DNA of 64,000 bases. It comes from an uncultured Thermoanaerobaculia bacterium (lineage in GTDB: Bacteria; Acidobacteriota; Thermoanaerobaculia; Thermoanaerobaculales; Sulfomarinibacteraceae). A program made the translations under genes and the position numbers. The notes beneath the pieces are model-generated. The model was not told where the DNA came from and did not search any database. It worked only from the letters and a program-made list of their open reading frames with translations. Shown here one piece after another: positions 1-64,000 of this stretch. How positions within the stretch are numbered: the stretch's first letter is position 1; the number at the start of each line of letters is the position of its first letter. The stretch lies in NCBI GenBank assembly GCA_964552395.1, contig CAZKGM010000003.1:50030-114029 (forward strand), written 5' to 3'.

Positions 1-879
1 CACGCCGCATGCCAGGAAGGTGAGGTCGTAGATCCTCCCCTCGCGCTCGCCCTGGTCCAGCCGCTCCTTGCGGTCCCAGATCCCGTAGTCGAGGACTCCG
101 TGGCGCGAGCGGAGCAGGCGCTCGAGCGCCGTCTTGGCGTCGTCGTGGACGTCAGCCGAGGCCAGCCGCAGGTTGAGCTCGTCGATCTTGTCGTCGCCGG
201 CCTTCATGTGGCGCTGCTCGTAGGAGGTGATCGGGACCATCATCAGGCGGTTCATCCACTCGTAGGCGTTGTAGGAGGAGTTCTCGCGCCACTTGAAGAC
301 CTTCTCCCGCATCACGCCGACGACCGTGTAGCGCACGTTGCCGACGCTGACCGCCCTTCCCACCGGGTCCGCGGTCCCGAAGAGTTCTCGTGCCCGGGTT
401 GACCCGAGGACGATCACCGCCGCCCGGGTCTCCATGTCGTAGGCGGAGAAGAACCGTCCACGCGCCATATTGAGGTCACGCATCTGCTGAAACTCGGGCT
501 CGATGGCGGTGATGCGCTCGGTCATCTCGGTCGCGCCGGCGCGCACCTGGTGCGGGCCGGAAATCTCCGCCACCACCGAGTCGAAGCCGGGAATCATGCG
601 CCGGATCTCGGCCGCATCGGATAGCTTGAGGCCGGTCTTGGCCCTCTGGCGGGCCGTCAGCTCTGTGTCCGCGGGCGGCTGACTGTACACGCCCATCAGG
701 AGCGTACCGCCGCTGGAACGGAAGTACTCGTCGCGCGCAGCCTCCTGACCCGCGGTCATGCCGAGGGTCGCGACCACGGAGGCGACCCCGAGGATCACCC
801 CCAACGTCTGCAGGACCGTCCTGCCGAAGTGCTCGCGCATCTCGACGAAGCCCTCGCGGACAAGCTCGGCAGGGCTCAT
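1..879 (-). CDS. MacB/FtsX-type ABC transporter permease (3' part runs off the window)
   Basis: Read manually: ATG at 879 overlaps the ATPase stop (ATGA). Translation MSPAELVREGFVEMREHFGRTVLQTLGVILGVASVVATLGM is a typical MacB permease N-terminus. Confidence 0.85.
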   Translation of the reverse strand, partial: MSPAELVREGFVEMREHFGRTVLQTLGVILGVASVVATLGMTAGQEAARDEYFRSSGGTLLMGVYSQPPADTELTARQRAKTGLKLSDAAEIRRMIPGFDSVVAEISGPHQVRAGATEMTERITAIEPEFQQMRDLNMARGRFFSAYDMETRAAVIVLGSTRARELFGTADPVGRAVSVGNVRYTVVGVMREKVFKWRENSSYNAYEWMNRLMMVPITSYEQRHMKAGDDKIDELNLRLASADVHDDAKTALERLLRSRHGVLDYGIWDRKERLDQGEREGRIYDLTFLACGV

Positions 880-1568
880 GCCGCCGCTCGCTGCTCGGAC
901 TGGATCAGCCCGTCGACCAGGGTCACGACACGCTGCGCCCGGGTCGCGACCCCCTGGTCGTGGGTCACGACGATGAGGGTCTGGCCGGAACGGTGAAGCT
1001 CGTCGAAGATGTCCAGGATCTCCAGCCCCGTGACCTGGTCCAGGTTGCCGGTTGGCTCGTCGGCCATCACCACCGCCGGCTCACTGACCAGAGCACGCGC
1101 TATCGCCGCCCGCTGGCGCTGACCGCCCGAGAGCTCATTGGGCCGGTGGCGATGGCGGTCGGAAAGGCCGACCAGCTCGAGGGCCGCGCGGGCGCGGCGA
1201 CGACGTTCGCTGCGCCCGACCCCGGCGTAGAGCAACGGCAGCTCGACGTTGCGCAGCAGGCTGGCCCGCGGCAGGAGGTTGAAGTTCTGGAAGATGAAGC
1301 CGATCGCTCGGCTTCTCAGGTGGGCAAGCCGGCGCCGCGAGAGCTCCGCAACCTCCTCGCCTTCCAGGCGGTAGGAGCCGCTGGTCGGCGTGTCCAGGAG
1401 GCCGAAGATATGCATCAGCGTTGACTTGCCGGAGCCGGACGGTCCCATGATGGCCAGGTACTCGCCCCGCTTGATTGAGAGGTCGATCCCACGCAGCGCC
1501 TCGACCGCCAGATCGCCCTCGCCGTACACCTTGCGGACTCCCTCGAGCTCGATCAGCGCGTCGCTCAC
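876..1568 (-). CDS. ABC transporter ATP-binding protein (MacB/LolD type)
   Basis: Walker A GPSGSGKS, signature LSGGQRQR, Walker B VVMADEP, H-loop VTHD. Start moved to the GTG overlapping the upstream stop. Confidence 0.92.
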   Translation of the reverse strand: MSDALIELEGVRKVYGEGDLAVEALRGIDLSIKRGEYLAIMGPSGSGKSTLMHIFGLLDTPTSGSYRLEGEEVAELSRRRLAHLRSRAIGFIFQNFNLLPRASLLRNVELPLLYAGVGRSERRRRARAALELVGLSDRHRHRPNELSGGQRQRAAIARALVSEPAVVMADEPTGNLDQVTGLEILDIFDELHRSGQTLIVVTHDQGVATRAQRVVTLVDGLIQSEQRAAA

Positions 1569-2809
1569 GACCGTGTCTCCGGCGGCTTCGTCGGGTCGGC
1601 GAGCGCCACCTCGTCGCCCTTGGCCAGACCCTTGAGGATCTCGACGTCGGTGGTGGAGGAGATGCCGCTCTCCACATGCCGCTCCTCGAACCAGCGCCGC
1701 CACTGCTGGCGGGGATCCTCGCGCCAGTCGTCCCCGTTCTTCCCCTTCTCGCCTTCGGACGCCTTCTCGGCCTCGGCCGCCTTCTTGCCGTTGACCGCCT
1801 TCTTGGGCAGCGGCGTCTTCCGCTTCAGGTAGACAACCTCATCGTCGCCGCGCAAGAAAACGGACTCCACCGGCACCGTGAGCACGTCCTTGTGCTCCTC
1901 GCCGCGGATCTCGATGTTGGCCGTCATCCCGGTGCGCAGCTCCTTGCCCAGCCGGTCGAGATCAATCTCGACATCGAACACCTTCACCTGGTTGTCGAGC
2001 CGGGCCGCCGGCGCGATCCTCCGAATCGTGCCCGGGAACACCAGGTGCGGGAAGGCGTCGAGGGTCACGCGCACCGGCTGGCCGTCGTGGATCTTGCCGA
2101 TGTCGACCTCGTTGATGCCCGCCTTGACGAGCATGCTACCGAGATCGGCGACCGTGGCGATCACGGTGCCGGCGTTGAACGAGCCGCTGCCGGTGACCGA
2201 CTCGCCCAGCTCGACCGGACGGTCGATCACGACACCGTCCATCGGCGAGGTGATGTTCACCACCTGCCGCGGGTTCTCTCCGACCGGGATACCGGACGCC
2301 TCGACGACCTGGATCTTGCGGCGCGCCTCGTCATACGTCTGCTGGGCCTGGCGGTAGGCGGTCTCCGCATTGCGGTTGACCTCGACCGAGACCAGACCCT
2401 TCTCGAACAGCTCGCGCTTCGCCTGGTAGTCGGAGCGTGCATTCTCCAGCGCGATGCCGGCGGTCTTGACGGAGCCCTGGACCGACACCAGGTCGCGCGC
2501 CTGGTTGACGTCCGGCTCGATGCAGGCCAGCAGCTGCCCCTTGTGCACGCGGTCACCGGCCTTGATCTTGAGGTCGACGACACGCCCGGAGAGGTTCGAC
2601 TTGACGTCGACCTTCACCTCAGGCTCGACCGTCCCCACCTCTCGCACCACAACCTGGACATTGCCCATTCTCGCCGCCAGCGTCGGCACCTCGGGCCCCT
2701 TCTCCTCGTCCTTGTCCGAGCTGCTGCGCCCCTTGGCCGCAAACGCCACCACCGCTACCAGGACCGGCACCATCGCGAGCCACAACCAGCGTTTCTTCCT
2801 ACGAGTCAT
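1565..2809 (-). CDS. Efflux RND/MacA-type periplasmic adaptor subunit
   Basis: N-terminal TM anchor, VDVKSNLSGRV and ITSPMDGVV lipoyl-like halves, GMTANIEI. ATG at 2809 has a GGAGG RBS. Confidence 0.88.
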   Translation of the reverse strand: MTRRKKRWLWLAMVPVLVAVVAFAAKGRSSSDKDEEKGPEVPTLAARMGNVQVVVREVGTVEPEVKVDVKSNLSGRVVDLKIKAGDRVHKGQLLACIEPDVNQARDLVSVQGSVKTAGIALENARSDYQAKRELFEKGLVSVEVNRNAETAYRQAQQTYDEARRKIQVVEASGIPVGENPRQVVNITSPMDGVVIDRPVELGESVTGSGSFNAGTVIATVADLGSMLVKAGINEVDIGKIHDGQPVRVTLDAFPHLVFPGTIRRIAPAARLDNQVKVFDVEIDLDRLGKELRTGMTANIEIRGEEHKDVLTVPVESVFLRGDDEVVYLKRKTPLPKKAVNGKKAAEAEKASEGEKGKNGDDWREDPRQQWRRWFEERHVESGISSTTDVEILKGLAKGDEVALADPTKPPETRS

Positions 2810-2995
2810 TCCAGCCTCCACACCCGGCGTTGCCGGACCTCCAGTTGTTCTACGCATGAGCGAGTGGGAAGTTCTCAGCTCCGACTCGGCTCCGCGCGCC
2901 TCCACCCGGCGCGTCGGCTCCAGGACCTACACCGCGCTCACCCTGGTCCTACGGATTCCCGATACCCTCTGTCCAGGGGTGGGAGTGAGAACGTC

Positions 2996-3412
2996 CTACC
3001 AGTCAGGAAAGGGGCGCTTGAGCCAGGTCCGGACCACGGCGTCGCGCTGGCCGCTCAAGAGATCGTCGGCCGCGGGGGTGCGCTGGACGTCGCCCTCCAC
3101 CTTCTTGAGCAGGAAGGCGAGCACAAGGACGATCAGCGACGGGAAGATCAGGTAACCCACGTCCGGGGGGTGAAGATCGCCGCGGGCGAGGCCGAAGAAG
3201 AACACCAGGATCGGCAGGCCGAGGAGCCCGATCTGTGCCAGCGCCGCATACATCTGATGCGCAGCCAGCCGCTTGAACCGCTCGAGCTCATGTGTCGACG
3301 CGATCACCTTCACCTCGCGCCGAAACCGTCCCAGCTCGAGACCGCCCCACAGCAGATTGACCAGCGCCAGCCCGAGCAGGCCGAGGATCACGTACAGCAG
3401 CTCCTCACGCAT
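2996..3412 (-). CDS. Hypothetical membrane protein (about 3 TM)
   Basis: 138 aa ORF with hydrophobic segments and a GGAGG-like RBS; same strand as its neighbours. Confidence 0.7.
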   Translation of the reverse strand: MREELLYVILGLLGLALVNLLWGGLELGRFRREVKVIASTHELERFKRLAAHQMYAALAQIGLLGLPILVFFFGLARGDLHPPDVGYLIFPSLIVLVLAFLLKKVEGDVQRTPAADDLLSGQRDAVVRTWLKRPFPDW

Positions 3413-3463
3413 GGGCTCCTCCCTGAGACCCTTGTTCCCTTTCCCGAACCATCTGCTCGCAGT

Positions 3464-6400
3464 CTACTGCGGCGGCACGCCCCGCCCGAGGGTGACGTAG
3501 AACCTGCCGCCAACCGTTGCCGGATCATCCTCGTACCCGAGGGCGTCAAAGTCCATCCGATGTCTCACCTCCGGAAAACGCGCCAGGGCCTCGTCCGGCA
3601 GTGTCGTTCCCCTGGCCGCCCGGTGACACCGCCGGCACTGGACTGCCTCGACGCTGTGGCAGTCGCCACAGCTCAGCGCCCTGTGGTCCGGCACCACCTC
3701 GTGGTGCACCGACGAGTAGCTCACGGTCTGGACGAAGGCATGGCGCCCGGAGTAGGGCAGGCCCATGCGCTCCATGCCGGTGCGGATCGCCGCCTGCCAG
3801 TCGAGGCCGCTCGAGGATCGATCCCAGAGCTCGGCCACGACCAACGTTCGGTTCTCCTCGTCAAACGGCTGGACCGCGGTGTGGCGCTTGAACGGGAAGA
3901 TCCGCGCCCGAGGGTTGCGCCTCTCCCCCACCGGGGCGCTGAGCACGACCGCCTTGGTGGGATCGATCCGATCCCCGGCCAGCGAGAGCGTGTGCGAGCC
4001 GTCGTACCAGAGGTAGACGGGCGTCACGTCCATGCCCCAGACGAGGGTACCGAACCTGGGATCATACGTCTGCATACCGCCGGGACCTCTCTCCACGCTC
4101 CTGTCCTGCCCGGCCGTGGAAAAGTCCTGGGCCAAGAGCGTGGGAGCCGTTCGTGCCAACGAGGGAATGTGGCAGGTCTCGCACGCCACGCTCTTGACGT
4201 GGTCGTCCAGGTGTCGGCTCAGGACCCCGGTCATACCGTGAGGCGAGGCGCCGTGGCACCTCTCACACTCGACCGTTCCTTCCACCGCCGGCACCAGAAG
4301 CGACCTGCCAGAGATCCTGTGGGCGACGGTGGTGTGGCAGTCCTGGCAACGCATGGCGAGAGCCCCCATGTGCACGTCGAGCTCCGCCGGCGGATCGGCC
4401 AGCGCCGGCTCGAGGTCCCCGTGCTTGGCGTTGGGGAAGCCGCCGCTCGAGAAGTGGCAGCCGCCGCAGGTCTGCCTGGACGGGCGCCCCACCGCTCTGG
4501 CGACGACCGCCAAATCTACGGTCGGATCGGGCATCCCGGCCGTGCCGGGGTCCTTCCGGTACAGGCCGGTCGTGTCATGGCACACCAGGCAATCGATGTT
4601 GTCTGCGTCGTTCAGGTCGAAGCCGGCGTCCGCCCAACCATAGCCGATGTGGCAGGCGGCGCACCGGCCCGGCTCCGTGCCGATCCCGAGGAAGTAGTTG
4701 CCGACGACACTGGTGAGGCTGACATCGACCCGGTGCTCGGAGCCAACGAGCGTCGGCGAGCGCCCTTTCCAGCTCCAGTGCGCGGTACCCATGATGTCCT
4801 CCCCGACATCCGCATGACAGGTCAGGCAGGTTTGGGTCACCTGTTGTGGGGCCGGCCGCTCGCCCAGCGCCACCAACGTCGAGTGGTCGGGCGTCCAGGG
4901 GTGGTGGCAAGCTTTGCAGTCGGCTGGGGCGTTGGCCATCCGGGTCTGCTTCTCGTGGCATCCGATGCACTGCCGGTGGTAGGCGCCCTTGAGGCCGATA
5001 CGGGACGGCGCGTCGGCCTCGTTCGGCAGGCCGTGGCAACGGGAGCAGCTCTGCGGCGGGTTGGAGGCCATGTTCTCGTGGCACGAAGCGCACGGCCCGC
5101 CCAGCCGAACGTCGATGGCCGCGTGAAGCGCCTTGATGTCCTCTCCGATGCGATCGTCCGCCGACATCGCGTAGCGGTGATGGCAGACACCGCAATCGCC
5201 ACCAGTGAGCGCGTCGTGGATCCGGTGCGCGAACCCCACGGGCTCGTAGTCGTCGGTCTTCTCATTGAGAATCGGGCTCTCGAGCAGGTAGAAGTTCTTG
5301 TAGGCCAGCGGTCGCTGCGGGTAGGCCGGACCCGGCAAGGCCGCCGCTTCGGCCTGCGTCATCTTGAGGCGATGGATCTCTTGCACGGTCTGCGCCGAGG
5401 CATGGAGCGCCTCCCCGTGGACGAAGCTGTAGAGCGCGACAAAACCGAGCAGGAAGAGAACGCCCACGGAACGGAAGACGAAACCAAGGCGCCGGGAGAT
5501 CGGAACCGGTGGCCCGACCAGCGAGGCGGGCGGCTCGGCGGCCCCCACCCGCTCCACCCACAGGACCGGGAAGAACGTGACGAACAGCCGGTAGAGGAAC
5601 ACGATCGTGCACACAACGAACAGCGTCAGGGCAATCTCGCCGATCGACGGGAAGTAGCGGTGGGTCTCATACGCAGGACGATAGCCCACGAGGAAGACGT
5701 TGATGCGGTTCATCACGACACCGAAGACCACCATCAGCGAGGCCGTGAGCAGCCATCCCGGGGATCTCCGCACGGGCTTCCACAGCAGGATAACGAACGG
5801 CACGATGAGGCCGATGACGACCTCCACCGCAAAGGCAATCGTGGTCCCGGGGTTGCTGACGAAGCTGATGGTTCCCAGCCTACTCAGCAGGTCGGCCGCC
5901 TTGGCCAGGGCATAGATGCCGATAAGGATCGGCACCTTTGTGGCAAGTCTCTCCAGGACGTCCATCTCGGGCTCCAGGCCCAGACTCTTGTGGGCCAGGA
6001 TGGACTCGACAATGAGCATGGGAAACCCAACCATGATGGCGGACAGCAGGAACAGGACCGGCAGGAAGGACGAGTACCAGATCGGGTCCAGCTTGGTCGG
6101 CGCGATCACCATCAGCGTGCCGAGCGAGGACTGGTGCATGCAGGACAGCACCACGCCGGCAACAATGAAGATCGGCAGCACCGCCCGGACAAAGGCCCGA
6201 GCCACCCGCACCGGCTCCTTCAGGCGCTCGAGCCAGGTGACGTCCCGGCTGTGCTCTTCCAGGTAGTCCCTAACGCCGCCCAGAACCGCCGGCGCCATCT
6301 CGATCGTCAACACGAGCAGGTACGCGACCACACAGATGCCCACCTCGAACAGCACCGAGTTACCCTGCCAGAAGAACACCGGCCGCCAGATGTTCCACCA

Positions 6401-6739
6401 GCGGCCAAGGTCGAAGATCAGGGCAACCGCCACGAACAGGTACCCGAGCCAGGCGGTGAGGATGGCCGGACGCAGCAGCCGCTTGAAGGAGTGTTGCCAG
6501 AAGATCTCGATCAGGGCCGCCGCCGTGAACCCGCCCGCCGCCAGCGCGACCCCGCAGGCGACGTCGATCGCGATCCAGATCCCCCACGGGTGCTGGTTGT
6601 CGAGGTTGGTCACGGCACCGAGACCGTTGAAAATCCGTCCGAGGCCGAACGCCAGGCCAACGCCCATGAAGACCATGAGGAGGATCGTCCCCGAGGTCAG
6701 GAACGGGACGCCGGTGCGGGAACGGGGCTCAAGCCTCAT
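3464..6739 (-). CDS. NrfD/HybB-type membrane anchor fused to a 14-CxxCH multiheme cytochrome c (c3-like 5-heme region plus OTR-like region)
   Basis: N-terminal PWGIWIAIDVACGVALAAGGF, FDLGR and HQSSLG (HybB/HmcC family). 14 CxxCH motifs counted. The C-terminal ~470 aa follows the octaheme tetrathionate reductase pattern (HWSW, GYGW, KHGDL, DVHM, PFKRH, DALGY). Confidence 0.88.
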   Translation of the reverse strand: MRLEPRSRTGVPFLTSGTILLMVFMGVGLAFGLGRIFNGLGAVTNLDNQHPWGIWIAIDVACGVALAAGGFTAAALIEIFWQHSFKRLLRPAILTAWLGYLFVAVALIFDLGRWWNIWRPVFFWQGNSVLFEVGICVVAYLLVLTIEMAPAVLGGVRDYLEEHSRDVTWLERLKEPVRVARAFVRAVLPIFIVAGVVLSCMHQSSLGTLMVIAPTKLDPIWYSSFLPVLFLLSAIMVGFPMLIVESILAHKSLGLEPEMDVLERLATKVPILIGIYALAKAADLLSRLGTISFVSNPGTTIAFAVEVVIGLIVPFVILLWKPVRRSPGWLLTASLMVVFGVVMNRINVFLVGYRPAYETHRYFPSIGEIALTLFVVCTIVFLYRLFVTFFPVLWVERVGAAEPPASLVGPPVPISRRLGFVFRSVGVLFLLGFVALYSFVHGEALHASAQTVQEIHRLKMTQAEAAALPGPAYPQRPLAYKNFYLLESPILNEKTDDYEPVGFAHRIHDALTGGDCGVCHHRYAMSADDRIGEDIKALHAAIDVRLGGPCASCHENMASNPPQSCSRCHGLPNEADAPSRIGLKGAYHRQCIGCHEKQTRMANAPADCKACHHPWTPDHSTLVALGERPAPQQVTQTCLTCHADVGEDIMGTAHWSWKGRSPTLVGSEHRVDVSLTSVVGNYFLGIGTEPGRCAACHIGYGWADAGFDLNDADNIDCLVCHDTTGLYRKDPGTAGMPDPTVDLAVVARAVGRPSRQTCGGCHFSSGGFPNAKHGDLEPALADPPAELDVHMGALAMRCQDCHTTVAHRISGRSLLVPAVEGTVECERCHGASPHGMTGVLSRHLDDHVKSVACETCHIPSLARTAPTLLAQDFSTAGQDRSVERGPGGMQTYDPRFGTLVWGMDVTPVYLWYDGSHTLSLAGDRIDPTKAVVLSAPVGERRNPRARIFPFKRHTAVQPFDEENRTLVVAELWDRSSSGLDWQAAIRTGMERMGLPYSGRHAFVQTVSYSSVHHEVVPDHRALSCGDCHSVEAVQCRRCHRAARGTTLPDEALARFPEVRHRMDFDALGYEDDPATVGGRFYVTLGRGVPPQ

Positions 6740-7736
6740 CGGCCTCTCCCTCTCCGGCGCGACCGTCGCTGCGGTCGCCGCCCGCCTCTCGTTCCCCCTC
6801 GGCCTTTCTCTCCTCGCCGATGGCCCGGCGCCAGTTGAACCACATCAGGCCGGCCAACCCCGCGTAGACCGCAACCGGAATAGCCCCGTACTTGAAGATG
6901 CCGTGCTGGATAGCCTCCGTGCGGCTGGGCGGCGGGGCGGTGGGAAGCGACAGCAGGCTGACCTCCTGCGGCGGCCGGCCGGTGAGGTACAACCACGACG
7001 TGCCCCCGACCTCCTCCTCGCCGTAGATGTGCGCCAGGTAGCGGTCCGGGCGCTTCGCGATCCGCTCCTTGGCCAGGAGCAGCAGATCCGCCCGCTTGCC
7101 GAACACCAGCGCCTCCGTGGGGCAGGCCGCCGCGCAGGCGGGGTTCGCGCCGGTTCCGGCCGCAACATCCGTGCACATCTCGCACTTGCGGACCCGCGGC
7201 TTCACCGGATCCCGGTACTCGTACGCGAGAATCTCGAACGGGCACGCCACCATGCAGTAGCGGCAGCCGATGCAGATCGTCGGGTTGTACACGACCGCGC
7301 CGTCCGCGGCCTTGACCATCGCGCCGACGATGCAGGCGGAGACGCACGACGGCCATAGGCAGTGCATGCACTGGAGCTTGGCGTAGGTCTGGCTCTGGTC
7401 ACTCTGGTCACGGGAGGGGGCGCCAGGAAACTGGTTCACGACCGTGAAGGCGTCCGCTGCGGGGCGCCTGAAGGTCCGGAACACGCCGCGGTCGGTGAAC
7501 GGCCGCTCCGGCCGCCGCAGTTTGTTGCGCCGGTTGCAGGCCTCCTCGCACTTGCGGCAGCCAATGCAGAGCGTGGTGTCCACCAACACGCCGACGACGT
7601 CCGGAGAGCTCTTTCGTCGGCTCGCCTTCCCGGTCTGGGCAACTGCAGGGAGAGCCGCAGCGGTCGCCGGGACCGCCCACCCTATCTCCAGCAACGCCCG
7701 TCTGCTCAGCTTCACGACGACCTCCCCGCCGGTCAT
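6729..7736 (-). CDS. HybA/HmcB-like 4x[4Fe-4S] protein with Tat signal
   Basis: SRRALL twin-arginine motif; CIGCRKCEEAC, CMHCLWPSCVSAC, CIGCRYCMVACP and KCEMC; C-terminal TM helix. Confidence 0.9.
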   Translation of the reverse strand: MTGGEVVVKLSRRALLEIGWAVPATAAALPAVAQTGKASRRKSSPDVVGVLVDTTLCIGCRKCEEACNRRNKLRRPERPFTDRGVFRTFRRPAADAFTVVNQFPGAPSRDQSDQSQTYAKLQCMHCLWPSCVSACIVGAMVKAADGAVVYNPTICIGCRYCMVACPFEILAYEYRDPVKPRVRKCEMCTDVAAGTGANPACAAACPTEALVFGKRADLLLLAKERIAKRPDRYLAHIYGEEEVGGTSWLYLTGRPPQEVSLLSLPTAPPPSRTEAIQHGIFKYGAIPVAVYAGLAGLMWFNWRRAIGEERKAEGEREAGGDRSDGRAGEGEADEA

Positions 7737-8030
7737 CCGCTCGTTCTGCGCTGTGGGTCTCTGATTTCATTCTATGGTTGTATGACGACAATAGCCATAG
7801 TCTTGGCACATTCACGGTCTCCCGGCTCATCCTGCCGGTAGCACGTCAACGACCCGGCGGGAAGGCAACGCCGCCGGTGTCAGTGCATCGCGCGGTGGAG
7901 CCACGTGGTGGTGAGCGGTGCGGGCCAACTGAATGATCCGGACCCTCGCTCTCTGCTGCGTGCGCTCCACTCCATCACGGTACTCCATGGGCTTCGTGCG
8001 AGGCACCCCACCAGCTCGGGCTCGCGAGAG

Positions 8031-9029
8031 TCACTCGAGGTTCGGGAAACGCGCGATGAGGTCCGAGACAGCTGCCATCGAACGCTCTTTGGTGAGATCT
8101 GCATCCACCTGGTAGGGAACAATCAGGACCACTTCGGAGGTGGCGGCGTCGATGACATAGAAGAGGAGCATCGCCCCTGACGAGGGCGCGAATACCGCCG
8201 GGTTGGAGATGGATGCGTACGAGGGATTCACGCCCTCGACAACGGCGCCCGCCAACATCGCCAGAACGTTGCCGACCTTCCGCCCCTTGGTCTCCGTTAC
8301 CGCTCGGCACCAGACGTACAGGAGGTACCGGCCGTCCCCGTCCTCGGGTCTCACCGCTTGCCGGACCTCGGCAAAGGCGTCAACCTCGTCGAGGAGCGGT
8401 GGGAGCGAACGGTATGCGAGCAGTCCCGGGCGGAGCTTGCGAAGGACGTCGTGCAGCGGCGCAGCGACCTGACCCCAAGCATCGAGCAGTTGCGGCGAGG
8501 CCGACCACGCGGCCTGTAGCCGTCCACCGGCGCCGGCAAGCCGCTCTGCAAGCTCCGTCCGGAGCAGCCCAGTCAGGCGTTCCGCCTCCAGTGGTGCGGG
8601 CTCGAGGTGACCCACGGCGCCCACACCGGTCTTCATCTGAAGCTCCACGTCCACCGGCATCAGGAGGTAGCGGCCCCTTCTTGCCGCCTCCTGATCGGGA
8701 GGTTCTCTGGGAACTCCAGGGATCGGCTCCAGCTCGAGATTGACCACCTCCGGCGACTGTTCGTCGAGCTTCGTCGTGGCGGGCTCGTAGCCACGCTTCT
8801 GCACCGTGACGTAGTGCGGCGTCTCCCCGAAGAACACAACCTTCGCGGTGCCCGGCGTCTCGCCGTCCGACTCGAGCAGCACCGAATCGTCGAGGCTCGG
8901 CTGCGAGTGCTCGACAATCAGCGCCCCCGCAGGCTCGGACACAACCGTGAACTGGCGACTGGTCCCACAACCCACCAGCGCCACGATCCCAGCCAAAGCC
9001 AACCAACAAACTCGTCTTTGTCGCGTCAC
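8031..9029 (-). CDS. Lipoprotein with PEGA-like N-terminal domain
   Basis: Lipobox LVGC; VSEPAGA...GETP...VQKRGY is a PEGA-like pattern; GGAGG RBS before the GTG. Confidence 0.7.
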   Translation of the reverse strand: MTRQRRVCWLALAGIVALVGCGTSRQFTVVSEPAGALIVEHSQPSLDDSVLLESDGETPGTAKVVFFGETPHYVTVQKRGYEPATTKLDEQSPEVVNLELEPIPGVPREPPDQEAARRGRYLLMPVDVELQMKTGVGAVGHLEPAPLEAERLTGLLRTELAERLAGAGGRLQAAWSASPQLLDAWGQVAAPLHDVLRKLRPGLLAYRSLPPLLDEVDAFAEVRQAVRPEDGDGRYLLYVWCRAVTETKGRKVGNVLAMLAGAVVEGVNPSYASISNPAVFAPSSGAMLLFYVIDAATSEVVLIVPYQVDADLTKERSMAAVSDLIARFPNLE

Positions 9030-9052
9030 GACACACCTCCTCCGCGATACCG

Positions 9053-9077
9053 GCGCTGCAGGCGCAGGCTGCAGCGC
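9053..9077. other. Intergenic hairpin, 9-bp perfect stem
   Basis: GCGCTGCAG-N7-CTGCAGCGC. There is no U-tract, so it is not called a terminator. Confidence 0.5.
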
Positions 9078-9092
9078 TGACCGAGCTCCTGA

Positions 9093-12000
9093 TCAGTTGC
9101 CGCCGATCCTCAGAATCTCGCCGAAGTCTCCGACGGCCCAGCACAGGTTGGAGCGCACGCAGTGCAACCCGAGAAGGCTCAGTCCCGTGGGGCTCGCCAC
9201 CGACGACCAGCTGGCGCCGCCATCCCCGGAGTGCACGATCGTGCCGCGATCTCCAACCGCCCAGCCGTTCGCCGCGGTAGGAAACGCGACATCGTGGAGA
9301 TCGCCGCTGACTCCCACGCCCCTGGCCGTCCAGGTCGTCCCGCCGTCCAGGGTGTGGAAGAACCCGCCTTCGCCGGCAATCCAGCCCTCCGAAGAGCTCG
9401 TGAAGACGACGTGCATCAGGTGCCAGGGGCAGCTGGTGTACCCACAGTCGAGCTCCTGTTGTGCCCAGCTCTTGCCGCCGTCTGCAGTGTGGATGATTGT
9501 GCCGAGCCCTCCGACCGCCCAGCCGTTCTGACTGTCCGCAAAGTGAAGCCCACCCTGAACGATGGCGAAGCCAATGGCCAGGCCGCCCTCGATTCCGGTA
9601 GGCACCCAGGCCCAGTGCGCACCCCCGTCCTCGGTCTTTGCGAGGAAGAGAGATTGTCCTCCGGAGGTGTCATCGTAATGACCCTTATCCAACGCCCAGC
9701 CGTGCTGGCCGTCGAGGAACTGGACGTCGAACAGCTCCGGTGCCAGGCCGTCCGCCAGCTCCTGACCTTGCTCCTCCCAGTGGAGGCCGCCGTCGGAGGT
9801 GTGGAGGATCGCCCCGTGAGATTTCCAGCCGGCCTCGTAGAACGTCTCCGAGCTTCCGGTCGCCCATCCGTGGAGAGCATCCACGAAGCTCACGGCGTCG
9901 AGCCGGAAGTAGCTGAACAGGTTGTCCATCGGCGGCGCCTTCTCGTACTGTTCCGCCCAGCTCGCACCGCCGTCCGAGGTGTGAAGGATGACCTGACCCC
10001 AGAGCTCCGGGGCGAAAGTCCTCCGTCCCACCGCCCAGCCGTTGTATTGATCGATGAAGAAGACGTCCTCGAGTTTGTAGTGAGCGCTGATGTACGCCTG
10101 CTTGAAGAGGTTGTCGCCGTGCGGCCAGCCATACTCCCCCCACGCGTCCTCGGATCGCACAACATAGTCATGATCTCCCACCGCGATGGCGCGGTCGCCG
10201 GTGAGGGCGAGGCCGAACAGGCCCTCGCTGTCGTGGCGCTCTTGAATGACCTTCTCCCAGGTTGTGCCACCGTCTACTGTACGGAACACCGGCGGGCCCC
10301 ATGCCGCGATGTAGTTGGCGCCCATGATGTAGGCTCGGTTGGCATCGATCGCCTCGACATCCCACAGCAGGTCGAAGAAGTGGCCAGGATCCTGCCGCTC
10401 CCAGGTCGATCCTCCGTCCGTGGTGTGGAAAGTCGCGCCGCCGATTTCTCCCGAGCTGGTCACGAATCCCACCGCCCAACCGTGTTCGACGTCGACGAAG
10501 TCAACATCCGTCAACGAGACCGGGAGATCCGGGGCATACTGCTCGGCCCACGTCGCGCCGCCGTCGGTCGTGTGGTAGACAACCATCCGGTGCTCCGGCC
10601 AGGGGTCGTCACCGACATACCGGGCCCCGACCGCCCAACCGGTCTTGGTGTCGATGAACTGCACTCCGTGCAGGATGCTGGCGCCGGCGGGCAGGCTCTG
10701 CTCGTTCCATGTCTGCCCCCCGTCGTCGGTGTGCCAGACGCTCGCCTCCCAGTTGTCCTCATCACCTACGAAGTCCCAGTGCGTCGGTCGAACGGCTGTG
10801 ATCCACCCATGCTCGTCATCGGGAAACGAGACGGCCCGCAGGCCATCTGTCGTGGCGATGGTCTGACGGGTCCAGGAGCCACCACCGTTCGAGGTGTGCA
10901 GGATGAGCCCACCCCCACCCACTGCCCAGCCGTTGTTCTGTCCGACGAAGACCACTGCGTTGAGGCCGGCAGTCTGGCCGACGGCGTGTTCACTCCAGCT
11001 CGCGCCGCCGTCATCGGTCTTGAGAAGCGTCGTCACGTACTGCTTCTCCGCCGGATCCCAGTGTGCCTCACCCACCGCCCAACCCGTAGTCGAGCTCAGC
11101 ATGTCCACGTCGCGCAGGTAGTACGAAACCTCCTCGAACTGCCTGGTCACCGTGAGCGCTCCAGCCGGCTGCAGCTCCGGCATGAAGACCGGATCTCCGG
11201 TCCGATTGTCGATGACCGAGGCGTAGGCGAAGAAGGCCCCCGCCGATGTGTTGGTGGTGAGCACGGCGTAGCCGTCCTCAACGGCGGCCGAGGTCACCGT
11301 ACGGAAGACCCGATCGAGCTGCCGGAACTCCAGCGGCCGCAAGGCCGTACGGCTGGAGGGAACTCTCCCCAGCAGGGCCCCTGAGCCGTCGTACAGATCG
11401 ACGGCAATCTGCAGTGGCGCCGCGGTGGCGTTGACGATGCCGATGTTGGTCCGGAAGCCGGTGCTCGACGCGGTGCTTTCCCGCAGCTGGATCAGGCGCA
11501 CCGCCACGCCGGCCGGGATCGCCGCCGCTGTGGCTCGGCCCGGCACGAGCTGACCATAGGTGCCGTCCGCGGTTTCGTTGTAGGTCCGACTGCTCAGCTG
11601 AAGAGGACAGCCCGACGGGGTCACCCTGAGAGCGGCTGCGCCGGAGAACGCGAACATCGACGCCAACACGTCTTTGTAGCGGACGGCCAGTCCGGGGTCG
11701 AGCTGGAAGCTCCTGGAATCCGGCAACGAGTTGTCCTGGTCCCGAGCGAGCAGCTCGATCGTGTAGGCGCACTGGGCGGGCCCAGGGTTGAGGAGCTCGA
11801 GATCCGTCCGCCAGCTCGTGCCGCCGGCACCAGTGACGTGTGCCGCGGCCGGAATCACCAGGCTGCCACCCGCAGGCGTTCGCAGGGCGGGCAGGAAAAC
11901 CGGATCGCCGGTGCGATTATCGATCACCGAGGCGTAGGCAAGAAAACGCTCCGACCCTCCCGTGAACTGTGCCTCCACCACGGCGTAGCCATCGGAAACC

Positions 12001-12761
12001 TCCTGAGAAGTCACCCTCCGGAAAATCTTGTCGAGCTGCTCGAACTCGTAGGGATCGAGCCAGGTGGTCACGGTCCCCAGCTCGGTGCCGCCCGAGTCAA
12101 ACAGCCGCACCTTCATGAGGAGGGTCCCTTCGCTCAGATTCAGCAGGCCGATATTGGTCCGGAAGCCTTGTGTTTCCGAGGTGCTTTGCGAGAGCTGGAT
12201 CAGATATGCCGGATCTTGACGCGTGAACGCCTCACTCTCGGCAAAGGCCGGCACGAGCTGGCCGTAGGTCCCCTGCGGCTGGTCGTTGAAGGTCCTGCTG
12301 GTCACCAGCGGATCGCCGCCACTCGTGGTCAGCCGGAGGGCTGCCGCCCCGGAGAAGGAGAACAGGCTCTGAAGGACGTCATCATAGCGCGCACTCCTCC
12401 CCGCACCCACGCTGATCGTCGTACTCCTTGGGCTCGAGTTGTCATGATCGCGTTCAAGCAGTGCAACCGTGATGGAGACATCACTGACGCCCGGGTTGTG
12501 GAGTTCAAGGTCGGTGCGCCAGTTCGTGCCGACCGCTCCCGAAAGGTGGGCGCTGGCCGGTATATAGAGCGTGCTCCCTGCTGCCAGGCGCACCGCCGCG
12601 GCGGAAGCCGCTGTTTGCCCTTGGCTCCCATCCGGACGAATACGCTGAGTCGTTGGATCGAACCCGTAGGCCTTCGTTGCAGCGAATGCCTGGACCACCG
12701 CCAGCATCAGCAGCAGCGCCACCTCGACCACACTCAAGCACGATCGGCAAAGATGAGCCAT
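9093..12761 (-). CDS. Large secreted protein: two tandem YASVIDNRTGDP domains plus YCF48/BNR-like beta-propeller repeats
   Basis: Signal peptide (VQAFA). Two ~240 aa repeats run from WRTDLEL to YASVIDNRTGDPVF. Many [T/S]xDGGxxW / GWAVG blades follow. Confidence 0.85.
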   Translation of the reverse strand: MAHLCRSCLSVVEVALLLMLAVVQAFAATKAYGFDPTTQRIRPDGSQGQTAASAAAVRLAAGSTLYIPASAHLSGAVGTNWRTDLELHNPGVSDVSITVALLERDHDNSSPRSTTISVGAGRSARYDDVLQSLFSFSGAAALRLTTSGGDPLVTSRTFNDQPQGTYGQLVPAFAESEAFTRQDPAYLIQLSQSTSETQGFRTNIGLLNLSEGTLLMKVRLFDSGGTELGTVTTWLDPYEFEQLDKIFRRVTSQEVSDGYAVVEAQFTGGSERFLAYASVIDNRTGDPVFLPALRTPAGGSLVIPAAAHVTGAGGTSWRTDLELLNPGPAQCAYTIELLARDQDNSLPDSRSFQLDPGLAVRYKDVLASMFAFSGAAALRVTPSGCPLQLSSRTYNETADGTYGQLVPGRATAAAIPAGVAVRLIQLRESTASSTGFRTNIGIVNATAAPLQIAVDLYDGSGALLGRVPSSRTALRPLEFRQLDRVFRTVTSAAVEDGYAVLTTNTSAGAFFAYASVIDNRTGDPVFMPELQPAGALTVTRQFEEVSYYLRDVDMLSSTTGWAVGEAHWDPAEKQYVTTLLKTDDGGASWSEHAVGQTAGLNAVVFVGQNNGWAVGGGGLILHTSNGGGSWTRQTIATTDGLRAVSFPDDEHGWITAVRPTHWDFVGDEDNWEASVWHTDDGGQTWNEQSLPAGASILHGVQFIDTKTGWAVGARYVGDDPWPEHRMVVYHTTDGGATWAEQYAPDLPVSLTDVDFVDVEHGWAVGFVTSSGEIGGATFHTTDGGSTWERQDPGHFFDLLWDVEAIDANRAYIMGANYIAAWGPPVFRTVDGGTTWEKVIQERHDSEGLFGLALTGDRAIAVGDHDYVVRSEDAWGEYGWPHGDNLFKQAYISAHYKLEDVFFIDQYNGWAVGRRTFAPELWGQVILHTSDGGASWAEQYEKAPPMDNLFSYFRLDAVSFVDALHGWATGSSETFYEAGWKSHGAILHTSDGGLHWEEQGQELADGLAPELFDVQFLDGQHGWALDKGHYDDTSGGQSLFLAKTEDGGAHWAWVPTGIEGGLAIGFAIVQGGLHFADSQNGWAVGGLGTIIHTADGGKSWAQQELDCGYTSCPWHLMHVVFTSSSEGWIAGEGGFFHTLDGGTTWTARGVGVSGDLHDVAFPTAANGWAVGDRGTIVHSGDGGASWSSVASPTGLSLLGLHCVRSNLCWAVGDFGEILRIGGN

Positions 12762-12784
12762 CTCGCACCTCCGGCCACCACCTC

Positions 12785-12800
12785 AGCAAGAGGAGTGCCA
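12785..12800 (-). promoter_or_regulatory. sigma54 (-24/-12) promoter of the large secreted protein
   Basis: Reverse complement TGGCAC-TCCTC-TTGCT matches the consensus, followed by a GGAGG RBS and ATG at 12761. Confidence 0.85.
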
Positions 12801-12888
12801 CATGGCCGGCGGATCACAACTTCCAGTCTTTCAGGATGATCCAACACCGGGTCCCGGAGGAAGCGTCCTTCTGCATAGCCACAGCCAG

Positions 12889-12918
12889 GTCCCGAGATAC
12901 CCTCACGGGTATCGGGAC
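12889..12918. promoter_or_regulatory. Inverted repeat: candidate enhancer site, or terminator of the kinase gene
   Basis: GTCCCGAGATACCC-TCAC-GGGTATCGGGAC, about 90-120 bp upstream of the sigma54 motif and 24 bp past the kinase stop. Confidence 0.45.
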
Positions 12919-12941
12919 GGTCGGCCGCCCCCTATGTCGGA

Positions 12942-15383
12942 TCAGTCTCCGGAACCGTTCAGGCGCGCCATGAGCTCTGCAATACAACCGCAGACCACGC
13001 CTTCCGTGGGACGACCCTCCGGGTTCTTGGCCATCATGCTGAGGATCAGCTGATCGAGCTCGGGACCGATCTCCGGCCGGTAGCGGATCGGCGCCACCGG
13101 CTCGACGTCGAGGATCTGCTTGATCACCTCTACCGGCGTATTGCCGGGGAACGCTTGCCGCCTGGTGAGGAGCTCGTAGCCGATGACGCCGAGGGCGTAC
13201 AGGTCGCTGGCGGGAGAAGACCTCTGCTCGGTGATCAGCTCCGGTGCGAGGTAGCCGATCGTGCCCACCAGCATCCCGGTCTGCGTGAGCCGCGTCAGCG
13301 ACTGCGTGCGGGCGAGCCCGAAGTCGAGGAGCTTGACAAAGCGCACGTCACCATCCCGCTGGACCAGAAACACGTTTTCCGGCTTGAGGTCGCGGTGGAG
13401 GATCCCCTTGTCGTGCAGGCGCGAGACGGTATCGATGAGCTGGCCCAAGATGTACAGCGCATCGGCCACCGGGACCAACCGCGGCTCGGAAATGAGCTCG
13501 GCAAGCGACCGCCCGTCGAGGAGCTCCATCGCCATGAACAGGCGGCCGTCGTGCTCTCCTCTTTCGTGAACCCGGACGACATGTGGGTCATCAAGCTGGT
13601 CGATGACGGCAGCCTCGTGGAGGAACCGTCGGCGCACGGTTTCGTCTGCAGCCAGCTCATCCCGAATCACCTTGAGCGCGAACCGGCGCGAGCCATCTGC
13701 GACATCCTGGGCAAGGTAGACGACCCCCATGCCACCGCTGGCGATGCGGTCTAGGATCCGGTAGTGCCCGATGTGGCTGCTCCGCCTCCAGAAACCGAGA
13801 AGTGAACGGTACCTGTAGCCCAACCAGCCCAAGACCAGGAGCGCCACGCCGAGCCCGGCGAACATGAGGTTGGCGCGCAGCCTGGCGCGGCTCGACAGCA
13901 GGCGCTCGAGCTCGTTCTCTTTGGCCAAGAGATCGATCTCCCGCTGCTTCTTCTCGGCCTGGAACCGAGCCTCGAGCTCTTGCACGCGACGGTTGGAGCG
14001 CTCGTTGAGCTTGGTCTCGCGGGCCGTTGCGGCCTTCTTGTACGCCCTGAGCGCTCCACGGTAGTCACCGAGGCCCACTCGGATTCGAGACAGAATGCCG
14101 CCAGCCTCGCTGAGTCGGTCCGGGTCGGTGATCTCCTCCGCGAGGCGAACGGCGCGCTCGAGGTAGGGCAGCGCCTCTCGACTCCTGCCCATCCCGTCGA
14201 GCGTCTCGCCAATGTTCTGCGAGGCGCGGGCGATTCCGTCCTTAACGGCCAAGCGCTCCCACACGGTCAGCGCCTGCCGGTGAAAGGAGAGCGCGGTGGC
14301 GAGCTGACCCCGGTTCCGGTTGACGACTCCGAGGTTGTCCAGAGCAGCCGCAATGTCCCACTGGCTCGCTTGCTCCCTGGCCAAGGCGAGCGCCGCGCGG
14401 TACTCCGCCTCTGCCTCGGAATACCGTTTCTGGAGCTGGTAGATATTGCCGATGTTGCCGTGGGCACCGCCCACCCCCGAGCCGTTGCCGATTCTCTGGT
14501 AGAGCTCCATCGCGCGCCGAAAGTACTTCAGTGCATGGTCGAGCTGCCCCATATCCTGGAAGATGTTGCCGATGTTGGCCGAAGAGGCAGCAACACCCAG
14601 GTCATTGCCGGCCGCCTCGTCCATCTTGAGTGAGGCCAGCAGCTTCTCGAGCGCCCCATCGTAGTCGCCCATCTGGTACAGAGCGATCCCGATGTTGTTC
14701 AAGGCCTTGGAAACCCCGCGCTGATTCCCGAGCTTGGTCTCAATCTCGAGCTCTTCGGAGTGGATCTCGTACGCCTTGGCAAAGTCGCCGCGGTCGTAAT
14801 GAACGTTGGCGAGATTGCCGAGGGTTCGGGCGACGCCCTTCGAGTTTCCCAGCTCCCGGTCGATGGCGAGGCTGCGCTCGTAGAGCTTGAGGGCTTGGTC
14901 GTAGTCGCCCATCATGCGGTGGCAGACGCCCATCACGTTGAGTGAGCTCGCCATCCCCTTGCGGTTGCCGGTCCCCTCGTACAGGGCCAGCGCCCGGGTC
15001 GCGTGCTCAAGCGAAACTTGATGGTTGCCGCCGACGCTCTCTGAGACCGCCAGGTTGCGTTCCGCCGCAGCCTCACCCAGACGATCTTCGAGCTTGCGTG
15101 CGAGCGCGAGCGCCTCGAGGCCGTAGCGTCGACCGGTCTCTACCGATGCGAAGCTGGTCCGGTACGCAAGCTCGTTGAGGATCCCAAGCCGCTCGGCGCC
15201 CGCAGCCTTCGCCAGGCGACTTTCGAGCTCGGCCACCGACGGTTCATCGGCGGCGACCCCCGGTGCCGCTATGCAGAAGGTCATTACCAGCGCGATCAAG
15301 GCCGCTCGTGAGAGTGCCCGTGTCGATACCACCCGCAAGCGAGATCGACACGCTGATGACGACGTTCTCGCAGTATCCCGCAT
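12942..15383 (-). CDS. Membrane Ser/Thr protein kinase with extracytoplasmic TPR domain
   Basis: Signal-like N-terminus, multiple TPR helices, one TM, then GGMGVVY, ALK, HRDLKPEN, DFG and GTIGYLAPE. Start is uncertain. Confidence 0.9.
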   Translation of the reverse strand: MRDTARTSSSACRSRLRVVSTRALSRAALIALVMTFCIAAPGVAADEPSVAELESRLAKAAGAERLGILNELAYRTSFASVETGRRYGLEALALARKLEDRLGEAAAERNLAVSESVGGNHQVSLEHATRALALYEGTGNRKGMASSLNVMGVCHRMMGDYDQALKLYERSLAIDRELGNSKGVARTLGNLANVHYDRGDFAKAYEIHSEELEIETKLGNQRGVSKALNNIGIALYQMGDYDGALEKLLASLKMDEAAGNDLGVAASSANIGNIFQDMGQLDHALKYFRRAMELYQRIGNGSGVGGAHGNIGNIYQLQKRYSEAEAEYRAALALAREQASQWDIAAALDNLGVVNRNRGQLATALSFHRQALTVWERLAVKDGIARASQNIGETLDGMGRSREALPYLERAVRLAEEITDPDRLSEAGGILSRIRVGLGDYRGALRAYKKAATARETKLNERSNRRVQELEARFQAEKKQREIDLLAKENELERLLSSRARLRANLMFAGLGVALLVLGWLGYRYRSLLGFWRRSSHIGHYRILDRIASGGMGVVYLAQDVADGSRRFALKVIRDELAADETVRRRFLHEAAVIDQLDDPHVVRVHERGEHDGRLFMAMELLDGRSLAELISEPRLVPVADALYILGQLIDTVSRLHDKGILHRDLKPENVFLVQRDGDVRFVKLLDFGLARTQSLTRLTQTGMLVGTIGYLAPELITEQRSSPASDLYALGVIGYELLTRRQAFPGNTPVEVIKQILDVEPVAPIRYRPEIGPELDQLILSMMAKNPEGRPTEGVVCGCIAELMARLNGSGD

Positions 15384-15509
15384 GTTTCGTTTCCGGACCA
15401 GTGAAGTGTACCAGGCCCTCGGTCAGCGATGTGACTTGCACGCGAGATCCTCGGGAGGCGGATGATCTGCGTCACAGCGCCCCACTTCGGATCGTCCTGT
15501 ACGGACCCG

Positions 15510-16931
15510 CTACCACCGCCCCTTTGCCGGGCGCACGCCGTACTTGTGGAGGGCGGCAACGAAGCGCGGGTACTCGCCCGGCTCGATGTTGAGGGCGGCC
15601 GCGAGCTGCTTCAGGCTGCTCCCGTTGCGGGCGTGATGGCGTTCCAGAAACAGGCGCAGCTGGCGCCGGTTGAGCTCACGATCCAGGAAGGCCCGCCACG
15701 CCGTGTCCCAGAAGCTGGCGCCCGACCCGATAGCGGCCTCCAGCTCGGACAGTACGGCCTCCGCATCCACCACTTCCACGGCTCCACGACCGATCACGGT
15801 TTCCAGCTCCCGCCCAATCTCCGAACCCTCGAGCTGGATTCCGGCGCGCTTGAGCACCTGGATCAGCTCGCGGACATTGCCCGGCCAGTCGTGGGCGAGG
15901 GCGACCTCCCAGAACCCGCTGCCCGGACGCTTCCCCCGCAAGAGGTCAAGGTGCTGCTCGACTAGGGCCTTAATGTCCTCGGGTCGTCCGCGCAGGGGAG
16001 GAATCGTGATTGGCAGCACGCCCAGCCGATAGTACAGGTCCGCCCGCAGACCGGCAGCCTCGGGTCCGGCATCGAGCGCGCGGTTGCTGGCTGCGAGGAT
16101 CCGCACATCTGCCGTCTGCTCGCGCGCCTCACCCACCCTCCGGTAGCGACGGCTGTCCACGAGCTCCAGCAGCTTGGCCTGGAACTGGCGCGGGACCTCG
16201 CTGACCTCGTCCAGCAGCAGGCTCCCGCCCTCCGCCTCCGCCACCAGACCATCCCGACCACGATCGGCACCTGTGAACGCCCCCCGGACATGTCCGAACA
16301 TCTCCCTCTCGAATAGGGTTTCCGGGATCGATGGCACGTGCACGGACACGAGACGGCCACGGCGGCCAGAGTGGCGGTGGATCAGCCCTGCAAGGTAGGT
16401 CTTGCCGACGCCGGTTTCGCCGAGCAGCAGCACCGGATCCTCCTCCAGGGCATAGCGCGCGACCAGCTCGCGCACGTGGACCATGGCCTCACTGGTGCCG
16501 GCAATGCCGGCCGGACCGTCACCGGCGCCCGCAATGGTGGCGAGAGTGTCCCCCAGCAGCTCACCGAGGGCACGGATGACTTCTCTATCCGAACGGTCGA
16601 AGGCGTCTTTGGAGCCGCTATCGACGTAAAGAAACAGGTCGCCGCCAATCGGCAGGACAAGCAGGCTCCGAATGAAGAGGGCCTGGGCCGACGCCGGCAG
16701 GGCACGCTCCTCTGCGAGATCGACTACATCCTCTCGCTCGAGGGCGGCGCCGTCCGTCAGGGTGCGACGGATGGCACTGTGCGGAAACCCGGAGCCGGTG
16801 TCGATTGTCTCGCCGCTCACCCTCCTCCCGCAGTGCCAGAGGATCCGGCCGTCCCTGCCGTACACCATCGCGAGCGACACATCCCGCCCCTCGAGCAGAT
16901 GCCACAAGCGGTTCTTGATGGCCTGAATCAT
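15510..16931 (-). CDS. sigma54-dependent transcriptional activator (bEBP) with GAF-like N-terminus
   Basis: Walker A GETGVGKT, GAFTGA, LLLDEV, ADLYYRL, WPGNVREL; C-terminal HTH-like region; no receiver domain. Confidence 0.9.
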   Translation of the reverse strand: MIQAIKNRLWHLLEGRDVSLAMVYGRDGRILWHCGRRVSGETIDTGSGFPHSAIRRTLTDGAALEREDVVDLAEERALPASAQALFIRSLLVLPIGGDLFLYVDSGSKDAFDRSDREVIRALGELLGDTLATIAGAGDGPAGIAGTSEAMVHVRELVARYALEEDPVLLLGETGVGKTYLAGLIHRHSGRRGRLVSVHVPSIPETLFEREMFGHVRGAFTGADRGRDGLVAEAEGGSLLLDEVSEVPRQFQAKLLELVDSRRYRRVGEAREQTADVRILAASNRALDAGPEAAGLRADLYYRLGVLPITIPPLRGRPEDIKALVEQHLDLLRGKRPGSGFWEVALAHDWPGNVRELIQVLKRAGIQLEGSEIGRELETVIGRGAVEVVDAEAVLSELEAAIGSGASFWDTAWRAFLDRELNRRQLRLFLERHHARNGSSLKQLAAALNIEPGEYPRFVAALHKYGVRPAKGRW

Positions 16932-17072
16932 CCAATGGACTCCAGCATCGTCGCTACTTCCGGAGCGTTCACCGGGATTCTACATTACGCGACGCAAACC
17001 GTCCCGCGCCCGGCCCCTTGACGGTCATTCCGAACTCGCGGCGGCCGTTCCCGGGCGTGCCAAGCCGCGCCC

Positions 17073-17144
17073 TTACTCCGAGGGCCGTGCTCCGACGATG
17101 GCGACCGGGTCGCCGGACGGGTTGGCGATCACCGAGGCGTAGGC
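17073..17144 (-). pseudogene. Relic 3' end of a YASVIDNxxGDP-family gene
   Basis: Reads AYASVIANPSGDPVAIVGARPSE-stop. DNA CGATCACCGAGGCGTAGGC also occurs near 11922 in the large secreted gene. Confidence 0.65.
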
Positions 17145-17265
17145 AGCGGAGCGTTGTCCTCTGCATTTCGACTGACACGGCAGCCACCCCTCAATAGCCC
17201 GGCCCCTGCGTACCCCTTGAGTCAGGTTGTCTCCACGCACGCATGATCCCGGTTGGACAACAACT

Positions 17266-17408
17266 GAAGCGCCAAGGCGCGAAGAACGCGAAGATAAGAA
17301 AGGGAATATCTGCTTAGCGAGCTTGGCGTACTTGGCGGCTTGGCGGTTCGCAATCAAGCCTCATCGACACTCGAAACGGGTAAGAACGAACCTGAACGAA
17401 GGAGACAG
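17266..17408. repeat. Dispersed ~145 bp REP-like element, copy 1
   Basis: Imperfect palindrome (CGCCAAG/CGCGAAG...CTTGGCG triplets) plus tail AATCAAGCC.CATCGAC...AACCTGA.CGAAGGAGACAG, shared with 62954-63103. Confidence 0.8.
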
Positions 17409-17422
17409 GCCGGGGCCGGCCT

Positions 17423-19246
17423 TCACCCCAACCAGCGGCGGCACCAGCGGGTGAGCACGGCCACCGCGAAGAGGCGCTCGGCATAGTCGGCGCGGCCGTC
17501 CTGGTGCGCCCGCCACGTGGCCTCGAGGATTCCCTGGTCGAGGCCGAGCTCGCCGGCAGTGGCGCCGAGCACGGCATCGCCGAGCGGCTCGCGCAGCGGG
17601 CCGCGCAGCCAGCCTGCGAGAGGGACCTCGAAGCCGCGCTTGCCCCGCTCCGGCTGCCGGCCCGGCAGACGCCGTGCGAGAGCACGCCGCAGCAGCCGCT
17701 TGTCGCGGGCGAGCCGGGGCGGAAGGCCGAGCACGAGCTTGACGACCCGGTGGTCGAGCAGCGGCACCCGGACCTCGAGCGAGTGGTCCATGCTGGCCCG
17801 GTCGACCTTGGCGAGGACCCGCTCGGGGAGGAACGTGAGAAGGTCGAGCAGGCGCCAGCGGCGCCACAGGGGTTCACCCGCGACACGATCAAGAGTCTCC
17901 TGCGGCCACGGCAGGGGAAGCTCCGTCTCGCCGAGGAGCCTCGCCGCCTCGCGCCCGGGCCACACCCCCTGCAGGCACTGGTAGGCGTGCCACGGCGTCG
18001 GCGCGGCAAGCGCGGCAGAGAGCTTGGCGCCCCACCTTTTGGCCGGCAGCGGCGCCAGCCGCAGCCCGGCGCGCGCCCCGGGAACGCGCCACAGCCGCTC
18101 CAGCCGCGGCATGAACCGGAGCCGCGGGTAACCGGACAGCAGCTCGTCTCCCCCGTCCCCCGACAGGGCCACGGTCCAGCGCCGCCGCGCCGCCCGCGAC
18201 ACCACCCAGGTCGGCGCCAGGGACGGGTCCGCAAGCGGATCCCCGGCGACCTCCTCCCAGCGGCCGAGAACTTGGAGCATCTCGGTCGGCGAGCACCTCT
18301 CCACCAGGTGGCGTAGGCCCAGTGACCCGGCGGTTCGCGCGGCTGCCGGCGCCTCGTCGAAGGAGCCATCGAAGCCCACGGTCAGAGCCTCGAGCCCGGC
18401 CCCGGCGGCCGCCGCTGCGGCCGCCACGGCGGCGGAGTCGACGCCGCCCGACAGGAAGCAGCCGAGGGGTACGTCGCTGACGAGCCGTTCGCGAACCGCC
18501 CTCATCAGGTGCGCGTCCAGCTCCTCCACCGCGCCACTCGCCGACAGCTTCGAACCACCCTCGGCGGACGCCGAGATCGGGTCGTACCAGGGGCGGACCC
18601 GGATGCCGGACGAATCGGCTTCCAGCAGGTGGCCTGGCGGCAGGCGGCGCACGCCGCGGACCAGCGTTGCCTCACCGGCGGAGAAGCCCAACTGTAGCCA
18701 GCTCGCAACCACCGCGCGGTCGAGGTCGCGCGCTACCCCCGGGTGGCAGAGCAGTGCCGGCAGCTCCGAGGCAAAGGCGAGCCCCCCGGCCACCGGCGCC
18801 CAAAACAGCGGCTTGATGCCGAGGCGATCGCGGGCGAGAAGGAGACGCCGGCGCTCCGGATCCCACAGTGCGAGGGCGAACATTCCTTCCAGCTCAGTCA
18901 GCGCGTCGGCACCTCCCGGACCGAGGACGGCCAGCACCACCTCGGTATCACCGCTGCTCGCGAAGATAGCGCCGTCAGCCTCCAGCCGCTGCCGCAGCTG
19001 ACGGAAGTTGTAGACCTCGCCGTTGTAGACCAGGACGCGGCCGGCGGCGTCCGACATCGGCTGATCGGCGCGAGCGGAGGGATCGAGCACACACAGGCGG
19101 CGGTGCCCGAGGACGGCGGCGCCGCACGGATCCCTCCACAGTCCCTCGCCGTCGGGCCCCCGGTGGACGAGCCGGGCGGTCATGCGTCGCACCGGCCCAT
19201 CATCCACCGGGTCCCGCCAGCTCACCCAACCCGAGATCCCACACAT
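17423..19246 (-). CDS. asnB: Asparagine synthase (glutamine-hydrolysing)-family amidotransferase
   Basis: N-terminal MCGISG, HRGPD, GHRRL, YNGEVYN, LSGGVDS, SGDGGDE and DRASM...RVPLLD. Start reset to the Met before the catalytic Cys. Confidence 0.93.
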   Translation of the reverse strand: MCGISGWVSWRDPVDDGPVRRMTARLVHRGPDGEGLWRDPCGAAVLGHRRLCVLDPSARADQPMSDAAGRVLVYNGEVYNFRQLRQRLEADGAIFASSGDTEVVLAVLGPGGADALTELEGMFALALWDPERRRLLLARDRLGIKPLFWAPVAGGLAFASELPALLCHPGVARDLDRAVVASWLQLGFSAGEATLVRGVRRLPPGHLLEADSSGIRVRPWYDPISASAEGGSKLSASGAVEELDAHLMRAVRERLVSDVPLGCFLSGGVDSAAVAAAAAAAGAGLEALTVGFDGSFDEAPAAARTAGSLGLRHLVERCSPTEMLQVLGRWEEVAGDPLADPSLAPTWVVSRAARRRWTVALSGDGGDELLSGYPRLRFMPRLERLWRVPGARAGLRLAPLPAKRWGAKLSAALAAPTPWHAYQCLQGVWPGREAARLLGETELPLPWPQETLDRVAGEPLWRRWRLLDLLTFLPERVLAKVDRASMDHSLEVRVPLLDHRVVKLVLGLPPRLARDKRLLRRALARRLPGRQPERGKRGFEVPLAGWLRGPLREPLGDAVLGATAGELGLDQGILEATWRAHQDGRADYAERLFAVAVLTRWCRRWLG

Positions 19247-19416
19247 GACCTTATGGTACGCGTACCGGGCTCCGGTGCCGGCATCCGCACCGGCACGATC
19301 ATTGAAGAGGGAGGAAACGTGGGGCCTTGGCGTTGCTCCCAGTCTCGAGAGGCCCGTGGTGATCCGAAACACGCTCCCGGCTTGCTCAATCGGCAGCGGC
19401 CTCGTACGATGACGCC

Positions 19417-21177
19417 ATGGCACGCGGGAAGGCATCCGGTCGCGGCGCGCCGCCGCCTGCCGCGGCGGATGACCGGAGCCCCGCCATCACCCTCCTCGGG
19501 ATCGTGCTCCTCCTGACCGAGGTCATCGTCCTGCCTTCCGCGGCAAGCCCGTTCCGGGAGCCCAAGATGGCGGTGGCGGTTGCCGGACTGGCGCTCGTGC
19601 TCGGCGTTCTCGCCGCCGTCGGGCTGTGGCGGCACCAGCTCGAAATCCACACCTCGCCGCTGGTCGCGGCCCTCGCCGCGTATCCGGCCCTCCTGGCTGT
19701 TTCTGCGCTGTGGGCGGCGAGCCCCCGTCGCGCCTTGCTGGCGGCGGGGCTGGCAGGCGCCTGGGTCGCCGTGATTGTTCTACTCGCCGGTTTGGGGAGG
19801 TCGGCGCTCTCGCGCCTGGTCGTGTGGGCGGCCGTGGGGGCGGCAGCCTCGGTCGTAGTAGAACTCCTGCAGGTCGCGAACCGGTCGCCGCTGGTGGCGG
19901 TGGCCACCTCCGATGACCGGCTCGCGCGGACCGGCCTCGCGGGCAACCCGGCCGACCTGGCCGCCGCCTCGTTGCTGCTGATCCCGCTGCTCCTCACGCC
20001 CGGCGAACGCAGGGTGCCGTCGCGCTTCGGGTTGGCGCTGATCGCAGTCCTCGGCATCGGCGTAGCACTGTCGCAAACCCTCACGGGGTATGTTGCGATC
20101 GCAGCCCTCATGGTGGCCTGGCTTGTCCATCGCCGCTCGCGGAAGCTGTGGCTCGGGGCGGTCACGCTGCTGGTTGTCCTGGCTGCGGCCGCGGCCCTGT
20201 CCGGCGTCGGCGAGCGTCTGCGAACGTTGGACACCAACCTTCGGGAAGGGAACTGGTACGCGGTCTTCTCGGCCCGCGCCGACGGCTGGACGGCGGCCGC
20301 GCAGATGATCTCAGACCACCCGCTGACCGGTGTCGGCGGTGCCAACTTCACCCAGGCCTTCTATCCCGCACGGCTGGCGTGGCTCGACACGCACGAGACC
20401 CGGGGCGCCCGCGGCGAGCTCGCCACGCACTTCCCCTGGACCCACTGCGATCCGTTGCAGCTGGTCGCAGAGCTCGGCGTTCCCGGCACGCTGTGGCTGC
20501 TGCTTTTTGCAGTCTCCTTCGTTCGCAGCGCCCGCGATTCCCGCGAGCTGGCAACTCTGGCCGCGGCTGCAGCCGCGCCCTTCCTGCTGTTCCACTACCC
20601 GGCGCACCTGGCGATCGGCCTCATCCCGCTGGCGTTGATACTCGCGCGCCTGGTGGCCGACGGCTCATCGCCCCGTCGTGTCGTCCGTGGTCCGGCCGCG
20701 GCGCGGGGCCTCGCGCTCCTGGTCCTCGCGCTCACCGCTGCCGTCGTCGTCTGGCAGTACCAGGGCTTGGCAACAACCCTGTGGTACGGACGAGCAGAGC
20801 AGGCCATCGAGACCTCGATCAGGCTGCCCGAGCCGCTTCGCGGCCGCACGCTGGCCGGGGCCGAGAAGATCCTCGTTGCCCGCGAAGCCGCCCATCCCGA
20901 GGAGGCGCCGTGGCTGTTGCGGCTCATCGGCCGCACACGTCTCGCTCTCGGACGCGACCCGGCCGCCGAAGACGCGTTCCGTCGCGCTTTCGCCCTCTGG
21001 CCGCACGCCCAGGCCGAGCTTGGGCTCGGCCTGGCCCTCGCCGCCGAAGGCCGCGTCACCGAGGCCCTGCCCCACCTCGAGCGGGTCGCACGCGTCAACC
21101 CGAAGCTCGTCGACCTGATCCCCGATCCCGAGCTGCGGCGCGCCGTCAGCGAGTCGGTCCGGCAAGCGCAGCAGTGA
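19417..21177 (+). CDS. O-antigen ligase/polymerase-like membrane protein with C-terminal TPR
   Basis: About 12 TM segments, GLAGNP, R...W...HPLTGVG, HCDPLQ (Wzy_C-like), TPR-like tail. Confidence 0.8.
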   Translation: MARGKASGRGAPPPAAADDRSPAITLLGIVLLLTEVIVLPSAASPFREPKMAVAVAGLALVLGVLAAVGLWRHQLEIHTSPLVAALAAYPALLAVSALWAASPRRALLAAGLAGAWVAVIVLLAGLGRSALSRLVVWAAVGAAASVVVELLQVANRSPLVAVATSDDRLARTGLAGNPADLAAASLLLIPLLLTPGERRVPSRFGLALIAVLGIGVALSQTLTGYVAIAALMVAWLVHRRSRKLWLGAVTLLVVLAAAAALSGVGERLRTLDTNLREGNWYAVFSARADGWTAAAQMISDHPLTGVGGANFTQAFYPARLAWLDTHETRGARGELATHFPWTHCDPLQLVAELGVPGTLWLLLFAVSFVRSARDSRELATLAAAAAAPFLLFHYPAHLAIGLIPLALILARLVADGSSPRRVVRGPAAARGLALLVLALTAAVVVWQYQGLATTLWYGRAEQAIETSIRLPEPLRGRTLAGAEKILVAREAAHPEEAPWLLRLIGRTRLALGRDPAAEDAFRRAFALWPHAQAELGLGLALAAEGRVTEALPHLERVARVNPKLVDLIPDPELRRAVSESVRQAQQ

Positions 21178-22327
21178 CGGCCGCGCTCACGGCCTCCGCC
21201 ACGCGACGGGGATGGTAGAGCCGGCGCCACACCTCACGCCCAGCGTCGCCGACGGTGCGGGCACGCTCGCCGTCCAGCAGCAGCCCGGCCACCGCATCTG
21301 CAAACTCCTCGCAGCCTTCCGCCGTCACCAGGTCGTGCCCGGCCACCGCCTGCAGCCCAGCGGCGCTCCAGGAACGGGCAACCACCGGTACCCCCGCAGC
21401 CCACGCCTCCAGCACCTTCATTGGCACTCCAGAGCCGCTGGCCATGGGTGCAATGGCGACCCGTGCGCGAGCGAAGAACGGCGCCAGGTCCGGAACGTCG
21501 GCGTGGACCTCAACCCCGGCCAGATCGGCAAGCTTGCGAACGGCGCGCGGCGGGCGCGCCCCCGCGACAACCCATCGTGCCTTGGACACCCGTGCCCGGA
21601 TCAGCGGCCACACGCTCTTTGCGAACCAGATCGCACCGTTCACCGTCGGGCGGTAGCCGAGGTTGCCCGACAGCAGCACCACGGGCGGCTCCGAGACGGC
21701 CCCGTGCCGACGCTCCGGCGCGCTCACCGGCACCACCCTGCCACAGCCGTCCCCCACGCTGATGGCCTCGAGGTCCCGCCGCGAAACTGCGGTCGTCACC
21801 GTCGCCGCACGGGCCAGATCGACCTCGAAGCGGCGGCAGCGAGCGGCCTCCAGCCTGGCGAACGGCCGCAGAGGCGCCGCCAAGTCGCCGGCGCCACGTC
21901 CAAAGTGGAGCCCCATTGCATCGATGGCGTCGAACACGACCGGCGTGCCCGGCGCCACTGCAGCGATCTCTGAGAGCGCCCACCAGCAGCGCACCATCTG
22001 CACCACCACCACATCTGGGGATGCGGAAAGAAGCGCTCTCCGCAATGCTCGGCGAGCGGCCGCGTGGTGGTACAGGCCCTCTTGCACCGGCCGTCCGGCC
22101 ACTACCGCCCTAGCGGCCCCGAAAGCCATCCGCGCCCGCGACAAGGGGTACTCCTGCACCTCGACCCCAGTCGCGTCGAGGGAGGTGGCATCGACGTCGG
22201 AGGGTGGCTCCGGCGTCACGAGGGTGAGCCGATGATCCGCCAGGGCACGCAGCCACTCCATTGTTCGTACCTGGTTGCCGCGCCATGGGGGCAACGGATA
22301 TCGGCTGGTCACGAGGAGGACGTGCAC
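21146..22327 (-). CDS. Glycosyltransferase family 4 (GT-B)
   Basis: LLVTSRYP N-terminus, GNLGYRPT, SGVPMKVLEAWAAGVPVV. Confidence 0.88.
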   Translation of the reverse strand: MHVLLVTSRYPLPPWRGNQVRTMEWLRALADHRLTLVTPEPPSDVDATSLDATGVEVQEYPLSRARMAFGAARAVVAGRPVQEGLYHHAAARRALRRALLSASPDVVVVQMVRCWWALSEIAAVAPGTPVVFDAIDAMGLHFGRGAGDLAAPLRPFARLEAARCRRFEVDLARAATVTTAVSRRDLEAISVGDGCGRVVPVSAPERRHGAVSEPPVVLLSGNLGYRPTVNGAIWFAKSVWPLIRARVSKARWVVAGARPPRAVRKLADLAGVEVHADVPDLAPFFARARVAIAPMASGSGVPMKVLEAWAAGVPVVARSWSAAGLQAVAGHDLVTAEGCEEFADAVAGLLLDGERARTVGDAGREVWRRLYHPRRVAEAVSAAVTAALAGPTR

Positions 22328-22396
22328 GGGCCCAAGGTAGCTCACCGGGCCAAACCCCGCCACTCACCCTGCTGCACTCCATAGCGTGCGAGCGCT

Positions 22397-23524
22397 TCAC
22401 ACGGCGCGCGGCTTGACACGGCGGTAGAAGTCGCCGATTGCGCCGACAACCTGCTCCTGCTCGGCAACGGTGAGCTCGGGAAAGACCGGTAGCGCCAGGA
22501 CCTCGCGGCTCGCACGCTCGGCGACCGGGAAGTCACCCGCGGCATGGCCGAGGCTCGCGAAGCAGGGCTGGAGGTGCAGCGGCAGCGGGTAGTACACGGC
22601 GGCGATGACCCCGCGTTCGGCGAGAAAGGCCCGCAGCTCGTCGCGGTGCGGCGCCCGAATGACGTACTGGTTGAAGGTGTGGCCGCGACCGTCCACTGCC
22701 TCCGGCAGGCCGACGACATGGTCGAGACCGGCCTCGGAGAAAAGCCGGGCGTAGCGCGCAGCGTTGGCGCGGCGACCCTCTATCCAGCCCTCGACCCGCG
22801 GCAGCTTGACGCGCAGCACCGCCGCCTGCAGCGCGTCGAGCCTGAAGTTGCCGCCGACTGTAGCGTGCTCGTAGGTACCGGACTGACCGTGCACCCGCAG
22901 CTGGCGCAGGCGCGCCGCGACTGCGGCCTCGTTGGTGGTGACCAGGCCGCCGTCGCCGAAGCAGCCCAGGTTCTTGGAAGGGAAGAACGAGAACGCTCCC
23001 ATGATCCCCATGCCGCCGACAAGCTGACCGTCGAAAGTGGCTCCCCACGCCTGGGCACAGTCCTCGATGATCGGCACCCCGCCCGCCACCGCGGCCAGCG
23101 CTCCCATGTCCGCCGCCTGGCCGAAAAGGTGCACCGGGATGACGGCACGCGTGGTCGCCGACAGCCGCTCGGCGACCTGTCCCATGTCCAGGCAGTAGTC
23201 GGTCGGGTCGATGTCGACGAACACCGGCCTGGCGCCGAGACGCACGACTACCCCGGCGGTGGCGAAGAACGTGAAGACGGGCAGCACGACCTCGTCGCCG
23301 GGCCCGACGCCGAGCGCCATCAGCGCTACCAGGAGGGCATCGGTGCCCGAGGTCACGCCGACCGCGTGCGCAACACCGAGGATCTCGGCCGCCTCGCGCT
23401 CGAAGCTCTCCACCTCGGCGCCGAGAATGAAGCTCTGCGCATCGCACACCCGGTCGATCGCCTCGCGAATGTCGTCGCGCAGAGGCTGGTACTGCCGCTT
23501 CAGGTCCAATAGGGGAACTGCCAT
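22397..23524 (-). CDS. DegT/DnrJ/EryC1/StrS sugar aminotransferase
   Basis: SGTDAL, PVHLFGQ, IEDCAQAWG, SFFPSKNLG with the PLP lysine, GGNFRLDALQAA. Confidence 0.93.
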   Translation of the reverse strand: MAVPLLDLKRQYQPLRDDIREAIDRVCDAQSFILGAEVESFEREAAEILGVAHAVGVTSGTDALLVALMALGVGPGDEVVLPVFTFFATAGVVVRLGARPVFVDIDPTDYCLDMGQVAERLSATTRAVIPVHLFGQAADMGALAAVAGGVPIIEDCAQAWGATFDGQLVGGMGIMGAFSFFPSKNLGCFGDGGLVTTNEAAVAARLRQLRVHGQSGTYEHATVGGNFRLDALQAAVLRVKLPRVEGWIEGRRANAARYARLFSEAGLDHVVGLPEAVDGRGHTFNQYVIRAPHRDELRAFLAERGVIAAVYYPLPLHLQPCFASLGHAAGDFPVAERASREVLALPVFPELTVAEQEQVVGAIGDFYRRVKPRAV

Positions 23525-23632
23525 GGTCGTCCTCCAGACTCCGGCGCCCGGCCGTCGTCTCTCGCGCCGCGCATTATTCACCAACCGGAAGGCGAGGGCT
23601 ACTCCGGCCCGGATCCACGTCGGGGGCGGCTG

Positions 23633-25096
23633 TCATGATCCCGGCGGCCCTGCGAACCGCCCCCACAGCTCCCAGTACGGCTGCTGCGCCGCCACCGGGG
23701 CCAGGCCGACCTCGCCCACCAGCCTGTCCAGCAGCCGGTCGGAAGGCAGCGCAGGGGAGCGTAGCAGCCACACTGCATGGCCCGCGGCACGGGCGGACGC
23801 GAACCGCTGTGCAAGCTCCGGCACATCGCCCGCAGCACTCAAGGCAAGACTGTCGTCGTACCAGCCCGGATGGGCGGCGGTGTCGGCCGGGAATGTCGCC
23901 CACCGCAGCCGGGTATCCAGCGGGCCGACCGCATGGCGGAGGTCGAGCAGCCACCAGCCGGTCGTGACGACGAGATCGCCCGGGCGGGCAACCCGCTGCA
24001 ACGCCGCCGCCGCCTTCGCCACGGGCCGCGACGGAGCCGACTCCCACTGATGCAGCGTGGCCAGCGACTGCCAGGCGCCCCCCGCCGCCAGGGCGAGTAC
24101 CAGAGCCAGGCCAGTCTTGCCGAGTCGACGGGCGCCGGCCGCAACCACGACCACTGCCGCCGGCAGCAGCAGCACATCGGCCCTGTCCGGAGCGTAGACC
24201 GGCCGCAGCAGGATCGTCGCCGCGACCAGCACGCCGCCCGCAGCGAGCCACAGAAGGAGCGGCGACAGCACCCTCCGCACGGCCGTCATTGCGGCCACGA
24301 GAAGAGCCAGCCAGGCGAGCGTCCCGATGACGGCGACAGGCCCGCCCAATCCCGCGAGGTCGATGAAGGCCGTCCGCTGCGCCAGCGGACCGCTCTGGAT
24401 CACCGGCAGCAGCCAGCGCAGCATCGCCGGCGTATTCTCCCATCCCCGCACCATCCAGGTCAGTGACGCACCAGGCTGGCGGAGCATCACCGGCAGCCAG
24501 GGCAAGAAGGAAACCAGGGCCGCCAGCGCCGCCAGCCACGTCAGGCGCCTGGCCTTGGCATCCATCAACGACGCCACGACAACGACGGCGCCGGTCAGCA
24601 CCAGGCCCAGGGCATGCACCCAGCAGGCTGCAGCCAGCACCGCGGCCAGAACGGCCGCGCGGCGTGGACTCGCGTCGGCTCTCAGGAGACACACCGCCAC
24701 CGCGGACAGTGCGAACAGCAGGGCGTAGGCCCGCGCATCGGCCGCCGCCGCCAGCAGCAACGGGTGCGCTGCGAGAAGGAGCGCCGCGGCTGTACGCTGC
24801 CGCTGCTCCGCCAAGGACAGAACCAGGATCGCGACACCGGCCGCCACAGCCACCACCGACAGCATGCGCAGAGCACGCACCGAGTCGGCACCGAAAAGGT
24901 GGGCGAGCCGGCACAGAAGGTAGTAGCCGGGCGGTCCCGAGTCGAGACGCAGCGCGCCCACGACAGCTGCCAAACTCGAACGGGCCAGCTCGAGGGTGAA
25001 CAGCTCGTCGTGCCACGGCCGGCGCAGCAGCGCTCCCGCCATCCCGAGCCCGCCCGCAATCGTGGCTGCGGCCGCCGCCCACCGTCCTCTTCCCAT
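23633..25096 (-). CDS. GT-C fold (PMT/ArnT-like) integral membrane glycosyltransferase
   Basis: PWHDE first-loop acidic motif, DSGPPGYY, DARAYAL, many TM helices. Start is approximate. Confidence 0.72.
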   Translation of the reverse strand: MGRGRWAAAAATIAGGLGMAGALLRRPWHDELFTLELARSSLAAVVGALRLDSGPPGYYLLCRLAHLFGADSVRALRMLSVVAVAAGVAILVLSLAEQRQRTAAALLLAAHPLLLAAAADARAYALLFALSAVAVCLLRADASPRRAAVLAAVLAAACWVHALGLVLTGAVVVVASLMDAKARRLTWLAALAALVSFLPWLPVMLRQPGASLTWMVRGWENTPAMLRWLLPVIQSGPLAQRTAFIDLAGLGGPVAVIGTLAWLALLVAAMTAVRRVLSPLLLWLAAGGVLVAATILLRPVYAPDRADVLLLPAAVVVVAAGARRLGKTGLALVLALAAGGAWQSLATLHQWESAPSRPVAKAAAALQRVARPGDLVVTTGWWLLDLRHAVGPLDTRLRWATFPADTAAHPGWYDDSLALSAAGDVPELAQRFASARAAGHAVWLLRSPALPSDRLLDRLVGEVGLAPVAAQQPYWELWGRFAGPPGS

Positions 25097-25127
25097 GCCG
25101 CCAGGGTACTCCATCGCCCGCGGAGAA

Positions 25128-25156
25128 TTGGCGGTTCGGAGCGCCTCTGCTACGAT
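25128..25156 (+). promoter_or_regulatory. Putative sigma70 promoter of ugd
   Basis: TTGGCG-17 bp-TACGAT with an extended -10 TG. Confidence 0.5.
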
Positions 25157-25186
25157 GCTCGCCGGCTGTTGAGCGGGAGGTCGTCG

Positions 25187-26524
25187 ATGCACATCTGCGT
25201 GGTAGGAACGGGTTACGTGGGGTTGGTGACGGGCGCGTGCCTGGCGGACCTCGGCATGGACGTCACCTGTGTGGACAAGGACAGCGCCAAGATCGACACG
25301 CTCCAGCGCGGTGAGATCCCGATCTACGAGCCCGGCCTCGACACGCTGGTGTCGAAAAACGCCAAGTCGGGACGGCTTCACTTCACGACCGACCTCGCGA
25401 TCGCCGTGCAGCAGGCGCTGGCGATCTTCATCGCCGTCGGGACGCCACCGAAGAAGGACGGCTCCGCCGACCTGTCCTACGTGGTCGAGGTCGCCGAAGC
25501 GATCGCAGACCACATGAATGGCTACAAGGTGGTGGTGACGAAGTCAACCGTGCCCATCGGCACCGGCCAGCTGATCGAGAAGATCATCCGCGGCCGTACC
25601 AACGGCCGCCACGCATTCTCGGTGGTCTCCAACCCCGAGTTCCTGCGCGAGGGCTCGGCAATTGAAGATTTCATGCGGCCCGACCGCATCGTCATCGGCG
25701 CCCGCGACGCCCAGGCGATCGCGATCATGAAGGACATCTACTCACCGCTCTACCTCATCGAGACACCGTTCGTGATCACCAACGTCGAGAGCTCGGAGCT
25801 GATCAAGTACGCCTCGAACGCCTTCCTTGCCACCAAGATCACCTTCATCAACGAGGTCGCCCTGCTGTGCGAGCGCCTCGGCGCCGATGTCCACGACGTC
25901 GCCAAGGGAATGGGCCTCGACCGCCGCATTGGCCCCAAGTTTCTCCACCCCGGACCCGGGTACGGCGGCTCGTGCTTCCCGAAGGACACCCAGGCGCTGG
26001 CCGAGATCGCTCGTGAGGCGGGCCGGCCGTTCCAGATCGTGGAGACCGTGATTGCGGCCAATGAGAGCATCAAGGCCCGCTCCATCGACAAGGTCCGCGC
26101 CGTCCTCGGCGGCGAGCTTGCGGGCAAGACGGTGGGTTTGCTCGGCCTTTCGTTCAAGCCTGAGACCGACGACATGCGAGAGTCGCCGGCCATCCCGCTG
26201 GCCGAGGCATTGCTGGCCGCGGGCGCAGCCGTGCGCGCCTTCGATCCCGCCGCCATGGAGAACGCTCGCTCGGCGCTGCCCGACGGCATTACGTACTGCG
26301 AGGACTCGTACCAAGCCGCGGAGGGCGCCGACGCCCTCGTCATCGTTACCGAGTGGAACCAGTTCCGCTCTCTCGACCTCGAGCGCCTGCGTGAGCTGGT
26401 CGCCAGCCCGGTCGTCGTGGATCTCCGCAACGTCTACGAGGCCGCCAAGATGCGCGCCGCCGGTTTCCAGTACGACTGCGTCGGTCGTGCCGCAAGGGAT
26501 CTCCCCGCGGGAACGACATCGTGA
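25187..26524 (+). CDS. ugd: UDP-glucose/GDP-mannose 6-dehydrogenase
   Basis: VGTGYVGL, IAVGTP, KSTVP, NPEFLREG, GYGGSCFPKD; GGGAGG RBS before the ATG at 25187. Confidence 0.95.
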   Translation: MHICVVGTGYVGLVTGACLADLGMDVTCVDKDSAKIDTLQRGEIPIYEPGLDTLVSKNAKSGRLHFTTDLAIAVQQALAIFIAVGTPPKKDGSADLSYVVEVAEAIADHMNGYKVVVTKSTVPIGTGQLIEKIIRGRTNGRHAFSVVSNPEFLREGSAIEDFMRPDRIVIGARDAQAIAIMKDIYSPLYLIETPFVITNVESSELIKYASNAFLATKITFINEVALLCERLGADVHDVAKGMGLDRRIGPKFLHPGPGYGGSCFPKDTQALAEIAREAGRPFQIVETVIAANESIKARSIDKVRAVLGGELAGKTVGLLGLSFKPETDDMRESPAIPLAEALLAAGAAVRAFDPAAMENARSALPDGITYCEDSYQAAEGADALVIVTEWNQFRSLDLERLRELVASPVVVDLRNVYEAAKMRAAGFQYDCVGRAARDLPAGTTS

Positions 26525-26919
26525 GCGACGGCGGGCGCGTCCGCCTCGACGTGTGGCTGGACGTCGCCTGCCTCTTCAAGACTCGCTCCCAGGCGCAGCT
26601 TGCCTGCAAGGGCGGCAAGGTCGAGGTCAACGGCGTGCGTGGGAAGCCGCAGCGCCAGATCACGCCAGGCGACGAGATCCGCATCACCCTGCCAGGCGGC
26701 TGGAAGAAGATCGTCGTCGTCCGCGAGCTGGCCTCGACTCACGTTCCCAAGCGCCGGGCGCGTGAGCTGTACCAGGACCTCACCCCACAGCCGACGATGG
26801 AGGAGCTGGAGCTCAGGCGCCTGCAGAAGCTGTCTCTGCCGCCCCGGCGGGCCCGCGGCCTCGGCGCGCCGAAGAAGAAGGAACGCCGGCAGCTCAGACG
26901 CATCAAGGAGAGCTGGTAG
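26521..26919 (+). CDS. hslR: S4-domain RNA-binding protein (Hsp15 family)
   Basis: VRLDVWL...FKTRSQAQ...GKVEVNG...KP, and C-terminal GAPKKKERR. Confidence 0.85.
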   Translation: MSDGGRVRLDVWLDVACLFKTRSQAQLACKGGKVEVNGVRGKPQRQITPGDEIRITLPGGWKKIVVVRELASTHVPKRRARELYQDLTPQPTMEELELRRLQKLSLPPRRARGLGAPKKKERRQLRRIKESW

Positions 26920-27001
26920 GCCCGGTTGTACAATGGGTCGCTGACGACCCCGGGAGGCCCACGCTGATGTTGCGTGACTGCCGGGGTGTGAGGAGGAGGT
27001 C

Positions 27002-28327
27002 ATGAGCTACTCGCCGTCCTGGGATTTACTCGTCTTCGGCGGCACCATCCTGACCATGGAGCCAGGGAGTGAGCCGATTGTGAACGGCGCTCTGGCAATC
27101 GCCGATGGACGCATCGCTGCGGTCGGACCGGCGGAGGAGTTGGTCGAGCAGGCGCCCACCGGGGAGGTCCTCGATGCGGCCGGATGCCTCATCATGCCCG
27201 GCCTCGTCAACACGCACTCGCACCTGGCAATGACGCTGCTCCGCGGGCTCGCCGACGATCTGCCGCTGAAGACCTGGCTCGAGGAGCACATCTGGCCCGC
27301 CGAGCGCCAGCACATGAACCGAGAGGCGGTGCGCGTGGGCACCCGGCTCGCCGCCGCCGAGCAGCTGCTGGCCGGCGTTACGACAACCACCGACATGTAC
27401 TTCTTCGATGACGAGGTCGGCAAGGTGTTGGCCGAGGCCGGGATGCGCGGCGTGGTGGCCGAGTCGCTGCTCGACTTTCAGACCCCGCGTTGCGCGGGAC
27501 CCGACGAGATGTTGGAGCGCCAGCGCGAGCTCCTCGAGGCGTTCCGGGATCATCCGCTCATCACGCCGGCAGTCGCCCCACACTCGCCCTACACGGTCTC
27601 CGCAGCCAATCTCGTCCGCGAGGCGGAGCTCGCCGACGAGCTGGACGCGCCGCTTCACATCCACCTGTCCGAGACGCGGTGGGAGGTGCAGAAGCTGCTC
27701 GACGAGAAGGGCATGTCACCGGTAGCCTACCTCGCCGACCTGGGCGTGCTCTCCGAGAGCACGGTAGCCGCGCACTGCGTTCACGTCTCGCCGGACGACA
27801 TCGATATCCTCAGCGATCTCGAGGTCGCGGTCTCCCACAACCCGGTCAGCAACCTCAAGCTCGCCTCGGGCATCGCTCCGGTACCGGCCATGCTCGCCGC
27901 CGGCGTCAAGCTCGGCCTCGGTACCGACGGCACCGCCTCGAACAACACCCTCGACCTGCTGCGCGACGCCCAGCTCGCGGCGCTTCTCCACAAGGGTGTT
28001 GGCGGCGACCCGACGGCGCTGCCCGCGAAGCAGACGGTCGAGCTGATGACGACTGCCGGCGCCAGGGTCCTCGGCCTCGACAAGCGGATCGGCCTTCTCC
28101 GCGAGGGATACGAGGCGGACATCGTCTGCCTCGAGGTCAAGGCGCCGCACGCGATGCCGCTGTACGATCCCTACTCGCACCTGGCGTACGCCGCCCGCGC
28201 CGCCGACGTCCTCCACGTCCTCGTCCGCGGCAGGACTCTGGTTCGGGATCGAGAGCTCACGACCCTGGACCTCGAGGAGATCCGTGCACAGGTGAAGGAG
28301 GTCACCGGCAAGATCAGGGAGGGGTGA
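27002..28327 (+). CDS. Amidohydrolase, MTA/SAH deaminase (MtaD)-like
   Basis: PGLVNTHSH, HIHLSET, AAHCVH, HNPVSNLKLASG, GTDGTASNN. Confidence 0.88.
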   Translation: MSYSPSWDLLVFGGTILTMEPGSEPIVNGALAIADGRIAAVGPAEELVEQAPTGEVLDAAGCLIMPGLVNTHSHLAMTLLRGLADDLPLKTWLEEHIWPAERQHMNREAVRVGTRLAAAEQLLAGVTTTTDMYFFDDEVGKVLAEAGMRGVVAESLLDFQTPRCAGPDEMLERQRELLEAFRDHPLITPAVAPHSPYTVSAANLVREAELADELDAPLHIHLSETRWEVQKLLDEKGMSPVAYLADLGVLSESTVAAHCVHVSPDDIDILSDLEVAVSHNPVSNLKLASGIAPVPAMLAAGVKLGLGTDGTASNNTLDLLRDAQLAALLHKGVGGDPTALPAKQTVELMTTAGARVLGLDKRIGLLREGYEADIVCLEVKAPHAMPLYDPYSHLAYAARAADVLHVLVRGRTLVRDRELTTLDLEEIRAQVKEVTGKIREG

Positions 28328-28403
28328 CCACCGCTCCGGCGTGCGAGGATCTTGGAACCTTCTGCCTTCCACGTACGTAGGAGCAACCGAAGGAGCTTCT
28401 CCG

Positions 28404-28625
28404 ATGTTGAAGACGTTGCGAGCTGTCAGGTTCCTCTTCATGGGTCCGCTGATCCTGGTCCTCCTGGTCGTCATCAATCTCATGACCTCGCCGGGCCACT
28501 GGTGGGTGCAGTGGGCGGCCCTGGGAATCGGGATCGTCTGGATGATCAGCCTGTTCCGCGTCCTCGGCGCGATCGTCGTGGCCGGGGGGGCCGCGGCCCT
28601 CTACGCCCACTTCCGGAAAAGGTAG
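28404..28625 (+). CDS. Small 2-TM membrane protein
   Basis: INLMTSPGHWWVQWAALGIG is a pattern typical of the 2TM domain; GGAG RBS. Confidence 0.7.
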   Translation: MLKTLRAVRFLFMGPLILVLLVVINLMTSPGHWWVQWAALGIGIVWMISLFRVLGAIVVAGGAAALYAHFRKR

Positions 28626-28668
28626 TCCGTAGCCGGCCAGCCCTCCGGTCGGGTTTCTGGTGGGTCCC

Positions 28669-29526
28669 CTACTTCCACGAGCTCTTGGTGGGCAGCCAGT
28701 GGTCGCCTCGCTTCTCGAGGGTCACCTCGCCATGGCCCTTGGTGCCTTCCGTCACCCCTTCGACCTGGAGGATGGCGGTCTCGCCGTCGCTCGAGCCGCC
28801 GAGGATCTTGACCTCGGTGGGCGTCATGAGCTGCATGAGCTCGAGCTGGTCCTGGGCGTCCTTGCTCTCGAGCTGTGCGGCCATATCCGGCGGCACCAGC
28901 GCCTTGAGTCGGTCGAGGCTGCCAGAGTGGATCGCGGCCACCCACGCCAGGTACGCCTTCCCGGGCTCGCCGCCGTCAGCGGGAAGCGCGCCACCGATCG
29001 GAGCGTCCGGGTTCGACAGCGGGGCGCTGAAGGTGAAATCGTACTGGAAGGTGTCGCCGAAGAACTCCTGGGGCTTGGGCAGGTAGATCCGGCCAGCGAA
29101 CCGGTCGGGACCGGTGCTCTCGAGCTCCAGCTCGGGGTAGACGCCCCCGGAAATATTGCCGCCGGAGTCGGCCGACAGCCTGATGTTCTGGGAGTAGGCC
29201 CGGAGCTCCGGCTTGTCGCCGAACTCGGCGGTCTTGGTGATGCCGATCTCAACGTAAGCCGAGTGCCAGATGGCCTCGTCGAGCTGGCGCTCCTCGATCG
29301 GCTTCTGGACGAAGACCACCTTCCAGGTCGGGTCGTTGTCGTCGTAGAACCCCTTCTTCTCAGCGTAGACATACACATAGGGCAGCTCCACCGTGACCCC
29401 GTTCGCGGTCAGCGTGCCCTTCACCTGGGCCTTCACCTCTCCCGCCCCCGAGACCGCCGGCCACAGCAAACCCGCAAAACAGACCAGCAGACAGGTCAGG
29501 CACAGCCTCTTCCCCTCACGCATCAC
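28669..29526 (-). CDS. Hypothetical secreted protein
   Basis: Signal peptide (AVSGA), GGAGG RBS, codon usage typical of the genes here. Confidence 0.75.
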   Translation of the reverse strand: MMREGKRLCLTCLLVCFAGLLWPAVSGAGEVKAQVKGTLTANGVTVELPYVYVYAEKKGFYDDNDPTWKVVFVQKPIEERQLDEAIWHSAYVEIGITKTAEFGDKPELRAYSQNIRLSADSGGNISGGVYPELELESTGPDRFAGRIYLPKPQEFFGDTFQYDFTFSAPLSNPDAPIGGALPADGGEPGKAYLAWVAAIHSGSLDRLKALVPPDMAAQLESKDAQDQLELMQLMTPTEVKILGGSSDGETAILQVEGVTEGTKGHGEVTLEKRGDHWLPTKSSWK

Positions 29527-29729
29527 ATACCTCCATTCGTTCGCCTCCCCCGTAAGAGGACGGCATCATCGCACAGGCACACCTGCTGCCACGCAGCGAA
29601 CGGCCCAGAGAGACATCAATGTTCCTGTTCCCCAGAATGTAGTCCGTGAATACCGTGTGCGCCAGGCAGGATTCCGCACCACGGAGAGAGTCGAGGCGGG
29701 CGTGATCCGACCCGACCAGGCCGTCAGGG

Positions 29730-31166
29730 TCACCGCCGCCAGAAGCTGGGCATGAAGAGGGCCAGCAAGGTGAAGATCTCCAGACGGCCGAAGAGCATGA
29801 GGAAGGCCAGCACCAGCTTGACGGCCGCGGGGAAGTGGGCAAAGTTGTCGTAGGCGCCGACATCCCCGAGACCGGGCCCCACGTTGCCGATGGCGGTGAG
29901 CGCCGACGACAACGACGTCAGAAGATCGTACCCGCAGGCCGCCACCACCGCCGCCCCGAAGAGGGCCAGGAGCGCATAGGCCGTGAGAAACGCCCAGATC
30001 CCCGACAGCACCGCCTCGTTCACCACCACACCGCCGAACTTTACCGGGCGCACCGCATGGGGATGGATCAGACGCTGCATCATCACCCTGAGAGACCGGA
30101 AGGAGAGCAAGGCCCTGAGGCTCTTGATCCCGCCCCCGGTGGAACCCGACATCCCACCCAGCACCATGAGAATGAGCAGCACGAGCAGGGCCAGTTGGGG
30201 CCACAGCTCGAAGTCCACGCTCACGTATCCCGTGGTGGTCAGGATCGACACGACCCCGAACGAAGCCACCCGGAGGGTTTCGAGAAGAGCCTGGCCCGGC
30301 CGGTGGAGCACCACGGTCACGACCACTGTTGCCAGAGCCGCCACACCCAGGAAGTACCGCAGCTCGGCGTCCCGCCAGACCTCCCGCCAGCGGCCCGTGA
30401 TGATCTTGAAATGGAGCACGAAGTTGATGCCCGCGAGCAGCATGAACAGGGTGATGATCCACTCCACGGCGGGGAGCCCGATCTCCCCGATCGACGTGTT
30501 CCGAGTGGAGAAGCCGCCCGTGGCCAGGGTGGTGAAGGCGTGACAGAGCGCTTCGAAACCCCCGAGCCCGGCCAGCTTGAGCGCCAGCCACTCCAGGGCC
30601 GTCAGCCCCACGTAGATGGCCCACAGGGACCGCGCCGTGGAGGCCAGCCGGGGCTGGACCTTGTCCGCCACCGGCCCAGGCACCTCGGCCTTGAAGAGCT
30701 GCATACCGCCAATGCCCAACAGAGGCAGGATGGCGATGGTGAAGAGGATGATTCCCATACCCCCAAGCCACTGGGTCATGGCCCGCCACAGAAGCAGGGC
30801 CCGGGGCACCATCGTCACGTCGGCTATCACCGTAGAGCCGGTGGTGGTGAACCCGGACACCGACTCGAAGAAGGCATCCTCCAGCCCCAGCACGCCGGCC
30901 GTCACGTAGGGGATCGCTCCCAGGACCGAGACCACGAGCCAGGTCCCCCCCACTACCAGGAAGCCGTCCGCGGGCCGGATCCTCCGATCCTCCGTGGCGA
31001 AGGACCGCACGAGGACAAAGCCCGCCCCCGCAGCGACGCCGATCGCGACCAGGTAGGGAACCGCGGAGTCGCCGATGAAAAGTGCCACGCCCAAGGGCAC
31101 GCAGAGGAACGTCCCCACCAGAAGCATGAGCCAGCCCACAAGCAGGACGTCGAAGCGGACGTTCAT
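29730..31166 (-). CDS. trkH: Trk potassium uptake permease
   Basis: FESVSGFTTTGS, QWLGGMGI, TLATGGFS, TTTGY, GNVGPGLG, GRLEI. Confidence 0.95.
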   Translation of the reverse strand: MNVRFDVLLVGWLMLLVGTFLCVPLGVALFIGDSAVPYLVAIGVAAGAGFVLVRSFATEDRRIRPADGFLVVGGTWLVVSVLGAIPYVTAGVLGLEDAFFESVSGFTTTGSTVIADVTMVPRALLLWRAMTQWLGGMGIILFTIAILPLLGIGGMQLFKAEVPGPVADKVQPRLASTARSLWAIYVGLTALEWLALKLAGLGGFEALCHAFTTLATGGFSTRNTSIGEIGLPAVEWIITLFMLLAGINFVLHFKIITGRWREVWRDAELRYFLGVAALATVVVTVVLHRPGQALLETLRVASFGVVSILTTTGYVSVDFELWPQLALLVLLILMVLGGMSGSTGGGIKSLRALLSFRSLRVMMQRLIHPHAVRPVKFGGVVVNEAVLSGIWAFLTAYALLALFGAAVVAACGYDLLTSLSSALTAIGNVGPGLGDVGAYDNFAHFPAAVKLVLAFLMLFGRLEIFTLLALFMPSFWRR

Positions 31167-31212
31167 GTCACGCCCATGCCTGTCCCGAGCCGCACACCGC
31201 TCGCGCGCACTC

Positions 31213-32562
31213 CTATCCCCCCAGGAACCCGTCCAGGCGGCCCGCGTCGCCCGAGGTGGTGATCAGCAGCACCCGATCACCGGGATAGATCCGGTCGCCA
31301 CCCCCGGGTACTGCAATCCGGTTCTCATGCTGGACCGCTGCCACCAGCACGCCCTTGGGCAGCCCGATCTCGGCCAAACGTCCCGAGGCGAGACGGCTCA
31401 AGGCCGCCGCCTCGATCTCCATCACCTCCACGACGTCGTCCAGCAGGGCCGCCACCGCCCGCACCCTGCCCCGGCGTACGAACTGGAGCGCCAGGCTCAC
31501 CGACAGCAATCGCGGCGAGATGATGGCGTCGATCCCCAGCTCCCCCACCAGGTCCACAAACGCCGGGTTGTCCAGCACCGCGAACGTCTGGCCAGCGCCC
31601 AGCCGGTTCGCCAAGAGCGCGGACACCACGTTCACCTCGTGATCCTCGGTGCAGGCCACGAACCCGTACACGGCAGCAATGCCCTCCTCCTCGAGAAGAT
31701 CCCGGTCGGTGGGGAGACCGTGGATGACCAGCGTTCTGTCGAGCCGCGCCGCCGCCTCCTCGCAGGCTGCTCGCCGCTCGTCCACCAGGGTCACCGGCAC
31801 GCCGCGGCCCTCCAGCGTCTCAGCCAGCTCGACCCCGATCCTCGTGGCGCCGGCGATCATGACGTTGCGGCCCGCCGGTCGGCTCCGCCCCAGGAGGGCC
31901 AGCACGCCGTCCACGTGCTCCGGGTCGAGCGCGAAGTACACCAGGTCGTCGGCGCGGATCTCGTCCTCTCCGTGAGGGACAATCCAGCGTCCCTTGCGCC
32001 GAATCGCCACCACGAGCATCGGGGTCGCGGGGAAGAGGAGCCGGAGATGCGACAGCAGGAGTCCGTCGAAGTCGCTCTTCGCTGGGATGTTGAACCCGGC
32101 CACTAGGAGGCGTCCGTCGAGGAAGGGAACCACGTCCACCGCCCCCGGAACGGGCAGCAGGGACAGGATGCGCTCCACAGCCGCCTGCTCGGGATTGATG
32201 GCCAGCCGCTGGCCCCCGCCCTCCGCGGCCAGGGCTCGGAAGCTCTCCTGGTGGCCCGAGTCCCGGAGCCGGGCCACGACCCGAGGCACATGGAATAGCG
32301 CCGAGCCGACCAGCGCCACCACCATGTTGGCCTCGTCCGAATCGGTTGTGGCGAACAGGAGCTCGCACTCCTCGATCCCTGCCTCGAGAAGGACCGGCAC
32401 CGTGGCACCGTTGCCCGCCAGCGTCTTCACGTCCAGCCGGTCAGACAGGTCAGTCAACAGCAGGCGGTTCCGTTCCACGACCACCACGTCGTGGCCGTCG
32501 GCCGCCAGCTTCCCCGCCAGCGTCGAGCCCACGAGCCCGCCTCCGACCACGATCGCACGCAT
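31213..32562 (-). CDS. trkA: Trk system NAD-binding subunit
   Basis: Two RCK units: VGGGLVG...GNGAT and IAGATRIG...DHEVN. Confidence 0.92.
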   Translation of the reverse strand: MRAIVVGGGLVGSTLAGKLAADGHDVVVVERNRLLLTDLSDRLDVKTLAGNGATVPVLLEAGIEECELLFATTDSDEANMVVALVGSALFHVPRVVARLRDSGHQESFRALAAEGGGQRLAINPEQAAVERILSLLPVPGAVDVVPFLDGRLLVAGFNIPAKSDFDGLLLSHLRLLFPATPMLVVAIRRKGRWIVPHGEDEIRADDLVYFALDPEHVDGVLALLGRSRPAGRNVMIAGATRIGVELAETLEGRGVPVTLVDERRAACEEAAARLDRTLVIHGLPTDRDLLEEEGIAAVYGFVACTEDHEVNVVSALLANRLGAGQTFAVLDNPAFVDLVGELGIDAIISPRLLSVSLALQFVRRGRVRAVAALLDDVVEVMEIEAAALSRLASGRLAEIGLPKGVLVAAVQHENRIAVPGGGDRIYPGDRVLLITTSGDAGRLDGFLGG

Positions 32563-32825
32563 GCTGCCTCCCGGATAAACGCTCACCCCATTCTCCCCGG
32601 CGCCGGCTGAGGCGGCAAGCGCCGAGGTGTCGGCCAGGGGGGCCGGTCATCCTCTCATGAGGATTGCCGCACCCTCCCCAATCAAGCGACGAACCGGCGA
32701 AGGCTGGCGTCTCGCCGGCCGCAGCAGACCACAGGAGGCAGCTCCGCTGCGCTCCAGCGAACCCGAGGCTCGAGCGACATCGAACGGAAGTTGCTCCGGA
32801 TCTTGTCGAACCGGGTGAAAGCAAT

Positions 32826-32892
32826 GCCGGCACCCACGGCAGGTGCCGGCTTCTTGATCAGGCGCTGGGAAGGCCGTCTCGGAGGACGGCCT
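32826..32892 (-). terminator. Two hairpins downstream of dsrC, likely the operon end
   Basis: GCCGGCACC-N7-GGTGCCGGC (followed on the minus strand by ATTGCTTT) and AGGCCGTC-N6-GACGGCCT. Confidence 0.55.
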
Positions 32893-32912
32893 CGGTTGGC
32901 CCGTCGGGTGTG

Positions 32913-33230
32913 TCAGACGCAGCCAGTCGGCTTGGGAAGACCGGCAACCTTGCAGGCGCCCTTCGCCGGGCCGGACGGGAACAGCTCGTAGATCCGCTTC
33001 AGGTTGAAACCCGTTTCCTTGCAGAGCTTGCGGATCATTGGTGCGACCCCGAACTGCAGGTAGTACTCGCGAAGATAGTTGACAACCTTCCAGTGCTCCT
33101 CGGTCAGGTCATCGACCCCCTCGGTCGAGGCCAGGGCATGCGCGACGAGCTCGTTCCAGCCCTCCGGCTCCTGCATGAAGCCGTCCTCGTCGACCTCGAT
33201 GGATACCTCACCCTGTGTGAATGTTGGCAT
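32913..33230 (-). CDS. dsrC: Sulfur carrier DsrC
   Basis: DEDGFM, ELFPSGPAKGACKVAGLPKPTGCV with both C-terminal Cys present. Confidence 0.95.
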   Translation of the reverse strand: MPTFTQGEVSIEVDEDGFMQEPEGWNELVAHALASTEGVDDLTEEHWKVVNYLREYYLQFGVAPMIRKLCKETGFNLKRIYELFPSGPAKGACKVAGLPKPTGCV

Positions 33231-33232
33231 AA

Positions 33233-33820
33233 TCAGACCTCCTTTAAAGTCTCCGGAACCCCGGTTTCGGTGCTAGCCATGTTCGCGTTTCTCTGATTGA
33301 GCTCGCTCTCCGCTCGGTGGAGCTTCTTGAGGAACTCGGGCGACGGGCGGTGGCCCAGCGCCATGGCGGCGCCGAGCTCGGCCCGTGCTTCCTCGACCTG
33401 GTCGAGGGCCAGCAGGCCGACGGCCAGAAAGTAGTGCCCGGCGCCGTTGTCCGGGTCGAGCTCGAGGACCCGGCGATTGGCCCGTACGAGCCCCTCCGCG
33501 TCTCCCATGTAAAGGTACGACTGGCCGAGGTTGTAGTGGGCCAACGGCATGCCGTCCCGCAGCTTCACCGCCTCCAGATTGGCTTCGAGGGCCGCCTTGA
33601 AGTCCCACTTCAGGAGCAGCGCGCCACCGAGGTTGACCCATGCCTCAACGAGACTGGAGTCGAGCTCCACGGCCCTGCGGTACTCGCGCCCGGCGCGGTC
33701 CACGTAGCCGTGCTCGGTGTAGGCGAGACCCAGGTTGAAGTGAGCCGCGGCGGAGTCCGGGCACTCCTGCACCCGTGCCTCGCAGCGCTCAATCCGTTCT
33801 TTCAGCGACTCTATTGTCAT
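33233..33820 (-). CDS. Tetratricopeptide repeat protein in the dsr operon
   Basis: AHFNLG, AWVNLG, AHYNLG TPR motifs; ATGA coupling with the upstream gene. Confidence 0.85.
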   Translation of the reverse strand: MTIESLKERIERCEARVQECPDSAAAHFNLGLAYTEHGYVDRAGREYRRAVELDSSLVEAWVNLGGALLLKWDFKAALEANLEAVKLRDGMPLAHYNLGQSYLYMGDAEGLVRANRRVLELDPDNGAGHYFLAVGLLALDQVEEARAELGAAMALGHRPSPEFLKKLHRAESELNQRNANMASTETGVPETLKEV

Positions 33821-34329
33821 CGTGATCCCCCCCTCATGCACAAGTTCTCGATCGCAGCGAACAGTCTCCGCTCGGCATCATTCGCCGCCTCCAGCTCAAC
33901 TTCGATCTCGGCCAGGTACGGCCGGACCAGTCCCGGATCGGCCTCGGCGATCGCAGCCAGGGCCTGCAGCAGCTCGGGTCTCAGCCCCTCGTCCCACACC
34001 AGTGAGACAAGGGCACCGACGTGAGGGCCGACCAACCCCGGCGCGCGGCGGCCGATCTCGCCGATGGCGGCGAGGCCGGGCGCTCCATTAGTTCCCGACT
34101 CGTCGTTCAGCGCCCACAACAGGCGGCGCAGAATCTCCTTTCCCAGCTCCGCGTTCGCTGCCGCGGCTTCGCCAAGGGCGGCCGCGGCGCGGCTCCGCAC
34201 GGCCGTATCGTTGTCCCACAGGCGCCCGAGAAGCGGCCGCACCGAGCGGCTGTCGGCCTCTACCAGCCGCCGCAGCTCGTCGTCTCGACCCTCGTGCAGG
34301 AGCTCCGACACCATCTTCTTCAGCTCCAT
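33817..34329 (-). CDS. HEAT-repeat protein (DVU0298-like)
   Basis: RAAAALG, LRRLLWALNDESG, AIGEIGR. Start overlaps the dsrN stop region. Confidence 0.7.
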   Translation of the reverse strand: MELKKMVSELLHEGRDDELRRLVEADSRSVRPLLGRLWDNDTAVRSRAAAALGEAAAANAELGKEILRRLLWALNDESGTNGAPGLAAIGEIGRRAPGLVGPHVGALVSLVWDEGLRPELLQALAAIAEADPGLVRPYLAEIEVELEAANDAERRLFAAIENLCMRGGSR

Positions 34330-35720
34330 GCCAAAACCCGCGACCGTTCGTGTCGGAAGACTCGAGCCGCGTTCAGCAGCCCAGCGGACCACTGCGGAAC
34401 GGCCAGGGCGTGGAGATGAGTGTACGACGCCCAGACGCGGCCCTTGGCGATGCCGTCCCGGCCGCCGCCGACACCGGTGCCGCGCTCGAGCCCGGCCGCC
34501 GTCGCTTCGGCATCCGCACCGCCGACGACGTGCGAGTAGTGGAACTCGTGCCCGCAAAGGCGGGTGCCGACCGGAAAGAAGTGGTTCTCGCGGTCGACCC
34601 GGCCGACGACGTAGCCGTGGCCCTGTGGCCGCCGCGTGTGCTCCACGACCAGGTCCAACACTCCGGTCATACGGTGGGTGATGCCGTCGACGATGAGCTC
34701 CCGCGCCAGCAGCATGAGGCCCCCGCACTCGGCGTACACCGGCAGACCGGCGGCGACTGCCGCGGACAGCGATCCCGCGAAGCTGCGGGCGGCCGTCAGC
34801 TCGCGGGCGTACATCTCCGGAAATCCGCCGCCGATGTAGAGGGCATCGACATCCTCGGGCAGCGGCCGGTCGTCGCGCGGAGAAACCAGCACCAGCTCGG
34901 CGCCACCGGACTCCAGGGCCTCCAGGTTTTCCGGGTAGAAGAAGCTGAAGACGTCGTCATGAAGAACCGCCACGCGCGCCGGCAGCCCCGGCGACATCGG
35001 CCGCGCGCGCGGCAGCTCGAAAGGCGGCGCCATGGAAGCCGTCGCCAGCACCGTCTCCAGGTCCACGTGTCCGCGCACGAGCTCGGCGGCCTGCTCGATG
35101 GCGGACTCCCGATCCGGGTGCTCCGCCGCCGTCACCAGCCCCAGGTGGCGACCTGGAAGCGGCTCGGCCTGCCGCAGCCGCGGCACGGCGCCGACGACAG
35201 GCGGTCCGTCGACCGCCGCCAGCGCCTCGCGAATGAGGCTTTCCTGGCGCGCGGTGGCGACGCGGTTGAGGATCACCCCGGCGAGCTCCACCTGCGGGTC
35301 GAGAGCGCGACATCCCAGCACCATGGCCGCCGCGGTTCGCGTCGTCTTGGTCACGTCGACGACCAGCAGCACGGGGGCACGAAGGCGCTTCGCGAGCTCG
35401 CCCGTCGAGTGGGTACCGCGTGCGTCAAGACCGTCGAACAGCCCGCGGTTGCCCTCGACCAGGAGAAGGTCGGCCGGCAGGGAGCGCGCGACCGCCTCTC
35501 CCATCGCCTCGTCGTTCATCATGAAGGTATCGAGGTTGCGGGCCGTGCGGCCGGCCGCGGCCGCCAGCCACGCTGCATCGATGTAGTCCGGGCCCTTCTT
35601 GAACGGCGCCACGCCGACACCCCGCTCGACGAGGGCGCGGGCAATGCCGAGACAGACCAGCGTCTTGCCGCTGTCCCCGGCCAAGCCCGCCACTACGACG
35701 CGAGGGGTGTTGACGCGCAT
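34320..35720 (-). CDS. dsrN: Siroheme a-amide synthase (CbiA/CobB family)
   Basis: GDSGKT, FKKGPDYIDAAW, EGNRGLFDG, FYPENL, YAECGG, GHEFHYS; position inside the dsr operon. Confidence 0.9.
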   Translation of the reverse strand: MRVNTPRVVVAGLAGDSGKTLVCLGIARALVERGVGVAPFKKGPDYIDAAWLAAAAGRTARNLDTFMMNDEAMGEAVARSLPADLLLVEGNRGLFDGLDARGTHSTGELAKRLRAPVLLVVDVTKTTRTAAAMVLGCRALDPQVELAGVILNRVATARQESLIREALAAVDGPPVVGAVPRLRQAEPLPGRHLGLVTAAEHPDRESAIEQAAELVRGHVDLETVLATASMAPPFELPRARPMSPGLPARVAVLHDDVFSFFYPENLEALESGGAELVLVSPRDDRPLPEDVDALYIGGGFPEMYARELTAARSFAGSLSAAVAAGLPVYAECGGLMLLARELIVDGITHRMTGVLDLVVEHTRRPQGHGYVVGRVDRENHFFPVGTRLCGHEFHYSHVVGGADAEATAAGLERGTGVGGGRDGIAKGRVWASYTHLHALAVPQWSAGLLNAARVFRHERSRVLAWS

Positions 35721-35740
35721 CTCGTGCCGCCTGCCGCGCT

Positions 35741-37480
35741 CTACCGTCCCTCGAGAAAGCCGCAGGGACACTCTTCCCAGCACTTCTTGCAGCCGTCGCA
35801 CAGCTCGAGCTTAACCTCAAAGAAGTCGCCCATGCAGGGCTCGGAGACCTTCTTGAAGCAGTTGTTCTGGCAGTACATCCAGCAGTTCTCGCAGTCAAAG
35901 CAGAGGCCGCAGCTGAAGCACCGCGTCACCTCCTCGAGCGCCTGCTCGGCAGTAACCCCGAGGTCGACCTCGTCGAGCGGCCTCGCCAGCCGCTCCGCCG
36001 GACCCAGCTGCTTGCGCTCGGCGCGCGTCTTCGCCTCGTACCAGGCCATCTTGATCTTTTCGGGACCGATCGTGGATCTGGAGTCGTCGTTCGGAAGCGC
36101 AAGCCCCCGAAGCGCGGCGTGGATCGATTCGGCCGCCTTCCGGCCCTGGCCGATGGAGGTCGTGGCGATCCCCAGGTTGAGGTTGTCACCTCCGGTCCAG
36201 ACACCGTCAGTCGAGGTGCGGCCCCAGTCGTCCGCCTGCAGCCAGCCGTCGCCCAGCTCGTCGGAGCCGAGAACGTCGAGTGCCGGCTTCTGGCTGACCG
36301 CGGTGATCACGGTCTCGACCGGCAGCTCGTAGGTGTCGCCCTCGATCGGCACCGGCCGCCGGCGGCCGGACTCATCGGGCTCGCCGAGCTCCATGCGCTG
36401 CACGAGGATGGCTCGCACCGCCCCATCGGCGTCGCGCAGGATCTCCTTCGGTGCAGCGAGGAACTCGATGCCGATCCCCTCTTCCAGAGCCTCGTCGATT
36501 TCGCGCTCGATGGCCGGCATTTCGACACGGGTGCGGCGGTAGAGGATCGTGACGTCGGCGCCCATCCTCTTGGAGATCGCCGCCGAGTCGAAGATCAGGC
36601 GCTTGGAGACGCGCGCCGCGTCGATCGCGGTGTCGCCACCGCCGATCACGACCACTCTGCCGCCGAGCTCGACCTCCTTGCCGGAGTTCACGTGGTTGAG
36701 GAACTCGGTCCCGGTCCAGATCCCGGGGCCGTCCTCGCCCGGCACGCCGAGGTTCTTGCCGCGGTGGGCACCGATGGCGACGTAGATCGCCGCGTAATCG
36801 CGGCGCAGCTCGTCAAAGGCGATGTCCTTGCCCGCGGTGACGCCGCAGCGGATGTCGACGCCGGCGTCGGCGATGCGCTGGATCTCGGCGTCGAGCACCT
36901 CTCTCGGGAGGCGGTAGACGGGGATGCCGTAGCGCAGCATGCCGCCCGCCCGTGGCAGGCTCTCAAAGACGGTCACCGCATAGCCCCGCCGCGCCATTTG
37001 GTAGGCACAGGACAGCCCCGACGGCCCGCCGCCGATGACCGCGATCTTCTCTGTGAACGGCCCGCCGACGTCGAGCGCGGGCAGCTCGAGGCCTCGCTCC
37101 AGACCCCAGTCGCCGATGTGCCTCTCGACCGCATTGATGGCAACCGCGCCATCCTTCTCCTTGCGGTTACATTCGCCTTCGCACGGGTGCGGACAGACGC
37201 GGCCCATGATGGCCGGGAACGGGTTGGTCTCGACCTCCAGCCGCCACGCGCGGTCCGACGCCTCCTCCAACGTCAGGCCGAGCTTCTCCCGGTGCGCGAG
37301 AGTCGTCAGCCAGCCCCGGATATCGTTCCCCGACGGGCAGTGACCGATACACGGCGCCAACTTCTCGATCGCGATCGGACGCAGCGGCGAGATTTGCGAG
37401 CCCGAGCCTCCGCCGCTCGAAGTCAGCCGCGCCATGCGGCTCTTTGATCTTTCTGTGTCCTTCTTCTTCAGAAGACCCAT
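35741..37480 (-). CDS. dsrL: DsrL, NAD(P)H FeS flavoprotein (YRR motif, DsrL-2-like)
   Basis: APCIGHCP and GRVCPHPCE, GGGPSG FAD motif, GGGDTA, ILYRR, C-terminal 2x[4Fe-4S] ferredoxin; dsr context. Confidence 0.9.
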   Translation of the reverse strand: MGLLKKKDTERSKSRMARLTSSGGGSGSQISPLRPIAIEKLAPCIGHCPSGNDIRGWLTTLAHREKLGLTLEEASDRAWRLEVETNPFPAIMGRVCPHPCEGECNRKEKDGAVAINAVERHIGDWGLERGLELPALDVGGPFTEKIAVIGGGPSGLSCAYQMARRGYAVTVFESLPRAGGMLRYGIPVYRLPREVLDAEIQRIADAGVDIRCGVTAGKDIAFDELRRDYAAIYVAIGAHRGKNLGVPGEDGPGIWTGTEFLNHVNSGKEVELGGRVVVIGGGDTAIDAARVSKRLIFDSAAISKRMGADVTILYRRTRVEMPAIEREIDEALEEGIGIEFLAAPKEILRDADGAVRAILVQRMELGEPDESGRRRPVPIEGDTYELPVETVITAVSQKPALDVLGSDELGDGWLQADDWGRTSTDGVWTGGDNLNLGIATTSIGQGRKAAESIHAALRGLALPNDDSRSTIGPEKIKMAWYEAKTRAERKQLGPAERLARPLDEVDLGVTAEQALEEVTRCFSCGLCFDCENCWMYCQNNCFKKVSEPCMGDFFEVKLELCDGCKKCWEECPCGFLEGR

Positions 37481-37519
37481 GGAATCGCCTCCCCGGACCC
37501 CACTCCCGTCCGTCGAACG

Positions 37520-37960
37520 TTACGCGTACGGGTACAAGTTTTTCTTGAACTCCTCGAGCTGGCCGAGGATGTGGTCGTGCTTCTCCTCATCGACGATCAG
37601 GTAGTCGAGCAGCGAGCGCTGTACGAAGAAACGGCACTCCTCCTTCAGCTTCTTGGCCAGCTCGATGGTCTCGCGCTCCACCTGGTCGTGGGCCTCGATA
37701 GCATCCCACACCTCGGCGAGGTCCTCAGGTGTCAGCTGGACCGGCGTTGTCGTCAGCGAGTCGATGATGAACTGCTGCACGCGATGGTGCTGTACCGAGT
37801 CGTTGCGGATGATCTCCATGAACTGCCGGATCAGGAGGTTGTTGGTTCTCTCCATGATCTCGGCCGTGGTCTCGACCGCGTCGCGCTCGAGAGCCTGCCA
37901 CTTGCGCAGCATCGCCACCATTTCCGAAACGCGCTCAGGACCCTTTGCGGATGTCGTCAT
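37520..37960 (-). CDS. Ferritin/rubrerythrin-like four-helix protein
   Basis: Duplicated helix pairs LERDA...NDSVQHH and VERET...DEEKH; AAGGAGG RBS. Confidence 0.7.
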   Translation of the reverse strand: MTTSAKGPERVSEMVAMLRKWQALERDAVETTAEIMERTNNLLIRQFMEIIRNDSVQHHRVQQFIIDSLTTTPVQLTPEDLAEVWDAIEAHDQVERETIELAKKLKEECRFFVQRSLLDYLIVDEEKHDHILGQLEEFKKNLYPYA

Positions 37961-38026
37961 GCTGCCCTCCTTGGCAGAGATCAAATGCGGGGGCCGGGGG
38001 CACCCGGCCCCCGCAGGGTGTCAGCA

Positions 38027-38275
38027 TCAGCCGCCCGAGCCCTCCTCCGGCGGCAGGGTGATGAAGGAACCGCCGAAGTAGCTGTAGATGCAGCGCCCGG
38101 AGTCGATCAGCTGCCGGATCGCGAGCTTGCACAGCTTCTTGTCGACGGCGTCGTCGCCGAACTTTTCGATCATGGCCTTGGTCAGGTCCATGGCCTTCAG
38201 GTTCTTCTTGCCATGTGTGACCTTGACCAGGTCGAACATGGCCTGGGCCACCTCATCGACTATGGGCTGACTCAT
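38027..38275 (-). CDS. dsrD: DsrD
   Basis: 82 aa directly after dsrB; K..KKNLK..DL and LIDSGRCIYSYFGGSF. Confidence 0.88.
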   Translation of the reverse strand: MSQPIVDEVAQAMFDLVKVTHGKKNLKAMDLTKAMIEKFGDDAVDKKLCKLAIRQLIDSGRCIYSYFGGSFITLPPEEGSGG

Positions 38276-38284
38276 GACCGCCTC

Positions 38285-39361
38285 CTAGTGCTTCAGCTGG
38301 GTCGACCGCTTGTAGGTCTCCCCGGCATGCCTGAAGTCATCGATGTGGTACTTGGTGAACGGAATCCCGGTGATGTCGAAGAACCGGGGCCAGCCGATGC
38401 GCTCGATCCACTCACCCATCCGCTCATGCTTCTGAGCGTTCTCGGCATACACGTTGACGAGCTTGACCACGGCGTCCACAACCTCCGGCCACCGGGGCGG
38501 GTTGTTGGGGATGAAGGGGATGGCCAGCTTGGAGAACATGGGCTCGTGGCGGGCGTTGGAGACCTTGCCGCCGACCCAGATGGAGATGCCGTCGGCCTCG
38601 GCGTTGTTGATCTGCATCGCCGGGCAGACGGTGTAGCAGTTGCCGCAGTACATGCACTGCGCCTCTTCGACCTCCACCGACTGCTTGCCGTCGATGGTGG
38701 CCGGACGGATGGCGCCGGTCGGGCACGAGGAAACGAGCGTCGGGATCTCACACATCTTCGGCAGGTTCTCGTGATCGATCTTGGGCGCCTTGCGATGGAT
38801 TCCCAGCACCGAGATGTCGGAGCAGTGGACGGCGCCGCACATGTTGAGGCAGCAGGCGAACGCGATCCGCAGCTTCGCCGGCAGGTTCATGTTGACAAAG
38901 TGCGGGTACAGCTCGTCCATGATCGCCTTGACCACGCCGGAGGCGTCGGTCGCTGAGGAGTGGCAGTGAACCCAGCCCTGGGTGTGGACGATCGATGAGA
39001 TCGCGTTGCCGGTGCCGCCGACCGGGAAGCCGAGCTCATGCAGCTCCTCCTTCAAGGCGGCGATCTTCGACTTGTCGGTGAGCAGGAACTCCACGTTGTG
39101 GCGGCTCGTCCAGCGGAGATGCCCGCCACAGTACTTGTCCGCGAGCCCCGCGAATGCTCGAATTGTAACGGTGCTCAGAAGACGTGGGGTACCCGCCCGC
39201 ACCGTGTAGAGCTTGTCACCCGACTCCGCCACATGAACCATCACACCCGGCTCGAGGATCTCGTGGTAGGCCCACGTGCCGTAGTTCTTCTTGATGATTG
39301 GCGGAAGGAACTGCCTGAAGTCCGGGGGACCGATGTCGGTCTTTCTCTCTGCTACAGCCAT
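38285..39361 (-). CDS. dsrB: Dissimilatory sulfite reductase beta subunit
   Basis: [62 protein letters not shown]. Confidence 0.97.
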
Positions 39362-39377
39362 GGATTCCTCCCTTTCC

Positions 39378-40571
39378 TCACTGATCCTCGTCTTCGAGCT
39401 CGTCCTCGAAGAAGATGTAGGGGTTGGTACGCGGATGGGCGACCATCTCGGGCGTCGGCTCGAGACCGATCTCCTCGAGGAAGTTCCCCAGGCCAACGCG
39501 CTGGATAAACTCGCCGACGCGCTCGCGGTTCTTGCCGTACTCGCCCCAGAAGTCCCAGATCGCCTCGGCGAGCTCCTTGAGGTCCTCGTACGGTGGCTTC
39601 ATCTCGAGGAACGGCACGAACACCGCCGACAGCAGAGCGCCGCCGATGATCGGCGCCTTGGCGCCAATCAGGATCGTCGCGCCCCGCTCCTTGCCGGGCC
39701 TCAGCGCCTTCGGCATCACGTTGATGCAGTGCATGCACTTGACGCACTCGGAGTTGTCGATGTCGAGGCTCTTGCCGTCCCACTGGATGCAGTGCGTCGG
39801 GCAGAGCCTGCAGATCTCGTTCCGGATATCGACGCCGTCCGCCGCGTACTTCTGCACCTGCTCCTGGTCGACCTGGATGTCGTCCTTCCAGGTGCCTATG
39901 ATCGACATGTCCGAGCGGGCCACGGAGGCCACGCAGTCGTTCGGGCAACCGGAGAACTTGAACTTGTACTTGTACGGGAACGCCGGCCGGTGCAGCTCGT
40001 CCTGGTAGCTGTGGGTGATGTCGTTGCAGGCATCCAGAGTGTCGTAGCACGCCCACTCGCAGCGGCCGGGGCCGACGCAGCAGCTCGGCGTCCGCACGTC
40101 GGAGCCCGAGCCGCCGAGGTCGAAGCCGTGCGCGGTGAGGTCGGCAAAGCAGGGCTCCAGCGCCTCGGTCTTCGACCCCAGGAAGATGATGTCGCCGGTG
40201 GAGCCGTGCATGTTGGTCAGACCGGAGCCGTGCCGCTCCCAGATATCGCACAACGTACGAAGCACCTCGGAGGTGTAGAACCAGCCGGCGGGCTGGTTGA
40301 CGCGGTAGGTGTGGAACGCCGCAACCTCCGGAAACTCCTCCGGTAGGTCGGAGTACCGGCCGATGACGCCGCCGCCGTAGCCCATGACGCCAACCAGGCC
40401 GCCGTGCTTCCAGTGGCTGATCTTGTCCTCAAACGACCGCTCGAGCTGGCCGAGCGTGTCGCGGGCCATGGGGTTTGTCTCCGCGCTTTTCTTGATCTCC
40501 TTGACGAAGCTCGGCCACGGCCCTTTGTCGAGCTCGTCAAGCAGCGGGGTTGCTCTATTCTTCTCACTCAT
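39378..40571 (-). CDS. dsrA: Dissimilatory sulfite reductase alpha subunit
   Basis: [71 protein letters not shown]. Confidence 0.98.
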
Positions 40572-40589
40572 GTCGACTCCTTTCCCAGA

Positions 40590-42173
40590 TCAGATCTTTG
40601 ACCAATAGCCTGAGAAGACTACTGTTGACAGGAAGTAGCCCAGAGGCACATTGACGAGCACCCCGGCCGTGAACGCCCAGAACGGCTTGAGGCCGAAGTT
40701 GGCGAGCTCGGCGAACCGCGTCGACAGCCCGATGCAAAGGAAGCAGAGCACGAAAGCCCACGACCGCAGCTTCTTCACCGGCGCGATGACCTTCGGGTTG
40801 AGCTCGCTCTCGAACCAATCGGACTTGTACCTCAGCTGGGTGAGCGCCCAGCGCTGACCCTCGCTGGTCGCAACGCCGCGAAGAACGTTGAACTCCTTCA
40901 GCGACATGTGACCCGCGAACGTGATCACGCCCTTCTCGGCCTGGTACTGGAACTTCCCGGCCAGTGACTCGGGCACAGCGTAGGTGGAGAAGTCGGCGCT
41001 GTACTTCGTCTTCCCGGCCTTCGACGAGAAGGTCCCGTCCACCTTGGCCGTCCCGATGTATCCGGGCGGCGGCGCCGCCGAGACCGCGCTCATGATGACC
41101 GAGGCCGCGAAGAACCCGAGAACGAACTTCGGGAACCTCTCCCAGATCACCCCCGCCCCGACGCTCGAGCGTGTTCCCTCCGTATTGCGCTCCCAGAACA
41201 TCACCGACACTACCGACAGGAGTAGGCACCAGATGCCGATCCAGATGTCGCGGCCGATGACCTTCATCAGCGTGAAGGTGTTGATCGGCGAGTCGCCGAA
41301 CTTGGTGGCGAGCTCGGCGACGACGGCGAACCCGGCCGCGTCCGCGAACTCGGACGTACCGATCCAGGCGCCCGCTTCACCGGGACTGATGGTGTGCGGA
41401 ACCATGGCCTTACAGACGAATGTCAGGGTGAAGATCATCACGATTGCCCAGATCGAGACGACGCCGATGCCGATTGCGATATGGTCCTTGTCGGCACGTA
41501 CTGAACCGCCGACGGCAATCGAGGCTGACACGCCGCAAACTGCCCCGCCGGCGCCGAGAACAGCGCCGAAGCGCGGATCCAGCTTGAACACCTTGGTCGC
41601 AACCAGGAAGATCACCAGCCACGTCGTGACCGCGACGATCGTCGCCTGGACGAAGGCGATCGGACCGGCCGAGAAGATCAGGGTCAGCGGCAGTGTGGCG
41701 CCGAGCAGGACGATACCGGTCTTGATGTAGTACTCGGTGCGCAACGAGGTCTTGAACCACTCGGGCACCTTGATGATGTTGCCGATGATAAGGCCGATGA
41801 TGAGCGCGAGCAGCGGCGCGCCGAGATCGTAGCGCTTCATCACCTCCCAGCCCGCGAGGTAGAAGACCACGAGCGAGCCGAGGAAGAGAATGATGTAGCC
41901 AGGAATGAACTCCGACAGTTTGCGGCCCATGATCTTCATCGAGATCGTGAACACGACCCCGAAGACGAGGAAGACCACCGCGACGCCACCAATGTGCTTG
42001 GAAAAGTCAGCGCCCAGCTGGGAGAGGTTGCCCCACGTCCCAGGAGTGACCGCCCAGCCCTTGATTGTCGCGCCGAAGGCATAGGTGATGAGCGCAAGCC
42101 CCATCAGGCCGAGGCCCAGCCACACCGCCCACCAGTCCTCCGTCTTCCAAAGCTTTTCCAACGCCTTTCCCAT
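40590..42173 (-). CDS. YeiH/PSE-family putative sulfur-oxyanion transporter
   Basis: EDWWAVWLG, EYYIKTGIVLLGA, GGAVCGVSA, WIGTSEFADAAG, KVIGRDIWIG, IGLSTRF. Stop lies 19 bp before the dsrA start. Confidence 0.88.
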   Translation of the reverse strand: MGKALEKLWKTEDWWAVWLGLGLMGLALITYAFGATIKGWAVTPGTWGNLSQLGADFSKHIGGVAVVFLVFGVVFTISMKIMGRKLSEFIPGYIILFLGSLVVFYLAGWEVMKRYDLGAPLLALIIGLIIGNIIKVPEWFKTSLRTEYYIKTGIVLLGATLPLTLIFSAGPIAFVQATIVAVTTWLVIFLVATKVFKLDPRFGAVLGAGGAVCGVSASIAVGGSVRADKDHIAIGIGVVSIWAIVMIFTLTFVCKAMVPHTISPGEAGAWIGTSEFADAAGFAVVAELATKFGDSPINTFTLMKVIGRDIWIGIWCLLLSVVSVMFWERNTEGTRSSVGAGVIWERFPKFVLGFFAASVIMSAVSAAPPPGYIGTAKVDGTFSSKAGKTKYSADFSTYAVPESLAGKFQYQAEKGVITFAGHMSLKEFNVLRGVATSEGQRWALTQLRYKSDWFESELNPKVIAPVKKLRSWAFVLCFLCIGLSTRFAELANFGLKPFWAFTAGVLVNVPLGYFLSTVVFSGYWSKI

Positions 42174-42224
42174 GTCCTCCTCCTTCTCCCCCGCGCGACA
42201 TCCACTCCTCCCCGTCGCGCAGAC

Positions 42225-42240
42225 TGCAACCCATGTGCCA
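42225..42240 (-). promoter_or_regulatory. sigma54 promoter of the yeiH-dsrABD...dsrC operon
   Basis: Reverse complement TGGCAC-ATGGG-TTGCA, a perfect consensus; AT-rich tract at about 42265-42295. Confidence 0.88.
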
Positions 42241-42334
42241 GTCGGGCGTTCCCGCAACCGACATGGAAAAGCTTGAAGATGCAGTTATTTATGGAGCCAA
42301 GCCACGATGCTGGCTGCGCGACGCCAGCTGGCCC

Positions 42335-42350
42335 GTTACCTGAGCGTAAC
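42335..42350. promoter_or_regulatory. Palindrome GTTAC-N6-GTAAC (candidate enhancer site 1)
   Basis: GTTAC-CTGAGC-GTAAC. A one-mismatch copy GTAAC-CGTCGG-GTAAC lies at 42438-42453. Confidence 0.75.
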
Positions 42351-42690
42351 CTGCAGGCTCAATGCGCTGAAGGAAAGACACTTGACCGGACAGAGCCAGC
42401 CCGCACCGCCGTTGCCGAGCGAGGCACAAACCGACCCGTAACCGTCGGGTAACAGCCTCTGCCCCCATGAGTCTGGTTCCACAGCAATCTCGATCTGTGG
42501 GCGGACTGAACCTGATCCCGCGCAAGGCGCACCAATCCCGCCAGCTGGACGCCCCACGCGAACGATGACTGGGTTGGCTGGATTCGCTCGCGATGCGCGC
42601 AGCACATCCATGGGAGCGCTTGCCGAGTAGCCCTCCCTTGGCGCTCGAGCGGTGGCTCGACGCCTCTCAGGGGCTACGCGGTGCGCGGTC

Positions 42691-44304
42691 CTAGTGGAAC
42701 TCCCACTCCAGGAAACCCTCGGGGATGTCGCTCATCGCGTTCACGATCAGCTCCACCAGGCCCCCGTACAGGATGCCGCAGCGGTCCCAGGCATCGTAGT
42801 AGGTCAGGAGGTCCCTCATCTGGCCCTTGCAGTTGGAGCACGGCGCGCACACATACTTGTGCGTCTCCGGCTCGATGCAGTCGGCGAACGCCTCCAAGAT
42901 CTGAATGAACTTGACCCGGCCCGCGACCCGGGTTCGCCAGTCCGGGAAGTTGAGAGACTGGCAGACGGCGAAGCCCGACCCGCCGCCACAGCAGAAGTTG
43001 TCGACGCCGTGGGGCTCCATCTCGCGGAAACGGGGCGCGATCTTGGCGAGAATGTTGCGCTGGGGCTGGATGATGCCCATCGAGCGCGTGATGTTGCACG
43101 GGTCGTGCAGGGTGACCGGGAAGTCGTTCCGCGAGGGGTCGAGGGGCAGCCTGCCGCTCAGGACCAGGTCTTCGAGTGTGACCAGGCAGCTCTCGGTGCG
43201 CACCCGCAGCGGGTCCGGGATGAGGCGGTCGGCGGCCGCCATCGTGGCCTTGTGGGCGTGGCCGCACTCACCCATCATGATCTTCTTCACCCCGAGCTTC
43301 TTGGCCACCTCATAGTGCTTGAGCGCAATCCGCGAGAACTGGATGTCATCGTAGAAGAGGCCGTAGTTGACGGAGTCGTACCCCACGAGCTCCGACGACA
43401 GCGTCCATTTGATGCCTGCCGCCTCGAGGATGATCGCGAACGCCTGCAGGTTCTCCGGCCATGACAGGAACTCGCCCGCGTTGTGCAGCACCAGGTAGTC
43501 GGCGCCCTCGACATCGAAGGGGATCTTGATGTCGAGCTTGGTCTTCTCCGTAATATCTTCTTCGGCGAACTCCATGATGTCCATCAGGCCGGCCGGATTG
43601 AGGCCGGTGGAGGAGCCCACCGCCATCTGCTTGACCGTCCCCAGCTCGTGCAGCTCGGGCATGGCGATTCCCAGCTCCTGGCTGAACAGCTTCCTGATCT
43701 CCCGCGTGAGGAGGCCGTTGTCGATCCCGATCGGGCACTGCTGGGCGCAGCGGCGACACAGGGTGCAGCGGTATGACAGCTCGGCGAGCTTGACCAGCGT
43801 TTCCCAGTCGAGCTCGATGTCGTTGCCGCGCAGCTTCGGAAACAGGTTGCCGCCTGGCTTGATGTAGCGGTCGACGATCTTGCGCAGGATCTCGGCGCGG
43901 AACGTCGGACGATACATTTCCATGTGCCCGGACGCCGTGTAGATCGGGCACGCCTCGGCGCAGGTCTGGCACTTGACGCAGTTCTCCATGGACACGAGAA
44001 GCGGCTGCAGGAAGGTCCAGTTGTTCTCCTTGGTCAAGAGCTTGCGCAAGCCGCTGAGGAACCCGGCCACCAGGCGCTCCTTCTCCTCCTCGCTTTTCGG
44101 CACCGGGATCTGGGCGCCGCACACACCATCCGGACCGACCTCGATCCTCGTGCGCTGGTCCTCGGTGATCTCCTTGATCGGCTCATCCACCCAGTCCTCG
44201 TAAGGAGGAGGCAGCGGCAGCAGGCGGGCAGGGTCGACGTCCTCGTTCTCGGCGAGAAAACGGAGCAGGTCTCCCTGCGATGCGATCCTCGGCCTCTCCA
44301 TCAC
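42691..44304 (-). CDS. DsrK/HmcF-like FeS protein with CCG domain
   Basis: CVKCQTCAEACP, CTLCRRCAQQCP, GECGHA, HDPCN, CCGGGSG, CSNC. Confidence 0.88.
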   Translation of the reverse strand: MMERPRIASQGDLLRFLAENEDVDPARLLPLPPPYEDWVDEPIKEITEDQRTRIEVGPDGVCGAQIPVPKSEEEKERLVAGFLSGLRKLLTKENNWTFLQPLLVSMENCVKCQTCAEACPIYTASGHMEMYRPTFRAEILRKIVDRYIKPGGNLFPKLRGNDIELDWETLVKLAELSYRCTLCRRCAQQCPIGIDNGLLTREIRKLFSQELGIAMPELHELGTVKQMAVGSSTGLNPAGLMDIMEFAEEDITEKTKLDIKIPFDVEGADYLVLHNAGEFLSWPENLQAFAIILEAAGIKWTLSSELVGYDSVNYGLFYDDIQFSRIALKHYEVAKKLGVKKIMMGECGHAHKATMAAADRLIPDPLRVRTESCLVTLEDLVLSGRLPLDPSRNDFPVTLHDPCNITRSMGIIQPQRNILAKIAPRFREMEPHGVDNFCCGGGSGFAVCQSLNFPDWRTRVAGRVKFIQILEAFADCIEPETHKYVCAPCSNCKGQMRDLLTYYDAWDRCGILYGGLVELIVNAMSDIPEGFLEWEFH

Positions 44305-45194
44305 TTTCCCCCCTTCGTGTCGTGCTCTGGCACCTCGGTCACGACCTCGGCCCAGCTGCGGCCGGTCTGGATGTGCGGCGCCGACCAGTCCATCCCGTAC
44401 TGCAGCGCCGCCTCCAGACGAGATGAGAACGGGCCTCCGGCCACGTACGGCCGATCATCCCACCGCACCTTGTGGTAGGTAAAGTACTTGGCGAAGAAGT
44501 GCACCATCCGCGTGTAGGGCATGTAGAGAACGAACAACGCACCCAGCGCCATCTGGAGCCCGAGGAGCGGCGTGACATCGAGTGGCTTCAAGCGCAGCAC
44601 GGAGGCGACCGCTGCGCCCGCGCCCGCCAGCCCATCGGTGACCACCACGGCCGTGCTCGCCGCCCCGAACGCCAACAACAGCAGGAGGTTGAGGCGATCC
44701 AGCGGCGTCGTGTACGGCCTCAGCTTGGGGCTCGACGAGCGCTCGATCAGGAGCACGGTTGCGCCCACGAGCAGCAGGCCGCCGCCGAAGCCGGCCAGCC
44801 ACGGGAGCACGATGCTCAGGATCGCCGGCGACCAGCCCAGCCCCTGTACGACGAGGCCCACCGTGGTGACGACGAGGAGGTAGAGCCCCCAGTGGAACGG
44901 CATCGATCCCCACCACAGGCTGCGGTTGTTCTTCCACACGCCCTTCAGCAGGACGATCTCCTCACCCATGGCGCTCACCTCTCCGACCAGGCTCGTCCGC
45001 CGCTTGTGGGTCCACCAGTCCTTTTCCTCGAGGTAGGAGCCGCCGTGATCCCGGCGCGGCTCGTGTGCCACGGGGTACAGATCCCACCTCAGATGCATCG
45101 GCGTCAGCGCATAGTGAAGCCCCTTCATGACACATCCCGCGATGAACCCGATAACTGCCACCCAGACCCACGCCAGCAAGCCGATCCCCGCCAT
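44301..45194 (-). CDS. DsrM/NarI-like membrane cytochrome b
   Basis: RWDLYPV, FHWG, PYTRMVHFF, about 5-6 TM; translationally coupled to the DsrK-like gene. Confidence 0.82.
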   Translation of the reverse strand: MAGIGLLAWVWVAVIGFIAGCVMKGLHYALTPMHLRWDLYPVAHEPRRDHGGSYLEEKDWWTHKRRTSLVGEVSAMGEEIVLLKGVWKNNRSLWWGSMPFHWGLYLLVVTTVGLVVQGLGWSPAILSIVLPWLAGFGGGLLLVGATVLLIERSSSPKLRPYTTPLDRLNLLLLLAFGAASTAVVVTDGLAGAGAAVASVLRLKPLDVTPLLGLQMALGALFVLYMPYTRMVHFFAKYFTYHKVRWDDRPYVAGGPFSSRLEAALQYGMDWSAPHIQTGRSWAEVVTEVPEHDTKGGK

Positions 45195-45240
45195 GAAACC
45201 TCCCCGGCCCGGCACCCGGCCGGACACCGCCGTTCGACCG

Positions 45241-45256
45241 AGCAAGTATCGTGCCG
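45241..45256 (-). promoter_or_regulatory. sigma54 promoter of the dsrM/K-like pair
   Basis: Reverse complement CGGCAC-GATAC-TTGCT. Confidence 0.82.
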
Positions 45257-45393
45257 TCTCAGCATCGGCACCACTCGGCGGCTGCGGCGAACCAGAGTGC
45301 ACGCAAGTGGCGCGGCACCCAGCCGTTGCCGACCGCTCGTCGCGCCTTCACGATCCAGCGCCTCGCCTGCAGACCGCCGCCGCCGGGCAAGCA

Positions 45394-45409
45394 GTTACGG
45401 AAAGGTAAC
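45394..45409. promoter_or_regulatory. Palindrome GTTAC-N6-GTAAC (candidate enhancer site 2)
   Basis: GTTAC-GGAAAG-GTAAC, 138 bp upstream of the -24 element. Confidence 0.75.
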
Positions 45410-45436
45410 GTGCCCCGGGCCCGGACCTTCATGCGC

Positions 45437-45478
45437 GATCCCAGCGAGACCGGCGAGACTTCTGTCAGCGCTGGGATC
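45437..45478. terminator. Hairpin downstream of the TVP38 gene
   Basis: GATCCCAGCG...CGCTGGGATC inverted repeat; no clear U-tract. Confidence 0.35.
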
Positions 45479-45595
45479 TGAGCGTCGAGCTGCCGCAGGC
45501 ATACTTGACGGTATGTTGAGGACAGCGAGGCGTGAAGGGCACCGCGATGGCTGGCGTATCGCCGGCCGCGGTAGATCGCGAGTGAATGATCTGGG

Positions 45596-46348
45596 CTATG
45601 AGCCCTGTATCAGGTCGTCCTTGGCATAGCGTTTCTTCACCCAGCTCGGGATGAGCGACAGCAGGACGAAGAAGATGGCTGCTATCGCCAGGTAGACAAT
45701 GGTCTTCTTCACAGCTTCCGGCTGCCCTCCGGAGAGGATCACCTCACGCGCCGAGCCGGCGGCGAAGTTGAAGGCGATGGTCGCCGGGATCATGCAGGGA
45801 AAGGTCACGAGAATGTAGGTCCGCAGCGGGATATCGGTCAGGCCGTAGACGTAGTTCTGGACATTGAACGGAAAGAGCGGCACCAGGCGGGTGATCATCA
45901 GCATCCGCCACCCCTGCTTGCGGACGCCGTCGTCGATCTTCTTGAGGGCCCGGTTCTTTTCGACCCACCCGGCGACCATGTCGCGGGCCGCGTAGCGGCC
46001 GATGAGGAAGGCCAGCACGGCCCCCAGGTTGGCGCCCACCGTGGTCCACACCGACCCCCACACCGCACCGAAGATGAGGCCGCTAACGATGGACATCGGC
46101 AGACCCGGCAGCAGCAGAACGCAGGCGATGATCCAGATCGCGATCAGCGCCGCCGGCGCCCACGGTCCCATACCGTGGAAGAACGCATCGAGCCTCAAGA
46201 CGCGGTCCTTGAGCGTCCCTCCCTTGAGCATGTCGAAGACGCCGAAGTGGTTGGCAATGAGGATCAGCGCCGCGATCGCGGCCAGCACCACTACCAGCTT
46301 GATCCAGGGCCTGCCGCCGCCGGCCTTGTCCTCGCGTTCTCCGCTCAT
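45596..46348 (-). CDS. TVP38/TMEM64 (DedA superfamily) membrane protein
   Basis: LPGLPMSIVSGLIFG, FLIGRY, RLVPLFPFNVQNYVYGLT. Confidence 0.9.
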   Translation of the reverse strand: MSGEREDKAGGGRPWIKLVVVLAAIAALILIANHFGVFDMLKGGTLKDRVLRLDAFFHGMGPWAPAALIAIWIIACVLLLPGLPMSIVSGLIFGAVWGSVWTTVGANLGAVLAFLIGRYAARDMVAGWVEKNRALKKIDDGVRKQGWRMLMITRLVPLFPFNVQNYVYGLTDIPLRTYILVTFPCMIPATIAFNFAAGSAREVILSGGQPEAVKKTIVYLAIAAIFFVLLSLIPSWVKKRYAKDDLIQGS

Positions 46349-46491
46349 GGTCTGTACTCCTTCCCAATGGTAGGCCCTCAAGCTGCGCCCGAAGGCCCAC
46401 CCGGATCACCCGCGGACGTTAGCCGGACACCGAGGAACGAAGCGGGCCGGGAATGACCCCGGCCCGCCTTCCCTCGAAATCGCGAGCCGGT

Positions 46492-47463
46492 CTACTTGCA
46501 GTCGTCGCACACGATGTTGTTCGGATAAGCCTTGTTGTAGTAGCTCCACTCGATCCACGAGCCATCGTAGTTGTGAAGATGGGAGATATCCCATCCCATG
46601 AGGTAGAGCGAGAAGATCTCGGTCGTCGTGCGGACGCCCGACTGGCAGTAGAAAATCTGGTGCTTGTTCTTGTCCATGCCGATTGCATCGATGAGCTTCT
46701 GGGTGGCGGCGGCGTCCTTCCAGGCGGTCGCCTCCCCACCCTCGGCCACCGGCTGCTTGAACGCCGGCCAGTTCTGATGCTTGGCCCACGGAATGCGGCC
46801 CTTGGCGTAGGCGCCCTTCTTGAGCTGCTCGCCGCTCCACTCCTTGCCGCCGCGCGTATCCCACAGCTGGTACTCCGGCGAGGTCTTGACCCGCCAGATC
46901 TCCGACAGCCCGACGGTCCACCCGGGCAGCTCATCGGCTGCGACAAAGGTCCCCTCCTTGGCCGGCCTGGCCGGCAGGTGATCGACATCGTAGCCGGCCG
47001 CCTTCCACGCCTGGAAGCCGCCGTCGAGGACCCGGCAGTCCGTCTTGCCGTACAGGTAGAACATCCACCATACCCGTGTCGAGTCGTACTTGTGATCGTA
47101 GATGACGACCTTCGAGTCGTTGTCGATCCCGAGCTCGCGTGCGAACGCCTGGAAGGCGTCGCGGTCGAGGGCCATCCCCTCGTACGGGAACTCCACGCCT
47201 TCCTTGGGCTCGTAGTCGCCCCGCCAGATGTGCAGTGCACCCGGGACATGGCCAAGGCCGTAGTCGGTGAGCTTGGCAACCGCCAGGACCACCAGCTTGG
47301 GGTCCTTGGCATCCATCATCGACTTCAGCTCCTGGGCCGTGATCAAGGCTTGACCGCGCTCGAAACCCTTGTAGTTGTCTCCCGCGAGGAGCGGCGCCGC
47401 GGCACCTATGACGAGGGCCAGGATCACGACGATCGGCCACCTGCAGAATCGTTGCTGGGACAT
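46492..47463 (-). CDS. Exported tandem-domain rhodanese/sulfurtransferase
   Basis: Sec signal peptide, GHVPGA, VLDGG, DTRG..E, GRIPWA, active-site FYCQSGVRT, YDGSWIEW. Confidence 0.92.
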   Translation of the reverse strand: MSQQRFCRWPIVVILALVIGAAAPLLAGDNYKGFERGQALITAQELKSMMDAKDPKLVVLAVAKLTDYGLGHVPGALHIWRGDYEPKEGVEFPYEGMALDRDAFQAFARELGIDNDSKVVIYDHKYDSTRVWWMFYLYGKTDCRVLDGGFQAWKAAGYDVDHLPARPAKEGTFVAADELPGWTVGLSEIWRVKTSPEYQLWDTRGGKEWSGEQLKKGAYAKGRIPWAKHQNWPAFKQPVAEGGEATAWKDAAATQKLIDAIGMDKNKHQIFYCQSGVRTTTEIFSLYLMGWDISHLHNYDGSWIEWSYYNKAYPNNIVCDDCK

Positions 47464-47517
47464 GTCTCTCCTCCTTTGCATTCACGTTCAGACAGCCACT
47501 ACGGCCGGAACATCTAG

Positions 47518-47533
47518 TGCAAGCTGCGTTCCA
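47518..47533 (-). promoter_or_regulatory. sigma54 promoter of rhodanese-TVP38
   Basis: Reverse complement TGGAAC-GCAGC-TTGCA; AT-rich tract at about 47540-47572. Confidence 0.8.
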
Positions 47534-47587
47534 CCACCGATATTGTGCTAACCTATTGTTGATGAAGTAATTGAGCGGTGACAGGAG

Positions 47588-49045
47588 CTATTCCGAGGCC
47601 GTGCCCGCAGGTGCCGTGTGGGGCCGGTAACCGTCTTCGTTACCCTGCTGTAACAGCCGCCTCGCCTCGGGTGGAGTGTAGTGGAGGGGGAGCTCGACGG
47701 CAAAGGTGCTGCCCGCCCCCTCCTCACTGCTGACGGCCACACCACCGCCGTGCGCCTCGAAGACCTCTCGCACAATCGCGAGACCGAGCCCCGTCCCCTC
47801 CGGCGCGTGACGCTTTGCGTTCGGCGCGCGAACGAACTCGAGCAGGACTTGATCGCGGAACGCCGCCGGAATTCCGATGCCGCGATCGAGCACCTGAACC
47901 GTCACGGCGGTGTCGTTGACGCGCAGGCGAACCGTCACGGCGCCTCCCCGATACGAGTACTTGATTGCGTTTTGGACCAGGTTCTCGAAGGCATGGACCA
48001 GATCGGGGGGAATCCCCCAGTCGAGGATGGCCACACCGTCGAAGTCCGGGACCAGCTCGATATTCCGCTCCGCGGCCAGCGGCTCCAAGGCATCCATGAT
48101 GTCGGCCAACAGCTGGTTGACGTTGATAGCCCGGCTCCACGGGGCCCGACCCCGGCCCTCCCGAATCTTGGCCAGCTCGAGCAGGTCGTTGACGATCGCC
48201 AGCAGGCCGTCGACCCGCTCGATCGCACCGGCGAGCAGGCGGCGCCCGCGTTCGGAGGCAGGGTCGACGTAGCCCTTCGCCAGCACAGACAGCGTCGTCT
48301 GGACGGTTCCCAACGGCGACCGGAGCTGGTGGGCCGAGATCCGCATGTAGTGCGACTTGCGTTGCTCGAGCTCGGCGATCTCATCGAGCAGGCACTGCAG
48401 CTCGGTCGTGCGCTCCTGCAGCTTGCCGGTGGTCCTGTAGAGCTCGATGTTGCGCTTCTTGAAGCGGCTGGTCACCGAGTCCGTGAGGTAGACGATGCCG
48501 AAGAGGGCGACCGTGAGAGCCACGAGGTTGAGGTCACAGGCACGGCCGCACATGCCGCGAGTAGGATCGACGGGATGGACGGCGAGTAGCCCCTTGCCCT
48601 CCGCCATGTACAGCCCGAGAAGACCGACAGACGTTGCTGCGGCCAGGACATACATGATTCGGGTCGCGATCATGATGGTCCCGATCGCCATGTGAAATGC
48701 GAACACCGGGAGCAACGGGCTCTGCAAGCCTCCGCTGAAGTGAACGGTCACGACCAGCGACAGGAGGTCCATGACCATCTGCCGGATGGCGCAGCTGCGG
48801 AGGTTCCCGTAAGGTTGGCCGTGCTCCTCCGCAATGCGAAACACATTGAAGAAGATCAAGTTGTAGGCGGCCACGAAGAGGGCCACCAGGAACAGGCTCG
48901 GCCATACCGACTGCATGCCGATGCGCGGGCCCACAAGCGACGCCGCCACCAGCCCCGCGACCGCCAGCCAGCGGAGCTTGATGAACCACTGCAGACGTTC
49001 CCGTAGCTCCGGGGCGAAGATGAAGGCGAACCGGGACTCGGCCAA
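47588..49045 (-). CDS. Membrane sensor histidine kinase
   Basis: About 6 N-terminal TM; H-box SAHQLRSPL; NLVQNAIKY, DRGIG, GTGLGL, GAGSTF. Confidence 0.92.
   Translation of the reverse strand: MAESRFAFIFAPELRERLQWFIKLRWLAVAGLVAASLVGPRIGMQSVWPSLFLVALFVAAYNLIFFNVFRIAEEHGQPYGNLRSCAIRQMVMDLLSLVVTVHFSGGLQSPLLPVFAFHMAIGTIMIATRIMYVLAAATSVGLLGLYMAEGKGLLAVHPVDPTRGMCGRACDLNLVALTVALFGIVYLTDSVTSRFKKRNIELYRTTGKLQERTTELQCLLDEIAELEQRKSHYMRISAHQLRSPLGTVQTTLSVLAKGYVDPASERGRRLLAGAIERVDGLLAIVNDLLELAKIREGRGRAPWSRAINVNQLLADIMDALEPLAAERNIELVPDFDGVAILDWGIPPDLVHAFENLVQNAIKYSYRGGAVTVRLRVNDTAVTVQVLDRGIGIPAAFRDQVLLEFVRAPNAKRHAPEGTGLGLAIVREVFEAHGGGVAVSSEEGAGSTFAVELPLHYTPPEARRLLQQGNEDGYRPHTAPAGTASE
47639..47654. promoter_or_regulatory. 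Palindrome GTTAC-N6-GTAAC (candidate enhancer site 3, inside the 3' end of the kinase gene)
   Basis: GTTAC-CCTGCT-GTAAC, 106 bp upstream of the -24 element. Confidence 0.72.
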
Positions 49046-49048
49046 GCA

Positions 49049-49432
49049 CTACTCCCCGATCAGCTCCGCAACGTGGGCCAGGAGCTCCTCGGGGGAGACG
49101 GGCTTCTCAAGGTAGCGGTCGCACGGCACCCACGACTCGTCGACCTCCATCCTCACGTTGTAGACCTGGTCCACACCGGTGAGCATGATGATCGGGATGG
49201 CGGCGGTCGCCGGATCCGTGCGCAACGTGCGCGCCACGTCGAAGCCTTCCGAGAGGTGGTCCATCATCACGTCGAGAACGATCAGATCCGGCGCTGCCTC
49301 GTGGACCCGAGCCAACCCCTCCGTTCCGTTGCCCGCTGTCGAGATGCGGTAGCGGGTTTCCAGTACCGCTGACACCGCGTCCACGAAAACCTCGTCGTCG
49401 TCGATCAGGAGGACTGTCTTCCTCTCGTCCAT
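49049..49432 (-). CDS. Stand-alone response regulator receiver
   Basis: LLIDDD, LDVMM, IIMLT, YLEKP; no output domain. Confidence 0.9.
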   Translation of the reverse strand: MDERKTVLLIDDDEVFVDAVSAVLETRYRISTAGNGTEGLARVHEAAPDLIVLDVMMDHLSEGFDVARTLRTDPATAAIPIIMLTGVDQVYNVRMEVDESWVPCDRYLEKPVSPEELLAHVAELIGE

Positions 49433-49440
49433 GGGACCTC

Positions 49441-51351
49441 CTAGTGTCCGACCAGCGCCCCTGTTGGACATGCGGTGAGGCATGAGCCACAGTGGATGCA
49501 CAGCTCCTGGTTCACGGAGTGCACATGCTTGATCGTACCCGAGATGGCATCCGATGGACAGGCCTTGGCGCACAGTCCGCAGCCGTTGCACAGCTCCTCA
49601 CTGATCGAGTATGTCAGCAACGCCTTGCACTGGCCCGCGGGACAACGACGATCGACTACGTGGGCCTCGTACTCCTCGCGGAAGTGGCGCAACGTCGACA
49701 GGACGGGGTTCGGCCCGGTTTGTCCGAGGCCGCAGAGCGCGGTTCCCTTGATGTGAGCGGCCATCGACTCCAGGAGATCGAGATCCTCGAGCCGTCCCCG
49801 GCCGGCGGTGATCTCCTCCAGAGTATTCAGCATCACCCTGGTGCCGATGCGACAGGGAGGACACTTACCGCATGACTCGTCGACCACGAACTCGAGGAAG
49901 AAGCGCGCCAGCTCCACCATGCAGGTGGAGGAATCCATGACGATGAGGCCCCCCGAGCCCATGATGGCACCCAGCTCCTGCAGCGACTCGTAGTCGATCG
50001 GGGTATCGGCGGCCGACGCCGGTATGCAGCCCCCGGATGGACCGCCCGACTGCGCCGCCTTGAACGGTAGCCCCGAGCGCATCCCGCCGCCGATCTCCTC
50101 CACCACCTCAGCCAGCGAGACACCCATCGGCACCTCGACCAGCCCGGTGTTGCGAACCGCCCCCGCAAGGGCGAACACCTTGGTTCCCTTGCTTCGCTGG
50201 GTGCCGATGCCGGCGTACCAGTCGGCGCCTCGGAGCAGAATCGGAGGCACGTTGGCCCATGTCTCGACGTTGTTGAGCAAGGTCGGCCGGTTCCACAGCC
50301 CACACTGAGCGGGGAACGGCGGCCGCGGTCGCGGTGTACCACGCTGTCCTTCGATCGACCGCATGAGGGCCGTTTCCTCGCCGCACACGAAGGCTCCGGC
50401 CCCGATCCGAATCTCGACCTCGAAGGTGTGCCCGGAGCCCAGGATATCGGGCCCCAGCAGGCCGCAGCGCCACGCGTTCTCGATCGCGCCCTCGAGTCGT
50501 TCGATCGCGAGAGGGTACTCGGCCCTGACATAGATGTAGCCCTGACGCGAGCCGATGACACGGCCCGCTATCGTCATCGCCTCGATGACGGAGAGCGGGT
50601 CTCCCTCGAGGATGCTGCGGTCCATGAACGCGCCGGGATCGCCCTCGTCGGCGTTGCAGACCACGTACTTGACGTCGCCGGCCGCCTCACGAACGAACTG
50701 CCACTTGAGGCCGGCAGGAAAACCGGCGCCGCCGCGGCCGCGCAGGCCGCTTCGCTTGAGAGCGTCGAGCACCTCGGTCGCTTCGAGGTCGAACAGGACC
50801 TTCTCGAGAGCCCTGTAGCCATCGGCTGCCACGTACTCCTCGAGGCTCGCGGGATCGATCACGCCGCAGTTGCGCAGCGCGATCTTCTGCTGCCGCGCGA
50901 AGAACGGTACCTCTCTGCTGTGCAAGAGCTTGCCCTCGGGCGTCTCCCAGGCAAGCTCGAGATCGGCCACAGGGGTGTTGCCGGCCAGATGCTCGGAGAC
51001 GACGCGCTGCACCTTTTCTGGATCGAGCATCGGGTAATACACACCGTCCGGCACCACAAGGGCCAGGGGGCCGGCGTCGCACAGCCCCATGCAACCCACC
51101 TCGACCACTCTCACGGCATCCTGGAGCCCTGCGCCGGCAACCTCGTCGCGCAGGGCCTGCGCGACAGAGTCGGCATGGCAAGAAACACAAGCTCCACCAG
51201 CGCACACCAGCACCTCGCGCCGGACCGGAGTCTCTCCACGACGGCTCTCGAGCCGCGTCGCGAGCTGCGTCGACAGGGCGCTGCGAATGGCCGCCAGGTC
51301 CGTCCTCGTGAGCGGGTTGGGGATCGCCGAGTCAGGCAGGTTCGTCGCCAC
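49441..51351 (-). CDS. HydB/NuoF-like NAD(H)/FMN subunit with N-terminal [2Fe-2S] and C-terminal 2x[4Fe-4S]
   Basis: CAGGAC...CMGLC, LRGRGGAGFP, CNADEGDPGAFMDR, CGEETAL, SCGKCPPCRIG, CNGCGLCAKACP. Confidence 0.92.
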   Translation of the reverse strand: MATNLPDSAIPNPLTRTDLAAIRSALSTQLATRLESRRGETPVRREVLVCAGGACVSCHADSVAQALRDEVAGAGLQDAVRVVEVGCMGLCDAGPLALVVPDGVYYPMLDPEKVQRVVSEHLAGNTPVADLELAWETPEGKLLHSREVPFFARQQKIALRNCGVIDPASLEEYVAADGYRALEKVLFDLEATEVLDALKRSGLRGRGGAGFPAGLKWQFVREAAGDVKYVVCNADEGDPGAFMDRSILEGDPLSVIEAMTIAGRVIGSRQGYIYVRAEYPLAIERLEGAIENAWRCGLLGPDILGSGHTFEVEIRIGAGAFVCGEETALMRSIEGQRGTPRPRPPFPAQCGLWNRPTLLNNVETWANVPPILLRGADWYAGIGTQRSKGTKVFALAGAVRNTGLVEVPMGVSLAEVVEEIGGGMRSGLPFKAAQSGGPSGGCIPASAADTPIDYESLQELGAIMGSGGLIVMDSSTCMVELARFFLEFVVDESCGKCPPCRIGTRVMLNTLEEITAGRGRLEDLDLLESMAAHIKGTALCGLGQTGPNPVLSTLRHFREEYEAHVVDRRCPAGQCKALLTYSISEELCNGCGLCAKACPSDAISGTIKHVHSVNQELCIHCGSCLTACPTGALVGH

Positions 51352-51949
51352 TGGCCTCCTCCTCCGCTGACGCGGCGCTCTCTCGCCGCGCCCGTGCCCG
51401 CAACTTCCGAACCAGCTTCCGCACCTCGGTGGCAGTCAGGTGACCGTGCACCTCATCGTTCACCATCATGGCCGGAGCGAGGCCGCAGGCACCGATGCAG
51501 CGCACCTGCTCGAGACTGAAGAGTCGGTCCTCAGTGACATCACCAATCCCGATCGCGAGCAGGCTCTCGATCGCCTCCAGCACGCGCTGTCCCTGCCGAA
51601 CGAAGCAAGCGGTTCCCATACACACCTTGAGCTGATACCGACCGCGGGGGTTGGTGGTAAAGAAGTGGTAGAAGCTGACCACGCCGTAGACCTCGATCGG
51701 CGACAGAGCGAGCTGCTGGGCGACGTACTCCTGGACCGGAAACGGAAGGTAGCCGATCTCCTCCTGCACCCTGTGCAACAGCGGAATCAGCCGCTCCCGT
51801 CCGCCGGGGTGCGCGGCAACCCACTGGTCGATCAGGTCCCACACCTCCGGACGGATCTCGTCGGCCGGAAGCGGTTCCTGGGTCCCGAAGAAGCCCGGCA
51901 ACTCGCCCGTTGTGCGCTGCCGCTCTTCCACCCCCGTACGCTCGCTCAT
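51332..51949 (-). CDS. HydC/NuoE-like [2Fe-2S] subunit
   Basis: VVSFYHFF, VCMGTAC, RCIGACGLAP. Confidence 0.92.
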   Translation of the reverse strand: MSERTGVEERQRTTGELPGFFGTQEPLPADEIRPEVWDLIDQWVAAHPGGRERLIPLLHRVQEEIGYLPFPVQEYVAQQLALSPIEVYGVVSFYHFFTTNPRGRYQLKVCMGTACFVRQGQRVLEAIESLLAIGIGDVTEDRLFSLEQVRCIGACGLAPAMMVNDEVHGHLTATEVRKLVRKLRARARRESAASAEEEASGDEPA

Positions 51950-54474
51950 TTCGACCTCCGGACCTCAACTGCCGTCGGCTCGGCCCCGTTCTCCATCAGC
52001 CGCGCAGCCGCATCCTCGCTGCCGTACCACTGCGCCACCGGCCTCCCCGGCCTCACCCGGCGGTCAAGCCGGGCGCGAAGCAGAATCTCCCTGCCGCCCG
52101 CCCTGACGCACACGCGCTCGCCGTTGCGGACACCGACGGCCTCGGCGTCGGACGGGGCGAGGTGGAGGGCGACAGTCGGCGCCAGCTCCTGGAGAGTCGC
52201 GCTGAAGCTGGTCACCAGCCCGCTGTGGAACAGACGGGGCGAGGCGTCGAGCAGCATCCCGCTCGGCTTCCTGCTTCCTATCGGCGGCGGCGCGGCGGCA
52301 AGACTCACCGTGGGCCGCTGAGCCGCTCCGGCCAGGGCTGCTGCGATCTCCTCGTCGAGGAGCAGCTTCGACGGCAGCTCCACGCCCAGCCGCCGCGCAA
52401 CCTCCACGATCAAGCGGCCATCCTGGGGAAGGCCCGCCGGAGCCTGCACGACTCCGGCAAGGCGCCGCCGCTGTCCGTCGGCGGCGACCACGGACCCTTC
52501 CCGCTCGCCCAGGATCGCTACCGGCAGCACGACGTCGGCAAGGCGGGCGGACTCGGTGAGGAACGTGTCCTGCACCACCACGAACTCCGCGCTCCGCACC
52601 ATGGCACGCCCGGCCAGGCGTCTGGGCCAGGAGCCCACCGGGTCCTCGCCAACGAGGTAGAGCAGCCCTACCTCCCCCGTCGCCGCGTGCTCGCTAGCTT
52701 CAGCAAGGGACCATCCCGGGGCTGCAGGCACCGGTACGCCCCATGCCGCCTCGAGCCCAGCTGTCGCCTCGCAGTCGCCAACACGCTTGCCGCCCGGCAG
52801 CAGTCGAGGATGGAGACCAACGTCGAGCACGCCCTGCACGTTTGCCTTTTCGCCCAGGACCATCACCTTCGGTTCGGCTCCATCCCCGCCGCCGAGAAGC
52901 GACATCAGCTCGACTGCGGCACGTGTCACCTCGGCCTCGTCGCCCGGGATGCCGAGCCCGGTCAGCACCACGGCGACTGGTGCGGTCGCCGCAAGCAGGC
53001 GCTCGGCAAGCTCCTCGAGCCGTTCCGGCGCCACCCCGGTGATCTCCGAGGCCGTCACCGGTGTGTAGGCACCGAGGCTGGTGAGCCAGTCCGAGAGCCC
53101 GGCGGCCCCTTGGTCCCTGGCTATCCCGGAGCGCTCCGCCACCCGTGCGGCCACCGCCCGTACCAGGACCTCCTCTGTTCCGAGAGCCGGCGAAAGGTGC
53201 ATGGCGGCGTGTCGCTCCAGTCCGCCCGAGAGACCATGCACGAGGATGAAGTCCCGTCCCCGTTGCCGGGCCCCCTGTACGAGCTCGGTCTTCACGAGCG
53301 GGTGGGTCCGGGTGGGGTCCGCCCGCAGCACGAGGACCAGGTCCGCGGCCCACAGGTCCTCGAACGTGGCCGTCGACCGCGCCGCGCCTGTGCGCTGGCC
53401 CATCCCGTCGACCAGTGCCTCGACACCGCCCACAGGTCCGACTCCGACATGCGGTGAGCCGAGGCCGCCGCGCACCAGCCGCTGCAGGAGATAGGCGTCC
53501 TCGCAGGTGAGGCGGGAGCTTCCGACCGCGACCACAGCCTTCTTCGACCGGCGAGTCTCGGCGGCAATACGCTCGACCTCGGCCAGCGCTTCGGCCCAGC
53601 TGGCGTCGACCAGGCGCCCGCCGCGCCGCACCAGCGGCACCGACAGCCGCTGCGGGCTGGTGAGAACGTCCCAGCCGAGCCAACCCTTGGCGCAAAGCTT
53701 GCCGCGGTTGGGCGCCGTGTCCGGGTCCGCCGTGACCCGCTGCAGGGCCCCGCCGTGCGTCTCAACCGTCACCTGACAGCCGCAGCTGCACAGGGAGCAG
53801 GTCGTCACAGCCCTTTGCCGGAGCCACGCCGGTACGTCCGAGTGGTAGGGCCTGGCGGAGAGCGCTCCCACCGGACAGGAGTTGACACACTGGCCGCAGA
53901 ACTCGCAGTCCAGCGGTCGCTCGAGAAACGTGGTGACCCGTGCATCGAGGCCGCGGTTGACAATGCCGATCTCCGCCACCCCCTGTACCTCGTCGCACAG
54001 GCGAACGCAACGGCCGCACAGGATGCACTTCTCTGCGTCGCGGACGATGACCGGCGAACGGTCGTCGAGCGGCACCTGCCGGCGCTCGAACGGCAACAGG
54101 GCATCGGCAACTCCGTGGTCGAAGACCAAGTCCTGGAGACGGCAGTCGCCACTCTTTTCGCACACCGGACACTCCATCCGATGATCGAGCACGATCAGCT
54201 GCAGCTGCCGCCGTCTTGCCTCGATCACCTGCGGCGTGTCGGTCTCGACAATCATGCCCCGCTGCACCGGGGTCGAGCACGCCGGCACCAGGCCGCCGCG
54301 CCCGTCCCGCCGCTCTACCAGACACAGACGACAGCCTCCGTAGGGGGTCAGGCGATCGTCGTGGCACAGCGTGGGTACGGAGATCCCGAGCCCCCGCAGG
54401 ACCTCGAGGACCGAGGCGCCGGAGCTGGCCTCGAGCTGCTCACCGTTGACCGTGATCGGCACGCTCGCCGTCAT
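51946..54474 (-). CDS. NuoG/FdhA-like FeS relay subunit with molybdopterin-fold C-terminus lacking a catalytic ligand
   Basis: CH...CRLC...C [2Fe-2S], HRMECPVC...C, 2x CxxCxxCxxxC, CSLCSCGC...LCAKG. No C/U-H motif in the Mo-ligand region. Confidence 0.85.
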   Translation of the reverse strand: MTASVPITVNGEQLEASSGASVLEVLRGLGISVPTLCHDDRLTPYGGCRLCLVERRDGRGGLVPACSTPVQRGMIVETDTPQVIEARRRQLQLIVLDHRMECPVCEKSGDCRLQDLVFDHGVADALLPFERRQVPLDDRSPVIVRDAEKCILCGRCVRLCDEVQGVAEIGIVNRGLDARVTTFLERPLDCEFCGQCVNSCPVGALSARPYHSDVPAWLRQRAVTTCSLCSCGCQVTVETHGGALQRVTADPDTAPNRGKLCAKGWLGWDVLTSPQRLSVPLVRRGGRLVDASWAEALAEVERIAAETRRSKKAVVAVGSSRLTCEDAYLLQRLVRGGLGSPHVGVGPVGGVEALVDGMGQRTGAARSTATFEDLWAADLVLVLRADPTRTHPLVKTELVQGARQRGRDFILVHGLSGGLERHAAMHLSPALGTEEVLVRAVAARVAERSGIARDQGAAGLSDWLTSLGAYTPVTASEITGVAPERLEELAERLLAATAPVAVVLTGLGIPGDEAEVTRAAVELMSLLGGGDGAEPKVMVLGEKANVQGVLDVGLHPRLLPGGKRVGDCEATAGLEAAWGVPVPAAPGWSLAEASEHAATGEVGLLYLVGEDPVGSWPRRLAGRAMVRSAEFVVVQDTFLTESARLADVVLPVAILGEREGSVVAADGQRRRLAGVVQAPAGLPQDGRLIVEVARRLGVELPSKLLLDEEIAAALAGAAQRPTVSLAAAPPPIGSRKPSGMLLDASPRLFHSGLVTSFSATLQELAPTVALHLAPSDAEAVGVRNGERVCVRAGGREILLRARLDRRVRPGRPVAQWYGSEDAAARLMENGAEPTAVEVRRSK

Positions 54475-54485
54475 CTTCAAACCCC

Positions 54486-56612
54486 TCACTCGACCCCCAG
54501 CGGTCGCAGTCTCTTGAACGCCCACTTCGTCCGCAACCGGTTCCCGTAGCGGGCGATGCTCCCCGGCGGTTTGGCGGACGCCTTCGACCTCCAGTCCTTC
54601 TCGAACAGGAAGTCCAGAATGTGGATCGCCGGCTTGCCGGTGCCGGCGATCGCCATCCGACAGCCGGCGCAGTAGGTCACCTGAGGCAGCGCGGACTCCG
54701 CCGCCCGCCGCCGGCTCACGGCCTGCGAGAGCTCCGGATCCACCGGGTAGATCATGCCTCCGAAGCCGCAGCAGCGGGCCAGCTCACCGTTGTACTCGAT
54801 GTCGTCGACCCCGCCGCCGCCCGCCTCGATCAGAGTACGGACCGCTTGGTGAAGATCCGGCTCGTGGCGCGCCTTGCACGAGTCGTGGACCGAGACGACT
54901 TCTCCCTCCCGTCTCCGCGGCGGCTCCCACCTCCCGGCCAGCAGCTCCCACACCGTCGTCACCGCGAGCTCGGGAAAGCTCTCCTTCAAGGTATGGGCGC
55001 AGTCGGGGCAGGCGGCGACCAGCTCTTCCGCACCGACCTTCTCGGCCGCCTCCAGGATCCCTCGCCGCGTCTGTTCAAACTCCTCCTCCATCCCGAGCAG
55101 CTCCACCGGCGCGCCGCAGCAGTACATGAGAACGCCCGTTCCGGGGTAGCTCCGCCGCAGCTCGTCATACATGGTGATCGTGTGGCGCGGCGCGACCGCC
55201 GGCAGGGCGCAGCCGGTGAAGAACAGCCGCTTCGCCCGTCTCCTGCCCGGCTCGGCCATTGCCAGCGTGAACATCGAGCCGACTCCGGCCTTCCAGTAGC
55301 TCACGATCCCCTTGTGCACGGGCAGCGGGCCGACACCCTCCTCGACCGCTCGGCGCCGCGCCTCAATCAGTAGCCGCCCGGTGTCGAGGTCCTCCGGGCA
55401 CACTGCGGCGCACAGGGAACAGACGTTACAGGAGTACGCCATCTTCACCGTCTCGGGCACCTCGAGACCGGCCATGATGCGTCGTGCGATGTCCTTCGGC
55501 GAGCTGCAGTACTTGGCGAGGAATTCGCAGTCCTTGACGCACAGACCACACTCGCAATCAAGGCACCGGGCGGCTTCCTCGAGGGCCTCCTCCTCAGTCA
55601 GCGGCGGGTTGGCAGGGACCAGCATCATCGGGGTCCGCTCGCGCCTCTTGCGCTCCTCCTCGGTGACCTCCAACGTCCACAGCAGGCGATCCGGTAGCAG
55701 CTGCTCGCGATCGGCCCTGAGGTCTCGGCCGCTCAGAAAGCGGTCCACAGACTCCGCCGCCCGGCGCCCCAGCGCCAGCGAGTAGATCACCGTCGCGGGC
55801 CCGCTGACGGCGTCGCCGCCGGCGAAAACACCCGCCATTGGGGTCTCACAGGTCAGGGGGTCCACAGCCAGGAGCCCACGCGGGGTGGTGCCTTCGGCGC
55901 CCCGGCGCATCATCACGCACGCCCCGGCAAAACCCACCAGCAGCAGCACCGCGGCATAGTCACGGCGCAGCTCATCGAGGGTGATGTCGCGCCCGACCTC
56001 GACCCCGGTGCGCACCTCGATGCCGAGCGCGGCGACGACCGACAGGTCGCGCTCCACGACGCTTCTCGGCAGGCGCCAGGCCGGGATCTTGGCAACCAGG
56101 CAGCCGCCGATCTCCTGCTCTCGCTCGAAGACCGTGACCCCGAACCCCTTCCTGCGCAGGTCATACGCTGCCAGCAGGCCCGCCGGGCCGGCGCCCACGA
56201 CCGCCACCCGCTGCCCACGGTCCGGCTCGCAGTCGATCACGTGCTGCGGCTCCCCCGTCTCCCACTCGGCCAGGAACCTCTTGATATCGCGGACACGGAC
56301 CGCTTCGTCCTCGTCAATCCGCTTGCAGTGCAGCTCGCACGGATGGGCGCAGACATACCCCAGAACCCCGGGAAACGGCAGGCGCTCCCGCACCAGCTGC
56401 AGGGCCTCGCGGAACCGACCCTCACGGGTCAGCTGGACGTAGCCCCGAGCATCCACGTGCAGCGGGCAACGTCCGACGCAGTTGGCGGGCCCCTCGCCGC
56501 GACACCGCTCGAGCAGATCGCTCGCCAGCCACTCCAGGCTCCCGACATCGTGCCTGGTACCACCGACAACCCCGAGGGCCGATCCTTCCAGACGGTCCGC
56601 TGGTTCTGCCAT
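54486..56612 (-). CDS. GltD-like FAD/FeS oxidoreductase fused to 2x[4Fe-4S] and two CCG domains
   Basis: CVGRCP and GYVCAHPCE, VGAGPAG, FAGGD, CLDCECGLCVKDC, CNVCSLCAAVCP, FTGC/CCG/CPDC and HDSC/CCGFGG/YCAGC. Confidence 0.88.
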   Translation of the reverse strand: MAEPADRLEGSALGVVGGTRHDVGSLEWLASDLLERCRGEGPANCVGRCPLHVDARGYVQLTREGRFREALQLVRERLPFPGVLGYVCAHPCELHCKRIDEDEAVRVRDIKRFLAEWETGEPQHVIDCEPDRGQRVAVVGAGPAGLLAAYDLRRKGFGVTVFEREQEIGGCLVAKIPAWRLPRSVVERDLSVVAALGIEVRTGVEVGRDITLDELRRDYAAVLLLVGFAGACVMMRRGAEGTTPRGLLAVDPLTCETPMAGVFAGGDAVSGPATVIYSLALGRRAAESVDRFLSGRDLRADREQLLPDRLLWTLEVTEEERKRRERTPMMLVPANPPLTEEEALEEAARCLDCECGLCVKDCEFLAKYCSSPKDIARRIMAGLEVPETVKMAYSCNVCSLCAAVCPEDLDTGRLLIEARRRAVEEGVGPLPVHKGIVSYWKAGVGSMFTLAMAEPGRRRAKRLFFTGCALPAVAPRHTITMYDELRRSYPGTGVLMYCCGAPVELLGMEEEFEQTRRGILEAAEKVGAEELVAACPDCAHTLKESFPELAVTTVWELLAGRWEPPRRREGEVVSVHDSCKARHEPDLHQAVRTLIEAGGGGVDDIEYNGELARCCGFGGMIYPVDPELSQAVSRRRAAESALPQVTYCAGCRMAIAGTGKPAIHILDFLFEKDWRSKASAKPPGSIARYGNRLRTKWAFKRLRPLGVE

Positions 56613-56709
56613 ACGCTACCTCCGCCTTGCCGCCGGCCGGAGATCGCTCGCCCACGACCCTCGGCGGGCCTCACGCGCCTCTCCGAACCGTTCCGATCCT
56701 CGCCGACCG

Positions 56710-56967
56710 TCACCGATTCGTAACATCATCGGCCACCCGTTCGAAACGTGCGGGTCGGAGCTCGAACTCTCTGCAGGCCACCTCCGGATCCTGAAAGGTG
56801 TTCCGCACCGCGCAGATGCCCGCGCGCCCGCGCGTCGAGCCATAGGACGACGACAGCACGAGGATGCCGGGGAAGCTCCTCTCGAGAGCCGCCGGATCGT
56901 CCTGGAAGTACCTGCACTCAGCACAGGTTCGGCTCTCCTCGACAGCTGAAGGGTGATCTCTGATCAT
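56710..56967 (-). CDS. Small 4-Cys protein (C-X2-C-X33-C-X12-C-X2-F)
   Basis: 85 aa ORF directly after a sigma54 motif, on the same strand as the cluster. Confidence 0.65.
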   Translation of the reverse strand: MIRDHPSAVEESRTCAECRYFQDDPAALERSFPGILVLSSSYGSTRGRAGICAVRNTFQDPEVACREFELRPARFERVADDVTNR

Positions 56968-56990
56968 GCTGCACCACCACCGCCGGGTCA

Positions 56991-57006
56991 TGCAATTGGT
57001 ATGCCC
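56991..57006 (-). promoter_or_regulatory. sigma54 promoter of the flavo-FeS/CCG unit
   Basis: Reverse complement GGGCAT-ACCAA-TTGCA keeps the GG-N10-GC spacing. Confidence 0.7.
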
Positions 57007-57160
57007 GACGACGGGCGACCGCTCTTCCGCGGACGCATCGCGTCACGCAGGGCCGTCAAGGGCCTCGAGCGCCTGCCGACACGACGGCACGATCACCGGC
57101 ATCTCCGGCGCAGCAGCCGCGGGCTCGTGGAAAGTGCCGGTTAGAGGCTCGGCCGGACCT

Positions 57161-58294
57161 CTACGGCTCCTGGCCGGTGGCGAGGCGGCCGATCAGCGGC
57201 ACAAACCAGGCCTCCGTCGGCATCTGGATTTCCCAGCCGTTGACGAAGTACGTCGGCGTGGCGTTGATCCCCAGGTCCTGAGCCAGGGTCAGCTGGCTGT
57301 TGACGGCGGACAGAGATGGTGTGGCGAGATAGCACTTCGAGAAGGCCACTCCGTCAAGGTCATGGGCGGACACGAACCCTTCGGCCGTCGATTCCACCAG
57401 CGAGATCATCATCTGTCCCTGGAGCGAGTAGAACTGCTCCTTGAGCGGGAGCAGAAGGTCGGGGTTCTGGCTCGCGACGCACCAGGCCGCGCTGGCGGCC
57501 CGGAACGACCACGGGTGGATCGTCGTCAAAGGGAAGTTCACCATGCCGTGCCTGACCTTGGCGCCGTACTTCTCCAGCGTCTGGCGGATGATCGGCCACT
57601 TCGCCTTGCACGCTGGGCACTCGAAGTCCGAAAACTCGACGATGTCCACCTGAGCCTTCGGCGACGGGTGGTCCCACATGACGAGACGGCTGCCCTCGAG
57701 CTCCTGCTTGCGGTGGGCTACCGGATCCTGATCGTAGGGAAGGCTGCTGCCGAGCATCAGTAGCTTGCCGTCTGCGGTCATGGCCACGGGCTTTGCGAAC
57801 TGTCCATACCCGGACTGCGCCTCCAGCGTAAACGGAATGAGGGCGCCTGAAGGAACTCCGCCAGCGTCCCAGCTGACCTGAGTACTCATGCGCAGGGAGC
57901 GTCGCATCGCCTCCGGGAGGAAGGTTTCCAGGAACTTCTTCAGTGCCTCCGGTCCGAGCCCGGCCCCCTGCGGCGGAAGGTCGCCGAGGGCGCCGGTCCA
58001 TGCCGTTCCGGCGACCTCGTCGATCAACCAGGAGCTGACTCCCGACAGGTAGCGATCTCCACAGTCGCGTTTGACCTCCACGACCCGATAACTACCCGAC
58101 GGCGTCTGGTGCCGCTCGTCCTTGACGATGGTGAAGGTGGAGTCCGGGTACCACGGCAGGGCTCGCTCGACCCAGTGCAGGAACTTGTAGTCCTGCTTCG
58201 GCACCTGAGCAGGAGCGGTTTCCGCCGCTGCAGCAGCTCCCACCGCGCCCAGCACGAACATGACGGCCACCACCCAAATGCGTCTCGCTCTCAT
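57161..58294 (-). CDS. Exported DsbA/thioredoxin-domain protein
   Basis: Signal peptide, VEFSDFECPACK, NFPL...HPWS..AA, GINATPTYFVNG. Confidence 0.88.
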   Translation of the reverse strand: MRARRIWVVAVMFVLGAVGAAAAAETAPAQVPKQDYKFLHWVERALPWYPDSTFTIVKDERHQTPSGSYRVVEVKRDCGDRYLSGVSSWLIDEVAGTAWTGALGDLPPQGAGLGPEALKKFLETFLPEAMRRSLRMSTQVSWDAGGVPSGALIPFTLEAQSGYGQFAKPVAMTADGKLLMLGSSLPYDQDPVAHRKQELEGSRLVMWDHPSPKAQVDIVEFSDFECPACKAKWPIIRQTLEKYGAKVRHGMVNFPLTTIHPWSFRAASAAWCVASQNPDLLLPLKEQFYSLQGQMMISLVESTAEGFVSAHDLDGVAFSKCYLATPSLSAVNSQLTLAQDLGINATPTYFVNGWEIQMPTEAWFVPLIGRLATGQEP

Positions 58295-58310
58295 ATCGTC
58301 CCCTCCGCGC

Positions 58311-59321
58311 TCAGTCTAGCAGCACCACGAGCTTGCCGATGCTCGCCCGCCCCTGGAGCGCGGCGTGAGCGTCGGGCAGTTGCTGGAACCGGAAACGTTC
58401 GCCGATCACGACCCGCAGGTGTCCGGTCCGGCGCGCCTCGAGAAGACGCTCGTGGCGCTCGCGCAGCTGTCCGGCAAGAGTCGGCACCAGCGACAGGTTG
58501 AAACCTGCCAGGGTCCGCGTTCCCGAGACCAGCGACATCGGGTGGATGACCCCCATCGCCAGCCACTCCCTCGCCGCCCCCAGCCAGCGGATCCGCCGCC
58601 GGCCGGCGGCCGCCGAGAAGCCGTACAGAACATAGCGGCCGTCGCCGGCGAGAAGCCGCCAGGCGTGACGGAAGACCCTGCCGCCGACCGAATCGAGAAC
58701 CAGGTCGAGCCCGCCCCACTCATCGGCGACCTCGGCCCACCCGTCGTAGCCGACTGCTGCCTCGGCGCCGAGCTCGAGCGCGAGGCCGCGCTTGCGGTCG
58801 GTGGAGGCCACCGCCAGCACCCGCGCGCCCCGCGCCCGGGCCAGCTGCAGGACCATCGTCCCGACGCCGCCGGCGGCGGCGGTGACGAGCACACGCTCGC
58901 CCGCCCGCACCCGCCCCACGACGGTGAGCGCCCAGTCGGCCGTCAGCCCGGTCACCGCCAGGCCCGCCGCCTCGTCCCACTCCATGTCCTCAGGCATCGG
59001 CGCAACGTGGGTCGCCGGCACCGCGACCAGCTCGGCGTGGCCGCCGAAGATGGGTACCGCGAGCACACGCTCGCCCACTCGAAAGCCGCCGACGGCGCCG
59101 CCGAGCGCCGCCACCTCGCCGGCGACCTCCATGCCGGGCACGAACGGCGGCCGCGGTGTGTTCGGGTAGACGCCGAGGCGGGCCATGCAGTCCGCGAAGT
59201 TGAGGCCGATGGCGCGAACCCGCACGAGGACCTCGCCGGCGCCCGGAACCGGGTCATCGACCTCGGCAAGCTTGAGTGCATCCGGCGGACCGAGTCGGCG
59301 GACGACCCAGGCGCGCATCAA
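58311..59321 (-). CDS. MDR-family NAD(P)H quinone oxidoreductase (VAT-1/Qor-like)
   Basis: GLNFAD, PGMEVAG, TAAAGGVG, LDSVGG, IGKLVV. Confidence 0.9.
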   Translation of the reverse strand: MMRAWVVRRLGPPDALKLAEVDDPVPGAGEVLVRVRAIGLNFADCMARLGVYPNTPRPPFVPGMEVAGEVAALGGAVGGFRVGERVLAVPIFGGHAELVAVPATHVAPMPEDMEWDEAAGLAVTGLTADWALTVVGRVRAGERVLVTAAAGGVGTMVLQLARARGARVLAVASTDRKRGLALELGAEAAVGYDGWAEVADEWGGLDLVLDSVGGRVFRHAWRLLAGDGRYVLYGFSAAAGRRRIRWLGAAREWLAMGVIHPMSLVSGTRTLAGFNLSLVPTLAGQLRERHERLLEARRTGHLRVVIGERFRFQQLPDAHAALQGRASIGKLVVLLD

Positions 59322-59377
59322 TCAGAAACGGTCACGGACCGACCGCGACCCGGGAGCGCCCGCCTCATAGCCACCGC

Positions 59378-60403
59378 CTACGCCTCGCCTTCCTCCTGCA
59401 CGGCGGTACGGATCAGCCCCAGCGCTTCTCGCAGCTTGAGCTCGATCTCGCCGCTCACCTCCTCGTTTTCGGCGAGAAAGACGCGAGCCGCCTCGCGACC
59501 CTGGCCGAGGCGGGTCTCGCCGTACGAGTACCAGGAGCCGGACTTCTGGACCAGGCGGTGCTCCACCCCGAGGTCCAGCAGCTCGCCGGTGCGGGAGATG
59601 CCCTCGCCGTACATGATGTCGAACTCGGCGAAGCGGAACGGCGCTGCGACCTTGTTCTTCACCACCTTGGCCTTGGTGCGGTTGCCGATCACCTCCTCGC
59701 CCTGCTTGATCGAGGCGATTCGCCGGATGTCGACCCGTACCGACGCGTAGAACTTGAGCGCGCGGCCGCCGCTGGTGGTCTCCGGGTTGCCGAACATCAC
59801 GCCGATCTTCATCCGCACCTGGTTGATGAACACCAGGCAGGTCTTGGACTTGGACACGATGCCCGCGAGCTTGCGCAACGCCTGCGACATCAGCCGCGCC
59901 TGCAGACCCATTTGCGCATCGCCCATGTCGCCCTCGAGCTCGGCCCGCGGCACCAGCGCCGCCACCGAGTCGACCACGATAACGTCCACCGAGCCCGAGC
60001 GGATCAACGTCTCGGCAATCTCCAGGCCCTGCTCACCGTAGTCCGGCTGCGACACCAGCAGGTCGTCGAGGTTGACGCCGAGCTTCTCGGCGTACTCGGG
60101 GTCGAGGGCGTGCTCGGCATCGATGAACGCGGCGAGCCCACCGGTGGCCTGTGCGTTGGCGATGATGTGGAGCGCCAGCGTCGTCTTACCCGACGACTCG
60201 GGCCCGAAGATCTCCACGACGCGGCCGCGCGGCACGCCGCCGACGCCGAGCGCGGCGTCGAGCGCGATCGAGCCGGACGGGATGACGTTGACGCGGATTG
60301 CGGGCTGCTCGCCGAGACGCATGATCGAGCCCTTGCCGAACTGGCGCTCGATCTGTCCGATCGCTGTCTCCAATGCCTTCATCTTCTCAGGGTTCGAACT
60401 CAT
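59378..60403 (-). CDS. recA: Recombinase A
   Basis: [50 protein letters not shown]. Confidence 0.99.
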
Positions 60404-60448
60404 GAGATCACTCCTCCTGCGAGACCCGCAGCATGGTGGGACCAACCC

Positions 60449-60477
60449 ATCGTAGGGCTCGCCGCACGGGTCGTCAA
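60449..60477 (-). promoter_or_regulatory. sigma70 promoter of recA
   Basis: Reverse complement TTGACG-17 bp-TACGAT. Confidence 0.7.
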
Positions 60478-60503
60478 GGGCGAACGGTACCGACCTCCTG
60501 CGG

Positions 60504-62726
60504 TCACTTTCCGTCCGGTACCGGCCGGAAGTGGACGCTCAGGAGGAAGACACCGAGATCACGGGTGTCGGTGCCGGCGCCCTCGCGCGCCGGGTTGAAG
60601 GTGTCGGTGTCGATCCGGATGGGCACGCCGTCCGGCAAGGCGTCACCGGAACGGATCCTGACGAGCACGGACCGCGCCCCGTTACCCACGTACAACGGCC
60701 CGGCTACCGGACGGCCGCCGATGGAGATCGTGACCCGCGCCGGCCGCGGGCGCGGCGCCGCCAGCGTGATGTCAAGCGTACCGACGCAGGCCGGCACGCG
60801 CAGGATGGCGTGCGGCTGCAGCCAGCAGCCGCGGCCGATGTCCGGAATGGTCTCCGGTCCGTACGCTTCGTCGAGCGCAATCGCCAACCGGTCCCGTTCG
60901 TGGGCGTCGGCCACCGGCCCGCCCCAGGCGACGTTGGGACCCACCGTGTTGACATGGAACACCTCGATCGCCAGGGGACGTTCGTCTCCGCCGCCCGGCG
61001 GGTAGACCGCCGATCGCCGGAAGGTGAGCCGGTTGGAACCGTCCGCCCGGAAGAGACGGGGCTCGAGCCACAGCAGCGAGCGGGGCTCCCGGCCGCCGAT
61101 CTTGCGCGCAGCAGTGCCGTTGACATCGAGGATCAAGGGGGCATCACCCGAAGCAGGCCGCAGGTCCACGGCAACCCGCGTGGACGCCGGCAGCGGCGGC
61201 AGCTCGAGCTCCGAGCCCGCGGTCCCCCACATGAACCGCACCCCGGAACGGGTCTCCTCCGGCGTCCACCAGCCGCGCACCGGCAGCGGCGGATTCTCGA
61301 TCACAGCCGCATCCAGGAACCGCCCCTGGGTCAACGGGATCAGGGCAGGGCTCACGCCCCCCCACTCGGTCTGCTGCCCCGCTATCGAGCCCAAGTACCA
61401 GTCCGGGTGGTTGGTTGCCACCAGGTACGGTCCCGTCACGCCGGCCCACGGCTCGGGCGCCGACGGCGACAGCACTAACGCCGGCTTGTCGGGCTGGGCG
61501 CCGCCGCCGGCCAGGAACCACCGGTAGCTCGCGAACGGGTACAGGCCGGCCTCCAAGACCACCGTCTCTCCGTTCTTGTCGGCCTGTCGGAACGCCGCTT
61601 TGACGGCAGCCCACCCCGGCAGCTCGGTAGCGTGCTGCTCGGCCAGCAGCGGGTACGATCCGACGCCGGCGGCCAGCGCCAGGGCCAACAGGCCGCCGAC
61701 GGCTACCGCCGGCACCGTCGCCGCGGCTGCTCCTCCAGCCACCAGCGGCGCCAGCGCCAACTGCACCGGCACCGCATAGCGCGGGTAGGTCCGGTTCTGG
61801 AGGAAAAACAGCTCCCCGACCGTGACGCCCAGCACCAGCAGCCACAGCACCACCCCTGCACGGCTGACCCGGCGTGCCCAGACGACCAGCCCGAGCCCGG
61901 CCAGGAGCGCCAGCGAGAGCGCCCAGAACGCTCCTCCGACGCCGGTGATCAGGCCCAGGCCGGCCACGGCCTCCGGGTTGTCGGCCAGGTTCGAGAAGTG
62001 TCGCTCGGCGTGCGCCGCGAACGCGGCGGTGAACGACGCCCAGCCGCCCTGCGCCGCCACCATCGCCGCCACCGCGACGACGATCAGCAGTGCCGCCAGG
62101 ACGACACCTGGCAGCAGCCGCCGCCGCGGCCGCACCGTCCAGGCGCCGCCCAGCCACAGCAGCCCGAGCCCCGGCAGCAGAATCGGCCTCACCAGGAACG
62201 CGGCGCACACCAGGAGCGTGAACCAGGTCGTCCGGCGGCCGGCCAGCCCAGCCGCCAGCAGCGCCGCCGCGGCCAGCGCGAACGTCGTCGCCGGCGTTGA
62301 CGAGAAGCCGCGCACCGCGTGCAGCCACGGGCCGGGCAGCACCATCACGAGCAACGCGGCCGCCGCCGCCACCACCGGCGGCGCCACCCGCCGGCCCAGG
62401 GAGGCCAACGGCCACAGCGCCAGGATCGACAGCGCCGCCGACCCCCACTGCAGCGCCTTCAGCGGCTGTCCCGCCAACGGCAGCAACAGGTGGCCGATCG
62501 CCAGCCAGCCCGGGAAGCCTGGCGGGTGCGGGTAGTGGGCGGCCAGGTTGAAGTGGAAGATCCCGCGCGCGAACAGGGTCTCGTCCCACTCCCACGGCCC
62601 GTTGGCGAGCAACCCAAACCGCGACCAGGCAAGGAACCCGACCGCCACCGCCGTCAGCACCCAGTCCAACCACCGCCGCTCGAGGCGGAACAGGAGCAGT
62701 TCGGTTGTCCACTTGGTCGCACGCAT
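60504..62726 (-). CDS. GT-C-like polytopic membrane protein with a C-terminal soluble domain
   Basis: WEWDE...HPPGFPG first loop, about 12 TM, and a C-terminal beta-rich domain (GWW..E...W, RDLG). Confidence 0.65.
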
Positions 62727-62953
62727 CTCCCTCTCCCCGACGATGTCACCCCGGAACAGGGTACCGCAGTGGATTCAAGAGACCCGCAGAGGATTTTCCG
62801 GAGCTCCGGCCAACAAACCTCCTCCCCTTCTTGGTCATCCTGAGCACCACTACGCCGCATCGCGGCGGTGGCAAAGGCACGAACTGCGGTCATGCGTCTC
62901 CGCTTGGCTCAGGTGGTCTCCGTGCACACGTACCCCCTGTGGAGCAGTGAGTA

Positions 62954-63103
62954 CACCGCGAAGACGCAAAGAGCGCAAAGATAAGAAGAGAAGAATACCT
63001 TCTTAGCGGGCTTGGCGTACTTGGCGCCTTTGCGGTTTTCAATCAAGCCCCATCGACGTCCAAGGCGATACTTGAAGACAACAAACCTGACCGAAGGAGA
63101 CAG
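62954..63103. repeat. Dispersed ~145 bp REP-like element, copy 2
   Basis: Aligns with 17266-17408, including CTTAGCG.GCTTGGCGTACTTGGCG and the AACCTGA.CGAAGGAGACAG tail. Confidence 0.8.
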
Positions 63104-63729
63104 TCGGGACCGAGGTCGTGCCAACTGCTGAGAAGGCCAACAGTTCCAGGCGATGCAGAGTGTCAGTTCTTTGGGAGCGCAAGCGAGTAAGGATGACAAT
63201 TGGGCCACGTATCAGCGGTTGCTGGGACCTACTCGGTGACCCTACCTGGAGACTGTCCTTTGAGGCTCCGGCGGCCGCGCGGTCCAAAGCGACCGCCCGT
63301 CTCGCGTCTCCGGCGGTCACGAGGCAGTGAGTGGGGATGATCGACTCGGCGGCGACCGCCGGAGCCTGCTCGAGCCGCCTCTTCCAATCGGGTGACCAAT
63401 GCTCTGATCGCCAAGGGCCGTGGGAGCCCGGCATTCTCTGTGGATCCGGCGCCCGGACGTCTGCTCTGCAGACGCCCGTCGTCACCTACCTCGGAGCGGG
63501 CGAGGATCTCCGTCGGTTCAGCGCTCTCACGGCCCGCTCCGGGCAGTCAACGAGGCGCCTCCGTCGTGGCTGTAGCCACACGGGCGAACGCCCTTCCCGC
63601 GGGTTGCCAAGCTCGAGGTTTCCCGCCGGCGCGCCGACACAGAGAACGCACTCCAGGAAACCTCGAAGCATGGCACGCCCCGCCCAACGCACCATGCTCT
63701 GGAGCGCGCGACGCCCCCGGTCTGCCGGT

Positions 63730-63916
63730 GGGGGGGGGGTCTATCTTCTATCCCCTTTCTTCTATCTTCCCGGGTGGGTGGGGGTCCCCGTACTCCTTAC
63801 CCTTCACTCCTCACCTTCTTGGGTGGGGGGCGTTTTCCGTTTCCCGTTTGCCATCTTTTCGGGCGGACGGGGGCCTCCGTCACTCCGTCACTCCGTCACT
63901 TCCTCACTCCGTCACT
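63730..63916. repeat. G-run-punctuated short tandem repeat tract
   Basis: G10, then TCTATCT-like heptamers (63740-63767), GGGTGGGTGGGG, TTTCCCG-like heptamers, and CCGTCACT x5 with one variant unit (63877-63916). Confidence 0.8.
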
Positions 63917-64000
63917 GGCCCGGAGCGTCTCGAGGAGTAGAGCCTGACCCGGCCCGTGGCGTCGTCGGTCACGGAGAGCACCCCTACGGGGACGGCTCCT

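Follow-up and report, generated by a model that had tools for sequence, protein, structure and literature searches.

An NrfD-type membrane domain fused to a 14-heme cytochrome with an octaheme tetrathionate reductase-like head in an uncultured Thermoanaerobaculia bacterium

Gene fusion of three respiratory modules

The 64-kb window (the whole stretch of DNA analyzed here) contains, on its minus strand, an ATG-initiated ORF (positions 3464..6739) that unites, in a true fusion, three modules encoded by adjacent genes in other lineages. Its 1091-aa product comprises a 10-helix NrfD domain of the HybB/HmcC type, an 11th transmembrane (TM) helix, and 14 CxxCH motifs, of which five belong to a c3/HmcA-like module and eight to a module resembling octaheme tetrathionate reductase (OTR), with one extra motif. 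Together with the FeS protein encoded directly upstream, it probably forms a quinone-to-periplasm electron-transfer complex of the Hmc/Nhc/Nrf kind, in which the OTR-derived head serves mainly as a heme conduit or carries out chemistry other than that of OTR. No description of an NrfD/14-heme fusion was found in the literature searched. The features of the locus are as follows (evidence in brackets).

6729..7736, minus strand: gene of a HybA/HmcB-like periplasmic protein with four [4Fe-4S] clusters, 335 aa (Pfam, NCBIfam, Cys motifs)
5555..6739, minus strand: NrfD membrane domain, 10-helix HybB/HmcC/ActC type, aa 1-395 (Pfam, NCBIfam, AF2, Foldseek)
5417..5554, minus strand: predicted cytoplasmic linker, aa 396-417, and TM helix 11, aa 418-441 (hydrophobicity, AF2, positive-inside counts, split relatives)
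5240..5416, minus strand: predicted periplasmic linker, aa 442-500, weakly conserved and of low model confidence (alignment, AF2)
4880..5239, minus strand: pentaheme c3/HmcA/NhcA-like module, aa 501-620, with CxxCH at aa 516, 550, 565, 591 and 608 (Pfam, NCBIfam, solved structures)
3647..4879, minus strand: OTR-fold octaheme module, aa 621-1031, with CxxCH at aa 638, 693, 717, 758, 798, 825, 853 and 1024 (TIGR04315, 1sp3)
4715..4717, minus strand: Leu675, in place of Lys56, the proximal ligand of the catalytic heme in Shewanella OTR (1sp3 alignment)
4649..4663, minus strand: CAACH, aa 693-697, the motif corresponding to the OTR catalytic heme, heme 2 (alignment)
3467..3646, minus strand: 14th heme motif, CRRCH, aa 1035-1039, and a strongly conserved C-terminal tail (motif scan, alignments)

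A preliminary description of this DNA had placed an NrfD-type domain, an additional TM helix and 14 CxxCH motifs in one chain, and had divided the motifs into a five-heme c3-like module, an OTR-like octaheme module and one extra heme. The ORF, the motif count and the domain models confirmed the former statement, while the Pfam and NCBIfam matches and the motif positions confirmed the latter. The motifs are confined to the last 576 residues, and the membrane part has none; by a rough estimate from the Cys and His content of the fusion protein, fewer than 0.1 would be expected by chance. In an alignment of 55 homologs, CxxCH was invariant at 13 of the 14 positions.

Separate nrfD and cytochrome genes might have been joined artificially by chimeric assembly, by a frameshift or by loss of a stop codon, since other genomes have these modules in split form, and one related locus (L013), in which the module is apparently broken into two ORFs, indicates that frameshifts do occur occasionally elsewhere. 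The chance that the ORF described here arose in this way is negligible: 13 contigs belonging to several independent assemblies encode the identical protein, the full architecture recurs in more than 120 homolog clusters (51-61% identity, 1084-1110 aa), 25 species-level genomes carry a fused gene of the same length, invariant residues extend across the linker and TM11 (R324…P391, Y437 and H441 in the 55 homologs), and GC3 remains coding-like (0.75-0.91) all along the NrfD-cytochrome junction. A misassembly at this junction, to which the preliminary description was vulnerable, was thus excluded.

The fused form was found in 25 of 80 species-level genome loci, and in 37 the same modules are encoded by two or three adjacent genes. 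Among the latter are the cultured Desulfobacterales Desulfatibacillum alkenivorans DSM 16219, Desulfobacter curvatus DSM 3379 and Desulfosarcina alkanivorans PL12, in which a hybA-like gene is followed by nrfD and then by a gene for a 13-heme cytochrome or by genes for five-heme and OTR-like cytochromes, and these cytochromes have an N-terminal signal or anchor of their own. The view that NrfD anchors and octaheme tetrathionate reductases are normally separate polypeptides is correct for characterized systems; in metagenomes, the fused form is common and is found alongside the split one.

NrfD domain and membrane topology

The N-terminal part of the fusion matched the Pfam family NrfD (PF03916) over aa 43-353 (75 bits; cutoff 25.8). 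Its best full-length NCBIfam match was HybB (NF008133; 293 bits), with HmcC (NF045714) at 272 bits, both scores being under the respective equivalog cutoffs of 450 and 550. An AF2 model of the fusion, which is cofactor-free and of moderate overall confidence (pLDDT 66.5; below 50 in the c3-like part), contains ten helices within aa 16-389, and a Foldseek search matched this domain to the ActC chains 6btm_C, 8k9e_C and 6f0k_C (TMt 0.65-0.69). NrfD proteins of the 10-helix types consist of an eight-helix core (two four-helix bundles) and two terminal helices, with both termini in the cytoplasm (PMC8076601).

The domain is 30% identical to Escherichia coli HybB over the full length, and its residues R90, Y100, E147 and H202 align with HybB R89, Y99, E148 and H184. 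All four are invariant in the 55 homologs, in which the P-side loop T44-N45-L46…W52-G53 is also conserved. According to the part of PMC8076601 that cites Lubek 2019, mutations of these HybB residues impair H2 oxidation. The Pfam score, the number of helices, the proton-pathway residues and an adjacently encoded, exported four-cluster partner all assign the domain to the 10-helix subtype, and we predict that it provides a quinone/quinol site and a proton pathway.

Several homologs are named Ni/Fe hydrogenase membrane "cytochrome b" subunit by NCBI, in keeping with HybB as the best match, but this function is extremely improbable, because the HybB score falls below its cutoff, neither the 64-kb window nor any of the 80 related loci contains a HybC- or HybO-like hydrogenase gene, and the place that the hydrogenase occupies in Hyd-2 is taken by the fused cytochrome.

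A hydrophobic helix (aa 418-441; the AF2 helix spans 416-459) follows the NrfD domain. Two invariant residues, Y437 and H441, lie at its outer end. The predicted loops of the fusion contain 21 K+R residues on the cytoplasmic and 6 on the periplasmic side (family means 21.6 and 5.3), and in the split relatives the cytochrome's own signal peptide or anchor is located at the position of TM11. This charge bias, the split relatives and the ActC-like fold with cytoplasmic termini all point to an N-in, C-out topology with 11 TM helices and periplasmic hemes, as had been proposed on account of the extra helix; the positive-inside counts place the heme domain outside and not in the cytoplasm. Accepting this topology, TM11 would derive from the signal peptide or anchor that the cytochrome once had, and would carry the polypeptide across the membrane from the end of the NrfD domain in the cytoplasm to the periplasmic side, on which the 14 hemes would be attached.

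A translationally coupled FeS partner

The end of the upstream gene overlaps the start codon of the fusion gene by 11 nt, and the two genes are translationally coupled. The upstream product has a twin-arginine motif, SRRALL (S11-R12-R13-A-L-L), and four cluster motifs with 16 Cys residues in total, and it is tail-anchored by a C-terminal TM helix at about aa 283-302. It matched Fer4_11 of Pfam (62.9 bits) and, among the NCBIfam models, HmcB (NF045715; 310.8 bits, under the cutoff of 420) and HybA (NF008134; 260 bits, just below the cutoff of 263), and it is 32% identical to E. coli HybA from end to end. A HybA/HmcB-like gene is located directly upstream in every related locus for which upstream DNA is available; apart from it, the clade of the fusion has no conserved neighbor. 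The Tat motif, the 16 Cys and this constant pairing bear out the earlier claim that a Tat-exported HybA-like FeS protein is encoded just upstream.

The pentaheme module, heme 14 and candidate heme ligands

Within the pentaheme module, aa 549-612 matched Cytochrom_CIII (PF02085) with 40.6 bits, compared to a cutoff of 22.9, and Cytochrome_C7 was also matched. The best solved relatives were the C-terminal domain of the 16-heme HmcA (1h29, E 1.2e-17) and the 9-heme NhcA; 1ofw and 19hc were also among them. Judged by its family score, the module is of the c3 type, and its hemes are predicted to have bis-His ligation, with eight non-motif His, all invariant or nearly so, available for five hemes. 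In the Desulfobacterales clade, the motif corresponding to aa 550 is missing.

The 14th heme motif is conserved in both clades. It and the tail that follows (…DF.ALGY..DPA..GGRF…GRG.PP) are absent from the aligned part of Shewanella OTR. For the 14 hemes as a whole there are 20 conserved non-motif His, a number sufficient for bis-His ligation of all of them; three of these (H669, H843 and H1012) have no counterpart in Shewanella OTR.

An OTR fold with an altered heme 2 site

The model "tetrathionate reductase family octaheme c-type cytochrome" (TIGR04315) matched aa 618-1031 with 433 bits (cutoff 375), and Cytochrome_cB of Pfam matched aa 871-1029. In a sequence comparison with 1sp3 (E 1.8e-96), all eight motifs were aligned, and Foldseek matched the modeled region, whose pLDDT is mostly 70-90, to the same structure (E 1e-26, TMt 0.79, 35% identity). 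The module is fused behind 11 TM helices, in contrast to the soluble, signal peptide-bearing OTR; a standalone homolog (L107) has a signal peptide.

The ligand lysine of Shewanella OTR, which we take to be Lys56 (numbering after Mowat et al. 2004 and the chain index of 1sp3), corresponds to Leu675 of the fusion. In OTR, a lysine on a neighboring helix serves as ligand of the catalytic heme (PMC13562315, PMC12285233), and this family character is lacking in the window protein. Of 120 close homologs, about 105 have Leu at the same position and 3 have Lys, yet Lys is kept in most representatives of the OTR family, including the standalone OTRs, the split Desulfobacterales forms and the distant fused forms. 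Beside the heme 2 site, the window protein has Phe at the position equivalent to Cys64. The CxxCH of heme 2 is retained in the window protein and in 94 of its 120 closest homologs, while in the other 26 both Cys are lost and the remaining 13 motifs are kept, which argues that selection is not acting on heme 2. His697 of this motif is invariant, even where both Cys have been lost.

The replacement of Lys56 by Leu across the clade and the loss of heme 2 attachment in about a quarter of its members make it more probable that the OTR-like head is a heme conduit, or performs non-OTR chemistry, than that it reduces tetrathionate or nitrite at heme 2. As a separate observation, the OTR fold (∼410 aa) is well conserved and keeps its beta-rich C-terminal subdomain, which exceeds the needs of a pure wire and suggests that some function in catalysis or docking may have been kept. 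A His-ligated five-coordinate heme 2 could also still be catalytic, as in NrfA of the CxxCH type.

Comparison with known systems

The Hmc and Nhc complexes of sulfate reducers likewise combine a c3-type multiheme cytochrome with a four-cluster FeS protein (HmcB/NhcB) and a 10-helix NrfD protein (HmcC/NhcC). The present module differs from them in that the cytochrome is fused to NrfD via an extra helix and carries an OTR-fold octaheme part, all equivalog scores are below their cutoffs, and neither HmcDEF-like genes nor NhcD are adjacent to the fusion. The HybA-HybB pair of E. coli Hyd-2 resembles the pair described here in the Tat signal and tail anchor of HybA and in the ten helices and four coupling residues of HybB, although here the partner is the fused cytochrome and not a hydrogenase.

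Quinol modules of the NrfD type with an NrfC-type FeS protein also feed periplasmic multiheme cytochromes in NrfABCD, where the electron-transfer pentaheme NrfB precedes the catalytic multiheme NrfA, and in MccACD, where MccA is catalytic (PMC8076601). However, NrfD and MccD have eight helices, the subunits are separate polypeptides, and NrfA and MccA belong to other cytochrome families with intact active-site motifs (CxxCK; CX15CH plus Cu). The OTR of Shewanella oneidensis (1SP3) shares the order of the eight CxxCH motifs and the fold with the module described here, but is a soluble signal-peptide protein with a Lys-ligated heme, whereas the fusion has Leu at this position, Phe in place of Cys, and a 14th heme with a tail.

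A membrane quinol part and a multiheme c domain in one chain, feeding periplasmic or extracellular acceptors, have a precedent in Geobacter CbcL and ImcH, each of which unites a quinone-interacting membrane part and a periplasmic multiheme c domain in one polypeptide. The membrane part of CbcL is of the diheme b-type HydC/FdnI kind and that of ImcH is NapC/NirT-like; neither is a cofactor-less NrfD with an FeS partner. In Melioribacter and MBNT15, gene clusters of NrfCD and a multiheme cytochrome have been proposed to function in Fe(III) reduction; in those clusters, the cytochrome adjoining FeS/NrfD stands in for a molybdoenzyme, and the assembly was read as a quinol:cytochrome reductase (PMC3534657, PMC9386147). 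These cytochromes differ from the fusion in that they are encoded by separate genes, are about 377 aa long, and have 13 hemes but lack an OTR module. Loci related to them were recovered in our analysis (L068-L074).

Proposed electron-transfer complex and its alternatives

The fusion and the FeS protein, which is of the HybA/HmcB/NrfC type, would assemble as two polypeptides into a complex of the same design as Hmc/Nhc, NrfABCD or MccACD. In this arrangement, the cofactor-less NrfD domain would hold a quinone/quinol site near the periplasmic face together with a proton pathway, and electrons might pass from this site through the four [4Fe-4S] clusters and the c3-like hemes to the OTR-like hemes and heme 14, ending at a periplasmic partner or substrate. 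The architecture and its conservation, the topology, the partner gene and the altered active site are results of the analysis, and we infer from them the order of transfer, its coupling to protons and, above all, its direction and the physiological partner. The preliminary description had envisaged a two-gene complex linking quinol to a periplasmic heme wire. The conserved pairing of the two genes supports this, and "heme wire" suits the module better than "reductase" with the catalytic lysine absent, but oxidation of quinol, as opposed to flow toward quinone, is an assumption.

The module could instead be a self-contained menaquinol:tetrathionate reductase (or one acting on nitrite, hydroxylamine or another small oxyanion) with a catalytic OTR-like head and a His-ligated heme, but we consider this unlikely. 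The score above the TIGR04315 cutoff and the OTR fold would agree with it, as would the dissimilatory sulfur metabolism of the host, the established service of NrfC/NrfD-type modules to catalytic octaheme and pentaheme cytochromes (Nrf, Mcc; PMC8076601), and the CxxCH still present at heme 2, given that CxxCH-type NrfA works with His ligation (PMC12285233). The altered heme 2 site described above (the signature Lys, the Cys pair and the Cys64 equivalent) argues against such a reductase. Tetrathionate induces a standalone otr in marine Acidobacteriota (PMC8528874), which would also favor a reductase, but the product of that gene is a different, Lys-bearing protein that is only ∼32% identical to the window protein.

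An opposite flow through the same architecture, in which electrons collected in the periplasm from soluble cytochromes or, through c3-type carriers, from hydrogenase or formate dehydrogenase would reduce menaquinone and so feed DsrMK, is likewise improbable in our estimation. Such a direction has been proposed for Nhc, Hmc, Qrc and Hyd-2, and complexes of this kind are described as periplasm-to-quinone reductases (PMC8076601, PMC4287179); the nearest families of the membrane and FeS parts are HmcC/HybB and HmcB/HybA, respectively, and the proximal hemes are most similar to the C-terminal domain of HmcA and to NhcA. The genomic context would also fit: the window encodes dsrAB, dsrC and DsrMK-like proteins, with DsrK/HmcF-like and NarI-like genes beside dsrAB, 35 kb away from the fusion, and a complete 6.35-Mb contig carries a DsrA homolog together with a fusion homolog. 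However, neither a periplasmic hydrogenase nor a Tat-signal periplasmic formate dehydrogenase was found in the 64-kb window, nor a c3 gene near the module, OTR-derived heads are not known to collect electrons, and the family is also common in Binatia, Methylomirabilota and Myxococcota, which are not known as sulfate reducers.

Returning to the quinone-to-periplasm complex with a conducting head, it is conceivable, if doubtful, that the module represents an unrecognized class of inner-membrane respiratory gateway, in which a proton-coupled NrfD quinol site is hard-wired within a single polypeptide to a 14-heme chain whose OTR-derived head, on losing the lysine-ligated catalytic heme, became a conduit or acquired new chemistry. 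If this is true, such a gateway would be widespread in Acidobacteriota and other phyla of sediments and soils, and would provide dsrAB-carrying Acidobacteriota with a CymA/ImcH/CbcL-like outlet to periplasmic or extracellular acceptors.

The fusion protein and its heme-binding modules

Two genes on the minus strand of the window make up the module:

3464..6739, minus strand: fusion ORF with an ATG start, encoding 1091 aa (NrfD membrane domain, transmembrane helix 11 and 14-heme cytochrome)
6729..7736, minus strand: hybA-like gene encoding a 335-aa FeS protein carrying a twin-arginine motif (SRRALL), four Cys4 cluster motifs and a hydrophobic C-terminal tail

The fusion protein contains exactly 14 CxxCH motifs (aa 516, 550, 565, 591, 608, 638, 693, 717, 758, 798, 825, 853, 1024 and 1035), and a motif count over its 1091 residues revealed no CxxCK or longer heme-motif variants. 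Hydropathy analysis placed ∼11 hydrophobic helices within the first 445 residues. Pfam searches matched NrfD (aa 43-353, 75 bits), Cytochrom_CIII, Cytochrome_C7 and Cytochrome_cB, and in NCBIfam the region aa 618-1031 was assigned to TIGR04315, "tetrathionate reductase family octaheme c-type cytochrome" (433 bits, cutoff 375). For the N-terminal 395 residues the nearest models were HybB (293 bits) and HmcC (272 bits), in each case under the equivalog cutoff. In comparisons with solved structures, aa 630-1029 aligned with Shewanella octaheme tetrathionate reductase (OTR; 1sp3, E 1.8e-96), aa 528-613 with the C-terminal c3-like domain of the 16-heme HmcA, and aa 516-613 with the 9-heme NhcA. The motif count and these matches therefore bear out the preliminary description of the heme layout as "5 + 8 + 1". 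The 14th heme is likely to be ligated in the relatives by His1050, conserved in 93% of them; the window protein has Glu at this position (3590-3592) and carries a His at 1059, which the relatives lack.

That the NrfD and cytochrome parts form a single chain, as first described, was supported from several sides, and a frameshift or misassembly at their junction is effectively excluded. The identical 1091-aa protein was found on 13 contigs from several independent assemblies (one from a Logan run, others from JGI metagenomes). A search of 5.8 billion proteins yielded >120 clusters that share the Pfam domain set, at 51-61% identity and lengths of 1084-1110 aa; the MAGs they come from carry the labels Acidobacteria, Acidobacteriia, Thermoanaerobaculia, Binatia and Methylomirabilota. 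When clustered at 50%, the full-length architecture amounts to about four to five clusters, and shorter NrfD + c3-like fusions are also numerous. The mean column identity in a 55-sequence alignment was 67%, with invariant residues through the linker and the 11th helix (e.g., Y437 and H441), and GC3 was coding-like (0.75-0.91) in every segment of the ORF. In a Terriglobia MAG (L013:7983-11280) the homolog is interrupted, with overlapping ORFs of 771 aa and 392 aa, which probably reflects a frameshift or sequencing error in that assembly.

Membrane domain and topology

The structure of the fusion protein was modelled with AF2 without cofactors. The single-sequence model was unusable (pLDDT 36.8) and an alignment-based model was used instead, with a mean pLDDT of 66.5 and values of 70-90 across most of the membrane and OTR parts. 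In this model ten helices lie within aa 16-389, and a further, long one spans 416-459. In Foldseek comparisons the membrane part resembles ActC of alternative complex III (TMt 0.65-0.69); for the C-terminal part the match is 1sp3 (TMt 0.79).

Ten-helix ActC-type NrfD members, including HybB and NhcC, have both termini in the cytoplasm (PMC8076601), and therefore an 11th helix is needed to export a C-terminal fusion partner. The distribution of Lys and Arg agrees with the earlier proposal that the extra helix places the heme chain in the periplasm: the predicted cytoplasmic loops of the window protein contain 21 such residues vs. 6 in the periplasmic loops, and the mean values for 55 homologs are 21.6 and 5.3, respectively. 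Covalent heme attachment takes place only outside the cytoplasm, which is consistent with this predicted topology.

In E. coli HybB, replacement of R89, Y99, E148 or H184 impairs coupled H2 oxidation (PMC8076601, citing Lubek et al. 2019). These residues align with R90, Y100, E147 and H202, all four of which are invariant in the fusion family. With these residues kept, the membrane domain looks like a functional NrfD subunit bearing the proton pathway, and not a mere anchor.

The FeS partner gene and its upstream region

The preliminary description of a Tat-type HybA-like FeS gene just upstream of the fusion was confirmed: besides the SRRALL and Cys4 motifs, the best family matches of its product are HmcB and HybA, with 32% identity to E. 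coli HybA end to end. The stop codon of this gene overlaps the ATG of the fusion by 11 nt, with a purine-rich stretch just upstream, and a hybA-like gene is located immediately 5' of the NrfD gene at every related locus with upstream DNA. Desulfobacterales relatives have a sigma-54 regulator gene in divergent orientation, but neither a sigma-54 promoter (TGG-N9-TGC; looked for in 7737..8030) nor a sigma-70-like site was found in the intergenic region upstream of the FeS gene. The AT-richer patch of this 294-nt region contains an inverted repeat, CTATGG-N17-CCATAG (7772-7800), ∼40-65 nt upstream of the hybA-like start codon, which may be a regulator site.

Fused and split relatives

One genome per species was scanned, yielding 551 relatives, and the ORFs of the best 80 loci were classified. 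The fused form was present at 25 of these 80 loci, in Holophagales, Thermoanaerobaculia, Terriglobia, Polarisedimenticolaceae, Myxococcota, a Fibrobacteraceae-labelled MAG and a subclade of Desulfobacterales MAGs. At 37 loci the same modules occur in the same order as separate genes, and the other 18 combine NrfD with different cytochromes. Cultured representatives of the split form are Desulfatibacillum alkenivorans DSM 16219 and Desulfobacter curvatus DSM 3379, with genes for a hybA-like protein, NrfD (∼400 aa) and a 13-heme cytochrome (680-712 aa). In Desulfosarcina alkanivorans PL12 the cytochrome is split further into 5-heme c3-like and 7-8-heme OTR-like proteins.

The split cytochromes start with their own signal peptide or anchor, exactly at the position of helix 11 in the fused proteins. 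In the simplest history, the nrfD stop codon would have been lost and the export signal of the cytochrome turned into a transmembrane helix.

Varied architectures were observed around the same NrfD core (proteins P0126-P0130, P0137 and P0147). Locus L069 encodes NrfD and a 13-heme c3-type cytochrome in one chain of 775 aa without the OTR module, and at L075 NrfD is followed by a 21-heme cytochrome. Apparent HybA-NrfD fusions of 704 aa (L073) and 880 aa (L079) were also detected (P0137, P0147). Fusion events seem to have occurred repeatedly within the NrfD module family.

The OTR-like head

The catalytic heme of Shewanella OTR (heme 2) has a normal CxxCH motif, but its ligand is a lysine from a neighbouring helix and the motif histidine swings away (PMC13562315, PMC12285233). 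By chain index the lysine position is K56, in "RGKKNS", and in a pairwise alignment with 1sp3 it corresponds to Leu675 of the window protein. The number Lys56 for the catalytic residue is presumably that of Mowat et al. (2004).

Among ∼60 aligned OTR-family representatives, the "G-K" pair is kept in most, including standalone octahemes, the cytochromes of the split Desulfobacterales form and distant fused forms (P0121 and P0124, for example); the window's clade has S/G-L at this position, occasionally F or V. The residue equivalent to Lys56 is Leu in ∼105 and Lys in three of the 120 closest homologs. The heme-2 motif has lost both its cysteines in 26 of these 120 (e.g., FSQLH, TSLFH), with His697 invariant and the other 13 motifs intact. 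The equivalent of Cys64 ("NNFC"), adjacent to the heme-2 pocket, is kept in ∼88 of the 120, and is Phe683 in the window protein (4691-4693). Three histidines conserved in the clade, H669, H843 and H1012, have no counterpart in Shewanella OTR, and the sequence alignment contains 20 conserved non-motif histidines for 14 hemes.

The losses of the lysine and of the heme-2 cysteines, together with the conserved histidines, therefore point to selection in this clade on the 13 other hemes and the fold, and not on a Lys-ligated catalytic heme. This pattern favours a role of the altered head as an electron conduit, a docking platform, or a site of chemistry other than that of characterised OTR. A His-ligated catalytic heme is possible in the 14-heme members.

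Genomic context

The window also carries a dsr gene set (32913-45302):

32913..33230, minus strand: dsrC
38285..39496, minus strand: dsrB (514 bits, cutoff 341.5)
39378..40571, minus strand: dsrA (591 bits, cutoff 393)
40590..42257, minus strand: YeiH-like putative sulfate exporter
42691..44304, minus strand: DsrK-like CCG/FeS protein (325 bits, below the cutoff of 400)
44301..45302, minus strand: NarI/DsrM-like protein, pairing with the DsrK-like gene

Judging from its gene content, the organism has a dissimilatory sulfite reductase. No dsrJOP were seen adjoining these genes; a rhodanese and several flavin/FeS oxidoreductases are also encoded in the window. The best named DsrA relatives are from Acidobacteria/Acidobacteriota MAGs, and one 6.35-Mb JGI contig bears homologs of both DsrA and the fusion.

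The region 49441-56612 (minus strand) contains genes for NuoE-like and NuoF-like proteins, the latter with additional ferredoxin domains, for a molybdopterin protein resembling NuoG/formate dehydrogenase alpha, and for a GltD/HdrA-like flavoprotein that has CCG domains (NF045663, 542 bits); a second GltD-like NAD(P)-binding FeS flavoprotein is encoded near dsrAB (35741-37480, minus strand). As a set, these genes resemble a soluble electron-bifurcating or confurcating module linked to NAD(P)H/formate.

The immediate neighbours of the two-gene module are:

2996..3412, minus strand: 138-aa membrane protein, downstream, with a weak TIGR04222 match
8031..9029, minus strand: 332-aa ORF, upstream, without a family match
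within 8031-12761, minus strand: 1222-aa BNR/sortilin-repeat protein, upstream

These three genes recur beside the identical fusion gene on the other contigs of this population; neither they nor the HlyD/ABC genes are conserved beside the homologs in other genomes, and in the window's clade no neighbours beyond the FeS gene are conserved. Genes for another multiheme cytochrome, a hydrogenase or an outer-membrane conduit were not seen in the 64 kb, and the window therefore provides no partner for the complex.

In a group of Desulfobacterales MAGs (L014-L027, e.g., L017:5128-7338 and L022:9962-10303; fused, Lys-bearing) the fusion gene is followed by genes for a monoheme cytochrome c (∼110 aa) and a Tat-exported PhsA-like molybdopterin oxidoreductase. 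The PhsA-like enzyme (575 bits, below the cutoff of 694) is without FeS or NrfD genes of its own. Upstream, a PAS/sigma-54 activator gene lies in divergent orientation in 27 loci. Gene order suggests that in some lineages the module serves a periplasmic sulfur-compound reductase.

Proposed mechanism and comparison with known systems

Hmc/Nhc, Nrf, Mcc and Hyd-2 share the working plan of the proposed complex, in which an FeS + NrfD module is combined with a redox partner in the periplasm. The parts themselves, their conservation, their sidedness at the membrane and the coupling of the two genes are observed; the order of transfer, proton coupling, the direction of flow and the external partner of the complex are at most inferred. 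The four FeS clusters would hand electrons on to the c3-like pentaheme module, a homolog of the HmcA/NhcA segment that works with HmcB/NhcB, and the octaheme module derived from OTR would receive them next, together with the additional 14th heme. The C-terminal tail, invariant in the family (…ALGY..DPA..GGRF…), may be a docking element.

The head of the fusion has the OTR-family fold, but two defining features of OTR are missing, the lysine ligation and the soluble secreted form. An otr gene of acidobacterial Ca. Sulfomarinibacter that responds to tetrathionate has been published (PMC8528874). Its identity with the fusion gene was rejected, as neither the window nor the 80 loci contain its qPCR primers. 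Both primers were found on JGI contig Ga0224513_10002410 (L107:1-480, minus strand), which encodes a standalone OTR of the classical type. This protein has a cleavable signal peptide and retains the conserved G-K and Cys; it is only ∼32% identical to the window protein and belongs to a different branch. An association with hydrogenase was likewise rejected, with no HybC- or HybO-like gene in the window or the 80 loci. The scores for HybB, HmcC and HmcB are all below their equivalog cutoffs. The Ohc complex was dismissed as the nearest known counterpart, since descriptions of OhcC make it a membrane protein with heme b and not an NrfD protein.

A 2021 review of NrfD proteins covers separate-subunit complexes only, with the fused form unmentioned (PMC8076601), and in a sulfate-reducing acidobacterium one NrfD-like protein was assigned by phylogeny to a hydrogenase subunit ("HydB"; PMC10564751). 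The full-text literature searched contained no account of such an NrfD-multiheme fusion, which does not prove that none exists. In public annotation, members of the family are named "Ni/Fe-hydrogenase cytochrome b subunit" or "tetrathionate reductase", and both labels would mislead metabolic reconstruction, e.g., by implying H2 use or tetrathionate respiration.

Anaerobes as a rule link the quinone pool to periplasmic redox enzymes through NrfD-type modules. Members of the fusion family are abundant in uncultured Acidobacteriota, Thermoanaerobaculia, Binatia, Myxococcota and Desulfobacterales. The systematic disappearance of the catalytic lysine from the OTR head, joined in some members by that of the heme-2 cysteines, resembles a natural example of the conversion of an enzyme to an electron conduit, or of the gain of a new active site. 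Covalent linkage of NrfD and cytochrome fixes their stoichiometry and geometry, and the fusion would therefore be a compact object for structural work on the long-standing question of electron/proton coupling in cofactor-less NrfD subunits. It would be useful as a structural and bioenergetic model, and as an annotation correction.

Follow-up and report, generated by a model that had tools for sequence, protein, structure and literature searches.

The locus considered here lies in a stretch of 64,000 nucleotides, called the window below, and encodes a 1091-aa membrane protein whose C-terminal part is an octaheme module of the OTR family of tetrathionate reductases. It raises the question of whether a protein that passes as OTR, while the residues around its heme 2 have been replaced, is still a tetrathionate reductase and, if it is not, what it may do instead.

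The features of the locus are collected in Table 1. The ORF and the gene of the FeS subunit overlap by 11 nt, and the GC3 of the ORF (0.87) is usual for the genes of the window. The loop preceding the eleventh helix is positively charged, which suggests a periplasmic location of the cytochrome part. The c3-like module matches the NCBIfam models of the HmcA C-terminus and of nine-heme cytochromes, as well as the high-molecular-weight cytochrome c in the PDB (1H29/1GWS, E 1e-17). The fourteenth motif is also present in the long (13/14-heme) forms of the family, and His843, which tracks the presence of this motif, is probably the distal ligand of the extra C-terminal heme. Full-length fused homologs of the ORF were found (P0121-P0125; loci L004-L022 and L043), and the FeS gene is located upstream in all related loci reaching that far. 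A split gene in the L001 contig had suggested that the fusion is specific to the window; this was rejected given the full-length fused homologs, and in L001 itself tblastn revealed one continuous frame running from window aa 288, within the NrfD domain, through the cytochrome to aa 1056. The fusion into a HybB/HmcC-type complex is absent from the preliminary description of this DNA; it gives a concrete context to the idea of an electron conduit mentioned there.

Table 1. Features of the locus and their positions in the window
Feature	Position	Strand	Remarks
1091-aa ORF, 14 CXXCH motifs	3464..6739	minus	NrfD-like membrane domain, anchor helix, c3-like module, OTR-like module, extra heme
HybA/HmcB-type periplasmic FeS subunit gene	6729..7736	minus	Tat-like signal SRRALL, four Cys clusters, C-terminal TM anchor
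HybB/HmcC-type (NrfD family) quinone-interacting domain	5540..6739	minus	aa 1-400, 10 predicted TM helices
Eleventh TM helix, signal-anchor	5432..5488	minus	aa 418-436, hydropathy peak 2.23
c3/HmcA-C-terminal-like module, 5 CXXCH	4889..5257	minus	aa 495-617, Pfam Cytochrom_CIII
OTR-like octaheme module	3647..4888	minus	aa 618-1031, TIGR04315 and 1SP3 match
Leu675 codon, at OTR Lys56 (heme-2 axial ligand)	4715..4717	minus	three alignments
Phe683 codon, at OTR Cys64 (active-site Cys, Sec in many Desulfobacterales)	4691..4693	minus	three alignments
Heme-2 attachment motif CAACH, kept	4649..4663	minus	aa 693-697
Gln871-Asp-Phe873, at family-invariant OTR Trp250-Asp-Trp252	4121..4129	minus	alignment
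Fourteenth CXXCH motif CRRCH	3623..3637	minus	aa 1035-1039, C-terminal to the OTR module

Conserved neighbours were sought in 14 loci of the Lys-less relatives described below, and the FeS gene alone was common to them; histidine ammonia-lyase, found in three loci, was considered incidental, and hypFCDE is located downstream of the gene in one locus only. The 64-kb window contains no multiheme ORF besides the 1091-aa ORF, and an Rfam scan of it gave no matches; a search for RNA-seq runs also came back empty. It also contains dsrAB and dsrMK-like genes; a dsr setting is where Hmc/Nhc/Qrc-type cytochrome:quinone complexes operate.

The OTR-like module scores 433.4 bits against TIGR04315, the cutoff being 375. 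Its AF2 model (pLDDT 88.3, pTM 0.89) gave a single Foldseek match, 1SP3, which is the OTR of S. oneidensis (SO_4144), with TM-scores of 0.81/0.89; the level of identity between the two is about 35% over 400 aa, and the eight CXXCH motifs align in the same order. Seven non-motif His residues common to the Lys-bearing and Lys-less clades are all kept in the window protein and are presumed to be the distal ligands of seven bis-His hemes. The S. oneidensis protein is soluble and periplasmic, whereas the window version is the C-terminal part of a membrane protein. The warning given in the preliminary description that an automatic otr label would mislead is supported by the sequences, since the TIGR04315 cutoff is passed and Lys-less relatives, for example P0011, are already named tetrathionate reductase by NCBI.

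The segment that precedes and includes the heme-2 motif is VSLTSVVGNYFLGIGTEPGRCAACH (aa 673-697, window 4649-4723; the span given earlier was 4650-4735). The Shewanella OTR segment given for comparison, GKKNSINNFCVAISSNEPRCTSCH, does correspond to residues 55-78 of PDB 1SP3, and this numbering agrees with the published heme 2 of OTR, composed of C74xxC77H78 and Lys56 (PMC3769277). The sequences were aligned with phmmer (pairwise with 1SP3, E 2e-96, 400 aa), MAFFT (122 sequences), and an HMM (239 domains). In all three alignments Leu675 and Phe683 are 8 residues apart, as are Lys56 and Cys64, and the substitutions of Lys by Leu and of Cys by Phe that had been claimed from an ungapped reading are confirmed by every method, the multiple alignment included. 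In addition, Trp250 and Trp252 are replaced by Gln871 and Phe873, and the usual Lys247 and Lys275 by Leu868 and Phe896. Co-variation suggests that these four residues line the heme-2 pocket; a positive patch near the catalytic heme II has been described for OTR (PMC4484225). Contigs of four independent salt-marsh metagenome runs show 0 differences from window positions 4500-4900 (401 bases) at a depth of 12-28, and such identity indicates that the substitutions are not due to chance or error.

About 30 relatives, mostly from Acidobacteriota, share one branch with the replacement of Lys by Leu. In the HMM alignment, column 56 is Leu in 29 of the 30 members of the window's clade and Lys in all 141 domains of the Lys-bearing group. 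There are 79 near-invariant columns, defined as those at least 90% conserved in the 141 Lys-bearing domains, and 74 of them are retained in the Lys-less clade and shared by the window protein with the S. oneidensis OTR. Only three, Lys56, Trp250, and Trp252, are wholly replaced in the clade, and the usually cationic K247 and K275 have become Leu and Phe. The frequencies of the replacing residues are 0.97 for Leu56, about 0.75 for Arg250, and 0.80 for Tyr252. Residue 64 may be C, M, F, L, T, or Y, with Cys kept in 23 of the 30 members. Relative to the sisters that keep Cys, polar residues have also been lost from the window protein, through the changes R871Q, Y873F, R916H, and Y959F.

The heme-2 CXXCH motif is kept in 27 of the 29 aligned clade members, the window protein included; L003/P0015 and L008/L043/P0021 stand for at least two separate losses of it, with the remainder of the protein intact. 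These losses, together with the variability of residue 64, suggest that heme 2 is dispensable for the function under selection. The seven other CXXCH motifs and their presumed distal His are kept across the whole clade, and members with an identity of 45-63% keep the full length and the fusion. Judging by these patterns, the loss of Lys is a conserved trait of the clade, and residue 64 and heme 2 were then lost recurrently. As far as sequences can tell, the earlier suggestion that the protein may not be a tetrathionate reductase stands, the loss being clade-wide and centred on the heme-2 site.

Among the Lys-bearing domains aligned at column 64, Cys was found in 133 of 151. In canonical relatives from at least 26 loci or genomes, residue 64 corresponds to an in-frame TGA that has a conserved hairpin downstream and probably encodes selenocysteine. 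Sec is characteristic of residues that act in redox catalysis (PMC13188914), and the occurrence of either Cys or an in-frame TGA at this place in canonical relatives marks it as redox-catalytic.

OTR proteins with 13 hemes, with Lys and Cys(Sec), and with HmcB/HmcC-like partners occur in Desulfobacterales, Desulfovibrionaceae, and Myxococcota; Desulfosarcina alkanivorans PL12 has such a locus, as do Desulfatibacillum alkenivorans DSM 16219 and Desulfobacter curvatus DSM 3379. Those included in the NJ tree form the closest outgroup of the Lys-less clade. Like the window, the 13-heme loci have the order FeS gene, NrfD-type part, and c3-like part with OTR and extra heme, and in many of them (L010-L012, L014-L019, L021, P0122, P0125) the set is fused into one ORF. 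Unlike the window protein, the 13-heme proteins carry Gly-Lys56 and Cys64 or TGA wherever residues 56-64 were aligned or readable, and they keep K247, W250, W252, and K275 wherever those columns were aligned; their N-terminal heme module has 4 hemes, whereas that of the window protein has 5. Presumably, the 13-heme proteins are true quinol-linked reductases, and the members of the window's clade are not.

The membrane domain (aa 1-400) matches Pfam NrfD (PF03916) with 75 bits against a cutoff of 25.8 (E 1e-20), and its hydropathy profile has 10 peaks. Among the NCBIfam models, HybB (E 5e-87) and HmcC (E 7e-81) were found, and the scores remain below the cutoffs of both equivalogs (292.8 vs. 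450 for HybB NF008133 and 272.4 vs. 550 for HmcC NF045714). The identity with E. coli HybB is 30% (E 1e-46), and pairwise alignment indicated that D58, R89, Y99, D109, S129, E133, E148, and H184 of HybB are all kept; the list of residues that matter for the quinone site or proton path of the E. coli protein was taken from PMC8076601. The FeS gene product carries Pfam Fer4_11, aligns with E. coli HybA along its whole length at 32% identity (E 9e-58), and scores 310.8 bits with the NCBIfam HmcB model (cutoff 420, E 8e-93) and 260 bits with HybA (cutoff 263). With such scores, the membrane domain is not an ortholog of HybB or HmcC, and the FeS protein, whose HybA score lies just under the cutoff, is probably not an ortholog of HybA or HmcB. 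No hydrogenase or hmcDEF-like genes adjoin the gene pair.

In our opinion, the product of the gene pair is probably a multiheme electron conduit that is coupled to quinone, as in Hmc/Nhc, and whose OTR active site has become vestigial, which would make it a counterpart of the archaeal MmcA. We infer both the loss of catalysis and the conduit role from the residue patterns and from the company of the cytochrome: the HybB-type domain keeps the key HybB residues, and the fusion and the FeS gene are kept in relatives. Together, the two proteins would form a membrane complex on the plan of the HybA/HybB, HmcB/HmcC, and NhcB/NhcC cores, in which the periplasmic four-cluster FeS protein would pair with the 10-helix NrfD-type subunit, and the latter would exchange electrons, and probably protons, with menaquinone. 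In place of a separate catalytic partner, the membrane subunit is fused via the eleventh helix to a periplasmic chain of 14 hemes (5 c3-like, 8 OTR-like, and 1 extra). The OTR-like module would have given up the heme-2 site that depends on Lys56 and Cys64 and would now serve as an electron-transfer wire, with heme 2 as a vestigial side-branch heme behind the hydrophobic Leu675, Phe683, Leu868, Phe873, and Phe896. Electrons may then move between the quinone pool and periplasmic partners, such as soluble cytochromes or other redox carriers; extracellular acceptors are also conceivable. Neither a partner protein nor an outer-membrane conduit is encoded near the gene pair, which counts against this reading.

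There is a precedent for such a transition. MmcA of the Methanosarcina Rnf complex is an OTR-related heptaheme protein without heme 2 and Lys, and its role as a conduit is experimentally supported; the seven hemes left in it are arranged as an uninterrupted chain (10.1101/2023.04.20.537704). Like the window protein, MmcA is derived from OTR, has no Lys ligand, and is attached to a membrane energy-conserving complex, and the clade members P0015/L003, P0021, L008, and L043 share with it the loss of the heme-2 motif. However, its partner is Rnf and its heme-2 motif is gone, whereas the window protein has a HybB/HmcC-type partner and retains the heme-2 CXXCH. The window protein falls outside the MmcA family (TIGR04314, 21.7 bits with a cutoff of 250), and no rnf genes were found near the ORF. 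The loss of Lys in the bacterial clade is independent of that in MmcA. With this precedent, the earlier proposal that the protein could be an electron conduit or act on another substrate is supported as far as sequences go.

The Hmc/Nhc complexes of sulfate reducers and E. coli hydrogenase-2 combine a periplasmic multiheme cytochrome or a catalytic dimer with a four-cluster FeS protein and an NrfD-type subunit with 10 TM helices (PMC8076601). The FeS and membrane parts of these systems, including the HybA-HybB core, are homologous to the window pair, and the c3-like module resembles the C-terminus of HmcA. The difference is that the cytochrome of the window is covalently fused to the membrane subunit and is mostly derived from OTR instead of from c3 repeats. 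The Desulfovibrio Ohc complex was considered as the closest system and dropped, as OhcC is described as a heme-b protein and not of the NrfD type.

The main alternative, possible and yet distinctly less probable than the conduit, is that heme 2 has remained an active site but has acquired another chemistry. With Lys gone, His697 would be the proximal ligand. The pocket would have been remodelled and become more hydrophobic around a five-coordinate heme, or else, in sister proteins, the heme would have His/Cys or His/Met ligation; the substrate would probably be uncharged or a sulfur chain (polysulfide/S0, NO, peroxide) and the complex a quinol:X oxidoreductase. The retention of the heme-2 motif in nearly all aligned members agrees with this, as does the conservation of Leu56, Arg250, Tyr252, and Phe275, which suggests selection for a new pocket more than unconstrained decay; both, like the Cys64 of 23 members, argue against the conduit. 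Moreover, nearly all members with a heme 2 have Cys or Met at position 64, and either could serve as an axial ligand. Other multiheme enzymes, HAO and Lys-less NrfA variants among them, use five-coordinate hemes with a His ligand for catalysis (PMC9250108), and in TsdA and MccSep sulfur compounds are converted at catalytic hemes with a Cys ligand (PMC13510729). However, the repeated outright loss of heme 2 from otherwise conserved proteins speaks against an active site. In the window protein, residue 64 is neither Cys nor Met, and the conserved Arg and Tyr of its sisters are gone; so are the cationic residues for anionic substrates.

A related and rather improbable version is that heme 2 has been re-ligated by the motif His and residue 64, which is Cys in most members and Met in one subclade, as in TsdA, DsrJ, and MccSep, with sulfur chemistry or redox sensing as the outcome. 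With Phe683, the heme of the window protein would be five-coordinate and capped by Leu and Phe like that of cytochrome c'; it might bind NO or CO and gate or regulate the electron flow through the quinone-coupled 14-heme complex of an Acidobacteriota-like bacterium that carries dsrAB.

It is very unlikely that the protein is an ordinary OTR-type tetrathionate/nitrite reductase in which a repositioned Lys or His ligates heme 2, so that the standard annotation would be essentially right. The model score above the cutoff and the OTR fold speak for it, and there is a 3-residue insertion directly upstream of the Lys/Cys segment, as well as His669, which precedes Leu675 by six residues and is conserved in 90% of the clade. 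A Lys moved onto heme 2 would have overturned the earlier description. The OTR-like domain has six Lys residues: K729 and K772 are common to all OTRs, K658, K849, and K929 are variable, and K951 corresponds to the near-invariant OTR K330 and is Gln in half of the Lys-less clade; thus, none is both conserved and clade-specific. Three clade-enriched His residues were rejected as substitute ligands. His669 is also found in the Lys-bearing P0122, L010, and P0033, and several clade members keeping heme 2 have N, D, or R in its place; His953 and His1012 are unlinked to the presence of heme 2. In addition, Cys64, Trp250, Trp252, K247, and K275 have all been replaced too. The 36-fold induction by tetrathionate of the otr gene of marine Acidobacteriota (Ca. 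Sulfomarinibacter, PMC8528874) might seem to favour an ordinary reductase. The forward primer published for this gene matches exactly in L104 and L106, and the reverse primer matches only in L106, with one mismatch; the primer-matching contigs encode a different, non-fused OTR with a signal peptide and LGK...NDFC. Since this OTR keeps both Lys and Cys, the induction has no bearing on the Lys-less clade and was set aside as counter-evidence.

A decaying gene or assembly artefact without function, which the progressive losses at the former active site and the frameshifts in some related contigs (L001) might suggest, is hardly credible. The reading frame of 1091 codons is uninterrupted, its GC3 is normal, and none of the 14 CXXCH motifs or of the seven shared His is missing. 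The same sequence recurs in four metagenomes, and diverged members retain length and fusion. As for L001, its frameshifts fall within the NrfD domain and close to the 3' end, and they resemble assembly errors more than a lesion held in common.

Genome studies of sediments and marshes take "otr" matches as a capacity for tetrathionate respiration, and the otr of marine Acidobacteriota was read in this way (PMC8528874). A clade mostly of Acidobacteriota passes the family threshold without the Lys/Cys active site, so otr calls need a residue check for Gly-Lys, Asn-Asn-x-Cys/Sec, and Trp-Asp-Trp. The HybB-type domain with its fused chain of 14 hemes is a candidate for a compact module that links quinone to cytochrome. 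Within one family, a graded series can be seen from proteins with Lys and Cys/Sec, which would be catalytic, to Lys-less, then Cys-less, and then heme-2-less ones. This series would be a bacterial parallel to the archaeal transition from OTR to MmcA and may show, as an experiment of nature, how multiheme enzymes turn into wires.

The octaheme tetrathionate reductase (OTR)-like domain of the window protein has Leu675 at the position of OTR Lys56 and Phe683 at that of Cys64; a phmmer pairwise alignment, a MAFFT alignment of 120 homologs with OTR, and an HMM alignment of 239 OTR domains agree on both sites. The loss of the catalytic Lys and Cys claimed in the preliminary description is thus confirmed by multiple alignment, and the OTR segment given there matches residues 55–78 of the Shewanella oneidensis structure 1SP3 exactly. 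Heme 2 of OTR is C74xxC77H78 with Lys56 (PMC3769277), and this numbering corresponds to the 1SP3 numbering used in the alignments. In a PDB search, the window protein matched 1SP3 at E 2e-96. The concern that an automatic otr label would mislead was well founded, as the domain exceeds the TIGR04315 cutoff despite the absence of the catalytic Lys and Cys.

Features of the gene pair, its surroundings and related loci (aa, residues of the window protein; domain matches from Pfam and NCBIfam)
Feature	Position	Strand	Remarks
14-heme cytochrome ORF	3464–6739	minus	1091 codons, 14 CXXCH motifs
NrfD-family membrane domain	aa 1–400		best matches HybB (5e-87), HmcC (7e-81)
c3/HmcA-like module	~aa 495–617		five CXXCH motifs
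OTR-family octaheme module	aa 618–1031		TIGR04315 433 bits, cutoff 375
Segment VSLTSVVGNYFLGIGTEPGRCAACH	aa 673–697; 4649–4723		quoted in the preliminary description
Extra CXXCH motif	aa 1035		C-terminal to OTR module
C-terminal tail	aa 1040–1091; 3464–3620	minus	past 14th heme
HybA/HmcB-type FeS gene	6729–7736		upstream of cytochrome gene, 11-nt overlap; four clusters, Tat-like signal, C-terminal anchor
1222-aa secreted protein	9093–12761	minus	upstream of operon; repeated Ycf48/BNR-type beta-propeller units
813-aa TPR + Ser/Thr kinase protein	12942–15383	minus	upstream of operon
Sigma-54 activator	15510–16931		after beta-propeller and TPR/kinase genes
dsrB (514 bits), dsrA (591 bits), DsrK-like Fer4/CCG, NarI-type DsrM-like, rhodanese	38285–40571, 42691–45302, 46492–47481	minus	dsrB and dsrA hits at equivalog level
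NuoF-like flavoprotein, 859-aa NuoG/FdhA-like molybdopterin protein, 'diclust_near_Sec' protein	49441–56612	minus	'diclust_near_Sec' equivalog passed (541.7; cutoff 530)
hypF, hypC, hypD, hypE ([NiFe]-hydrogenase maturation)	L003:2464–7336		directly after heme-2-less homolog P0015
Loci with in-frame TGA at residue 64	L024:11941–11943 (example)		L023–L026, L028–L031, L033, L034, L038–L042, L044–L046, L048–L050, L057, L061, L062, L071, L081

The Lys/Cys pair is present in 133 of the 191 aligned domains covering the site. Cys64 is the consensus residue of the Lys-bearing group, present in 89% of its 141 near-complete domains (mean pairwise identity 48%). The 30 nearest relatives of the window protein (45–63% identical) have Leu at position 56, once Val, and this Leu lies within a conserved E-H-R-x-D-x-[SG]-L motif. 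On a simple neighbour-joining tree, the Lys-less proteins form a single branch, whose sister comprises two Lys/Cys-bearing sequences, one of them from a Myxococcota MAG. The sister pair and the next groups out likewise have HmcB- and NrfD-type partners, mostly as a single fused ORF; the fusion is therefore older than the loss of Lys. Among species-representative genomes, the MAG records place the Lys-less type in Holophagales, Thermoanaerobaculia, Polarisedimenticolaceae, other Acidobacteriota, and a few oddly labelled bins. The FeS gene is followed by one fused ORF wherever the contig extends far enough, and no other conserved neighbour was found across 14 Lys-less loci. The split gene of locus L001 is only apparent: frameshifts lie inside the NrfD domain and close to the 3' end, and one frame spans the NrfD interior (window aa 288) and the domain junction up to aa 1056.

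Three homologs, P0140 (1429 aa), P0142 (1112 aa), and P0131 (1000 aa), carry two tandem OTR-like domains each. The second copy is without Lys in P0140 and P0142 (VGL and VGS), whereas P0131 keeps it in both; Lys was thus lost more than once in the OTR family. The tail beyond the 14th heme contains the motif R-x-D-F-x-A-L-G-Y-x-G-D-P-x3-G-G-R-F, common to Lys-less and Lys-bearing 13/14-heme homologs in alignments A1 and A2, and may help the FeS or membrane subunits to dock.

Of the 79 columns with 90% or more conservation among Lys-bearing family members, the clade retains 74; only Lys56, Trp250, and Trp252 are fully replaced. Less strictly conserved cationic sites are also altered (K247 to Leu, K275 to Phe), and the interior of the heme-2 motif changes from C-T-S-C-H to C-A-x-C-H. 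Positive charge has been reported for a surface patch of OTR at its catalytic heme II (PMC4484225). Co-variation suggests that W250, W252, K247, and K275 line the heme-2 pocket. The other CXXCH motifs of the module are kept, as are seven non-motif His (OTR H38, H154, H171, H190, H218, H226, and H400), which presumably serve the seven bis-His hemes as distal ligands, so the change centres on the heme-2 site. AF2 predicts the module with confidence (pLDDT 88.3, pTM 0.89), and the only structural match of the model is 1SP3 (TM 0.81/0.89).

Within the clade, residue 64 is mostly Cys, Met in one subclade, Leu, Thr, or Tyr elsewhere, and Phe in the window protein and homolog P0024. At least two lineages, L003/P0015 and L008/L043/P0021, separately lost the heme-2 CXXCH, with the remainder of the protein intact. 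The motif His697 is invariant even in these members and therefore probably has another role. When clade-enriched His were compared with heme-2 presence, no obligatory new sixth ligand emerged: His669, His953, and His1012 are uncoupled from it, and His843 tracks the extra C-terminal heme. Polar residues conserved in the Cys-keeping sisters are also missing from the window protein (R871 to Q, Y873 to F, R916 to H, Y959 to F), which places it among the more degenerate members. The hyp genes next to P0015 are a hint that this lineage has a link to hydrogenase; no such adjacency was seen in the window or the other loci.

Among canonical relatives, at least 26 loci, mostly labelled Desulfobacterales, Desulfobacteraceae, or Desulfovibrionaceae, have an in-frame TGA as the Cys64 codon (GK...NNF*IS...CTSCH). 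Most of them share a 7-bp hairpin, GCAACGA-GGC-TCGTTGC, 16 nt after the TGA; in L061 and L081 the hairpin at this place is a different one. This arrangement probably represents selenocysteine and its SECIS element. Cys/Sec exchange typically marks redox-catalytic residues, which independently supports a catalytic role of residue 64 in the canonical enzymes; with Phe at this site, that chemistry would be gone. In a 2026 selenoproteome review, TIGR04315 is listed only as a GenBank-annotated family (PMC13188914).

The N-terminal domain shows ten hydropathy peaks and, after a basic loop, an eleventh helix, which would place the cytochrome part in the periplasm; ten helices are described for HybB-type NrfD proteins (PMC8076601). 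It is 30% identical to E. coli HybB (E 1e-46). In the pairwise alignment, R89, Y99, E148, and H184, mutation of which impairs hydrogenase-2, and the proposed quinone-site residues D58, D109, S129, and E133 (PMC8076601) are all kept. The FeS protein aligns with HybA over its full length. All HybB/HmcC- and HybA/HmcB-type equivalog scores are under the cutoff, and neither hydrogenase nor hmcDEF genes adjoin the pair in the window.

The source organism is a dsrAB-bearing bacterium, and its sequence is present in many salt-marsh metagenomes; a search for expression data turned up no RNA-seq run. A dsr setting is where cytochrome:quinone complexes of the Hmc/Nhc/Qrc type are known. The 'diclust_near_Sec' family is named for adjoining selenoprotein genes. 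An Acidobacteriota otr was induced 36-fold by tetrathionate (Flieder et al., PMC8528874). It was considered as a counter-example and rejected: the forward primer matches metagenome contigs L104 and L106 exactly, the reverse primer matches L106 with one mismatch, and both contigs encode a non-fused OTR with a signal peptide and LGK...NDFC kept. The induction relates to a Lys/Cys form and is consistent with the residue-based distinction.

The heme-2-site changes across the clade support the earlier suggestion that the protein may not be a tetrathionate reductase and could be a conduit or act on another substrate. We consider the complex to be probably a quinone-coupled multiheme conduit, in which the fused 14-heme chain would take the place of the catalytic partner of a HybA/HybB-like core, the OTR-derived module would conduct electrons as a wire, and heme 2 would be left as a vestige. 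A direct precedent is MmcA of Methanosarcina, an OTR relative that lacks both heme 2 and Lys and was shown to act as a conduit, its seven remaining hemes lying within mutual transfer distance (10.1101/2023.04.20.537704). It is less likely, though worth considering, that heme 2 persists with His ligation (His/Cys or His/Met in the sisters) and has acquired a new chemistry: most members retain the CXXCH motif and the replacement residues are themselves conserved, but the heme was lost repeatedly and the window protein has additional losses of its own. A canonical reductase with a relocated heme-2 ligand is very improbable. The domain has six Lys, and none combines clade specificity with conservation (K729 and K772 are common to all OTRs, K951 corresponds to the near-invariant OTR K330, the other three vary), so no repositioned Lys was found. 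A dead gene is scarcely credible: the ORF is intact, the cofactor sites are conserved, and a 401-base stretch is identical in four salt-marsh metagenome assemblies (depth 12–28), which shows the DNA to be real.

Judging by these sequences, the bacterial NrfD-fused Lys-less OTR clade is recognised as a variant, and the finding bears mainly on annotation practice and on enzymes evolving into electron wires.

Follow-up and report, generated by a model that had tools for sequence, protein, structure and literature searches.

A conserved gene cassette, found mostly in Acidobacteriota, that pairs a Hanks-type receptor kinase with a sigma54 activator and a predicted enhancer

Three adjoining genes are read from the minus strand at this locus. 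Their ORF translations confirm a sigma54 activator, a Hanks-type Ser/Thr kinase with a TPR ectodomain and a secreted protein referred to below as the cargo, in the single-strand arrangement given by the initial annotation (Table 1). The window, i.e. the whole 64-kb stretch of DNA that was analysed, belongs to a salt-marsh acidobacterium. Related loci are designated by L numbers.

Table 1. Position of the genes, protein domains and regulatory elements in the window
Feature	Position (nt)	Strand	Details
Sigma54 enhancer-binding protein, 473 aa	15510-16931	-	ORF, Pfam, family alignment, structure model
Activator GAF-like N-domain, residues 1-135	16527-16931	-
Activator AAA+ Sigma54_activat domain with GAFTGA, ~residues 143-375	15807-16505	-
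Activator helical C-domain, putative divergent Fis-like HTH, ~residues 390-470	15522-15764	-
Receptor Ser/Thr kinase, 813 aa	12942-15383	-	ORF, Pfam, hydropathy
Kinase signal peptide/TM1, residues 22-47	15243-15320	-	Hydrophobic segment, signal-peptide-like ...APGVA/ADE
Kinase extracytoplasmic TPR array and coiled coil, ~residues 48-500	13884-15242	-
Kinase TM2, residues 502-524	13812-13880	-	Hydrophobic segment
Cytoplasmic Hanks kinase domain, residues 541-793	13005-13763	-	ALK, HRDLKPEN, DFG, APE
Predicted enhancer (UAS), perfect 16-bp palindrome ATACCC-N4-GGGTAT	12897-12912	.	Core ATACCCGTGAGGGTAT
Second, degenerate half-site GGCTAT	12875-12880	-	~22 bp downstream of the first; GGGTAT in L004, L005
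Sigma54 promoter TGGCACTCCTCTTGC	12786-12800	-	Exact TGGCAC-N5-TTGC; GG at -24, GC at -12
Predicted transcription start	about 12773-12775	-	From -24/-12 position
Shine-Dalgarno GGAGG	12768-12772	-	6 nt before ATG at 12761; conserved in L004, L005
Secreted cargo protein, 1222 aa	9093-12761	-	N-terminal signal-like segment, residues 1-32
Cargo tandem ~236-aa domains, no assigned function	11877-12599 and 11157-11876	-	53% identical repeats
Two Ycf48/BNR-type beta-propellers of cargo, ~680 aa	9096-11141	-
Lipoprotein, 332 aa	8031-9029	-	Lipobox LVGC; starts behind GGAGGAGG, 63 nt past cargo stop

The activator matches the Pfam model Sigma54_activat (PF00158) at residues 143-308 (E 8.5e-50, 169 bits against a cutoff of 20.2) and carries both the Walker A motif GETGVGKT and an intact GAFTGA. 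G217, T220 and A222 are invariant in an alignment of 27 sequences of the family. The profile of the protein retrieves the structures of NtrC1, FleQ and PspF (E ~1e-75), and the fold superposes on that of NtrC1 with a TM-score of up to 0.89 (Foldseek). The C-domain has no match to HTH_8 in Pfam; it is confidently helical in the AF2 model (residues 390-464) and contains the motif YPRFV[SA]ALHKY, conserved in the family.

The models of NtrC, ZraR and AtoC cover the activator only from about residue 130 onward. The preceding N-domain was modelled by AF2 with a pLDDT of 87.7. Its best Foldseek matches are the GAF-A domains of DosS and DosT (E 2e-4, TM about 0.5), Roadblock/LC7 folds being nearly as good, and its Pfam match to GAF_2 (E 0.0022, 18.6 bits) lies under the cutoff of 28.6. 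The domain was found in 67 of 1.84 billion clusters at 50% identity and is nearly restricted to this family, and its full-length matches measure about 450-500 aa with the exception of one protein of 2486 aa (P0275). As modelled, it is a divergent GAF-like fold specific to the family. Three serines (S81, S89 and S105) are invariant in the family and are candidate phosphoacceptors only. Neither Response_reg nor, at E <= 0.01, FHA was matched by the activator in Pfam, and it therefore has no recognised phospho-dependent input module. The initial annotation had described an activator with neither receiver nor FHA domain; this is correct, but the protein is not bare, because a GAF-like input domain is present at its N-terminus.

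The second gene encodes the receptor kinase. TPR_12 spans the N-terminal half of the protein (E 5e-56) and Pkinase (PF00069) covers residues 541-793 (159 bits against a cutoff of 31.7), with the catalytic motifs ALK, HRDLKPEN, DFGLA and LAPE. Since two hydrophobic segments, at residues 22-47 and 502-524, flank the TPR array, the array should be extracytoplasmic and the kinase domain cytoplasmic, which bears out the proposed fusion of a TPR ectodomain to a Hanks-type kinase. This sensor type had been said to be more familiar on histidine kinases, and relatives of the TPR region do carry histidine-kinase or cyclase domains. Residues 238-494 match the model of FimS (NF053520, E 7.8e-36) with a score of 123, far under the cutoff of 600, and a shared module rather than orthology is therefore indicated. 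The Porphyromonas FimS has the same succession of signal/TM, periplasmic TPR array, coiled coil and TM, but here a Hanks kinase provides the output. The Stk1/PknB model (NF033483) scores 248 bits, under its cutoff of 450, over the kinase domain only, and no PASTA domain was found in the protein with Pfam. The protein resembles the PknB/PASTA receptor Ser/Thr kinases in crossing the membrane once and in having its sensor outside the cytoplasm. PknB, however, begins with its kinase domain and ends with its sensor; here the order is reversed, with an N-terminal sensor behind a signal peptide and a C-terminal kinase, a topology that resembles that of eukaryotic type-I receptor kinases.

The C-terminal 680 aa of the cargo match the PSII_BNR propeller (132.6 bits over five stretches) as well as solved structures of Ycf48. 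The photosystem II assembly factor Ycf48/HCF136 is a single seven-bladed propeller of about 330 aa from phototrophs. The cargo is like it in its C-terminal propeller and unlike it in its length of 1222 aa, its two propeller units, its two uncharacterised N-terminal domains and its non-phototroph host. The host genome carries dsrAB, and the genomic context of the cargo is one of sulfite reduction. Orthology with Ycf48/HCF136 was ruled out by this context, by the extra domains and length, and by a score of 140 bits against the Ycf48 equivalog NF010237, whose cutoff is 326; judged by their sequences, the two proteins share only a propeller fold class. The lipoprotein gene behind the cargo had no family match. 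A 77% identical gene directly follows the cargo orthologue in L004, and the gene is probably the second one of the sigma54 operon. It is a fourth gene, absent from the cassette as first described.

Members of the activator family, mostly from MAGs of Acidobacteriota, align from end to end at 47-83% identity. At 33 of the 37 distinct loci related to this one, the activator gene has a Ser/Thr kinase gene beside it, usually of the same TPR-TM-kinase type; no kinase was within reach of the activator at L017, L036 and L037. The kinase gene can be upstream and abutting, downstream and co-directional, downstream and convergent, or separated from the activator gene by the cargo, and in L003 the TPR sensor of the partner kinase is replaced by CHASE2. 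The identities of the activators and of the kinase domains to the window proteins are correlated (r = 0.92, 29 loci). All 30 aligned partner kinases retain the beta3 Lys and HRD, and 28 retain DFG, some partners having Thr or Ser for the catalytic-loop Lys, or DFD for DFG. No PP2C phosphatase and no conserved third signalling gene were seen in the annotated neighbourhoods of these loci. The synteny across Acidobacteriota that the initial annotation proposed as a check thus holds for the kinase/activator core. It does not extend to a trio with the secreted protein, which has full orthologues only in the close relatives L004, L005 and L030; cargo is exchanged among loci, and elsewhere the sigma54 promoter drives other exported proteins.

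Directly before the secreted gene, the consensus sigma54 promoter reported earlier is an exact match that ends 24 nt before the cargo ATG. A search for RNA runs with this sequence found none. The inverted repeat reported 90-120 bp upstream is equally real, with its core inside 12880-12925, and 96 nt separate the palindrome from the -24 element. The degenerate half-site corresponds to the proximal member of the tandem sites that lie 21 bp apart in L013, L014, L017, L028 and L030. When the spacers of the window, L004 and L005 are aligned, palindrome and promoter form conserved islands. The palindrome also lies 30 nt past the kinase stop and its RNA would fold into a stable hairpin (-36.7 kcal/mol, z = -2.45), so it may act at the RNA level too. 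The position and stability of the hairpin are what would be expected had the genes come together by chance, beside a fortuitous promoter and an inverted repeat that does no more than terminate transcription of the kinase gene. Such a reading is also compatible with the count of sigma54-like motifs in the window when one mismatch is allowed (7 against 3.7 expected, not a significant enrichment). It is opposed by the exact matches, with two promoters in the window against 0.12 expected, a count reached in none of 100 shuffles, and one palindrome against 0.02; moreover, the hairpin lacks a following U-tract and was not called in the terminator scan.

Also against a terminator, the 16-bp sequence itself is found again at other loci, not its structure alone, and its distance to the promoter is phased. 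Of 38 sequences, 22 have ATACCC-N4-GGGTAT 59-109 bp ahead of a sigma54 promoter, among them divergent intergenic regions without an upstream gene end. These amount to 30 enhancer-promoter pairs, against none in the reversed-order control and none in each of 20 Markov simulations. Two gap lengths, around 73 and 96 nt, are preferred, and they differ by two helical turns. In a reverse scan, metagenome contigs were searched with the composite enhancer-promoter DNA pattern and 44 loci were recovered. Their gaps fall in the two preferred phases in 27 of 45 cases, compared with 32% expected, and among the genes that follow are ones for the same kinds of exported cargo. The activator of the family and the kinase occur together at three of these loci, and four others carry a fragment of one of the two; at most of the loci the short flanks contain no gene of the family. 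Nor are the related loci near-identical copies of one genome, since their activator identities range from 41 to 83%, and an origin by chance is most improbable. The palindrome at 12897-12912 is thus very probably an enhancer, as predicted from sequence, and not merely a terminator. The linkage to a kinase in 33 of 37 loci, together with promoter and palindrome beside the pair in 22 of 38 sequences, strongly supports the self-contained kinase/activator/sigma54-promoter cassette that had been proposed.

The following mechanism can be put forward. By its sequence and hydropathy, the kinase is a type-I membrane protein with an exported TPR array, one span and a cytoplasmic kinase domain. The ectodomain may sense something periplasmic or in the envelope, probably a protein or peptide. 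Once active, the kinase domain would switch on the neighbouring activator, most likely via phosphorylation, a step suggested by the conserved linkage, the co-divergence and the conserved catalytic residues. The target may be the GAF-like N-domain or the linker, and its modification would relieve a hold on the AAA+ ring. Activator dimers would bind the palindrome and the half-site at 12875-12880, for which the comparative signal is very strong, and would remodel the sigma54 holoenzyme at the promoter, an activity established for the AAA+/GAFTGA family. The genes for the secreted two-propeller protein and probably for the lipoprotein behind it would then be transcribed. Relatives keep the sensor, the activator and the predicted enhancer as a core and exchange the exported cargo. 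We therefore read the locus as a conserved cassette, mostly of Acidobacteriota MAGs, in which a Hanks-type receptor kinase would fill the histidine-kinase place beside a sigma54 activator. This variant of sigma54 signalling has strong comparative support; its mechanism is what we infer, and we give this explanation as a whole a probability of about 0.6. A stricter version, to which we would give somewhat less than even odds, is that of a signal-transduction class not recognised before, a Hanks-type two-component system for sigma54: the type-I receptor kinase would directly phosphorylate the GAF-like input domain and so license binding and activation at ATACCC-N4-GGGTAT enhancers, the module would travel as a unit through these mostly acidobacterial genomes with interchangeable exported cargo, and the TPR array might monitor cargo or envelope.

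The kinase might instead control the activator without phosphorylating it, by membrane sequestration or release after the fashion of the anti-activator pairs NifL-NifA or PspA-PspF, or the real substrate might be an unlinked intermediate. A protein-protein partnership would explain the conserved linkage and the co-divergence equally well, and the lack of FHA and receiver modules in the activator and the non-canonical catalytic-loop or DFG residues of a few partner kinases are in keeping with it. The retention of beta3 Lys and HRD in all aligned partner kinases, and of DFG in nearly all, argues that catalysis matters, and the annotated neighbourhoods show no conserved third signalling gene; this alternative is considered fairly unlikely. 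Still less likely, in our estimation, is that the GAF-like N-domain is the true sensor, of a cytoplasmic small molecule, while the kinase, though functionally related, works in parallel, e.g. phosphorylating envelope or cargo-handling proteins. In activators of the NifA, NorR and FhlA type the GAF domain senses a ligand or a metal, the best structural matches of the N-domain are ligand-binding GAF domains, and three family loci have no nearby kinase. The N-domain is nevertheless small and atypical, equally Roadblock-like and below the Pfam threshold, and it is confined to a kinase-linked family. The adjacency of kinase and activator also survives rearrangement and the swap from TPR to CHASE2, a pattern typical of cognate signalling pairs.

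Returning to the kinase-driven cassette, its closest known counterparts each share part of its design. As in NtrB/NtrC, a sensor kinase gene adjoins that of an AAA+ GAFTGA activator, and dyad enhancers, here predicted from sequence, precede a -24/-12 promoter by about 80-110 bp, often in tandem. Unlike in NtrB/NtrC, the kinase is of the Hanks type and not HisKA/HATPase, and the activator has no receiver or phospho-Asp site but a family-specific GAF-like input domain. The FHA-domain enhancer-binding proteins of Myxococcus xanthus were reportedly proposed by Jelsbak, Givskov and Kaiser in 2005 to be wired to Ser/Thr kinase signalling and not to histidine kinases. The present activator differs from them in having no FHA domain, which binds phosphothreonine, and in having a kinase as conserved neighbour; to our knowledge, the myxobacterial activators are not locked one-to-one to an adjacent cognate kinase. 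NifA, NorR and FhlA have the order of an N-terminal GAF-type domain, AAA+ and a C-terminal HTH that is predicted for this activator too, but its N-domain is only GAF-like, is paired with a receptor kinase and goes with a different enhancer motif. In NorR, repression of the AAA+ domain by the GAF domain lasts until a signal arrives (PMC2941729). PknS-EcfK of Xanthomonas citri combines a Hanks kinase with an ECF sigma factor of the sigma70 family, the substrate being the sigma factor itself (PMC13147305). Here too a transmembrane Ser/Thr kinase would be the dedicated upstream switch of an alternative-sigma module, replacing the canonical partner, but it would presumably act on the ATPase that activates sigma54.

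In textbook accounts, sigma54 activators respond to histidine kinases or small ligands. A dedicated, direct Ser/Thr-kinase input to such an activator has been suspected from the myxobacterial FHA activators, and we know of no defined cognate pair. The cassette offers a compact and testable case, with one kinase of a receptor topology unusual among bacterial Hanks kinases, one activator, one predicted 16-bp enhancer and one promoter, and dozens of natural variants are usable for covariation analysis. If the phosphorylation step is true, the repertoire of sigma54 activators would gain a new input class, and an orthogonal part set of kinase, activator and enhancer would become available. The association with exported cargo agrees with the published proposal that control of the cell exterior is the main role of sigma54 (PMC3162934). 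For the uncultured, sulfur-cycling marine Acidobacteriota, the cassette gives a first regulatory handle on their exported proteins.

Comparison with related genomes has shown, at the level of sequence, that the linkage of a sigma54 activator, a Ser/Thr kinase, a sigma54 promoter and a palindrome is conserved. We assign a probability of about 0.6 to the whole chain that may be read from it, which would run from signal through kinase, activator and palindrome to promoter. In the window, four minus-strand genes are consecutive (8031-16931), and all have the elevated third-position GC that real genes show there.

Positions of the cassette and of neighbouring features in the window
Feature	Position	Strand	Description
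Predicted Hmc-like module	3464-7736	-	fused NrfD-like membrane subunit and multihaem cytochrome c (1091 aa); adjoining HmcB/HybA-like FeS protein
Lipoprotein, 332 aa	8031-9029	-	no family match; starts 63 nt after cargo stop, behind GGAGGAGG
Secreted cargo, 1222 aa	9093-12761	-	signal-like N-terminus, 2 x 236-aa domains, propeller
236-aa domain pair	11157-12599	-	tandem, within cargo
sigma54 promoter TGGCACTCCTCTTGC	12786-12800	-	exact TGGCAC-N5-TTGC; 24 nt before cargo ATG
Perfect palindrome ATACCCGTGAGGGTAT	12897-12912	.	96 nt upstream of promoter
TPR-TM-kinase, 813 aa	12942-15383	-	N-terminal TPR array, C-terminal Pkinase
sigma54 activator, 473 aa	15510-16931	-	Pfam Sigma54_activat and AAA lid, GAFTGA
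Polysaccharide-type cluster	17423-26524		upstream of activator
YeeE/Cons_hypoth698-like gene, then dsrA, dsrB	38285-42173
Second exact sigma54 consensus TGGCACATGGGTTGC	42226-42240	-	about 50 nt upstream of YeeE/Cons_hypoth698-like gene
One-mismatch sigma54-like motifs	45242-45256, 47519-47533, 49222-49236	-	candidates only

Domain matches and motifs show the predicted activator to be a bona fide sigma54 activator: Pfam returned Sigma54_activat (E 8.5e-50) plus the AAA lid, and Walker A (GETGVGKT) and GAFTGA are both intact. Its family is conserved over the full length (47-83% identity), and the named matches belong to Acidobacteriota, Aminicenantes or Thermoanaerobaculaceae. Receiver, FHA and HTH_8 domains were sought in Pfam and none matched. 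The initial annotation was thus right to describe an activator with neither receiver nor FHA domain, and incomplete in that the N-terminus bears a domain that appears GAF-like. The Pfam match to GAF_2 is weak (residues 27-130, 18.6 bits, under the cutoff). An AlphaFold2 model built with the family alignment as input was confident (pLDDT 86), with a central domain that can be superposed on NtrC1, FleQ and PspF; Foldseek with the whole model returned AAA+ domains only and no match informative on the N-domain. Modelled alone (pLDDT 87.7), the N-domain has the layout alpha-beta-beta-alpha-beta-beta-beta-alpha. In the PDB it matches best to DosS and DosT, in their GAF-A domains (E 2e-4, TM about 0.5), with Roadblock/LC7 folds close behind, so that the model allows it to be called GAF-like but not to be assigned firmly to GAF. 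A helical bundle is modelled for the C-domain, and from its sequence pattern ...SLKxLAxALNI....YPRFVSALHKYGV we infer a divergent Fis-type HTH. PDB sequence searches gave no solved relative of the N- or C-domain. A phmmer search with the N-domain against 1.84 billion cluster representatives gave 67 matches, the full-length ones being about 450-500 aa long with the single exception of P0275 (2486 aa), and the domain is nearly confined to the activator family. In P0275, the only clear match outside this architecture, nine separate stretches match the N-domain.

The kinase has exactly two hydrophobic segments by hydropathy, residues 22-47 and 502-524. The first is signal-peptide-like, with an Arg-rich N-terminus before it and APGVA/ADE at its end, and the second is followed by RYRSLLGFWRR; this arrangement places the TPR array and a coiled coil outside the membrane and the kinase domain inside. 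FimS and other TPR histidine kinases have a similar sensor module. The domain order is opposite to that of PknB-type kinases, the sensor coming first and the kinase domain last. The Pkinase domain (159 bits) contains the catalytic motifs ALK, HRDLKPEN, DFG and APE, and the protein is a Hanks kinase, apparently active, whose TPR sensor is exported. In the aligned partner kinases of related loci, the beta3/catalytic Lys and HRD are retained in 30 of 30 and DFG in 28. The catalytic-loop Lys (HRDxKxxN) is replaced by Thr or Ser in some partner kinases (L024, L026, L028, L030, L031), and DFD stands for DFG in two (L029, L034).

Thirty-five genome loci were collected through family-specific C-terminal motifs taken from the C-domain alignment, and three through exact-protein look-ups. 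Linkage was scored on 37 distinct loci by tblastn with the window proteins. A Ser/Thr kinase adjoins the activator in 33 of them; no kinase was found beside it in L017, L036 and L037, and another locus is too short for this to be decided. The partner is in most loci the same TPR-TM-kinase, its kinase domain being 43-83% identical to that of the window. In L003 the abutting kinase has a CHASE2 domain instead, and the kinases next to the activators of L021 and L032 are less similar to the window's (32-37% identical) with no adjoining TPR match. The kinase gene may abut upstream, lie downstream in co-directional or convergent orientation, or be separated by cargo genes, and a pairing kept through such rearrangement is characteristic of genes that function together. 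The identities of activators and kinases to the window proteins are correlated (r = 0.92, 29 loci). In L022, two kinases flank the activator, a kinase domain abutting upstream and a TPR-kinase downstream. Synteny of the whole gene trio, proposed initially as a check on the cassette, was recovered for activator and kinase and not for the cargo, of which full orthologues were found by tblastn among the related loci only in L004, L005 and L030.

The spacer between kinase and cargo genes is 180 nt long. It had been described as containing a consensus sigma54 promoter before the secreted gene and an inverted repeat upstream of it; the promoter matches the consensus exactly and the repeat is a perfect palindrome. 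The exact promoter motif is found twice in 64 kb against 0.12 expected, and the palindrome is expected 0.02 times in the 64-kb window; with one mismatch allowed, the count of sigma54-like motifs (7 against 3.7 expected) is not significant. Alignment with the orthologous spacers of two relatives, whose activators are 83% and 74% identical, revealed four conserved islands, namely the palindrome, a half-site (GGGTAT/GGCTAT) about 22 bp downstream of it, the -24/-12 elements and the Shine-Dalgarno.

The window palindrome can fold into a stable RNA hairpin, as would suit a terminator, but no U-tract follows it. Across loci, 22 of 38 sequences have the palindrome (ATACCC-N4-GGGTAT, at most two mismatches) 59-109 nt upstream of the promoter motif (TGGCAC-N5-TTGC, at most one mismatch, GG and GC fixed), forming 30 pairs, against none in the reversed order and none in 20 Markov-simulated sets. 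Twenty-five of the 48 palindrome sites in 573 kb belong to such a pair, and some promoters have two sites. Two gap lengths predominate, near 73 and near 96 nt, a difference of two helical turns, and paired sites are 21 bp apart in L013, L014, L017, L028 and L030. Many sites stand between divergent genes, where no gene ends upstream of them, and this excludes a terminator as a general explanation. A terminator as the main role was rejected on these comparative grounds, the spacer alignment and the cross-locus pairs, despite the hairpin, and coincidence plus a terminator hairpin is highly improbable. Activation of the promoter by the activator through the palindrome as enhancer is, by contrast, very likely. 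In a reverse test, scanning of metagenome contigs with the composite pattern gave 44 loci, of which three have both family activator and kinase within their short flanks and four more a fragment of one. Gaps fall into the two preferred phases in 27 of 45 cases against 32% expected, and the downstream genes again encode, among others, the same sorts of signal-peptide protein, e.g. PQQ-type propellers beginning DWLHFG. The scan is only partly specific; many remaining matches are probably chance or unlinked regulon members.

In the proposed mechanism, the signal would be extracytoplasmic, the kinase would control the activator through direct phosphorylation of its N-domain or linker, and the activator would bind the palindrome. 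Direct phosphorylation is given even odds. Control by the kinase that is non-catalytic or passes through an intermediate seems unlikely, and sensing of a ligand by the GAF-like domain, alongside a kinase on a parallel path, more unlikely still. The kinase-activator chain would work in the same manner as the NtrB/NtrC pair, although the activator, having no receiver domain, is not a response regulator. Myxococcus has FHA-domain sigma54 activators, which the cassette recalls but for the lack of an FHA domain. The architecture is common to NifA and NorR, whereas the N-domain here is only GAF-like and is kinase-linked. The closest precedent in concept is PknS-EcfK, a dedicated Hanks kinase by an alternative-sigma module whose substrate is an ECF sigma factor (PMC13147305). 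Literature searches, of incomplete coverage and weak as evidence of novelty, returned no kinase-linked sigma54 activator family, no such palindrome and no such cassette.

Among sequencing runs, only salt-marsh DNA metagenomes contain the locus; RNA data by which the transcription start might be mapped were sought, and none were found. The gene content of the window includes dsrAB, DsrMK-like genes and an Hmc-like complex, and among relatives of the cargo's 236-aa domain one bears the label Candidatus Sulfomarinibacteraceae, a setting in keeping with published descriptions of marine Acidobacteriota that cycle sulfur (PMC8528874). The predicted Hmc-like respiratory module lies directly downstream of the cassette; an ORF at 1475-6838 (+) was rejected as spurious, having no family matches and codon-position GC against it, the real gene being on the opposite strand (3464-6739). 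The polysaccharide-type cluster includes an AsnB-like amidotransferase akin to the XrtA/PEP-CTERM amidotransferase (433 bits, under the cutoff of 817), a Wzy_C plus TPR protein, GT1, a DegT aminotransferase and a UDP-glucose dehydrogenase. Regulation of a PEP-CTERM/exosortase system was considered on account of the adjoining AsnB-like and Wzy_C plus TPR genes and a PrsR match. It was ruled out since the PrsR model covers the AAA+ core only (184 bits, cutoff 503), the cargo lacks a PEP-CTERM tail and the activator lacks a receiver domain. The YeeE/Cons_hypoth698-like gene behind the second sigma54 consensus encodes a membrane protein. No ATACCC-N4-GGGTAT was found near this consensus, and a second activator is likewise absent from the window; the dissimilatory sulfite reductase genes may therefore be under a different, unlinked activator. 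The three one-mismatch motifs, candidates only given a window count of 7 against 3.7 expected, precede or open DsrM-like, rhodanese and PilS-like histidine-kinase genes.

The cargo has a signal-peptide-like N-terminus, two 236-aa domains of 53% mutual identity, for which Pfam and PDB sequence searches gave no match, and a propeller of Ycf48/BNR type filling about 680 aa. A search with the 236-aa domain returned 169 other proteins, mostly unnamed and some with PKD domains; many are about 271 aa long, the domain thus making up most of the protein, and the repeats define an unannotated domain family. The domain recurs in other cargo beside the activator family (the upstream gene of L004, L006, L007, L009, L012). 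The lipoprotein gene occupies the same position after the cargo orthologue of L004 (77% identity) and is probably co-transcribed with the cargo from the sigma54 promoter. Elsewhere, the promoter beside the activator-kinase pair precedes other genes, coding for DUF2846 lipoproteins, small proteins resembling outer-membrane beta-barrels, PQQ-type or BNR propellers (some of them carrying this 236-aa domain as a fusion), a DUF6709 membrane protein, or small Cys-rich proteins. Most of these alternative cargo proteins are predicted to be exported, which agrees with a published proposal of the cell exterior as the main target of sigma54 control (PMC3162934).
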